A stretch of 64,000 bases of DNA from Torpedo marmorata (lineage: Eukaryota). Positions 1 to 64,000 of this stretch are shown here, piece by piece. The notes under the pieces are model-generated. The model had not been told where the DNA came from. It did no database searches and saw only the letters and a program-made list of their open reading frames with translations. Positions within the stretch are counted from its first letter, which is position 1, and every line of letters begins with the position of its first letter. The stretch lies in NCBI GenBank assembly GCA_977017645.1, contig OZ360221.1, forward strand, positions 115,754,001 to 115,818,000. Direction: 5' to 3'. The translations under genes and the position numbers were made by a program.

Positions 1-463
1 AATGAGGGGGAGGGAGACTCCAGTGATCCTTTCTGCCACTCTTATGGACCTGTGGATTGACCTCCGATCCATTTCTCTGCAGAAACCATACCACTCTGTG
101 ATGCAGCTGGCCAGGACGCTCTCGATAGAGCTCCTATAGAAGGTTGACATAATGGTGGCCGGTAGCCATGCCCACTTCAGTCTTCTCAGGAAGTGCAGTC
201 ACTGTTGCGCCTTTCTGATAAGTAAGGAGGTGTTGAGCGTCCACGATAGGTGACTAGTTAAGTGAACTCCTTGGAACTTGATGCTCTCCACTCTCTTTAC
301 TACAGAGTTGTAGATGTGTAGTGGAGGGTGGTCGTTCCTGGTCCTCCTGAAGTTCACAATCATCTCCTTCGTCTTGTCCACGCTGAGACTCAGGTTGTTA
401 CTCTCACACCATATCATGAGATTTTCCACCTCTTCTCTGTAGGGGTCACATCGTTGTTGCTGA
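1..463 (-). mobile_element. Rex1/Babar-type LINE, RT C-terminal part (3' half of an element split by the insertion at 464-1232)
   Basis: Minus-strand translation ...SNND..YREEVENLMIWCESNNLSLSVDKTKEMIVNFRR...LSWTLNT...KAQQ is typical of Rex/Babar RT. It continues the FADDTTVVGLI motif that ends near 1231. Confidence 0.8.
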
Positions 464-1232
464 ACTTCAGCTTGTTGAATGGTGTATCGACAATAAACTT
501 GCGCTCAACGTCAGCAAAACCAAGGAGATGATTCTGGACTTCAGGAGGAAGTCAGGGGAACATGACCCAGTCCTCATCAAGGGCTCAGTAGTGGAGAGGG
601 TCAACTTCAAATTCCTGGGTGTCAACTTCTCCGAGGATCTGTCCTGGAGCCTCCACGTTGATGCAATCACAAAGAAGGCTCGCCAGCGGCTATACTTTGT
701 GAGGTGTCTGAGGAGATTCAGTATGTCACCGAAGACTCTCGTAAACTTCTACAGGTGTACCGTGGAGAGAATTCTGGCTGGTTGCATCACTGCCTGGTAT
801 GGAGGCGCCAACTCTCAGGACAAGAATAAACTCCAGAGGGTTGTTAACTTGGCCTGCGACATCACAGGCACCAGACATCACTCCATCGAGGACATCTACA
901 TGAGGCGGTGTCTTAAAAAAGCAGCCTCTATCCTCAAACACCCCCACCACCCAGGCCATGCCCTCTTCACTCTGCTACCATCGGGAAAAGGTACAGGAAC
1001 CTAAAGACGAGCACTCAGCGGCACAAGGACAGCTTCTTCCCCGCTGCCATCAGATTCCTGAATAATCAATGAACCAAAGACACTGCCTTACTTTTCATGC
1101 ACTATTATTTATATATATTTTTATAGTAATGTCATAAGATGGTTATAATATGAATGTTTGCACTATGATGCTGCCGCAAAACACCGAATTTCATGACTTG
1201 TTCATGACAATAAATTCTGATTCTGATTCTGA
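464..1232 (+). mobile_element. 5'-truncated Rex1/Babar-type LINE with (TTCTGA)n tail
   Basis: ORF 528-1004 is an RT C-terminus. The 3' UTR has AATAAA then ttctgattctgattctga. It is near-identical to 4818-5572. Confidence 0.85.
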
Positions 1233-1835
1233 TGAGGCCGACTACTGTTGTGTCATCTGCAAACTTGATGACACTATTGGAGCTGGATCAGGCAATGCAG
1301 TTATGGGTCAGTGGCGTGAACAGGAGCGGGCTGAACACACAGCCCTGAGCTGCACCAGTGTTCAGCGTGACGATGTTCGATGTTCTGCTACTGACCTGGA
1401 CAGACTGTGGTCTATCCATTAGGAAGTCCAGAATCCAGTTACAGAGAGGGGTGTTGAATCCCAGCAAGGATAGCTTCTCCACCAGTTTCTGGGGAATGAT
1501 CATAGTAAATGCCAAGCTGAAGTCAATGAACAGCAGCCTGGCGTATGAGGTGTCATTCTCCAAGTGGATCAGGACGGAGTGAAGGGATAAAGCTATAGCA
1601 TCGGCTGTGGAACGGTCTCTTCTGTAGGTGAATTGAAATGGGTCCAGCGTCTCTGGGAGATGTGCTTTGATGTGTTCCATCACCAGACAATCGAAGCATT
1701 TCATAATGGTGGAGGTCAGTGCCACAGGACGGTAGTCATTGAGGACTGTTATTGACGCCCTCTTGGGTACCAGGATGATGGTGGCTGTCTTGAACCCTGC
1801 GGGAATCATGAACTGCTGCAGTGAGGTGTTGAATG
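1233..1835 (-). mobile_element. Rex1/Babar-type LINE RT core (5' half of the split element)
   Basis: Translation includes [27 protein letters not shown] and [13 protein letters not shown], then FADDTTVVGLI after a frameshift. Confidence 0.8.
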
Positions 1836-2230
1836 ATCCACAAATCTGAACCCCTGCTCCCTGCATCAACTCTTCAGCCGTGCATTCATCTGACATATTC
1901 TTACCCTCACTGGCACACAGTACAGGCAGCAATCTAGAGATTATTACCCTTGCTTTTTTAGCTTCCGCCAACTCCCTATATTCAGTCTTCAAGACGTCCT
2001 CCCTTTTCCTATTTATGTCATTGGTACCAATGTGTACCACGACTTCTGGCTTCTCACCCGCCCTCTCAAGAATGCTGTTGACTCAATCTGAGATGTGTCT
2101 GATCCTGACACCTGGGAGCAACATACCATCTGCAGGTCTTGATCTCCTCTGTAGAATCCTGTCTGACCCTATCCAATGAATCCCTATCACTATCTTTCTC
2201 CTCCCCCAACTTCTTTTCTGAGCCATAGAG
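1836..2230 (-). mobile_element. CR1-type LINE ORF1 (SGNH esterase-like) fragment
   Basis: [10 protein letters not shown]...VIISRLLPV motif of CR1/L2 ORF1 esterase domains. The fragment is decayed and its ends are approximate. Confidence 0.6.
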
Positions 2231-2654
2231 CCAGACTCATTGCCATCCTTACAGTTGTTGTGATCCAGTAATTACCATTCTTACATTCATTCTTCCATAA
2301 CCAAACCCCTCAGAATAATTGTAACTTCCTCTGCGTTTCTCTACCTCTGGCCTCCCTCACATTCCTTCACCCTTCATTGGCACTCATCCTTTGAGGTTTT
2401 GGGTTCCAAAATTCTGGAATTTCCTCCTCAAATCTCTGCTTCTTTCTCAGTCACTTCTATTGAGAAACTGCTTGAAGGTTATCACTTTCATGATATGATT
2501 GGTCACATAATTGCAATTAAAGCAAAAAGAATAAAGCTCTTAATAGAATAAAACATCATCAGATGCTTCACAAGAGAGTGGGCCAACTCTGATATGATAG
2601 CTGATCATGAACATTATTAATAGGGTAGATATTATGGGGTATCATGTAAAAGAT

Positions 2655-2970
2655 ATCATAGTACAGCACAGGAACAGGCCCCTTGGCCCACAATGTCTGT
2701 GCTGATCATGATGCCAAACTAAACTCATCCCATCTCCCTGCACATGATCAATATCTCTCCATTTCCTACCTGTCTAAATTCCTCTTAAACATTGCGATCA
2801 TCGCTTCTTCCACTACTTCCTCTCGCAGCATTTTCCAGGCACCTATCACTCTCTGAGTGTAAAAGAAATGCCTTGTATATCTCCATGAAACTTTCCAACT
2901 ATCACCTTACACCTATGACCTCTGGTATTTAACATTTCTACCTTAGGAAAAAGAATCCAATTACCTACTT
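2655..2970 (-). mobile_element. CR1 LINE 3' end fragment
   Basis: The reverse complement resembles the CR1 3' end at 12700-13000 (GGGCCTGTTCCTGTGCTGTA-type terminus). Confidence 0.6.
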
Positions 2971-3209
2971 TATGTGTAAAGGAGGAGTGTGAGAACTAGA
3001 GGAGTGGAAAGGTTCTGCGGTGGGATTCCAGAGCTCATTGCCGAGAAAGATGAAAACATTTCAGAACATAGGTGAAACAAGTCAAAAAAGTTTAATTTGA
3101 GGAGCAAATGAATAAATTTCATATTCATTTGACTATGAATGGTGAATGATTGTAGTGTGTTACTAAAGGATTTGATAAAGTGGATTAAAGAAAACTATTG
3201 TTGTTAAAC

Positions 3210-4130
3210 AAGAAAATCTGCATATGCTGGGGTACAGTGCAATACACAAAAGTGCTGGAGAAACTCAGCAGATCATGCAGCAACCATAGGAAGTAAAAGG
3301 TAATCAATGTTCGGTCCTCAACCCTTTGCCAGGAATTGGAAAACAGGTAGATGCTTGAATAAAAAGGTGGAAGGGAGAAGAGAAGAGGAGAGGAGGGAGG
3401 AAGAGGAAGGTGGAGGAGCATAGGCTAAAAGGTAAGAGGTGATAGGTGGGAGGGTAAAAGAGAAAGAAACTGAGAAGTGATAGGGGGAGAGAGCCGAGGG
3501 CTAAGAATGGTAGATCACTGATAGGAGAAGGAAGGGAAGGGGACGGGGAGCTAGAGGAAAGGAGACATAGGGATGGGGAAAGAGAGAGACTGGGGGAAAT
3601 TGGGGAAATCGATATTAATGTCATCTGCTTGGAGACTGCCAAAAGAGAATATACTGTAGGCACTGTTCCTCCAATTTGCGGGTGTCCTCGATTTGGCAGT
3701 ACATGAGACAATACAGACATGTCTGTGTGGGAATGGTGTATGGAATTAAAATAGCCACTTGGAAGTCCTTGCCTTTGCAGCAGAGTGAAGGTGCTCAGCG
3801 AAACAATCGCCCAATCTGCGCCCAGTCTCTCCGATGTAGAGTCGGCCATATCAGGAGCACCAGATTCAAGAAATGACCCTTGTAGATTCACAAATAAAGT
3901 GTTCCTTCCATTGGAGCCCTGAATAGTGGTGAGGGAGGAGGAGTAAATGCAAGTGTAGCACTTCTTGCGGTCACCGGGAGAAGTACCAAGGGGGCAATTA
4001 GTGGGAAGGGATGAGCGGACAAGAGAGTTGCAGAGGGAGCAATCCCTACAGAAAGCAGAGAGGAGAGGGGAGGGGAAGTGTGTCTGATGTGGGATCCCGT
4101 TGTAGGTGTTGGAAAATGTGGAGAATAATT
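3210..4130 (-). mobile_element. Penelope-like element, GIY-YIG endonuclease region and 3' part, decayed
   Basis: Frameshifted remnants CYTC...LYIGETGRRLGDxFAEHL...YFNSIHHSHTDMSVL, followed by a pyrimidine-rich tract. Confidence 0.7.
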
Positions 4131-4394
4131 TTCCCTTTGATGGGTTTTTGAGAACAAAGCAACGTAGCATCTGCTGAAAATATTTGGTGGTATTTTTGCA
4201 GTTCTCTGAGGAACCTACAGTAAATCGTCAAAATATCCCATGTATGTAGGAGGGTGGGAGATCAATGTTGCTTGCCAGATCATGAGCATGCTGCTGTGTT
4301 TGAGGGACTAGTTTTCAAAATCTCTTTTTCCATGAAACCTGAGGATATACTGGCATTGGAGTTGAAGGAGAGGTATTGCTGAGAAGTGACAAAG

Positions 4395-5572
4395 TACACT
4401 CCACAGCAGACGCAATATCACTGGCTCTCCACTCAGCTCTGGATCACCGAGAAAACAGCAACTCATACATACGGCTGCTCTTCATAAACTACAGCTCAGC
4501 CTTCAACACCATTATTCCCTCAGTGCTGGTCAAGAAGCTCCAAAACCTGGGCCTCTGCACCCCACTCTGCAACTGGATCCTTGATTTCCTCATCAGAAGA
4601 CCACAGTCAGTACGAATTGGAAACAACGTCTCCTCCTCACTATCAACACAGGCGCACCTCAAGGATACGTGCTTAGCCCACTGCTCTACTCACTATACAC
4701 CCATGACATTGCGGCCAGGCACAATTCAAGTGCTATCTACAAATTTGCCAATGACACTACGGTTGTCGGCAGAATCACAAACGGCAATGAGGAAGCGTAC
4801 AGGAGGGAGAAAGATCAGCTCGTTGAGTATTGTCACACTAACAACCTTGCATTCAACGTTAGAAAAACCAAGGAGATGATTGTGGACTTCAGGAGGAAAT
4901 CAGGAGAACACGATCCAGTCCTCATCGAGGGCTCAGTAGTAGAGAGGGTCAAGAACTTCAAATTCCTGGGTGTCAACATCTCTGAGGATCTGTCCTGGAG
5001 CCTCCATGTCGATGCAATCACGAAGAAGGCTCACCAGCGGCTATACATTGTGAGGTGTTTGAGGAGATTCGGTATGTCACCGAAGACTCACGAAAACTTC
5101 TACAGGTGTACTGTGGAGTGCATTCTGGCTGGTTGCATCACTGTCTGGTACGGAGGTGCCAACGCTCAGGACAAGAATAAACTCCAGAGGGTTGTTAACT
5201 CGGCCTGTGACATCACAGGCACCAGACTTCACTCCATCCAGGACATCTACAAGAGGCGGTATCTTAAGAAAGCAGCCTCTATCCTCAAGGATCCCCACCA
5301 TCCAGGCCATGCCCTCTTCACTCTGCTACCATCGGGAAAAAGATACAGGAGCCTAAAGACGAGCACTCAGCAGCACAAGGACAGCTTCTTCCCCGCTGCC
5401 ATCAGATTCCTGAATGATCAATGAACCAAAGACACTGTCTTACTTTGACTTTTCATGCACTATTTTTATTTATTTTTGTAAGGTTGTTTATATGAATGTT
5501 TGCACTGTGATGCTGCCGCAACAACGAATTTCATGACTTTTTCATTACATTAAATTCTGATTCTGATTCTGA
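4395..5572 (+). mobile_element. Rex1/Babar-type LINE, 5'-truncated, (TTCTGA)n tail
   Basis: ORFs 4376-4879 and 4669-5424 carry RT motifs (LLFINYSSAFNTI, LSPLLYSLYT, KFANDTTVVG) with one frameshift. Same family as 464-1232. Confidence 0.85.
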
Positions 5573-5850
5573 ATCAGAATTCTAGAAATGAATTCAGAAT
5601 AACTATCTTTAATATCAAGGCAATGTTTAACCAAGTGTAGTATCAAGTGGTCCTAGTAGAAATGAAATCAATGGACAGCATCCACGACTCTACCACCAGC
5701 ACAGGTATTTTTCCTTCTTCTACCTTCATATGCTCTCCTCCAGACAGATCAGCAATGATTCACAAGCATTCAACTCCATCTCTTAGAGAACAACAAAAGC
5801 AATTGTGCCCTCTGGATAATCTACAGTCTCATTATAATGCCATAGTGATG

Positions 5851-5949
5851 TCTGTATTTATGATACCTTTTTTAAGCATCATATATGATGATAATGATAA
5901 TAAGTTTATAGTCATATATGATGCTTAAAAAAGGTATCATAAATACAGA
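5851..5949. repeat. Perfect 38-bp inverted repeat with 23-nt spacer
   Basis: 5851-5888 TCTGTATTTATGATACCTTTTTTAAGCATCATATATGA is the exact reverse complement of 5912-5949. Confidence 0.95.
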
Positions 5950-7575
5950 AGATGTACATATGAACCAAAATTTTTACTTGCTGCAGCCAAACATTTACTT
6001 CATGAAAAGCTACAATATTATATATTAAATTGAAAGACAATAAATACAAAAGATAGATGGATAAATATTCACATAGTGCAAGAAAAAAATGGTTTTACAA
6101 TAGTGCAGACATTCCTTTTATGGTGTTGGAGCAGTATATGATTAGTGTAACAAAGGGAGGATCAAGAGCCTGATAGCTGTTAGAAAGAAACTGTTCTTGA
6201 ATCTCGAGGTGCTAGTCTTCAGTCTTCTGTACCTTCTGCCCATAGGTAGCAGTGAAAAGAGGTTGTGACCAGAGTGAGGAAGGTCTTTTATGATGTTGGC
6301 TGCCTTCATGAGGCAGTGCATTACATAGATGTGTGCAATGGATGGGAGGTCGGAGCCTGTGATGTATCTATGTTTGTAACCTTCTGCGCTCTTCTGCATT
6401 CTTGGACCCTTGAATTTCCAAATTAGGCTGTGATGCAACCAATCAGTATACTTTCCACAGTGAACCTGCAGAAGTTTGATAAAAGTATTTGATGACATGA
6501 CAAATCTCCTCAAACTTCCTTAGAAAGTAAAGACTGGTGTTTCTTCTTCATGGTTGCCTCGATGAGCTGTCTCCAGGAGAGGTCTTCTAAAATATGGACT
6601 CCCAGAAACTTGAAGGTACTAACCCTCTCCACCTCCATCCCATCAATGTAGACAGTTGCATGGTCCCTCAGCCTCTACTGAAATCAACAATAAACTCTTT
6701 GGTGTCAGTGACGTTGAGAGCAAAATTGTTGTTGTGGCACCACCCAATGAGATTCTCGATCTCCATTCTGTATTCTGACTCATCATTTCCATTATTCACC
6801 AATAATGGTGGTGTCGTCAGTGAATTTTGATATTGCATTGGGATGAAACTTGGCTATGCAGTCATTACTGTACAGGGAACAGAGCAGGGGACTAAGCACG
6901 CAGCCTTAGGTTACTCCTGTGTTGATGGTCTGTGAGGAGGAGGGGCTGTTGTCGATCCGCACTGATTGGAGTCTGCCGATGAAGAAGTCAAGGATCCAAT
7001 TGTTGAGGAACGAACAGAGTCCCAGATCCTTCAGTCTGGAGAAGAGTTTTGCTGTATGATGGTCTTGATGTAGGAATACTTATGGTCCAGGTGATCTACA
7101 TAAAGTTGAGGGCCAGCGACATGGCGTCCATCGTTGTTGACCTATTGTGATGACAGACGAATTGACGTGGGTCCAGGTCCTTCCTGACACAGGGGTTGAG
7201 CTGCTCCCTAACTAACCTCTAAAAGCACTTAATCATGGTAGAGATGTCAGTGTCACTGGTGATAGTTGTCGAGGCATCTCATCTTGCTCTTCTTGAGCAC
7301 TGGTATAATGGAAGTCCTTTTCAAGCAGGTGGTGACCTCTGACTGTTGTAGAGAAAGATTGAAAATGTCCACAAAAACTGCCGCCAGTTGGTTCGCATTG
7401 GTTTGAAGGACACAGCCAGGAACACTGTCTCAGCTAGATGCTTTTTGAGGATTGACCCTCCAGAACGCTCTGTTCACATCAGTCTCAGAAACTGGGAGCA
7501 CAGAGTCGCCAGGACTGTGGGGGCTCACAAGGGTTCTTCATTGTTTTATCTTTCGAAGCAAGCATAGAAGGCATG
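5890..7575 (-). mobile_element. Decayed Rex1/Babar-type LINE
   Basis: ORF 6142-6513 (LFSLLPMGRRYRRLKTSTSRFKNSFF) with upstream RT remnants and a short-repeat tail near 5890. Confidence 0.75.
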
Positions 7576-8099
7576 TCAAACAAATATTGACAAAGGGTTA
7601 CATTCTTGTTTAAACTAAATACAGATGCAAGTACTTGTGAAAAAATTTTCAGGCTGGATTTTAATTATGTGTTATGTGACCTTTTCTAAATGCATACTCC
7701 AGACCTCCTTACACTATGAAAGTAAACTGGAGCTTCTCAGAGTTAGGGACCTGAAGACAGACAAACTAAAATAGAAAAAAATATTTAAACCCTCAGGCAA
7801 ACAGGCCAACCTGTCCAAGTGACAAATAATTTTATGCTAATGTTATTCTAGTGAAGTTGAGTTTTGCGCATTATTATTTGATTTGAAGTATGCCAACTGA
7901 TTCAAATGTAAATGATTAAATGCTATAATGAAGTCAAAGTGAAAACTTTTGTCTTAAGGGACCAGATGATGCCTGAAGCATCTATTGCAATAAGAAGCTT
8001 TCTCATATTGTGTTAGTGCTGTTGATGCTTCCTTTATTGACTAACAGAGATTTGTCTCAAATGGTTTCCAAATTCTGAAGGTCTGTCAGTGAAACTATA

Positions 8100-8335
8100 T
8101 GAAAAAAATCTGCAGATTCTGCAAATCTAAAATAAAAACAGAAAATGCTGTAAATATTCAGCAGATAACCCCCATTTTATCTTAGAGATTTTCCCCCTCC
8201 CCCTTCTACCTCCCACAGCTTAACAGGCTTCTTTTGTCTCCTTCCCAGTTCTTTTGACCTGAATTGTTAACTCTGTTTCTCTTCCCACCGGTGCAGTTTG
8301 ACCTGCTGAGTTTTTCCAACAATTCTGTTTTTTAA
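8100..8335. mobile_element. Short non-autonomous repeat with imperfect inverted termini (Penelope-terminus/MITE-like)
   Basis: aaaaacagaaaatgctgtaaatattcagcag at the left end pairs imperfectly with ctgctgagtttttccaacaattctgttttt at the right. Similar termini occur near 3210-3270 and 21760-21840. Confidence 0.55.
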
Positions 8336-9249
8336 TTTAAGAAGTTCTGCAATTCTGAGATCAAGTTCCAGTCTCAACACTTTCTGGCCTATTCAGGATC
8401 AAGCAATCAAACAATGAAGATAAACCTTTCTAAACCTTCTGGTGGAAAAAAAAATGGTATAAGCTTCCTTTAGCTGACTATGGGAAGATTGGCATCAGGA
8501 ACCTTTAGCAACTCTTACAATAATCAATATTTGGAGAAGCGTTTTCAGACCCAATTCTCAAGAAATGAAAATTAACAAAAACTCTCTTCACTGGCTCTGT
8601 TGGTCTAATTCAATAATTTTTCACATTATCCAGTTACAGGCTGCACACTTTATACATAAATAGCTGAGAAGATGAGAAAAAAGATGAAGCTCCCTGAATC
8701 CTCATCAGGTACGTGATTATGCAGCACTGATGACTCCAGTTGAAATCACAATGCAGTGTAAAGCATCAATAGCTTGTAAGTCCTTGCTGAGAATTAATCA
8801 ATTTCATCCTATGTAAAGACTGGCTTGTTGACAGTGACATCAAGAATATAAGTGGGAAAAAAATCAATGATTACTGGTTTGACTATATTTCAAGAAAATC
8901 TAGCCAGTATTACCATACAATCCTACTGAGTACACCAAAATCAATCATATTCGATTGATTTTTTTTTAATATGTAAGTTTTTGGAAAAATGTTGCAAAAG
9001 GTTCTTTAAATTATCTGATGGTATCAAAGAATGCAAGTGCATGTTGGATGTGGAAGACTAACTGGAAGAGGCACATTCCGCAAGGAAATCAGAATGCAAA
9101 GACAGGTTCCAGGATTGGGATCCACCTAAGGAAGCAAAGTTGTTTAATGATTAGATATGCGGATGCCTTCCTCTAAGGCAGGAAATGCAAGATTATGGAG
9201 TCATGCTTGAATTGTATGCAGTACATGTTAATTCCCTCCCCCCCCCCAT

Positions 9250-9620
9250 CGACGTGATCTACCGGTATCGTTGTCTGAAGAGGGCGCGCAAAATCATTGA
9301 GGACCCCTTCCACCCCGCACACAGCATTTTTCAGCTGCTCCTGTCAGGAAAGAGATAGAGGCGTATCAGAACCAGCACCACCAGACTGTAGAACAGCTTC
9401 TTCCCACAGGCAGTGAGAATGCTGAATGACTAAAGGAACTGCTCACACTAACTATCCGAGACTCTCATATTCATGAAACAATATTTGTTTATTTATTTGT
9501 ATAGATGAAATACTTGTCCTGCATATGTATTGTTTGTCTGTATGTGTGTTATGTCTGGTTGTATGTCTGCGTGTTTCGTCGGGTTGTACTTGTACAATCA
9601 GATGACAATAAACTTGACTT
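9250..9620 (+). mobile_element. Rex/Babar LINE 3' end inserted in a CR1 relic
   Basis: Encodes the IIEDPFHPAHSIFQLLLSG...NSFFPQAVRMLN C-terminus and ends in AATAAA plus acttgactt. CR1-like sequence lies on both sides (about 9150-9230 and 9620-10100). Confidence 0.7.
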
Positions 9621-11148
9621 AATATGAGTTCTGTCTACATTTCTGGTCGTCACCACATTATAGGAATGATGTGGTTGTACTGGAGAGGGTGCAGAGGAGA
9701 TTCAAGAGACTATTGCTAAAACTGGAAAAAGTGTAGCAATTAGGAAAGGTTAAATAAACATTGGTTGTTTCTTTGAAAAGAGGCTGATGAAAGATGTACA
9801 AAATTATAAGGGGTCTGGACATAGTATATAAGAAGGACCTATTTCCCTTAGCAGAGTTTTCAACACCAGGGTTCAGAGATGTAAAGTAATTGGTTAATGG
9901 TTTATAAAGGGAGAGGAAATATTTTCTCCCCTCAAGGGTTGCAGGGATCTGGACCTCACAATATGAAATGGAGATAGAGACAGAAACCTACACTATATTT
10001 TAAATATATAATTGAAGATCTAGTGTTAGTAGGTGTGATTAGGCTACCAAGCTCTTTTTCGGTTGGCATACATGGGTCAAAAACTACTTCTGTGCAATAA
10101 ATATTCTATGCTTCAATATACTTTTCTGGGGCAATAGTTTTTCCCCATGATTACAATATCCTGGGATTGAAAATGTCCAAATGAAGTACCAGGTCTCCAA
10201 ATGGATATATTTTCCAAACTGTTAATGATACCTTTTCAACATTTGTGGTGGTAAATCAAGGAAATTGATACAACAAAGTTATTCTTACTTTCGGCTACAG
10301 ATAAATAATTTAATAAATAATTATGTCTCAATGTTTTCATATGAGAATTTGCCTCTTCATCAGTCTATGTAAAGATACAAATTGGTATAATTATCCATTT
10401 TTCCATATTTTAACTCAAGCTCTATAATAATATCAGGTGGTAACAGAAGAGATATTAATGAGGGCAAGGTCTCAACATGGTTTAAAATTATTTTTGCAGG
10501 GTTGTGGTGGGTGAACTTTCTTTGTTAATTATACATTCATAAGATGTGGCATCACAGTGAAAGTGAGCATTTATTATTCATCCCTATTTGTTTTAGGCAT
10601 CAGTTAAAAGCTGACTACTTTGTCATGAGACTGAGTAGGTTCCATAAAACAAAGAACCAGTTGGGTTTTTGTAACAATCCATTAGCTTCCTTGTCACTTT
10701 TTCAAGAAAGAATTCAAACTTATGCTCTCTTGCTTATCAGTCCAAGAGAATAACTACTGACCTGAGGTACAAATTCAGTATTCTTACTCAGAGTAAAAAG
10801 CTATTTGTTCATAACACACACGAGGCAGAATTATCCAGTAGTTGTATTTCACCTATTTTCAGTCTGCTAAACTATTGTTTCTATTAATGCTAATGCCAAT
10901 TTGGAACCCCCGCAAAAAAGATCATAAAATTGGTCAAAAGGACACTTGAAAAGGCATAAGGTGGTTATTTCCAGAAACAGCCAATAAAAGCTGCACAATT
11001 ACTATCAACACTACACTCAGGTGAACACAGCTTCTGATAATGTGTGGTATACCAAACTGAGAAGGGTGTCACCCCTTAAAGGCACACTCTAAAAAGGCAA
11101 AGAAACAACAGTAACACACAATAAGGATACTGTGAAAGAAAGGAGGCT

Positions 11149-11151
<3 letters not shown>

Positions 11152-11192
<41 letters not shown>
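11152..11192. repeat. (GA)n microsatellite
   Basis: About 20 uninterrupted AG units. Confidence 0.95.
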
Positions 11193-11194
<2 letters not shown>

Positions 11195-11974
11195 CCCATA
11201 TATTTATTGAAAGAGACCTGTGCATTTTCATCAGTACGATAAATACCAGGAGATAAAGGGACAGATAAAATAAAGGGACAGATAAAGATAAAATACCAGC
11301 ATGTTAAAGGGACAGGACACATGCTAGCACAAACAGAAAAAGAACCTAGCTGTTGATGTCTCCAACCATAAGAATCCTCAATCAGTGAAGGAATCAGCAA
11401 GCAATAAATATGTCAGAACACTGAAAACAGTTGTAGCAAACTATTTCTAGAATTAGATCAAGGATTCATGTCTGGATGGACCTGTATATTAGCATGCTCA
11501 AAATTACAAAATAATATTGTGTCTTCATACATTCCTCCACATGCATAGAGTAAATTGACATTGCAGCTTAAGATCCCATCTTGGCTATCCAAGGTAACTA
11601 AGGAAGACTATCTTCGCACTCCATTTATTGTTGGTGAAGACATCGAGGAATATCAGTCTTTCCTCAAAACGTATTTCATAATATTTCTGTTGCCATCAGC
11701 AAATGACCATATACAGTAATGGTTCAGTGTGGAGCTGATATAATTGTGTAATATCAAGGTGCTGTCTTGGTTGTACAGTATGCAATATTAAATCAAGATC
11801 TGCTCTGCCAGGCAGACATATGATATGCTATCACAGACTCTGGAAAAGACCAGGGCATTTTTGTCCTTGTGTTCCATGCAATATTTATTATGCAACCAGC
11901 ATTAATAGAAAAAAAAACATTTGCCTGATTATTATTTTGTTTTAGGATCTTATTGAGCACACATGGGTATTTCA

Positions 11975-13000
11975 CATGCGGCCTGTGACCAGTGGTGTGC
12001 CTCAGGGATCGGTACTGGGACCATTGTTGTTTGTCATCTATATCAATGATCTGGATGATAATGTGATAAATTGGATCAGCAAGTTTGCAGATGACACTAA
12101 TATGGGAGGTGTTGTGAATAGGGAAAAAGGTTTTCAAAGCTTGCAGAGGGATCTGGACCAGCTGGTAAAATGGACTGATAAATGGCAGATGGAGTTTAAT
12201 GCAGACAAGTGTGAGGTGTTGCATTTTGGAAGGACAAACCAAGAAAGGACATACACGGTAAATGGTAGGGCACTGAGGAGTGCGGTAGAACAGAGGGATC
12301 TGGGAATACAGATAAATAATTCCCTGAAAGTGCCATCACAGGCAGATAGGGTTGTAAAGAGAGCTTTTGGCATATTGGCCTTCATAAATCAAAGTATTGA
12401 GTACAGGAGTTGGGATGTTATGTTAAAGTTGTATAAGACATTGGTGAGGCCAAATTTGGAGTATTGTGTGCAGTTTTGGTCACCTAACTACAGGAAAGAT
12501 ATCAATAAGATGGAAAAAGTGCAGAGAAGATTTACTAGGATGTTGCTGGACTTCAGGAACTGAGTTACAGGGAAAGGTTAAACAGGTTAGGACTTTATTC
12601 CATGGAGTGTAGAAGAATGAGGGGAGATTTGATAGAGGTATTTAAAATTATGAGGGGGATAGACACAGTAAATGTAGGTAGGCTTTTTCCACAAAGGGTA
12701 GGTGAGATATAAACCAGAGAACATGGGTTAAGGGTGAAAGGGGAAAAGTTTAAGGAGAACATGAAGGGGAACTTCTTCACTCAGAGAGTGGTGGGAGTGT
12801 GGAACGAGCTTCCAGCTGAAGTGGTAAATGTGGGCTCAATTTTAATATTTAAGAAGAATTTAGACAGGTACATGGATGGGAGAGGTATGCAGGGCCATGG
12901 ACTGGGTACAGGTCAGTGGGACTAAGAAAAATATGGTTCAGCACAGACTAGAGGGGCCGAGGTGGCCTGTTTCTGTGCTGTAATTGTTCTATGGTTCTAC
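11975..13000 (+). mobile_element. CR1 LINE 3' portion
   Basis: VTSGVPQGSVLGPLLFVIYINDLD...SKFADDT...LYKTLVRPNLEYCVQFWSP...FFTQRVVGVWNELP, ending in a ttctatggttcta tail. Confidence 0.92.
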
Positions 13001-13919
13001 TTTACCAATGTGATTTTTTTTAAATCATTCCTATGGCTTCAAAATACTTTGAAATATCCTAAGGTGGTGATAGATAACAGAAAAGTGCATTTCTTTTCTC
13101 TTTGGCTCTGAATTTGGTCTTAAAGTGATCCATTTTGCTTACTGAATTGCTTGTAAATTTATTTTAAGATGCACCAGCTGTGTTTATGAAATATTACTAT
13201 GAGATAGCCAAACAAACTTTTAGATTTTAGCCAAGCGTAAAGGGTGTATTACATAGACTTCCTGGGTTATTAGTTACCCAGTACAACATAATGTCACAAG
13301 GTGCATGGTAAATCATACAGAAAAAAGAAAAACAATGAAACTACCACAGCACTGCAGATCAGTCAAAATCTGTGAAAAGAAAAGATATAATTAATGTGCT
13401 TGGATCATGTTTTTCAACAAGTAATATGTTACAATTGATTCCAAAGGTCAGATAAAAAATGCAGTGTAAAATTTGGCTGCTACAAAGCATTTATTTGGAA
13501 GCAATCTCTAACCTCAGCACACTCTGACCTCACTCTATGTGGCCCAGAATTTGCAACTGGTATGATGCTGAAACTATCAACATCACTCAGAGCAACTCAA
13601 ACATTATTGTACTTACATGAGCTAACTCTCACAAAGTGTGTACTGTTTTGCAGCCTTTTACATCTCAGACAATCAAGAAAACTCAGTTGAATTGTATTTG
13701 GGCAGTGCGGGCTATTGGGCCGGAAGGGCCTGTTATTGTGCTGTATCTCTAAATTTAAAAAAAAATTAAAAAACAGATATTTTTGAACGTCTCACTGTAG
13801 GATCACCTTGAAATATTATGCTTTTTGCATAAAGTCCAAATGAATTTTAAATGATACTCTAAGCCACTATTACCATATACCAAATGGTGTAGGGCTTTAC
13901 AGGTCAGAGTGGAGATATT

Positions 13920-14245
13920 TGTTCATGACAGTGCTAAATAAAGCAGCCCATGCCTACATGCAGCAAGACCTGGACAATAGTTAGGTAAAGGCTGATAATT
14001 GGCAGGTGACAATCTTGCCACAAAAGTCCCAGGCAGTGGCCAACTCCATAAAGGGGGCTTCTACCCACCTACTCTTGACAGTCAAAAGCTTTACCATCAC
14101 CAGATCCACCACAACCAGCATCCTGGGGTCACTGTTGATTAAAAACTCAACCTGACCAGTCACATATTGTGTGTGGCTGCAAAAGAGGTCAGAGGCTGGG
14201 TATCCTGCTTCAAGGCATTTCCAACATCCACAAAGCACAATGGAA
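13920..14245 (+). mobile_element. Old CR1/L2-group LINE fragment (outermost layer of the nest; resumes at about 20545-20910)
   Basis: Decayed RT C-terminus (QQDLDN...NWQVTI.PQK). The matching continuation and tail (ttcaagaagacagctc...caataaatgctggc) lie at 20545-20910. Confidence 0.55.
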
Positions 14246-14475
14246 TATCTGGTCACAACCTCTTTTCACTGCTACCTTCGGGCAGAAGGTACAGAAGCCT
14301 GAAAACCACCACCTCTAGTTTCAAGAACAGTTTCCTTCCAATAGCTATCAGAGTCTTGAACCTCCTCATGGTACACTTAATCATAGATTGCTCCAACAAC
14401 ATAAAATGACTGTTTGCACGATTGCAAGTCACTTCTTTTGCACGAAGATTACTATGAATATTTATTATGTATCTT
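14246..14475 (+). mobile_element. Rex/Babar LINE 3' end, interrupted by L1; 3' UTR and tail resume at 20370-20545
   Basis: GHNLFSLLPSGRRYRSLKTTTSSFKNSF. AATAAA and a short-repeat tail lie at about 20514-20545. Confidence 0.75.
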
Positions 14476-15440
14476 CTTTCTTTTTCAATCTTTTTTATTG
14501 ATTTTTATAAGAAATACAATAAAATGAAGAAAAGGGAACAAAATTGAAAATACAATATCACATATGTACATATATTAAAATAAGACTTCAAACAGTATAA
14601 ATTCGATTCCCCCTCCACTGCAATAGGTGACAATGAAAAAAAACATCAAAAGTATTATATATTTTTTTTTAAAAACATACCTAACCTACTCTAATAAAAA
14701 AAAAACAACTAACAAAAAATAGCTGAGCAGCTTATCCTGAAGGTTATATATATTTTGTAATTTTTGGTTCCTACCGTAAATCAAAACACAAAGGAAGAGT
14801 AAATACATCTAATCACATTAGAAACACTTACATCATATGAAAATAAGACATAAGAGGTCGCCATGCATCTTCAAATTTCACCGATGAATCAAATACATGA
14901 TATCTAATGTTTTCCAAGCTTAAACAAGACATAATATGAGAAAACCATTGAAACACTGTTGGAGGTCTAGAGTCTTTCCATTTGAATAGGATGGCTCTTC
15001 CAGCCAACAATGTAGAGAAGACCACAACCCGTTGAACAGGTACAGAAAAACTCCCTATGTCTGGGTCAATAACCCCGAAAAGAGCAGTTATTGGATTGGG
15101 TCGTAGCTCCACCTGGAGTATAGTTGAAAAGATATTAAAAATTTCTTTCCAATAGTTTTCAAAGGATGAACAAGACCAAAACATATGTGTCAATGTAGCA
15201 ATTTCAGATTTGTCATAAATAGGGTTAATATTAGAAAAACTACTAGCCAATTTATCTTTGAACATGTGAACATGATGCACCACTTTGAATTGGATTAATG
15301 AATGACGGGCACATAGAGAAGATGTGTTTACCAATTTAAAAATCTTGTCCCAGAGATCCTCAGATAAGGGTCTGCAAGTTCCAATTCCCAAGCCTTTTTA
15401 ATCTTATCATGAAGTACTGGATGTAATTTTAATAATCTAT

Positions 15441-15830
15441 TGTAGCCACGTGCTACTCGAAAGAAGACACACACACGTAGTGTCGTCAGGTTAAGCTCTG
15501 TGTTTATTAGGGCTCAAGCCCGACTTTTATATTAACACAGTTCCCGCCGTGGCCTCCTTTTACTGATGTCACTTTATACATAACAAAAGCGGGTTTCCCG
15601 CATGTGGGTACTTTCCTGCATAACAATACCTTCTTCCCCGCACGCTGACCCTGTCTGTTGGCTGTGCAGCAAGGCCAGCACCATTTTGGGGTCACTGGCC
15701 TTTGAGCTGCCTTTGCCGTTTACCTGCCGGTTCGCTTGTTGGGGCCAGTGCTGCTGCGCGGGCTGCTGGCCTTTAGTTGCGCTCACCGCCCTGAGAGCCG
15801 GCTCGATCGCCGCCGCGGCAGGCCGCCACA
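15441..15830 (-). repeat. 3' LTR (390 bp)
   Basis: TGT...ACA direct repeat of 19619-20008, preceded on the minus strand by the G-rich PPT (ggttctggggggggtca). Confidence 0.95.
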
Positions 15831-15849
15831 TGACCCCCCCCAGAACCGG

Positions 15850-18800
15850 CGGTATTGTCCTTGGTGCCCGGAGGCAAAGTCTCTGCAGCCTTCGGTGGCC
15901 TGCCTCTTCAGCGTGGTGTTGGTGTCTCGACCAGGCGCGCCGGGACCAGGTGTGCCAGCTTCAGCCTGTCTGTTGTGAAGACCTCCGTCTTGCCGCCGAC
16001 CTCCAGCTCGAACGTGGCCCGTTGTTGCGGATGACCCGGAGCGGACCTCGTATGGCCTCTGAAGCGGTGGACGTTGTGGACCCCTGCGAATGAAAACATA
16101 CTCACAGTCCTGCAGGTCTCTGGGTATGTTGGTCCTCGTGTGTCCGTGCCTGGAAGGAGGAATCGGGGCCAGGTTGCTGACTCATTCCCTCAGCCTGCAG
16201 AGGAGCGCTGCAGAGTCGTCCTGCTGCCCGCCTGGGGAAGGTATGAATTCTCCCGGGACCACCAGTGGAGCTCCGTAGACGAGTTCGGCCGAAGAGGTGT
16301 TGAGGTCCTCCTCGGGTGCTGTGCGGATGCCCAGCAGCGCCCATGGTAGCTCGTCTACCCAGTTGGGACCTTGGAGTCTGGTCATGAGCACGGTCTTGAG
16401 GTGCCTGTGGAAGTGCTCCACCAATCTATTGGACTGTGGGTGGTAAGCTGTTGTGTGATGCAGCTGGGCACCCCACAGGCTGGCGAGGTCGGACCACAGA
16501 CTGGAGGTGAACTGGGCCCCCCTGTCGGATATGATGTGGGATGGTAAACCGAACCGTGCCACCCAGGACAAGATGAGGGCCCTGGCGCACGAGGTTGTGG
16601 ACGTGTCTGCCAGCGGGACTGCTTCTGGCCACCTGGTGAAGCGGTCAACCATCATGAACAGATAACGGAAACCCTGGGATACCGGCAAGGGTCCTACGAC
16701 GTCCACGTGGATGTGGTTGAACCTTCGTTCTGTGGGCTCGAAGTGCTGAGGTGGGATCTTGGTGTGCTGCTGTACCTTGGCTGTTTAGCATTGCGTTCAC
16801 ACCATCGCCCACCCGCTGACCTGTTTCCGCAAACCATGCCACACGTATTTACTGACCACCAGCCGGACCGTGGTCCTGACGGATGGGTGAGCCAGTCCGT
16901 GGATGGAGTCGAAAACCTGTCATCTCCAAGCCGCCGGGACGATGGGTCTGACCTGACCAGTGGCCACGTCACACAGGAGGGTGGTGTTACCTGTGCCGAC
17001 TGGGATGTCCTGGAGCTGTAGTCCTGATATGGCAGTCCTGTACTGGGGCATCTCCTCGTCTTTCTGCTGCGCCTCCGCCAGTGCTACGAAGTCCATTCTT
17101 TTCGATAGTGCATGGATACTTTGCCTGGACAGTGCATCGGCCACCACGTTGTCCTTACCGGATACGTGCCTGACATCTGTGGTGTACTCTGAGATGTAAG
17201 ACAGGTGTCGTTGCTGGCGGGCCGACCAGGGGTCCGAGATCTTAGGCAAGACGAAAGTCAGGGGCTTGTGATCTGTGAATGCCGTGAAGGCCTGAAGTGG
17301 CGGATGGCTAAGTACAGCACCAGTAGCTCTCTGTCAAAAGCGCTGTACTTCAGTTCTGGAGGCCACACGTTGGCTTTCTTCAGCAAACGTGTGGCCTCCA
17401 GAACTGAAGTACAGCCAACTTCCTTCGATCTGCTGCTCCAGAACTCCACCGATCGCCATTCCTGAGGCATCCACCATCAGGGCCGTTGGAGTGTCTTCCC
17501 TGGGATGTGCCAGGAGAGCGGCATCCGCCAGGGCGTCCTTGGCCTTCACGAAAGCTTCCACTGACTCCTCATCCCAGGTGATGTCCTTCGCCTTGCCTGC
17601 CATCCGGGCGAACAAGAGCCGCATAATCCGGGCAGCTGAGGCGATAAACCTGTGGTAGAAATTGATCATCCCCACGATCTCCTGTAGTCCCTTGCTCGTG
17701 TTGGATCTGGGGAACTTCCAGATGGCCTCCACTTTACTGGGTATCGGTATGGCTCCTTCCCTGATTATCCTGTGGCCCAGGAAGTCGATGGCCTCCAATC
17801 CGAACTGGCATTTGGCTGGGTTGATCGTCAGGCCGAACTCGCTCAGTCGGGTGTAGAGGTTGCGGAGATGCGTCATATGCTCCTGTTTGTTCCTGCTCGC
17901 CACCAGGATGTCGTCCAGGTACATGAAAGTGCCGTCCAGGTCTCGGCCCACCGCGTCCATGAGTCGCTGGAAAGTCTGTGCGGTGTTCTTTATCCCGAAC
18001 GGCATTCGGAGGAATTCGAAGAGGCCGAATGGAGTGATGATGGCGGTCTTGGGGATATCCTCGGGGCGTACCAGAATCTGATGATATCCCTGTACGAAGT
18101 CCACCTTGGAGAAAATCTTTGCCCCATGCAGGTTAGCCGCGATGTCCTGGATGTGCGGCACGGGGTACCGATCCGGTGTCATGGCCTCGTTGAGCCGGCA
18201 GTAGTCGCCGCATGGTCTCCAGCCCCCAGTTGCTTTGGGTACCATGTGCAGGGGAGAAGCCCATGGGCTGTCTGACCGCCGTACGATGCCGATCTCCTCC
18301 AGTTTCCTGAATTCCTCCTTCGCCAGCTGGAGTTTCTCCGGAGGAAGGCGTCTTGCCCTTGCGTTGAGCGGCGGGCCCTGGGTCAGGATGTGGTGCTGTA
18401 CTCCATGTCGGGGCATCACTGTGGTGAATTGGGGTGTACGCACTGTAGGGAACTCGGCCAGGACCCTGGCGTACTCATTGTCCGACCTCTGTACGGAGTC
18501 CAGGTGGAGTGCTGCGAGCCGGGCGTCTTTGAGGGGAAGGTTGGAAAAGTCTTGGCGTGGACCAATCTCCTTCCCTTGAGGTCCACTAGCAGGTTGTGGG
18601 CGCGCAGGAAGTCTGCCTCGAGGAGCGGCTGTTCCACTGCCGCCAGCATGAAAACCCACGAGAAGGGGCTGCCTCCCAACAGCAGTTGGGCCTTACGGGT
18701 ACTGTAGGTCCGAATCGTGCTGTTGTTGGCAGCCCTCAGCGTGGGGCCCGACTGCCTGTTCCTGGTGTCCTGTCCCGACGGGGGCAGGACGCTGACCACT

Positions 18801-18912
18801 GCTCCTGTGTCCACGAGGAAGTGTCGTCCGGATGGCGGTCCTAAACGTACAGGAGGCTGTCTTGGTGGCCAGCCGATGTGGCCATCAGCGACGGCTGGCC
18901 CTGGCATTTCCC
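15850..18912 (-). pseudogene. pol: Gypsy pol (PR-RT-RNaseH-IN), disrupted
   Basis: Domains are spread over several frames (ORFs 18416-19147, 17334-18659, 16920-17249, 16182-16706). There is an in-frame TAG at 18841-18843 and an inversion at 17342-17415. Confidence 0.88.
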
Positions 18913-19577
18913 TGAAATGTGCATGGTGGCCTGCACCGGCGGGATCCGACGCCCCATCTCTGGTGGTAGAAACACCACTGGTCGTCTGGATCGCCTCCTC
19001 TGGGGCGCTGCTGTTCTTTCGGTGGCTCTGCCCGGGTCTGGCTGCGGGGTTTAGTGAAGAGGCCCATGGACGCCGAGCACTCTCTCTTCTGTTTCCACAG
19101 AATGACCGCTCGTGCTGCGATTTTCCGTGGGTCGCTGAAATCCTCATCAGCCAGGAGTAGTTGGATGCCCTCGTGCAGTTGCTCCAGGAATGCCTGCTCG
19201 AACATAATGCAGGGCTCGTGTTTACCCAGGAGGGCCAGCATCTCGTTCATGAGGGCTGACGGGGGCCTGTCCCCTAAACCGTCCAGTTGGAGCAGACATG
19301 CCCCTCTCTCGTGCCGTGAGAGCCCGAAGGTCTCAATCAGCAAGTCCTTGAAGGCTGTGTACGCGCCTTCCGATGCGGGCTCCTGAATGAAGTTGGCTAC
19401 CTGTCCTGCTGTGTCCTGGTCCAGGGTGCTCACCACGTGGTAGTACCGGGTGGATTCTGCTGTGATCTGCCGGATCTGAAACTGTGCCTCAGCCTGGTCA
19501 AACCACACGCATGGTTGTTTCATCCAGAAATTCGGCAGCTTGAGAGCGACCGCGTTGACTCCTGCCTGTTCGCTCAT
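18885..19577 (-). CDS. gag: Gypsy gag (230 aa, open)
   Basis: Starts LKLPNFW...WFDQAEAQF and has a C-terminal C-x2-H-x9-C-x3-C motif (CFYHQRWGVGSRRCRPPC). Confidence 0.8.
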   Translation of the reverse strand: MSEQAGVNAVALKLPNFWMKQPCVWFDQAEAQFQIRQITAESTRYYHVVSTLDQDTAGQVANFIQEPASEGAYTAFKDLLIETFGLSRHERGACLLQLDGLGDRPPSALMNEMLALLGKHEPCIMFEQAFLEQLHEGIQLLLADEDFSDPRKIAARAVILWKQKRECSASMGLFTKPRSQTRAEPPKEQQRPRGGDPDDQWCFYHQRWGVGSRRCRPPCTFQGNARASRR

Positions 19578-19602
19578 CGCTGGGTTTAGATGCCGTCTAA
19601 AC

Positions 19603-19616
19603 CGTCGGGGTCACCA
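19603..19616 (-). promoter_or_regulatory. Primer-binding site, tRNA-Trp
   Basis: TGGTGACCCCGACG begins 2 nt after the 5' LTR and matches the tRNA-Trp PBS also used by avian sarcoma/leukosis viruses. Confidence 0.85.
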
Positions 19617-19618
19617 AT

Positions 19619-20008
19619 TGTAGCCGCACGCTACTCAAAAGAAGACACACACACGTAGTGTAGTCAGGTTAAGCTCTGTGTTTATTAGGGCTCAAGCCCG
19701 ACTTTTATATTAACACAGTTCCCGCCGTGGCCTCCTTTTACTGATGTCACTTTATACATAACAAAAGCGGGTTTCCCGCACGCGGGTACTTTCCTGCATA
19801 ACAATACCTTCTTCCCCGTGTGCTGTCTCTGTCTGTTGGCTGTGCAGCAAGGCCAGCGCCATTTTGGGGTCGCTGGCCTTTGAGCTGCCTTTGCCGTTTA
19901 CCTGCTGGTTCGCTTGTTGGGGCCAGTGCCGCTGCGCGGGCTGCTGGCCTTTAATTGCGCTCGCCGCCCAGAGAGCCGGCTCGATCGCCGCCGCGGCGGG
20001 CCGTCACA
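19619..20008 (-). repeat. 5' LTR (390 bp)
   Basis: Direct repeat of 15441-15830 with about 21 substitutions by manual count and no indels. Confidence 0.95.
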
Positions 20009-22119
20009 CTATCATATATAATTCCAATTAATCCTTTCTGAGAAGGATTTAATTGAAAAATATTATCAACTAAATCTGGTGGATATATAAATGGAAAATC
20101 CCGTAATATGATATTTAAGAAATTTGTAATCTGTAAATATCTAAAAAAATGAGTATTTGGTAAGTCATATTTACTTGCAACCTGTTCAAAAGACATTAAA
20201 CAAACTTCCTTAAATAAATTTGCAAAAGAAACAATACCTTTGATTTTCCATATAGAGAAAAATTGATAAATTATTGATGGTCGAAAAAAATAGTTATGAG
20301 AGATAGCACTAGATAAGACAACGTTTTTTAAATTAAAAAATTTCCTAAATTGGAACCAGATTCATAATGATTTATTATGTATCTTATGTATTTATTGTCT
20401 CTTTTAATTTAATTCAGTTAGTTTACTAATATAGTTTTTCTTCTCAAGTACCTGTTCAGCTGCAGCAACTAAGAATTGCTGCATTGTCAGACACATTGTA
20501 CAATGTGTCTGACAATAAACTCGATATCATTGTCATCATTATCTTCAGTTGCCTACATAAGTACAATGCCAGCAACTATCAAGAAATTCAATGTTATCCA
20601 GGACAAGGCACCCCACCCACCTCCTAAAATATTCATTCCTTCCACCATGGGCACAGCATGGCAGCATTGTGTATCATCAACAAAATTATTTGCCATTCTT
20701 CACACAGGTTGCTGCGACAACACTCTGCACATCCATGACATCTCGTATCAAGAAGGACAAGGCCAGTATGTGCATGGGAACATCACCACCTGCACATTCC
20801 CTTGGGGAATGTCTTTACCAGAAAGACTGTGCCAGTTCAAGAAGACAGCTCGCTGCCACCTTTTCAAAGGCAGTTGACGAGGACAATAAATGCTGGCTGC
20901 ATCAACAATGCTCAAATCTTGAAAAATAGTATCTATTTTTGTTTGTGGATTGTTATTCCTTTGCATAAATATTTCAAAATAAATGGAGTCTAAAATATGA
21001 ATTTAATGTTATATGTTTGAAATTAATTTATGCCATTCATTTTCTATCTTGCATGAACATCTCAAGCATTAGAAGACTGGGATGTTATGAAAGACTTAAG
21101 AATCTTGGACTGCTCAACTTTGAGAGGGTGACAGAAGATGATAATTCTGAAAGATTGAATGACTCTTCAAACCATGCACAACCCCCTGGAATGGGTTGTG
21201 ACCACAAGTAATACAAGTTTGGCACTGCATCAAAATAGTTTCAATAAGTTCTCAAGATGACCCTCAGGCTGGTTGGTACACTGGGAAGAATTGAGACTGT
21301 TTAAATTCACCCATCACAAAACGAGGTCTGCACTGAGCATGCGTGTTTTATCAAGAAACGAAAAACTGACGGAACTCCATCCATCCTCCGATAGCCCGAC
21401 CCCACGCCGTCCCAACCCCATCCATAGCGATCATTCCAATTTCATCGGTTAATGCGACAGTTTTTTTTTAACGTAATTCAGTAGCAGACACCAGTTATAC
21501 TCATAAAATAAGGATGTTACGTTCTGTAGTTTTCCTTTAGCTAAACCATGAAAGCTTCTGTTACATTCACGTTGAGTACAATTTGCTTCAAGGCCTCGGA
21601 AGGGGCATCCACATCAAGCTTCAACTGGATGAAAAATACACCAAAACAACGAGAAATGAAGTTGTTACATTTAAAATATACATCTTTATGTACAGTCCAC
21701 TCACCATCAAGCCTCAATGTAAATGAATCTTATATGTATATTTGTTTTAATACAGTGTCCCGACCTGAAACGTTGACTGACCATTTCTACCTTTGGATGC
21801 TGCGTCATCCGCTGAGTCCCTCCAGTTTTTCATTGTCTATCCTTTTGAAGGCCCCATTTTAGGAAATCTGTGGGGACTAATTTCTAATATTCATTTCTTA
21901 CCTGCTTTTGATGAAGAAGTCAAGAGTGCATTTGATTTTAATGTTAAACGGGTAAATGTTTGATGTATGCAGCATTTGCACATGGCATGCACGGTATGTT
22001 ACTTGTAAATTACGTGACAATGACCACAAAATTAGTCTTGGCGATTAAGACATTATTTTCAACGTACCAAACAACATTAAAGCTGATAAGCGACGCATTT
22101 TTTAAAAAATAAACGTTTC

Positions 22120-22335
22120 TGTTAGTACAGCAGATAGCGCAACGCTGTTACAGCGACAAGGGTTCGAATCCGGCGCTGTCTGCAAGGAGTTTGTACCTTC
22201 TCCCCGTGTCTGCGTGGGTTTCCTCCTGGTGCTCCGGTTTCCTCCCACCGTTTAAAACGTGTGGGGGTTGGAGGATAATTGGGGTATATGGGCGGCACGG
22301 GCTTGTGGGCCGAAAGGCTAAATTTTAAAAAATAA
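22120..22335 (+). mobile_element. tRNA-derived V-SINE (HE1-like)
   Basis: Pol III B-box GGTTCGAATCC at 22161-22171, V-domain GGAGTTTG..CCTTCTCCCCGTGTCTGCGTGGGTTTCCTCC and an A-rich end. A 3' fragment of a similar SINE lies at about 13700-13770. Confidence 0.8.
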
Positions 22336-23764
22336 ATGAAAAATATATTTTTCAAACGGTCTGAAACATTTTTTTAAAAGTTATAGTACAACTTACTCAT
22401 CCATTTTAGTTTACTACCAGCTGGCAAATCTAAACGGTGCCTATTAAACCCAGTGATCCTTCTGTATAAATATTATCGATTTCTCCAAGAGGTCACTGCA
22501 CCACAAAGAGCCGTTTTATTTTCTCCTGGTTCTGATGCAGCAGCGAAAATAAGAAGAAAATGGATCAGGATACTCTATCAAAGCATTTCACAAAACCTCT
22601 CACAAAATAGAAGAGTCGTGACAGGTATTTTCGGTATTCAATCAGTCAGAGTATGCTTTTTTTAAACCCGACTCGCCATGGAGAGTAAAACTGCAGTAGA
22701 AGCGCCGATATAAACCGAGTCCTGCCAAATTTAACCTGCAAAACAACATTCAGATTCGCACTGTTCGAAGTAGAGGTGGGGGGTTGGGGAGAGTTGCTGG
22801 AGATAACAATTATCGTACGATTTCACGGAGTTCAGTGCTGAATCAGAACCATTATGAAGATATTATAAAGATTGGCCTTAAAGGGCACGTTATTGGTGAA
22901 TGGTGCAATTTACATTCAATAAAACCAGCGGAGATCTTAATATTCTCAAGTAAAAGATGGTCCACTTTTCCAAATGTGAAACAAAACATTGAATTTGCAT
23001 GAAGGTTTGATTTACTTGTTTAGAAATAGCATAATCTTAACGGAAGCAACACACTGTGCATAACAACTTGCAAACCCAAAGGTACCATGTGACATTCGGA
23101 CGTTCACCGACTGTGGCAACAAACAGTGCCAGTTCCCACAGCATAATTCTCGCTGATGAACATCGTAATTTGTTACAGAAGTTAATCTCACTCTAAATTG
23201 TGAAAAACTTCTCCAGTCTGTATTTTAAGAATGATTTTTTTACGGTTGTCCTAGATATTGATCCAATGCCTGCTGACACTGCGATTCTTGTTAAAATTAT
23301 TGAAAAGTATGAGTACCTCATTAAATAAATATTTTAAACATCGAATTCCCTGAGCATTTCATTCTGATTTCACATATTCACACTTTCAAAATGCACTCGA
23401 TTACTTAACTATTGTTTATGATGGTCCAAAAACTTTAATTGTGAAATTTCACCATTTCACGGTTCCCATCAGACGCTTGTAACTATAGGTACAAATTTGA
23501 AGTTAAGATGAAAACGTGTCGATCAAAGTGAGCAATGTCGCAGGAATTGTATTCAGAATTCACTTCAAAAGGAATGAAGACCTATCTGTTTCAAACAGCA
23601 CCAATGGAACGAAAAATTAGATAACGTCTTTTGAATTCGATTTTATTTTCAAATTAGTGGTCTTCATTTCACAACAATTGGTTTTATTTGCAAGTTTTTA
23701 ATCTTGTAAATGTAAATACCTGGGGATATCAGAAGGTTGCGAGGCAATGTGAAATATTAGTAGA

Positions 23765-24195
23765 TAAAGCATAGAACGGGAAGGAACGGGCTGTTCGGCC
23801 CACTCTGTCACCGCAAAACATGATGCCCAAATTAAACCAAAAACTTTTCTGTTTGCACTCGATATGTACGCCTCTAGTTCCTGCATATTCGCGTATCTAT
23901 ATGGAAGCCTCTTAAATGCCCCTCTCCTATGTGCTTCCACCACCCTCCCTGACAGCCCGTTCCAGGCATTTACCACTCTCTGTGTTAAAGAAACAACTGC
24001 ACATCTCTTTTAAACTCCCGCCCCCACCCCCCTCAATTTAAACACATGTCCTCCAATATCTGACATTTTTATTCTGGGAAAAGGATTCTAACGGTCTTTC
24101 TCATAATTGTATAAACTTCTATCAGATCTCTCCTCATCCTCCTACGCTCGAGAGAACACAACCTAAGTTTGTCCAACCTCTTCCCATAGCTCAGT
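23765..24195 (-). mobile_element. CR1 LINE 3' end; last clear TE before the Hox cluster
   Basis: FLTQRVVNAWNGL motif and a CR1-type 3' terminus. Confidence 0.75.
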
Positions 24196-36564: not shown

Positions 36565-36730
36565 TTCTAATTCACTGATTACAGCCGTATGGGGACCGTG
36601 CTACTATTAAACTATTGAATTCATGGAGACAAGGTTGAAATTGGACCGAATTCGCTGTCACATGATTGCGTCTGCCCAATGACAATTTGGGGTTTAATCA
36701 AAAGAAGGCACTGTCTATGTGATTGATCCA
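36565..36730 (-). promoter_or_regulatory. Conserved HoxA2 promoter/5' UTR block
   Basis: Minus strand TGAATTCAATAGTTTAATAGTAGC.CGGTCCCCATACGGCTGTAATCAGTGAA is recognisable from tetrapod Hoxa2. CCAAT and TGACAG motifs lie nearby. Confidence 0.7.
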
Positions 36731-38929
36731 AAAAGTCAGAGAGGAACGCCTCATTCTGGGCCAGCAGTGTTTTGATTTCTACTTTTTGATCCATTTTCCC
36801 ATAATAAATGTGCAAAAGATTTCAGTTTTAAAGCTCGTGGAAATCAGTTCTCACAGCCTTGCTTGTTTCCCCACTGTCTCCCTTTCTGTCTCCTGCACAC
36901 TTGCTGGCTCCTGTTTCTCTGTGTGTTACCGACTGTCACGAAGACGACTTGCACCTCACAAATCATCTTGCACCTAAATCTGACGCCTAGAGTCATTAAC
37001 AAAGTAATCCATTAATCTTCAAAGTTTTGACATTGGACCCTAGAACCCAGCCGCATAAGAAGTTACACCAGGCGAAGCTACAGCCATTTGCTTCCATGCT
37101 TTCGTTGGGAGTTCGGTCCCCTGTCATTATTTTTGTGCTGTACGGGATAATTTTTGAATTTTTGTGCTGTATGGAGGCAGTAACTCACGCAGGAGATCGA
37201 ATATGGTGGTGATTCTGGATACTACATTACATTTTTATAGCCCTGAGTTTGTGACCAACGAAAAACGTAAAAGGCATATCATTGAAGGTATTGTATTATT
37301 TTATTTTCTAAAATCTGTGCCATCGAAGGATTAGCTCTTCATGATTTAAAACATTCTCAGATACTCACACGCATACATTCAAGCATTCGCACAGATAAGC
37401 ACGCTCGAATAGAGAAATAGATGGATAGATAGAATAATTAATAATATACATGTAATACAAAACGAAACTGTTTTAGTTTAAAGCGAATTTTCGTAGCAGA
37501 GCCGAAGAAGCAAACTGATCGCTTGCTTTCAACAACTTATATCTGAATTATCTTTTAAAATACCACTACTTTCATCTGAATCGTGAAGGGCGTGTGTGAT
37601 GGTGAGGGCGGGGGAGGGGATGAAAGCTAAGTCATGATACACTTATATTCGTTCTGCCCACGCAGTATTTTGTAAATATACAGGCTCTTCGAAAAATTCT
37701 CCTTCGCGGACGAGGAATTCAAGGGTGCTGGGAATTTATTGAAACGAGCAAGATGGAAATGTGGTGGTTTGCTAGGCCTCCGTTTTGCTTATACCGCAAA
37801 CAAAGCTGTAAGGAAGTATGTGCGCTATCAATCTTGTTCGGCTAAAGGTCTGACAGCTTCTGGCCTCCAAGAACACATTTAAAGCTTCTCGTTGTAATGT
37901 CGAATATCATCAAGAGTGTGAGAACTAAGCTGGGTTCTTAAAATTGTTGCAGAAAATATTTTATTTATCTTCATTGCATAATCAAAGATACTGTATTATT
38001 ATTCCAAAGGATGAGTTCGTTAAAAAATAATAACTAACACTACTATTCCCTCTTTCAAGTTTGGATTGAGGATTTTGATGCTAACCTACAAATGAAAAGA
38101 GCTTGTTACAATTAAATGGAGCTTTTGTATGTGAAATGTGAGTAGGTGTTGGCGTTCTCCAGATTTTCAATGTCTCTGTTGTAAGGATATGTGGGCGCAA
38201 GAAAAGCCCGTTTATTCAGTTTGTTAACAACGTAAAATGGAATGAAACAGAAAATGTTATATTTTAAGATACGGACGTGTTAATTTTATACCTTTCCTTC
38301 TCGTAAAATTTAGCTGTAAGATAGATATGCTGGGACAATAGTTCAGTGATGCAATCCAAATATTTTGTACATGTACATGTCAACAAACGCGAGTTAGATT
38401 GTCACTATTTTGTGGGTAAATTATTATTGTGTACTGCGAGTAATGATTTGTTAAGTTTTTGAGTGTTTTAACAATTTAAATTAATTCAAAATTAAAAGTT
38501 GGAAATATCAATTAAGAGCGAGCGATAATACATATTGAGTTAAATAACGTTTTAATGGTTGTTTCGTTACTATTTAACCTTTCAAAATCAAGTCAATGAG
38601 ACTTTCATTGTATAAAATTACAGCAGTCTTTCGGATCGCATCTAACGAGTGCACTAGGTAAAATAATTTATTTTTAACTATTATGCGCGAAAACAAATCG
38701 AGACTTCTAAGGTTGGGCGCAGTATGTTTGTTTAACCTGAATTTACTAATCTCTGCTTTATGGTAAATTGTCGGAGTAACGCAGTTCACGTTACACCTCC
38801 ATTCGATGATCTGTGTTTTAATTGTATCACATTTAAAACATTACGACCTGGGTAAAGTCTCCCATGTATTTTGGATAGGAAGCTAAATTAGACAACATAT
38901 CCTGAGGGAAGCACAGAGGGAGAGAATGC

Positions 38930-38980
38930 CGACAACATGGCGTCTCCTTTCTGGGCGCTTGGGCTCTGTCAAATGGAAAT
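38930..38980 (-). promoter_or_regulatory. Candidate core of HoxA2 r3/r5-neural crest enhancer (BoxA-like)
   Basis: Minus strand TGACAGAGCCCAA resembles mouse BoxA (TGACAAAGCCCAA, recalled). An adjacent Egr-like TGGGCG is present, about 2.5 kb upstream of the ATG. Confidence 0.4.
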
Positions 38981-41051
38981 TAATTTATTTTATTAGAAAT
39001 ATTACGAACCAAGTATAAGTTTCTTTTTAGTTTTTTTCCACAATTTGAGTAAAACACGGGCATAATTTGAAACGCGGTGATGGGTTTTCTAAAACCATAT
39101 TTTTTATCTACAAATCTACATACACAGTACACAAATATTTTAGGGACGTAGTTGGATAGATCTTCACTTTATGTGATTAATTAATGAATGTCTATCGTGT
39201 CTAGCCTGAGATGATACCTTTAAAATTAAGAAAATGCGCGAGGGGAACTTTTAAGCAACTATCTGACAACTAGAATGGTGTAATATCAGTATACTTTCAT
39301 TTTATAGCTCTCTTGGTTGACGCGGGAAACGTGCAATGGGAAGAAAAGGGTCGGCAGAATTAACATTAATTGCTGTAAATGTTGGATTGCAGAATATTTT
39401 TTGCATTGCGTTTTACGATTTAAATGCAATTGCTTAACGGAGAAATAGTAAATGATGAGTTTATTTGCTGTGGAATTAAAAGGGCATTTTAAAATAAATA
39501 AGGCGCACGGTCCGCTACTTCTATTTGTATGTTGAGCGGTATCAGCCTACGTAGACGATCGTGCTTCATTGTTTAGAATCGGCTTACACCTTGATTTTAT
39601 ATATTCATGGGCTAGAGTTTAAAAACTATTCCATCAATGCTTCTCAATGAGCTGTTTATTTAAAGTCATGAGTGTCAAACATTTTTGAATTCTGACATTT
39701 TCTCTTTTTCTCTCCTCTCAGCAAATGCATTATACATTGGAAAACGAAGAAGACGAGTATAGTAGTGTTTCTCCTGGCTGGTGAAATATTGTTTGAGCAG
39801 TGTAATATCTGTACATTTTATATGTGCTATGTATATGTCTTGATCAAACAAACTATTATCAATAATTAAAGAAAATTAATCCAATAATGTATCCTTGTGG
39901 GGCTTTTTATTTCCTACATGGGAAAAGAAAATGAGTCTTCTCCTTTTTGGGCTTTAATAAATGCAGCATTGAAGACAGATGCAAGCCACATGAAAATGGA
40001 TGATGTTACAGTGTGGGGGTTGAAGCACTCGGTTGTAGCCACACAACACAAAGGAACCAGACCAAAAGGCTGTCTGTTTTGCTGTGTCCTGCTGAACTGG
40101 TCTCCATTTTCACAAACATTTCAGAAGAAATATAGTGCATATCTGTTAGCAGGGTTAACATTCCAGGCAACACCATATTGCTGACAAAAAAATTTATTCT
40201 TCAGATCTAGCTGTTCAATGGTATCTCATTTGCAGCATGGAATGCAGATCTAAAACAAAATTATGGCAATTTTGTGTTTCATTTTAAGAATACTACAGTT
40301 ACAGACTAAATTCTGTTGTCTTGGCATTATTCCCACAATTGATCATTGCTGTTCTTTGTTACATTATGAACAGAAAACTACTTTTCTGTGTATCTTACAG
40401 GAATTAAAAACAAACATATCTTTACCATGACTTAAAACACAAGGCTGAACATAACCAAGTAAATAGTTAATGTACAGTTCTCTTTATAAATATGTGTCAA
40501 TGGGGATAAATAATATTTTAAACACTTAGATTATTCTCCTTCAAAGAGCAAATAAATAAATTTGAATGTTCACCAGCATACACACATACTGAAAGATGGA
40601 CAAGAACTCTTATTTGCCCAGGGATCCCCTGTACAAGCACATTGATCTTGTTTAACCATTCAATTAAAGAAGTGCAATATAAACCATTTTACTGTTCCTC
40701 GTAAGGAAAAATAAAGCACGAACAAATTCACGTTTATGTATTTTTTAGAAAATTTGTTCATATACCCTGTTTGATAAGAGTAGAAGATTATATATGCAAA
40801 GTTCTGGAAGCCTCAGCACTTCACTTCTACTACTGAATACTAAGGCTGGAGTCCATGAAAAGAACAACCACTAACCAGAGACAGAGCAATACAAGCAAGG
40901 ATTGGTTGTCAATAGAAACACCATTACATGTAAACTATAAAGATTGATGCTAAATCAAAAAGGAGAATGAGGTGAAAGAAGGAATGTAATCAAAGGTAGG
41001 ATGACATAAATGCATAAGAAAGTGATAGTACACCAGCAGCCAACTGGTCCA

Positions 41052-41824
41052 TTACAGATGGGTCAGTTTAGGTGCTTCCTGAATTCTTCCCTGAGACGGA
41101 TGGTGCGAAGAAAGGTCTGTGTATGTGGGATGTGGGTCACAAGGTCCATGATGATGGTTGCTGGTCATTTGGCCTGCACCATTATAGTCCATATTTCCAG
41201 AGGAAGGATGGCCAAGGTGGGTTAAGCTGAAAAGAGAAGGCCCAGAGCTTGGCATGGATTCGACAAAGTTCCCTCCAACGTACACTGGGCTACCCTGTAA
41301 ATGAGGAGTCCCATAGCTGCCATTGCCTTGAAGAGCATGTGTATCATATTCAGGCGTCACAGCTGTTGTCCCAGCATATCTCTTCTGTGGAGGTGGGCAA
41401 TTGTTGAGAGGCCCAGGATAAGATGTAGGGATAACATATGAATTCTGATGAGGTTTGCTGAAGGAAGTAGGTGAATGAGGATCATATGCAGCACTGGTTG
41501 CCAAGGAATGCATTGAGTTTGCATATCCTCCTGCAGCAGAAGGTGGGATGGGGCTTCTGCATGGTGACTGTCCTCCAGAGGAAGTTAACATGCCTTTTGC
41601 TTTCTGATCCTTTTTGTATTTCATTCTACGATTCTGGAACCAGATTTTGATTTGTCTTTCAGTGAGGTTTAACAAATTGGCCATTTCAACCCTCCGAGGC
41701 CTGCAAAGGTATCGATTAAAGTGAAATTCCTTCTCCAGTTCCACAAGTTGGGCACTGGTGTATGCTGTGCGTGCTCTCTTGGAAGCTGGGCCAGGAGGAC
41801 TTTTTTCACCAGCAGAACTTTCAA
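41052..41824 (-). CDS. HOXA3: HoxA3 coding exon 2 (homeodomain)
   Basis: Acceptor ttttccatag|TT, then [52 protein letters not shown] and C-terminus [13 protein letters not shown]. The joined CDS is 1236 nt (411 aa). Confidence 0.97.
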
Positions 41825-43239
41825 CTATGGAAAAAGAAAACAGTCATTGATTAAGTACATCTATATGGGTTATAAATATGCATATTAATATTCTAACATA
41901 TTCATAAGTAGTTACATTAACCCACAATAAAATCAGTAAATGGGGCTTTTAAAAACCATGATATGTGCTATCGGTGTAGAGTTACTGAATACATACAGAG
42001 CTAATCAATATATTTGGTTATATTTGGAAATGAAAACTGATTTCCAGCACCTGATCAATTTTACATAAAATATAAGATATATAAGATCTTGAAGTGCTCT
42101 TCACCCCTTAAAAGACATACATTTTTATGTCACCATAGTTTCTAACATAGTGTGCTATTTCAAGCTATTGAGTGGTTGCTTTTCTTAAAAAAGCACCTGG
42201 TTACATATACTTTGCAGTGGTTCAAGAGGTGGCTCACCACACATAATCTATGGCAATTATGACAGGGCAATAAATTTTGTCCTTGCCAGCAATACACGCG
42301 ACCAATAATTGAACTAAAATATATTAAATATGAATAATGATCATTCATATTTACTGATCACAATTTTGAATTACATCGACAATGTTCTTGTGGTTTACAG
42401 AAAATGTATCTAAGTTTTTTAATGTATTTTTAGTTTCTGGACATAAATAAATGTTTCCATACTTGTGGTTGAAACCACAGATATAGATCTGATTTCAAAA
42501 CATTTGCAAATCATTTCACTTTATAGAAGTATCACTGATGTCCACAAATCTTGCTCTTATTCATATACATTAAAAATAGATGTGTACATTTTCAAAGTTT
42601 GCTTTTAAGAAACTGACAATTCAAGTCCAATCATTTATACACTGGTCCTCAAAACTTGAAATTAAATGAAAAATATTTTATTCACTGCCGAATCCTGGGC
42701 TTTAAGATATTTATAACTAACCACTGGGTCATTGCTAAAAATATATAACCCATTTTATAAATAGGTGTACTACCTTCAGATTAGTGTGAGTATATACAGC
42801 ATTGAAATTAACCTGGCATAGTTGATGCAATTAAAGTTTAAAAAATTATATACAGGTGTATATGCATATCTGACTCTGTATGTGTGAAAGAGATGAAAGA
42901 GTTGTTGGAGGGAGGAAGAGGAGAAGGTTAAAAGGAAGAGCGTTCATAATGGCAGTAGCTAGATGAGATGCCCTCTCTCAATTTTTCCTGTAAAATATAT
43001 AACTTAATTTACCTAAACTATATTTAACAAATATTGGTGTTACTGTTTATAGACTAAATGTCTTATCATTGTCTGAAAATGATCCATCCATTTTTTAGAG
43101 ATTAAAGTTTCACAGCTATTGCAATTATTTGCTTGTCCACATAAAATAGCGATAATGGGAATGATTCCATTTGCATCTAATCCATTGCACCACTGACATG
43201 ACAATTAATAATCAAAGGGTAAGACAAGATACAATATAC

Positions 43240-43702
43240 CTGAACTAGAACTGCTGGTCTTTTGCTTGGCATTTTGGCGTGTTTCTTTCATCCAAGGGAA
43301 TATTTGTTTACTAATGGTGGTTTGTGAGGTAAGTGTGGGATTTTTGCTTGTGCTGGATTGATTTGAGTTGCTGCTGGTATTTTGTGGTGGGGATACAGAT
43401 GGTGGGGGTAGGGGTGGGGGTGGTGGAGGTGGTGGCTGTTTCTGTTGCTCTGCAATAACTGGGAGATGGCTCGCTTGGTTGGCACTGGTTCGCATGCAAC
43501 TTTCATTCATTTCATTGGGCTTGTGATGAGGGACAGTGCTAGCAGGTGACTGCAGAGAGCAGGCAGGCCGGTGATAGTCATTTTCCACATGGGATGAAGG
43601 CGGATATTGTTGCTGATTGGCATTGTAGTTAAAACCATTTGCTCCTTGGTATGTGTAACCACCGAAAATTGCAGAGCTGTCGTAGTATGTTGCTTTTTGC
43701 AT
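43240..43702 (-). CDS. HOXA3: HoxA3 coding exon 1
   Basis: ATG at 43702 gives [16 protein letters not shown], a poly-Pro tract and KQIFPWMKE, with donor TCAG|gtatat. Confidence 0.97.
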
Positions 43703-43835
43703 CTCGTTGCTTCCCAATATTTATTTCACAAACTGACAGGGTCTTGACACCCTTTTCGAATAACATTGGCACCCGGTATCACGTGACTCTTCTTCCAATG
43801 GCCTCTTCGGGTAGACCTAGGGTTACAAGAAACAA
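43703..43835 (-). promoter_or_regulatory. Conserved HoxA3 leader: splice acceptor at 43817/43816, CCAAT box and E-box
   Basis: tttgtttcttgtaaccctag|GTC acceptor, ATTGG, GTCACGTGA and the conserved Hox3 leader GTGTCAAGACCCTGTCAG...AAATAAATATTGGG. Confidence 0.7.
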
Positions 43836-46800
43836 AACCATAATGGTGAAATGATACAAATCCATCTTACTCTCAATAGCAGCTGACATCAAAAGCCATA
43901 AAAGAAAAAGTGTGCAGCAATATTTGGTCACACAGCTTGGCCCTGGGCATTCCAAGAATAACAGCGGTTTAAACTGACTCTCAGCACTAAATGTTTAGTG
44001 TGGATAAGAACCAAACTCAGTTTCTACAGATTCCGGCTTCTTGGTTTATTTTGTCTGGTTATGAACACACCATACAACATATGATTTCATATGAAATCTG
44101 GATTTCGGTAGGTTGAGCTGGAAGCAGCATTTTTCTCCAGTAGTTAAGAGGAATAACAGCTTATCAATATTTTTTACAACCACTGGTTATTCAATGTTAT
44201 TGATTTGTTATGACTTATTATCTCCCTATATCTGTTTAAATTGGTCAGTTTTACATGTGTGATTCATTAATTAAGCAGACATATTGAAATAAATTCACAC
44301 TGATGTTGGAATCACTTGACTCATTTGTTTTAAAAAATGAAACTGAACGACAGGAGCTTTTGCAGCATAAACTTTCCAGCAAGAAAAATACAAAAGGCAA
44401 ACTCTTTGTTTGGCAAAATTTAATTTATTCTTACGATTAAACTGATAAATTTCAAGTTAATTGCCGGCCAAGTAGTGAATATAGCCTTTTATATAACATT
44501 TTAAAAACTATTAGCAGACGTTGTCGCAGACCCTATTTCAGTTCTCGCCAACATTGGGAACATTTGGATCGATGGACATTAATTATATTTATCCTTTTCT
44601 AGAGAGGAGCTTCGTTTTAAAATAATATTTCCGACATTCTTAAACCTGGCGCGTTAGACAAGAATTTCAGTATGTTCCCTCCACTGAGTGCATTGTTTTC
44701 CAAATAATTTAACTCGTGTTTGTTTTTACTCTCCTGATTTGCCCGGACTGGCGAGGAGAAATGTCATGCTTTTTGTTGGTTCCACTTTTAACGGCTCACC
44801 ATTTGGTCTGGCGGAAAATTTCAAGCCTTCTTTTTTACTGTTTGAATTCTACCTGTTAAACGCATGATGGATCGGAAAGCGCCAGGAACCTGAAAAACTG
44901 GCGTTCTTCTTCATGACCACGGTGTGAACCTTTCTTCCAACCAAACGATAATAGGCTCTGTCTCTGAAACTGCCCGTAATTTGATGTATGGGGGTCAGTA
45001 GGCCGGGAGGAGAGCTGGAAACCCAGCCCACAAAGAGTGCCTGCATCACGAGAACGCGGCAGTAAACAACTCACTTCAAATCTTTCAGTTAATTATTATT
45101 TTCCTAAAAATACAACGGTGCCCGTGGCTAAAAAATAATTCTCACCTCTCGCATGGAATAAATTGATAGTGCTGAATTATTTTCGCGTCGGTTATACAAA
45201 GCTTGGCGTGGCCTGCAGATCACCATTTAATTTAGAAATAATATTGGGATGCTTGGTCACGAATGAGGTCTTTCTGTAGGCTAAGGTATGTAAGGATCGC
45301 TGTTTATATTTGAGTATAATTTTCAGCACGAATTTAGTGTATATAGAAAACCATTGTTTCCTCTGGCTTTCTTTGCCTCAGACGCTCTTAATACAAAGAG
45401 AGTCTGTTTGAAAAGTAAACAAAAAACTGCAGATTATGAAAATCTGAAATAAAACAGAAAATGCTGGAAATGTCCAGCAGACCAATCTGAGACCATTATA
45501 AAACAGTTCAAGCTCCCAGCAAACAGATATACACCGTACACGTTCAAAACAATCATTTCGAAATGTTTTTCCCCCCTGCGCTTTGTACAATGTATTGAGC
45601 GGCCAAACACAGATGAACTGCATGGCCCTTTTATATTTTTGCACATCTCTGTATTGCTATAACACATATTTCGCGGCAGTTTAGTCAATTTGACCTAAAC
45701 GTGCAGATGTCTTCAAGCCCGCTGCAATTTCTTCAGATCTATTAATGAAAACGAAACTGCTGAGATCGGCGGGCAAGGACAAAAATGTGCTAAGTATAGG
45801 TTTTAAATAACACTTCTTGTGTGTTTCTGAACATGGACGTTTCAAACACCAGATCATGCTTTTGAAAGATAAGTTTAACCTCTTGTCTTAAGAACGAATC
45901 AACTACCAGCAGCAGCACTTCATGGCCCCAATGTATTTAAAATATTGAAACCATAAAATAGCGGTAGCCTGAAACCCAAGCCCAGCGATACATTGTGGGA
46001 GCTAGTGATCACAGAACTGTTGAGTTATTGGGTTTTAATGTTAAGAAGTTGTTATTAATTTGCATTATTTCCAGCTCTTACGTATCATCAAAATTACTTA
46101 CAAGAACATAAAAATAAGCCAGCAAGGAAAGGTTGCGACATTTATTTTTTATGAAAACTATTTCATAGAAACCTTGTGAGAGGCTGCTTAAACATCAACA
46201 ATGTCTTTTGGTTTCTCGGCCCTGAGTAGCGTCCGCCATTTTCCTTGAAGCAATGAACAAAACTTTACTCACCTGTGTAAACGCTATGGATTTAATTATA
46301 TATGATTACACTCAGCAACACTTCAATATTTTTCAAAACAAATTTTCTTCCATTTATATTTGTGAAGCAAATAATTTAATCTTGTATTACGATTCGTTTT
46401 CATTTTGTTTATATGTTTGAGTGAAGGGACGGTTTGTATCTGGAATCCAACACTTTGCACAGATCATACTGCATATTGACGTGTGTGCATGTATATTAAC
46501 TACTCTTTGAACAAAATATGTCTTTTGAAGTAACATACAGGGTTTATCCAATAACCCTTCCAGCAAGTTAGAAAGTACCACAAGCCTTTTATAATGAATG
46601 TTACAGGCAAGACCAAGCTAGGCATAATGCAAGTAAAAATGACACAGCAACAGCTATCTGCGTTCTCTGCATCACTAAGGTTAAAGGTAGAAAGGTTGAA
46701 AAGGAAAGCACTGGAACTCAGATTCTAACAGGAACAACAGTATGGGTGTCTAGCTAAATATGTGGTGGTGTGCCTTAGGCGGAATTCTAGGCAATAATAA

Positions 46801-46941
46801 ATTCATAAAACTTCGAAAATACAGAGGGAAATAGCTCAAAGAAACCAATCAAGGGCGAACGAGAAGCAGAACACTGAAATAAAAGAGTTGAATTAGAAGC
46901 CTACGGGTATCAGTCACAATATGAAAGGAAACTATAGCATG

Positions 46942-46986
46942 TGAACTTTTCTTGAACCGAGATTTAAGTCATATGGTCATAAATCA
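46942..46986 (-). promoter_or_regulatory. Hox3-paralog DR5 RARE with adjacent Hox/Pbx site
   Basis: Minus strand GGTTCA-agaaa-AGTTCA (46958-46942) and TGATTTATGA (46986-46977). It matches the DR5 conserved upstream of vertebrate group-3 genes (GGTTCA-agaag-AGTTCA, recalled). Confidence 0.85.
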
Positions 46987-47954
46987 CTGGGACATAAACT
47001 CCGCCATTCACGAGTGATAGCCTGTTTGTGTCCAGCTTACCTTAGTCTCTGACGATAGACGCAGACCCCGGCACAATATTTTCAGATTCACCGGGGAAAT
47101 CGATAAGCAGGAGTTTCAAAACTTCGGAATTAATTGGAATGAAGACAAACAATTACTTTTATACGCTGAAATTCACTCGTTGGCGACAACGGCGAATGGG
47201 GAAAGGAAAATGGTAGAGCAGCGAAAAAACTGGAGAGAAGGCTCCAGCTTTTGGATGGTCACCCTTGTGATTATGGTAGCGCGCCCTGGTCAGGGAGATA
47301 AGACTACTATCAGCCTCCCTGGCAGCTCTTATCTAATACCAAAGAAATGGGGTATGTTTCTTATGAATATTGAATGCTAAAAGCGCGGATTTTAAGTTTG
47401 CTGTCTGGCAGTATTGAATAGACAGGCTGGGTAAACTCCCCCGAAACATAGCGTCACAAGTGAAAAATTATGCAAATTAACGAACACGGAGAACACTAGC
47501 GCCTGGGTTTGGCAATTACTGTATTGAATCTATGCAATCAAACTTAAAACGAGCTTGTCCCATTTATATCAGTGCACTTTTTTAAATAATCAGCCAGATC
47601 ATAACAGAACTTTACATGCTTTAAATATGCACAACCTTTCGCATTAAAAGTGCTAGCATAACTTTTATTAACTCCTTGTTGCAAAGAAAGGCCTTTGTTT
47701 GAAGTACAACGTGAGACTAGATAGGAGGAAATACGGCGCAAGGGTGAAAGTACAACCAGTTTTAAACAGGTTCAGTTGATTTTAAAGCTTATCCTGTTTG
47801 ATTTAGTATTGCCGAATTTAAAAGTGCTAAAATAAAAAGTATTTCAGCTATAGCAGTGAAAAGTTACACTCCGGAAGAAAAATAACGAAGGGACGAAGGC
47901 GAGCAATGAAAAAGTATATGAGCTATAGTCACCCCCTTATGCATACCAATGCTT

Positions 47955-48210
47955 CTGTCGTTTATGGCTACGTAAGATTTATGACTTCATGCACTAAGGC
48001 TGTAAACAGAGCACTAAAGAGAAAACACTTGCCCCTATCGCTTATTGCGATGCAACTACATGAAAGGGGAAGCCAAGCAGCGTAGGAGGGAAGATAGGGC
48101 CAAAAATTCACTCGTATGCAACTTTACAAGTAAGCCGCTCAATGTTTTTCTGTAGTGAAGTGCTTTATTGTCAATGATCAGCCCGTCCACTTATCTTAAT
48201 GTGCTGACTC
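47955..48210. promoter_or_regulatory. HoxA3 r5/r6 enhancer (MafB/kreisler and Hox-Pbx autoregulatory sites)
   Basis: Minus TCATAAATCT at 47984-47975, minus TGATCATTGACAA at 48180-48168, and an AT-flanked half-MARE ttaatgTGCTGAC at 48202-48208. The site set resembles the mouse/chick Hoxa3 enhancer. Confidence 0.65.
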
Positions 48211-51200
48211 CAAGTTTTTCTTTTCTCATGAGATCGTACAAAGGTGAAAAAATAGTAACGCCAACGGATGCTGGATTTTTTTTAACTTTCTGCCACTTAA
48301 TTTGGCTCCGTGAATTTCAATTCGGAAGCCACCGACTAGAAATTGAAGGCCCCGCTTATATCAGCGAACCTCGTAAAACCACTGTTGTTAATGGTAGAGA
48401 ACTAACATTGAATACGAAACATGAACCATTAGCTTTTTAGTCAGTGCAAAAATTTACAAAAGGAAAGTAAATGGAGAGTCGGAGATGAAAGTAGCGACCG
48501 CTTGATTTGAAATAAGCGATAGGTGCTAATTTGTTTTAACAAAATGCTGATATCATTTATTGCAACCATTATAATTTCCATGTCGCATTTACCTTGCTCG
48601 AAATTCTAAGATATAAACTAAAAATATTACATATTATCAATGACCTAATGCTTGGATAATGTTACCTACTATGTCATAGCATGCATTTTACAACCTATAA
48701 TATATGTGAAATGTGACTTCCTCTCTAACGTATATGTTTCTGGATTTTATTGATATACCGAAGCACACGTGATTTAAATTATAACAGCCTATTGCGGTTC
48801 ATTTACTAGAAGTTCAACACTATCCGCCGCTTGGATGGGAGCTAATATATGCGACACCTTGCAATTAGAACATTTCGGATTCTTAACAGGCCATCTATAT
48901 TTTTAGATATCATAAAAGTTTAGAAAACTTACCGAATGTTTGTACAGTCTCAGCCTTTGCTTGTGGAAATGTTATTTCGGACAAAGTCTGCAATGAAATC
49001 GAGACACCATTACTTTCCACGTTATAGAAAGAAAAGCGCCGGGGAGTTAAAACCCTCGTTCAAGAACATCGACAAATTCTACATGAATTATTAACGGACA
49101 GAAACCAACCTAACATCTTGAATCAATTATATGAAGCTACAATGTTCCAATCAATAAGAAAATAACGTTCAAAATGTTAGGATCTTCTTGAATATTGAAC
49201 GGACTTTTTCCAAGTAAAGCATTTACCATGATCAAGTCTTGTAGATCTTCTGCCCGTTATCGCTAATAACGTATTTTATGTATGCATGTCTTTCCAAAAA
49301 GCATCTGTACTAACCTAAACTCTAATTGTTCTTTAATCATGTAAAACATAGTAAAACTGTATTATTTGTTTCAGCCATGTTAAATTTGCTTCAAGATTAG
49401 ATAGTGGATAAGAAAGTAACTGTAATTGAACTGCAATTAAATCTTTTACACCTTTATGATTTTTTGTCAAGTGTTTGCATTTAATATCGGGTTGAGAGTG
49501 TTGCAATAAAAACGGCAGATGGAACACATCAATTGAACTGAACAAATAAAATCGTGCTTTCAGATTTAAAAAAATGCCAACTACGGCAATGACCACTGCA
49601 TGCACATGGTACGTTGTGTGGCATTATTGTTTGCAAAGTCATGATAGTCGTCAAATCATGATAGTCTTCTACTATTCATTTAAAATCGCTTAGCATTGAA
49701 TAGATCCCAGAAACGAACTTTACTCATTGGCGATTTTTTTAAACATCACTACCCACCTCCCACTCTCCTCAACCCATGAAATCCCTCACACCCATCCCAC
49801 TTTACATTTGGCTTAATTTTGCACGATTGGTAGAATTACTGTAGGATACTGATCTAGCTATCAATAATTGCCAATGTGATTTGTCATACATAAAAAGAAG
49901 TAAAGCATTCGTTAAAGAAGATTGCATTGACATGGCTGTCCCAGCACACCAAAAACATAAATCAAATCGCAGCACCCTGACCTTTTCTGAGCAGGACTCA
50001 CTGGTGGATGCAATTTTTTATAACATTTGCACCTCCAGCATAACATAACGCATCTTTTCCTGCTTTTGTTCATCGCGCATGTATTCTTTAAAAAATGGCA
50101 GTGTTGGTTTAGGTTGCATCATCTCTTAGTTTATTTCGTTAACTTCTTCATACAGTCAATATTCCGTCGCGATGACGGCCTGCTGTAAATAATCCCCCGA
50201 TAGAACTTGCTTCATACCTTGCGTTAATCAAACATTACCACCCTGATGATAAGGCAAATGTAGCAATGTTTTTTCGATCAACCATTGAAGAGCTTACTTT
50301 TTTCTTTGTTTTTCATGAAATCACAGTGCTACGTACAGCGAAATAGAAAATTCAATGCTCATTCATTAAGTGTTGTGATTCATTCCGATTTCGACAATTC
50401 ACACATATTAAGGATACCCCCCAGCAACGTAATTTCAAGGAGACAACAATTCTCAAACTAGCTGACAGGATTTTTAAAATGGACGATGAACCTTTCATTG
50501 GAGCTTGTTATATAATGAATAAAATGTTAGAATAAGTAAACCTACATTAATGCCCATGTGTTATAATAATAACTTTATTAATGGCTATTCTAGCCAGATA
50601 TATTGGCGTCGAATAAGGTATGATAAACATACATTGTTTTGTTTGTACCTATTCGGACGGAGAGCGGCCATTGACAGGATTTCAATATTCGATTGTTCAT
50701 GTTTTAAGGAACACAAACATGTGATCCGCACACTATTCTACAAAATAACTTTTTTTGTATTTACCATATGGAGAGAAAAAAATTACTGGCATGGATTATT
50801 CGCAGAAACAAACAAAAAATATGAAACTAAGCGTGCTCTGCCACAATATGACACCCGTAAGCCTTTCCACTGACCTTTGCCTTGAACAGCAATAACTCAC
50901 CATATTAATGAACAATCAACGGAAGCATTTGAAATACCTCAAAATAAAATCCATTCCGCTAAATGCAGCATCTCTCCCTGCTCGGATATATCCCTTCATG
51001 TGAAATCCAGCGCTCAGGGTGCAATCTCTTTGGAAGAAAATAGCTGGCTCTTAACAGAAAGTGGAAAAGCGTAATCACAGCCGAAGCCAGGCTAGGTCTC
51101 CGATCCAAATGCCACAATAATGCGCTGTATTATGTGCTCACGTGGTCATACGTCAACTTAAATCCTTTTATTTGAATTTGGAATATAATTAAAGGAATGT

Positions 51201-52683
51201 TTTTTTTTATCAGACAAAGATTAACTTTTTACCCAAGATATCCTAAGAAGTTTCTTAAGCCCTGTTTTGTTGTGAGTGCTGAAGGTTGTTCGGTGATGAT
51301 TCTTTGCAGTAAATCCGCGAGAAGGTAAGTTGGGTCGTTTGTGTCTCATGGTGTAAAATGTCTCAGTCCGGAGCTTGCAGGCTGAACTACTTCGAGCAAA
51401 AGAATCGCTGTTTCTAATGGATTAAAACTGGGGTCTGGAGTTGAAATCGATCTATAAAAAGAGAGCACTCTATATTTTCCACCAAAACAAGCAGGGAAGC
51501 CCCACAGCGGTTAAGTTTCGATGTGACTCTTCCTTTTCAGGGCGTGATTTTTCGAGCGCTATTGTATGGACTTGCTTAACACCCACACGTTACACTGAGC
51601 TAGTTATGGGAACTAGAAAAGGGTTGTATTTACCTGACAAAGGCAAAGCAGTCACCAAAAGTAAAGGTGATTTTAGTCAGTGCAGCGCAGGGTGAGGGTG
51701 AGACAAGGGTGTGATGATTCTGATTTTTCCTCAGTTAAATCGTAAATCGTGCCTGTGTGGACCTTAATGTAAAATGTATGTTTAGATGCTTTAGAGCAAT
51801 TAGGTAACGCGCAACATTTCTTGGGGGGGGGGTAAAAAGAATGCAAAATAGTTTCAACTTGATACTTGTTAATATTATTTAGGAAACTTTAAAGACAAGT
51901 AAGCAACTCTGTATTGATTAAATATAATTGAAACTCCAGAGCAACAGGGTTATTTCTTTAAGTACAACATACATTGAAAGTTCAGGGGCATAAACTATGT
52001 CCGAGAAAATATCGGTACACCTATAAATATTCCTGTGATTGAACTTATTAAAATACGTTTGTAGCACGGATTCGTAATTAACACCTTTCAATTCCAAACA
52101 CGTAAGTTCATCAATTTAAATTTATTTGTAAATCCCTACTTTCTTTTGTAAACTCTGTCTTGAACAGGTAGCTTTCATTATGTTAGTTTACTTTCTTTAC
52201 ATCCTTCCACTTATATCGCCTTGCTAGCTTTATTCCTCAGTCATTATTTGTCTATTCATTCTAATCCATTTTACACAATCTCTTAAAATCTCATTCTAGT
52301 TAGTGAGCATTGTCTAATGCTACAAATGGTGCAAAGTGGTTCTAAATGTTACACTCCAAAGTTTTAGGAAAACTCGCGCGCACCTTACGTTTTCAAATGG
52401 GCAATTGAGAAAAAAAGGGCAAATGATTGATGTCAATGATTGAGGTCGCGTGCTAATCTATTAAACTTTAAAACTTGGCAGACTTTGGAATGCTTGCACA
52501 CACTCCTGGTTTCTAACTCGAACCAAAATCCGTGCAGTAATCTTAAAAGGGCCGCAGTGGTACTTTTATCAGAGAGTAAAACATTAATGAGTTACTAGCA
52601 AACGCCTTGAAGTGGGTTTGAAAGAACTTAAGATACATAATTACAGAAATATATGATATAGTGCAACTAAATGTATAAATGAT

Positions 52684-52833
52684 NNNNNNNNNNNNNNNNN
52701 NNNNNNNNNNNNNNNNNNNNNNNNNNNNNNNNNNNNNNNNNNNNNNNNNNNNNNNNNNNNNNNNNNNNNNNNNNNNNNNNNNNNNNNNNNNNNNNNNNNN
52801 NNNNNNNNNNNNNNNNNNNNNNNNNNNNNNNNN
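52684..52833. other. Assembly gap (150 N)
   Basis: Run of N. Confidence 0.99.
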
Positions 52834-55800
52834 TCGGGACATGGGCGAGGTCAAATATTCGGCGCGGAAAAGTGAAGCAGGAGGAATTCATCCAAGCAAT
52901 GAATTCCCTCCAAGCTCATGTTGTTAGATGTTTTCCGATATCAGAATCTATTTCCATTGTAGGGATGTCACAAGCGACTTTTAAAAATATAAAATGTCAC
53001 CTTAAAAGATTCTAGAACATCACTTTTATCAACGCGTGCATTGTAACGAATAGGGATTGCAAATAAAGGGGCCTTCGGGCTTGACGATAAACAATGACTT
53101 CCCTTTCCTTAGGTCAAGTTTTAAGCCATCAATTACTAACTGGACTGGAATTTATCCTCTGTGCAGATAGACAGAGCTAAAAGAAATCTTATAGCTTACC
53201 TGACAATTCAGCCAAATCCAAACCAGCCTCAAAGGACAGATAAAGACTGCTGTGAAATTGATAATGTGCTTTACAGGGGGAAAGTTTCAATGCACACTGA
53301 AGATCCTACATTTTCGAAGTTATCCGGCTCTTTTTAATATGTTGCTCTGTGTTTGCTCCAGGCACATTTCCTTTCCGCAGACCTTTCTCAAAACAGAAAG
53401 GCCGGAGAATGAAGTTAGTCCCCTCACACTGATTCCACGTCCTGCAAGTGCTGAACTGTTTCCCTTCTAGGTTTCTGCAGCTGTCTGGGGTACTCGTTTT
53501 CTGTGAGATCTATGTATTAGAGAAAGAGGGAGAGAAAAAAAAGAGCCGGCAAACAAGCAGGGCCAAGCCAAAGTAAAAAAAAACCTTATGGAATCCGTTC
53601 ACGTGACTTAAAAATAATTGTTAGCAGAATCTGGATTAAATCTGGTTATTAACCGCAATACAATAAAGTTTCTGTGATTCATCGTCAGGCTAGTATGCTT
53701 GCAAACTGCCATTGCATTTATGCGATGTTGATTTAGGAAACAGCTGCACCAGAATTGAAGTCCCAATGCATTACTAAGGTAAGAGTGAAGCCTTGTAACA
53801 TGCAGAGTAAATGGGATTGCATTCCAAGCACCAACCACCGCCATACATTCATTGCTTCTTCAAAATAAAACAACTGTTTAGATGATAGTAATTTAAAAAT
53901 GTGAAACTTCGGAGAAATTTTATTGCATTGAAATCGCATAATAGGTCTCTGTTTGCTTCAAAACCAAACTATTTTGAACGAACATATTAGATAACAAAAT
54001 AACAGATAAACTGGAATTTCATACACATTTTGTTTATCCACATAAAGCTGGGTGAACGCGCGAAAATGTATAAAAAGAACGTTCTAACAAACGAGATATC
54101 CAAATAAAACAATAGCATTTGGTCCATTCTAACTGGTGTGAGCTTTGAAGGGAAGGTCTCTAAATATAAAGCACCTAAGTATCAATAAAATTCTGCTTGC
54201 TTTTATTTTAAGAGTGTCATATAAGAAACTAATTTCTCCATGCGGGTGCAATTGACAAACCCATCACAACAAAGCATTACGCTCGTGTAATTTATTGTAC
54301 CCCTCATTCCACACTACTCCAGTTATCAAACGACAGCTTAAACTAACCAGAAAATTTGAGTTTTCTTGTTACTTCTAAACTGGTAAAAGTCTGGCAACAC
54401 TATTTACTCGACTTACTGCGGGCTCCTTTATTACCATTAATACATTCGATTTTAAAGGGTCAACGGGTAGATACAAGATGCCTTTGCCGTTTTATCCCAA
54501 TCAATTCCTTTCTTGTGGATCTTTATTGCAAGCAGCCTCTTTAAAAAAATAAAATATAAACACGATTTCCCATTTTACGTGCTATTGAAAAATATCACAC
54601 CCCGGACGAGTATTATTGTTTCTGCAATCACAATGTTCTAATTCGAGGCGACCGTTAATGAATATTTACTTTTAAACTTTGTGGATCTCTTGCCTCTGAT
54701 GAACTGCAATTCAAATCGGAAATTCGGCGTATTTAGATATTTACATAAAATTGAAAAACAAGGGAAACGGAAATAGGCAGTGATGCTTCGATTTCCTTGT
54801 AAAACGGGTAATAATTAAACAAAGAAACATGGTGGTATTTTCAACCCCTTTCACTGCATGCTGTTGAATATAGCTGGGAAGTCGCGTGTTCGCTCCGATA
54901 AATTAGTGCAAATGAAATGGCTTGCTTCCTAACTTAAAAACATTGATTTTAGAGAGCTTTGCAATGGAGTAACATTAGGACCATAGAGAAAATGAAGAGG
55001 TAGTGCATAAAGCACTTTTATTTAACATGAAAAGGAACATAACTGCCCTGCGCAATTACAATTAGATTAGCTTTCCCTACCAATGTTGCTTCTGAAAATA
55101 TTGGAAATATAAATTATATTTAATAGTATCTCGAAGTTAGTTTTCCTGTAAATAGCCAGAGTTGTTGTACTTTTGATTTTACTCTGGGATTTTTAAAATA
55201 AATCAAGTTGTATGGTTGTGGCTCTAGTGAATTCTTTAAGGTTGCTGTGAACCCAAAACAAAGGAAGTACCCAAGGCTTTTGTTCCCTCAACTAAACACC
55301 AAAATGACACTCTTAAATGGCTCCATGACTACCTTTTGCGACTGGGCAATACATTTTAACATGGAAGGACTCAGCTCTGCGGAGAGCACACAACCTCTCG
55401 TCTTATAACAGAGTTTGAAAAATAAATGACATTTTCATTTAGTGTCCACTGATTCCGATGAAGTGCAGCACCAAACCACCTGTTAAATAAAATGAGTCTA
55501 CCTGAAACGAGATAAGGGATTTCAGCACTGCAAGTAATACATTTTTACCTCATAACTTCAGGCTCTAGCCCATCTCAAAGTCCAATTTGGTTATCCTGAA
55601 GCTAGTCTTGTTTCTGATGGAGAGCTCCAGATCTGAAAGAAGCATTTGTTGTTAAATTAAAGAATCGTGTATCGGTTGCCAAATAGTAACTCATTATATG
55701 GTTGTGCTGTTCTAATTTTAGGAGGTGGATCCAATTACAGAAGTGTTTTATTGGAATGCCAGGCCGGAAGTTCCAGCATTCTACCAGCCGGTATACTGTT

Positions 55801-58234
55801 GTAATTATCTTGTTTTGATTGATCATAACGAACAGTAGGAATAATAAAATATACTTGACTGGAGCGATAAGACATTTAATTAAGTGCTATGTACTTTTAC
55901 TAATGATCTTTTATTGTAAATATTAGGATCAGCACTTGATTATGAGTGCAAACAAATACACGTTTTATGAATGTCCTTTCGCCAGGTAACATCATCAAAG
56001 CTATCCATTAAATAAGAACAAGATTATTGAAAAGAATGAATGCATTCTCTCACGTGGACAAATTACGTCCACATAAGTTTAGAACTTGTTCGAACATCGG
56101 ATTGCAATAAATGAATAAAATATTTGAAAAATAGCAGGGTCAGAAATTTATGGTAAAATATGTTAAAGGCAGGTGCTTATTTACAACCCTTTAGTCTTAT
56201 ATGTATTGTCCAGTTCATGGTTGCACATTATATCTAGACACGTCAGGCAGTATACAGTTAGAATAAGTACTCCACTTTGTTCAGAATTACATATGTTAGT
56301 ACATTTGCTGGAGCACCATAACTCTGTCATTTATTGTAAATCGCTCAAATTAATGAATCATAGAGGAATTTAGCTGATACCTCTTCATTTCCAAAAGCTT
56401 CTGCCTACAGTTGCCTTTCAGTCCTGCGCATGCAAGAGATAGTGATTTATTAACGACAGGAAAATTGAACAAAGCAGCACAGCTACACCGTGGTATCCAG
56501 GCATACATACTGTGAACTAGAACATCATCATATGTGTTTGTATTTGTTGCAATTAATCATGAAAAAATCTAAAATATTACTGACACGCGAAAGACTGACT
56601 AAACACCATCACAGACATGCCGTGATTTAAATCTGAATACTAAAGGGCGCTATTCATCACATTTATGACAGTTTTAAGAAATAAAAAAAATCTTAAAACA
56701 TAAACAGAAAAAAGGACGGATCATAAAGACACTACTTACCAGAATTCTTAGCTGATTTGAGCCACTTCACTTTCTGAGACTGATCTTCCAATTATAGACT
56801 TATTTTTAAAGGAAAGTTCATTTTCACAGCAGACTGAAACCGATCTAGTGCGAATACTGACGACTACATATCTATTCCGGACTGGCTGCATTAATTATTT
56901 AATGAGTCACGTGACGAGAGAGATTAAAATTTCAATACATACACGGAGAAGACTCGTGACCCTTTATCTTGGAGTGTGGAGTTTTCTTTCTCTCTTTGCG
57001 CCCTTCTTGCTTGAATCTTTTTTGTTCGCGCTCTCTTTTAGTCTATGGATGCTCACTGGTAAGTTATAATGCAAAATGAGTGGCCTGTGCTGATCCCAGA
57101 TTTGACAGGTCCGCCATTTATGTCACCTACATTTTGAGCTGCCTCAGTCCAATATTCCTGGGCACTTCTTCAAGCTGCCTTCATTGTCCGCCTGACAGGT
57201 TGATATTGAAGCCAGTGTTACAGTACCCCGCATACATAAAAGTCACATGGAAGTCTAACTCTTTCATATGTGATTTTACATCCCATAAGGCTGTTAAATT
57301 TGACACCGAATCGACCCTCACTAGCCACAGTCGATATTTTATTATATAACCCAAAATATGTACTGGGTTTTAAATTATGTCTGGAGTTCTTCGGGACTCT
57401 ACGATTACTACAGTGCACAGAATAGTTATTTCAAATGTGACAATGAACATTATGCTTCAAAAACAGTCGAGTTAATTATAGCCCCAGCACATTTAATAGT
57501 TGGTGACAATTTTTATTGCTATTCTAGTTATGCTTTCAACTCAGATCGTACTGTCCTGAGTCCTTTATGATCATACACGATTTACATCCTTTTACATGTT
57601 TCGAATGAAGAAATATTTGTAATCATTTTATTAAATTACCATTAACTCTCTAAAATTTGGCTGCAAATTGCCCTGGGTGCCAATATAGTATCAGGACGGT
57701 AAACGCATGTTTAGTTTTTTTTTAAAGTATGAGTTATTCTCTTCAATAATCGGAACAATGGAGTACTCTCACGATTGTAAATGAAAGATTGGATCCATTC
57801 TCTAAAGCCATTAACTGCAAAAGTGTTATTAACTAAACTATTCAAAACAACCATTGCTTCTTATCACGTGGAACTTTCCAAGCTTGGAAATAAATCTTCG
57901 ATATTTTTTTCTTGACATAAGCACACGCCACACACTTAAAACTTTAGGTTTTATATATATCTCTGTGTGCGTGTATCCATGTTTGCGTGCATATGTGTCC
58001 CTGGGTGCGTGTGTGTCAGTGAGCATTCGCGTGTGCGTAATATTAAATATCGCCCTATACTTAAAAATAAATGTAATACATATTGTTTAGACATTTATGA
58101 TAATGGACTGTATTCCTTTGGTTCTTATCTGCGGGTATAGGAAATAGTGGAAAGAGCACTGTCCATCTTTTAAAGGTCAAGGGTTTGAGAGGGTCAGTCT
58201 GCAACGCTAAAAATGGCTAATCGGTCAGAAAATT

Positions 58235-58251
58235 TGTCCTCTTGCTGAACT
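58235..58251 (-). promoter_or_regulatory. Hox4 3' DR5 RARE (early neural enhancer type)
   Basis: Minus strand AGTTCA-gcaag-AGGACA, about 2.5 kb 3' of the HoxA4 stop. It has the same half-sites as Hoxa4/Hoxd4 3' RAREs ((A/G)GTTCA-n5-AGGACA). Confidence 0.8.
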
Positions 58252-60736
58252 CACTCTGGTTGCCCAGCCGTTGACAAACAATGCAACTTTTTATTACAAA
58301 AGACCGTTCGATTTACAATAAACTAAAAACATCAAAGAGAAAGAAAAAAAGATTGCAAACGGCGTTTCATGTGCTAAAGGCACTTAAAGTTTTGGTCATA
58401 TAAAATATGAGCTATAATCAGCTTGCACTTTCCAAAACTGTTTTTACATGTTGTAAATTATTGTTCGCCTTTGAAAATATGTGTTTTATAATTTCCTGTT
58501 GTAATAAACGTGGTCTAGCTAAAGCTCCACAACTGTTCCAAGAGTGAAGGGAGGGGGAGCACGGTGTGTGTCGAGATGGCCACATTTTATTCAAGAGATC
58601 CAATGTGTTCATACACTTTTCTAAAAGAACACCCTTCAGAGTTGCTGTTGAAGTACACAAAGAGGTATTTATTGAATGAGGTGATTAATGATTCTGGGTA
58701 AAATCTGTTATTTTCAATCTGTTTAAAATTCCTTTTACAGATAAGCAAGCACGGTTGTCTAATGGATGAAGTTTCTCATCGCTTTTTTTGCCTTTTTAAA
58801 ATTCGTCTGCAGTGGTCGTAAAGCTATTTTACAAAGCCATATTTTTATAAAATTTATGTTTGACATGAGCACTAGCTGCTTCCAATTCCTTAAAAAACAA
58901 CGTGCTTTGACAGATTGCGGCAAAATGCATCTTTAAAAGAAGTTTCAAATGTCAAATTGTATATATTTTTGTTCAATTCCTGGCAAACATTCTGTCTACT
59001 TTATTTATGATAAATATTTGCATAACTACAGTCTTCCAATTTGTAGACAAAATAAATTTGGGAGGAAATGCATCTAACATGATTATTACGTTTCCCTCAC
59101 CACTCACGTAACGCATTCTGCACATTGATATTGTTTGTTCTCATTATCTACATAATTTGCAGAGAAAAATAAAAATAGAGAAGGACATGTTGTTGTGTGA
59201 ATTTTAACCATTGTTATGACAAAAGCATGTATCCAAATCTATATCAGGGTTTGAAGAACGCGTCGTTTGTTATACAAAAATGTTCCCAGTACGCTGTTTT
59301 TTTAGAATCTCTAATATCTGTGTTATCAAACAGAAAATATAATCGAGCAGATGAGATTGTCATAATATTAAAAATCTTCAGCTACGTCTTTGTGTTTAAC
59401 AAATTAACAAAATTGTGTCAGTGTAAATATTCGCTTATTTACTCCCGCAATTTCTGTTTTCCTTGCCAGATAGAACAGATATAATTGTAAATACTGTTCG
59501 TGTTTTTAAAGTTAAAATCTCTCTGATCCAAGAATGTAAAGTCAACCTAAAATAATTTCACATGATTACACTTCCTTCCAGGATCAGAGGTTTAACAATT
59601 AGGGCTATAAAATACCTTATTCGCCACCTTGCAGATGACTTATTATTTGATAGCCTCACATTTTACTGCATTATTTACGACCTAGTGACGTAGAACTTGA
59701 TGTGGAAAGACTGTAGAAAGATGAATTATAGATTCAGATAACAATTTATCCTTTTTCGCTGCTATTCTTTGAAATAACACGATATTTTTTGCTTTTTTTT
59801 CAGAAAGCTGCATTTTTTTAGCTCACCAATGTGATCAAAATAAAAATCACTTCAATGTTTTGGAGGGGAAGGAATTCCTTGCTTCCGTGTGTTTATTAAA
59901 TCCTGACTGCAAGAAAATTGTACACATAAGAACTGAAATGGTCCACGAATTAACGTTTTATTTAAAGCCCGGGGCTTTGTTTTACACTGTAAATTATGTC
60001 TTTCGTCTTCGCAACATTTGGCACTGCACATAGCACACTGAAATATCCACAGAAAATACACAAACCTTACCAATGATTTGTACAGTTTCGTCACTCTTGG
60101 ACTGTACCAAAATTATTAAATATACAACAACTTGTCTGAAATCTCTGAATAAGCTCCTTGCGCGTTCGTTATACTGATATCAGTACCACAACTATATAGA
60201 GGATACAGATTTAAAATAAAGAATACACCTTAAATAACGCTGGCGACATAATTTATTTCCTATATATGTAGCATCTGAACAGTTTATTCGCTCTACAATC
60301 CATTTCCACATCCACAAATATTGCTGCCTTTCTCATTTCTAAAACATGTTTATTCTTATATTCTCACAATATTTTCAACAGACTACACTAGTTGAAATGA
60401 TGACGCTTTACAGTTCCTCGCAATATCTATTATTCACGGTCCTTTGCTCTTTTTGCTTTGAATATCATGATAGAAACCACTTTGACAGAAGTTAGCATCG
60501 GTTCATGTGGGGGTAATGAAGGATACAGAATGTACCCAATCAAACATAAAACATTTTAAAAGTCTGCTGAGAATGGGTTAACACAATAGAAATGCTTGAC
60601 CCTAATGAGGTTAACAGCATATCTCCTGGAAGAAAATTCTCGTTACAAGAAATCCTTCCCCATTCAAGTCAATTATGTGGCAAACACATTTTGGTCCAAA
60701 CTATGTTGTGGGAGAGGGGTTGGAGACTCGAAGCAG

Positions 60737-61062
60737 CTATAGGCTTGATGAATTTGGTGCTGAACCATCTGGCTGTGGGCCCTGGGAGGATACTTGTGTT
60801 TGCTGGCTTGCAGAAGATGATGAGCTAGCAGAACGCATCTTAGTGTTAGGCAGTTTGTGATCTTTCTTCCATTTCATTCTTCTGTTCTGAAACCAGATCT
60901 TCACCTGGCGTTCAGACAGGCAAAGAGTGTGTGCAATCTCAATGCGTCGACGCCTGGTTAGGTAACGGTTAAAATGGAACTCCTTCTCCAGCTCTAATAC
61001 TTGTTGTCTGGTGTAAGCAGTTCGAGACCGTTTGGGCTCTCCTCCAGTGTAATTTGGGTTCA
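60737..61062 (-). CDS. HOXA4: HoxA4 exon 2 (homeodomain)
   Basis: Acceptor tttgttcag|TG, then [78 protein letters not shown]. The joined CDS is 744 nt (247 aa). Confidence 0.97.
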
Positions 61063-61271
61063 CTGAACAAAAAAAAAAGTAACCAAACATAAATACAGAG
61101 ACAGGCACGAATCTGACAATGGGATTAGATGCACGTGAATGAAGGTTATAAAAGTCTAGAGTTTTTGTCACAGTGTAATGACAACGGAGAACAATCTACT
61201 GCAATAAAATGGCTCTGGGTGTTTAGGTTAGAAAAGCATCAAAGACACATGGCCAGAAGCAAGATCCAGGG

Positions 61272-61299
61272 CAATCAAATTTATAGGCTCTGTAATTAC
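61272..61299 (-). promoter_or_regulatory. Hox4 intronic HB-1 homeodomain-binding element
   Basis: Minus strand GTAATTACAgagccTATAAATTTGATTG, the TAATTA...ATAAA cluster conserved in group-4 introns. Confidence 0.65.
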
Positions 61300-61412
61300 C
61301 GACCTAACAGTTAGGTGATCGTAAATCTCATGAAAGGGCGAGTTACAGAAAGCGTTCCGCACATCCGATTTCAAGTGAATTTTAATTGTTTCAGTTAGCT
61401 TTAGTTACTTAC

Positions 61413-61830
61413 CGGTAGTAACGTGAATTTTCTTCATCCACGGGTAAACTATGGGCTCTTTGCTGAGAGTACCCTTCTGGGCCGTGGGATTTTTCGCATT
61501 TTGGCTACACAAAGCTGGTGTGGCTACTGGGACCACTTCACAAAGCTGGTTCTGCCTCGGTATGTGATTTTGGAGGCGAGCCTGCGACTGCATATGACCC
61601 CTTTGCGACATGTCTTGGTTGCCAGTGCCTTGGACATTGTTGAAGCTGTAGGTCGGCTCTGGGTAGTTTGATTGTGGGTATAGTGCCTCATGATGGAATC
61701 CAGTGTCCCGCGGCCGCTCGTAGTATTCAGGAGATTGGCTTGGTATGTAGTTATTTTGAGAATATTCCTCACAAGGTGGAAATTTTGGCTCAACGTAGTT
61801 GGAGTTTATCAAAAACGAACTCATGGTCAT
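61413..61830 (-). CDS. HOXA4: HoxA4 exon 1
   Basis: MTMSSFLINSNYVEPKFPPCEEY (EP is A4-type) and KEPIVYPWMKKIHV, with donor ACCG|gtaagt. Confidence 0.97.
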
Positions 61831-61955
61831 TAATTTCTGAAGTGCAAAATACTAATTTTTCTCGCGTTGTCGTTTTTCTGTTCCATAAAACCCTCCTACT
61901 TGCTGTCAAGTGTATAAAGTTAGCTGTTCATGTGATGTAACCAGCCAATGGGATG
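61831..61955 (-). promoter_or_regulatory. Conserved HoxA4 promoter/5' UTR
   Basis: CCAAT at 61945-61949, TGACAG, TTTATGG and the group-4 leader GAGAAAAATTAGTATTTTGCACTTCAGAAATTAATG. Confidence 0.65.
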
Positions 61956-64000
61956 AGTGACTGTGGGTCCCGGATAAGGAAATACACCAATGATGAATGC
62001 ATGGAGTCCAGTGAAAAATTCCATATTATCATTCAAAATCTCGTTTCTTCGAAATTGTGTTGCCGCATTGAAAGGAAAAGAAAAACTCTGGACTAATCAA
62101 GATAAAAAGCTAATTGTGAAATCATTTAAAATATTCAATAGAATTACGATATTTTATCGAAAACAGATATTTCAGAGTGTGCGTTAACGGGGACAAGATC
62201 ACAAGATAGTATCAACAGCGCTCTGATAATGTCTGAAACAGTTTACTCTTTTTTGAGAATGCGACTCTACAAACATGCTTCACCCATTTATCGGGGGAAA
62301 GTTCAGGGGATTCGTGGAAATAATTACGAGAGTTCATTTGTCCTCACTGCAGTAACCAAGATTCAGTTAATGAAAGAAGAATTCCCATAAAATTCCAAAG
62401 CTACTGGGTTTATTGTCCTAAAAACAACTCAAATCGAACATTTCACTAAAATGTTCAATGAAAAATCACACTCGCTAAGTGTTAGATAACCGAAGAGAAT
62501 GTTGGAAGATAATGTCGAGTTACTTCATGTATATTACAAAATATTATGCAACCAATAGATATTCACACATGGTATCATAATATCTTGTTAAATCAAACTA
62601 TAATTTAATTGTTCGAATTTGAAACATTTTATTTAACATTGTCCTCCGAGCTTATTTTTTTCAAATCTTATTTAATTAAGCTGCATGAAATAAAAGTGAC
62701 TGAAACGAACATTGTATTACTGTAAATGCACAGTAAAGGGGGATAGTGATTGCATTCCTTTTATATAAAATAGCATGCACAAAGCAGAACTGTTCTGTAA
62801 CGCAATTAATTTGAATTGATATTTATTCCAGAGAATTTAATAAACATTGTTAATTTAGTACATCTGAATTTTGAAACAAGTCCTCTTATTTCACCTCCCC
62901 CCCCCCCACCCTACGCATTGCTAATTACTGGGAACATCAATTAAAGAGCAGATGATTATATCACATCATTAAGTCTGCATGAACAAATAAAATCACTTTA
63001 ATACATTTTATATTTATTTAATATTATATTATATTTAATAAATATAGAAATGATTTAAAATAACAGTCGTATTGATGTCACCTTCTCTAATGTTTACTTC
63101 CTTTCTTTTTCAAAAGGCAATAATAACTTGCGCAAAATTCTATAATGTAATGATCTTTTTAGATTAGTTAACCTGATTAAAATTCTACGATGCTTCTTTA
63201 CGAATTCAGATCTATCCCGAATATACGCACTGAGAAGTTCCCTGAACGTGCCAAGTTGGTGCATTGCGCGTTATATTTCCAAAGTAATCACATGCAATAT
63301 GCTTTCGGGACTGCAATGAAAGTGATTCATAACATTCGTTTTTGTCAATAAAGGATGTGATAAAAGCTCTATTTTATTGTTTGGACAATACACTGTATCT
63401 GGACACATTTGCCCACATTTTATTCGAGTGAAATTTTTTCTAGCCTCTGGAACAAGGAGTTAGTAGACTACATTTACCAACCCACCCTGTTTTACAGCGC
63501 AGTGTAATCGTCCATTAGAACGCGTTCAATTAAACATCAGGCTGTAAAATCAATTGACTTTCGGTGTAATTAATAAAAGCTTATTTCCACTGCTTACTAG
63601 ACAAAGAAGCTCTGTAAGATATGACTTAAACAGCAACAATCATATTTTACGCAATTTTATTTCACATACCCCTCGAATAGCTTGTGCAAATGTTTACATT
63701 TAAACAATATAATATTTGTAATGGTACGAAATTAGTTGATCCGAATGATGTGAATAACATTTTACGTTTTGCTCGACAAATTCCTCTTTTACTGAAACAC
63801 AAACTTTAAAAAATAATTGTGCGTCTCTTCCCCCACCCCCCACCCCCCACCCCCTTTTGGTAGGCGCAGTATGCAATGTTTTGCACTGACCAACGAACTT
63901 GCTATTAAATAAAGCAGTCCGCTAATTAGCTCGGGCAATGTCTGTATTTACGTTCTTTGTCGAAAAATAGGGAATTAGAGCTTATCGTATAAACACAGGG

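What the first reader, a model, noticed from the sequence alone, without database searches (positions are those of the whole stretch)
56734..57200. Symmetric bidirectional promoter: palindromic E-box flanked by divergent CTG|GTAAGT donors
Seen: palindrome GTCACGTGAC (56906-56915, overlapping AP-1 TGAGTCA, next to a TAAT cluster). The same consensus donor CTG|GTAAGT lies about 165 nt away on the minus strand (56740/56739) and about 145 nt away on the plus strand (57058/57059). Two TGACAGGT Meis-type sites (57103, 57193) and CCGCCATT follow. Inference: one promoter drives a distal HoxA3 first exon and an antisense RNA running towards HoxA4, positionally like human HOXA-AS2. With the HoxA1 case, this suggests a repeated E-box-centred sense/antisense layout in a cartilaginous-fish cluster.
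Basis: partly seen in the sequence, partly recalled or inferred. Interest (0 to 1): 0.7.

Follow-up and report, generated by a model that had tools for sequence, protein, structure and literature searches.

The report
Ancient upstream promoter of HoxA3
This is a short control element, shared by the HoxA, HoxB and HoxD clusters of this genome, that likely serves as a distant start site and first exon for the Hox3 gene; the proposed opposite-direction RNA is less conserved and untested.

Summary
All motifs are present at the stated coordinates, 4 kb 3' of HoxA4. The element is ancient but polar, not symmetric. Its E-box plus TAAT core recurs at the same place in HoxB and HoxD and in a distant vertebrate HoxD contig. 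Conservation runs only towards Hox3. A Hox-sense donor lies 171-185 nt from the E-box in all four copies, and one relative changes it GTAAGT to GTGAGT, which keeps the consensus. A Pbx-Hox/Meis-type block follows it. The antisense donor exists in HoxA and, unaligned, in HoxB, but not in HoxD. The identical CTG|GTAAGT pair, the AP-1 site, TGACAGGT and CCGCCATT are not kept in the paralogues. Best reading: a distal Hox3 promoter and first exon inside the Hox4 3' neural-enhancer region, a known kind. A spliced antisense RNA is possible (about 0.25) but untested; no transcript evidence was obtained. One lead: the core shares its motif order with the post-Hox5 element that matches the HOXA-AS3/HOXB-AS3 promoter.

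The parts
56886..56915 (-). Core: E-box CACGTG (56908-56913) followed on the Hox-sense strand by two inverted homeodomain-type sites (CATTAAA, TTAATG); likely promoter core
   Evidence: Kept in the HoxB and HoxD copies and in L045; 15 consecutive invariant columns across A, B, D
56792..56918 (-). Block homologous to the HoxB4-HoxB3 element; likely holds the start site and 5' part of a non-coding first exon
   Evidence: 77% over 134 columns to G000:C61:16416349-16416480, E 2e-13 genome-wide; start site itself not mapped
56734..56742 (-). Hox-sense splice donor CTG|GTAAGT (cut 56740/56739), 171 nt from the E-box
   Evidence: HoxB ATT|GTAAGT at 185 (aligned), HoxD TTG|GTAGGT at 184, L045 TGG|GTAGGT at 176; GTGAGT in run X3, GTG| in X1-X4
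56642..56673 (.).
   Evidence: 88% over 34 columns to HoxD; aligned in A, B, D; CTGTCA at +239, +254, +235 in A, B, D; motif names are recalled consensus
57056..57064 (+). Antisense-strand donor-like CTG|GTAAGT (cut 57058/57059); use unproven
   Evidence: Present; HoxB has AAT|GTAAGT at 191-192, not aligned; none in HoxD; lies in the 80-nt stretch too diverged to align in X1-X3
57016..57041 (+). Pyrimidine tract ending in AG, 17 nt before the plus donor (acceptor-like, or a pyrimidine-rich start region)
   Evidence: One of 2 plus-strand acceptor-like sites found in 56900-62000
57073..57355 (.). HoxA-specific flank with TGACAGGT (57103, 57193) and CCGCCATT (57111)
   Evidence: About 91% identical in X1 (25 changes over 283 nt); motifs absent from the HoxB and HoxD copies
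58235..58251 (-). DR5 retinoic-acid response element, paralogue of the Hoxb4 ENE-RARE, 1.3 kb from the E-box towards HoxA4
   Evidence: DR5 at the same place in A, B, D; like the mouse ENE-RARE printed in the supplement of PMC10233718
43702..43818 (-). HoxA3 coding-exon acceptor (AG at 43818-43817) and 5' UTR to the ATG at 43702; predicted target of the donor, directly or through further exons
   Evidence: Pyrimidine tract plus TAG read; ORF; 76% to HoxB3 over 43491-43897
60737..61830 (-). HoxA4 coding exons (upstream neighbour)
   Evidence: ORFs

Best explanation
This is an element conserved at the same place in the HoxA, HoxB and HoxD clusters that likely acts as a one-directional distal promoter and non-coding first exon for Hox3, set inside the Hox4 3' neural-enhancer region. 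Shown: position, paralogy, polarity of conservation, and a conserved Hox-sense donor. Inferred: a USF-type factor binds the E-box; Hox or Cdx proteins bind the adjacent inverted TAAT/TTTA sites; transcription starts on the minus strand a few tens of bases past the core; the exon ends at 56740 and splices, directly or through further exons, to the HoxA3 acceptor at 43817; the Pbx-Hox/Meis block in the intron and the RARE 1.3 kb away supply Hox cross-regulation and retinoid input shared with HoxA4. Some divergent transcription is plausible, but a spliced antisense RNA is not the conserved function.
For: One genome-wide paralogue by DNA search, between HoxB4 and HoxB3, and a third between HoxD4 and HoxD3, 4.0, 5.0 and 4.7 kb from the Hox4 homeobox. 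Local alignment scores of the 250 nt on the Hox-sense side: 89, 38, 34 for A-B, A-D, B-D against shuffle maxima 30, 27, 28; on the antisense side 28, 18, 16 against 25, 25, 24. Hox-sense donor at 171, 185, 184 and 176 nt in 4 of 4 copies examined, in HoxD and L045 as an island of identity in diverged sequence. Consensus-keeping change at donor position +3 in 1 of 4 runs, and no listed change at G, T, +4, +5 or +6 while 56742-56783 carries nine listed changes (only 40 of 186 difference rows were shown). E-boxes sit near the starts of several Hox genes here, and an E-box bound by USF1/2 is the critical site of the HOXB4 promoter (PMC2193192, passages). Multiple promoters are reported for Hoxb3, Hoxd4 and Hoxa5 (PMC2868907, passages).
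Against: No start site or splice junction was shown. The core also reads as a Hox-responsive enhancer, and the conserved TGCAG at 56890-56886 could be an acceptor for an internal 146-nt exon. HoxB does carry an antisense GTAAGT at a similar distance, and the HoxA antisense flank 57073-57355 is about 91% conserved in relatives, so that side is not inert. The primary papers giving the mouse Hoxb3 distal promoter and CR3 sequences were not held, so identity with them rests on position and recall.
Confidence: 0.58

Rival explanations
1. True two-way promoter: the same core drives the HoxA3 first exon and a spliced antisense RNA with its first donor at 57058 that runs towards HoxA4.
For: Outward GTAAGT donors flank the E-box in both HoxA (171/149) and HoxB (185/192). 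Such a layout arose in 1 of 200 simulations. CACGTG ranks first of 64 palindromic hexamers for outward GTRAGT pairs, 6 of 95 against 0.76 expected. The post-Hox5 element, matching the described HOXA-AS3/HOXB-AS3 promoter by position and motifs, has a similar core and antisense donors in 3 of 3 clusters. Antisense overlaps with Hoxa3, Hoxb3 and HOXA4 are reported in mammals (PMC1831499).
Against: No antisense donor in HoxD or near it in L045. The A and B antisense donors do not align, and the A-B antisense flank scores 28 here against 70 at the post-Hox5 element. The plus donor lies in the stretch that fails to align in 3 of 4 runs. Held-out cluster sequence shows no enrichment, 1 of 54 against 0.27; the 5 hits in the seen part are 3 ancestral loci, one of them this case.
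Confidence: 0.25
2. Enhancer plus internal exon: the core is a Hox/TALE/bHLH enhancer shared by Hox4 and Hox3, and the donor ends an internal exon of long transcripts that start further 5' (for example at the post-Hox5 promoter), with no start site here.
For: TGCAG is invariant in A, B, D and L045 and could be a 3' splice site giving a 146-nt exon. Long Hoxa3 transcripts from the Hoxa6-Hoxa7 region with an exon between Hoxa5 and Hoxa4 are reported (PMC2868907). A conserved enhancer, CR3, shared by Hoxb4 and Hoxb3 is reported (PMC9680502, passage).
Against: The bases before TGCAG are A-rich, and the acceptor scan did not call it. E-boxes here mark promoter-like places.
Confidence: 0.13
3. A conserved enhancer whose flanking donor-like words are both chance.
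For: GTAAGT occurs 21 times in the window; outward pairs occur in 13 of 200 simulations.
Against: The Hox-sense donor is kept at the same distance in 4 of 4 copies and shows a consensus-keeping change.
Confidence: 0.04

Closest known systems
Hoxb3 distal promoter and the CR3 / late neural enhancer shared by Hoxb4 and Hoxb3 (Sham 1992, Gould 1997: not held, known from citing passages in PMC2868907, PMC9680502, PMC3957373 and from recall); Hoxd4 3' neural enhancer (PMC3185001)
   Same: Lies 3' of Hox4, beyond the ENE-type RARE; conserved; carries TAAT clusters and a Pbx-Hox/Meis-type block; has a Hox-sense donor; HoxB and HoxD copies exist in this genome.
   Different: This is the HoxA paralogue in a likely cartilaginous fish. 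Sequence identity with mouse CR3 or the P1 promoter could not be checked; no activity was measured.
HOXA-AS3 / HOXB-AS3 paralogous promoters (Degani 2021, PMC8330917, passages)
   Same: Intergenic element 3' of a Hox gene, paralogous between clusters, with a pair of inverted CCATAAA/CATTAAA-type sites; in this genome both it and the present element have an E-box 3-4 nt before CATTAAA and donors some 150-240 nt away.
   Different: That element is 3' of Hox5, keeps antisense donors in 3 of 3 clusters and has described antisense RNAs; the present one is 3' of Hox4, keeps only the sense donor throughout, and shows no significant alignment to it outside the core (best E 0.01).
HOXA-AS2 (PMC4805430, PMC8293171, PMC12273044, passages)
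   Same: Antisense RNA from the HOXA3-HOXA4 interval.
   Different: Its start could not be mapped to this element; the review read lists orthologues for primates only. E-boxes at 53599 and 51139 also have outward donors and are equally good positional candidates.
USF-bound E-box (HXRE-2) of the HOXB4 promoter (PMC2193192, passages)
   Same: E-box in a Hox promoter region.
   Different: Different promoter; USF binding here is only inferred.

Membership tests
Distal Hox3 promoter / Hox4 3' neural-enhancer region (Hoxb3 P1, CR3-LNE type) | Lies between Hox4 and Hox3, 3' of the ENE-type DR5 RARE | tested here: met
   RARE 58235-58251, element 1.3 kb further towards HoxA3; same order in HoxB and HoxD
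Distal Hox3 promoter / Hox4 3' neural-enhancer region (Hoxb3 P1, CR3-LNE type) | Sequence conserved across clusters and vertebrates | tested here: met
Distal Hox3 promoter / Hox4 3' neural-enhancer region (Hoxb3 P1, CR3-LNE type) | Hox-sense donor ending a non-coding exon | tested here: met
   Donor in 4 of 4 copies at 171-185 nt; consensus-keeping change; use not shown
Distal Hox3 promoter / Hox4 3' neural-enhancer region (Hoxb3 P1, CR3-LNE type) | Capped start site and splicing to the Hox3 coding exon | tested here: inconclusive
   Only contigs of unproven kind were available
Distal Hox3 promoter / Hox4 3' neural-enhancer region (Hoxb3 P1, CR3-LNE type) | Sequence match to mouse CR3 Hox-binding sites and r6/7 enhancer activity | not testable with these tools
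   Primary papers not held; no mammalian genome on hand
Two-way sense/antisense Hox promoter (HOXA-AS3 type) | Outward donors on both sides of the core | tested here: met
   Met in HoxA and HoxB, absent in HoxD
Two-way sense/antisense Hox promoter (HOXA-AS3 type) | Antisense side and donor conserved across paralogues | tested here: not met
   Scores 28, 18, 16 against shuffle maxima 25, 25, 24; no donor in HoxD or L045
Two-way sense/antisense Hox promoter (HOXA-AS3 type) | Divergent capped start sites and a spliced antisense RNA | not testable with these tools
   No raw stranded reads or CAGE on hand
HOXA-AS2 orthologue | Start site homologous to the human HOXA-AS2 promoter | not testable with these tools
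   No human sequence or coordinates obtained; original paper not held

The most novel reading that the evidence does not exclude
The post-Hox4 element and the post-Hox5 (HOXA-AS3/HOXB-AS3) promoter are serial copies of one ancient module: an E-box, a pair of inverted homeodomain sites and outward first exons, duplicated with the Hox4/Hox5 genes before the vertebrate genome duplications, each driving a long Hox-sense transcript and an antisense RNA. In 444 kb of the three clusters, CACGTG followed after 3-4 nt by a CATTAAA-like word occurs at exactly these six places.
Probability: 0.13. Interest if true: 0.65.

Novelty: new member of a known kind. Interest (0 to 1): 0.32.

Why it matters
As the HoxA copy of a distal Hox3 promoter and shared-enhancer region it is expected biology, though it dates the element and its first-exon donor to before the A/B/D clusters split and pins the invariant bases for mutagenesis. 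If the antisense RNA and the kinship with the post-Hox5 promoter held, intergenic Hox promoters would be a repeated module that couples neighbouring genes, which bears on why vertebrate Hox clusters stay compact.

Tried and rejected
Sequencing runs: no RNA holder listed. Four runs of contigs (three guessed RNA, one of unknown kind; three organisms, three studies) were laid on 55900-58120. Their contigs run colinearly across both donors and list no joint at 56740 or 57058; the kind of run is unproven and contigs drop rare forms, so this says nothing on expression. The link from the donor to the HoxA3 acceptor stays unexamined in reads. Metagenome scans: strict pattern 0 hits; looser pattern 9 loci, of which 8 had no Hox-like flank and were dropped and 1 (L045) was a HoxD-type orthologue. 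Rfam on 52900-64000: 0 matches. The bacterial promoter scan is irrelevant to a vertebrate. AP-1, TGACAGGT and CCGCCATT rejected as core features: absent in the HoxB and HoxD copies. The 10-bp palindrome rejected as essential: HoxD is not palindromic beyond 6 bp. A cluster-wide layout rejected by the held-out test (with the looser donor pattern 3 of 54 against 2.08). Direct homology of the post-Hox4 and post-Hox5 flanks not detected. No HoxC4-like match in the genome search (3 matches), so no fourth copy was examined. Ten literature searches gave no paper that prints this element; six papers sought by id were not held, and these are the ones most likely to describe it, so absence from print is not shown. 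Earlier-findings look-ups by sequence, place and first words were blank.

Full report
Observation. CTGGTAAGT occurs only twice in the 64-kb window, on opposite strands, 171 and about 149 nt from the centre of the only GTCACGTGAC. The window holds HoxA4, A3, A2 and A1 on the minus strand, and the neighbouring contig adds seven more homeoboxes. A 6.2-Gb genome with three Hox4 matches fits a cartilaginous fish; this is inference. In simulations an outward donor pair with an E-box between arose in 1 of 200, with criteria set after the fact.

Paralogues. A genome-wide DNA search found one other match, between HoxB4 and HoxB3. A directed comparison found a third copy between HoxD4 and HoxD3. A metagenome scan gave 9 loci; 8 were unrelated and one, L045, matched the HoxD copy at 83% over 128 columns. 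The invariant core is the E-box followed, on the Hox-sense strand, by TAAATAATTAATGCAG. The element is therefore older than the split of the three clusters.

Polarity. Over 250 nt on the Hox-sense side the three pairs score 89, 38 and 34 against shuffle maxima of 30, 27 and 28; on the antisense side 28, 18 and 16 against 25, 25 and 24. A Hox-sense donor lies at 171 (A), 185 (B, aligned with A), 184 (D) and 176 nt (L045, aligned with D). Beyond it, A, B and D share a block at 56642-56673 with Pbx-Hox-like and Meis-like words (names from recalled consensus). An antisense donor is present in A and, unaligned, in B at 191-192 nt; none lies within 450 nt in D or 400 nt in L045. The AP-1 site, TGACAGGT and CCGCCATT are missing from B and D, and D is not palindromic beyond the hexamer.

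Relatives. Four runs of contigs from three related organisms were laid on 55900-58120. All four change 56742, so the two donors are identical only here. One run changes the minus donor to GTGAGT, which keeps the consensus. In three runs the 80 nt that hold the plus donor are replaced by unlike letters of similar length, so its fate there cannot be read; the flank 57073-57355 is about 91% conserved, which counts for some function on that side in HoxA. Only 40 of 186 difference rows were shown. These data carry no information on expression.

Setting. A DR5 element lies at 58235-58251 with copies at the same place in B and D; it resembles the mouse ENE-RARE (PMC10233718, passages and supplement row), which is said to regulate Hoxb4 and Hoxb3. 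A shared enhancer CR3 for Hoxb4 and Hoxb3 (PMC9680502, passage; PMC3957373, passages), a Hoxd4 3' neural enhancer (PMC3185001, passages) and multiple Hoxb3 promoters (PMC2868907, passages; PMC9456325, passages) are on record. I recall, without a call, that human HOXA3, HOXB3 and HOXD3 each have a non-coding exon a few kb 3' of Hox4 and that HOXA-AS2 starts nearer HOXA3. The primary papers were not held, so identity with P1 or CR3 is by position only. Antisense transcription in this interval is common in mammals (PMC1831499, abstract, passages and first third of the text; PMC8293171, PMC4805430, PMC12273044, PMC8788451, PMC4510006, passages). Supplements of these papers were not read except as noted and might print the element.

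The repeated layout. With outward GTRAGT donors at 100-300 nt, 5 of 41 E-boxes qualify in the anterior parts first examined (0.50 expected) and 1 of 54 in held-out sequence (0.27 expected); overall 6 of 95 against 0.76, the best of 64 palindromic hexamers. The five are three ancestral loci: post-Hox5 (B, D), post-Hox4 (A, B) and HoxA 51139. The post-Hox5 element, 1.5-1.7 kb from the Hox5 homeobox, matches the described HOXA-AS3/HOXB-AS3 promoter by position and by its inverted CATTAAA/CCATAAA pair (PMC8330917, passages) and keeps antisense donors in 3 of 3 clusters. It serves as a positive control that the present element does not equal on its antisense side (A-B score 70 against 28). Yet the two cores share motif order: CACGTG, 3-4 nt, then a CATTAAA-like word occurs at 6 of 196 E-box strands, exactly these six (0.43 expected). 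The pattern was fitted to them and they are two loci, so the real weight is one independent match (about 0.09 expected for the strict word); flanks do not align. An earlier unchecked report on another genome reached a similar view; it is not independent support.

Mechanism and verdict. Most likely (0.58) a polar distal Hox3 promoter and first exon, driven by an E-box factor such as USF (by analogy with HOXB4, PMC2193192, passages) and by Hox or Cdx proteins, inside the retinoid- and Hox-responsive region 3' of Hox4. A two-way promoter with a spliced antisense RNA (0.25), an enhancer with an internal exon (0.13) and chance donors (0.04) follow. Position, paralogy and donor conservation are shown; binding, initiation and splicing are inferred. 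It is a new member of a known kind; interest 0.32.

Noticed in passing
window 58235-58251 (-); also 46942-46958 (-) and 26299-26315 (-): Three DR5 retinoic-acid response elements; the first two have copies at matching places in HoxB and HoxD, and HoxD has a look-alike of the third 3' of HoxD1.
   Followed up: partly
window 51139-51144 and 53599-53606: Two more E-boxes between HoxA4 and HoxA3 with outward donors (241 sense, 131 and 184 antisense; 175 sense, 177 antisense). The first has HoxB and HoxD paralogues, and the HoxB copy keeps the sense donor. Either could be the HOXA-AS2-type promoter.
   Followed up: partly
L014 (G000:C5, 7.8 kb beyond the window end), G000:C61:16398788, G000:C39:101718335: Post-Hox5 element with E-box, inverted CATTAAA/CCATAAA pair and donors on both sides in all three clusters; matches the HOXA-AS3/HOXB-AS3 promoter and may also be the upstream Hox4/miR-10 promoter.
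   Followed up: partly
window 30726 and 30907, donor at 31010-31017 (+): Two E-boxes upstream of HoxA1 with an antisense CAG|GTAAGA donor, placed like HOTAIRM1.
   Followed up: no
window 43780 and G000:C5 beyond the window: E-boxes sit close to the 5' ends of Hox1, 3, 5, 7, 9, 11 and 13 in HoxA, with paralogous copies for several.
   Followed up: no
window 46922-47274, 47909-48033, 50849-50996: Further non-coding blocks conserved between HoxA, HoxB and HoxD in the Hox4-Hox3 interval.
   Followed up: no
window 53199-53509 and 58254-58322 (-): Acceptor-donor pairs that could be further non-coding HoxA3 exons: 53509 to 53427 or 53199, and 58322 to 58254 next to the RARE.
   Followed up: no
window 15000-20000: A 5-kb stretch of 56-61% GC beyond HoxA1, against about 37% in the cluster; possibly a mobile element.
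   Followed up: no
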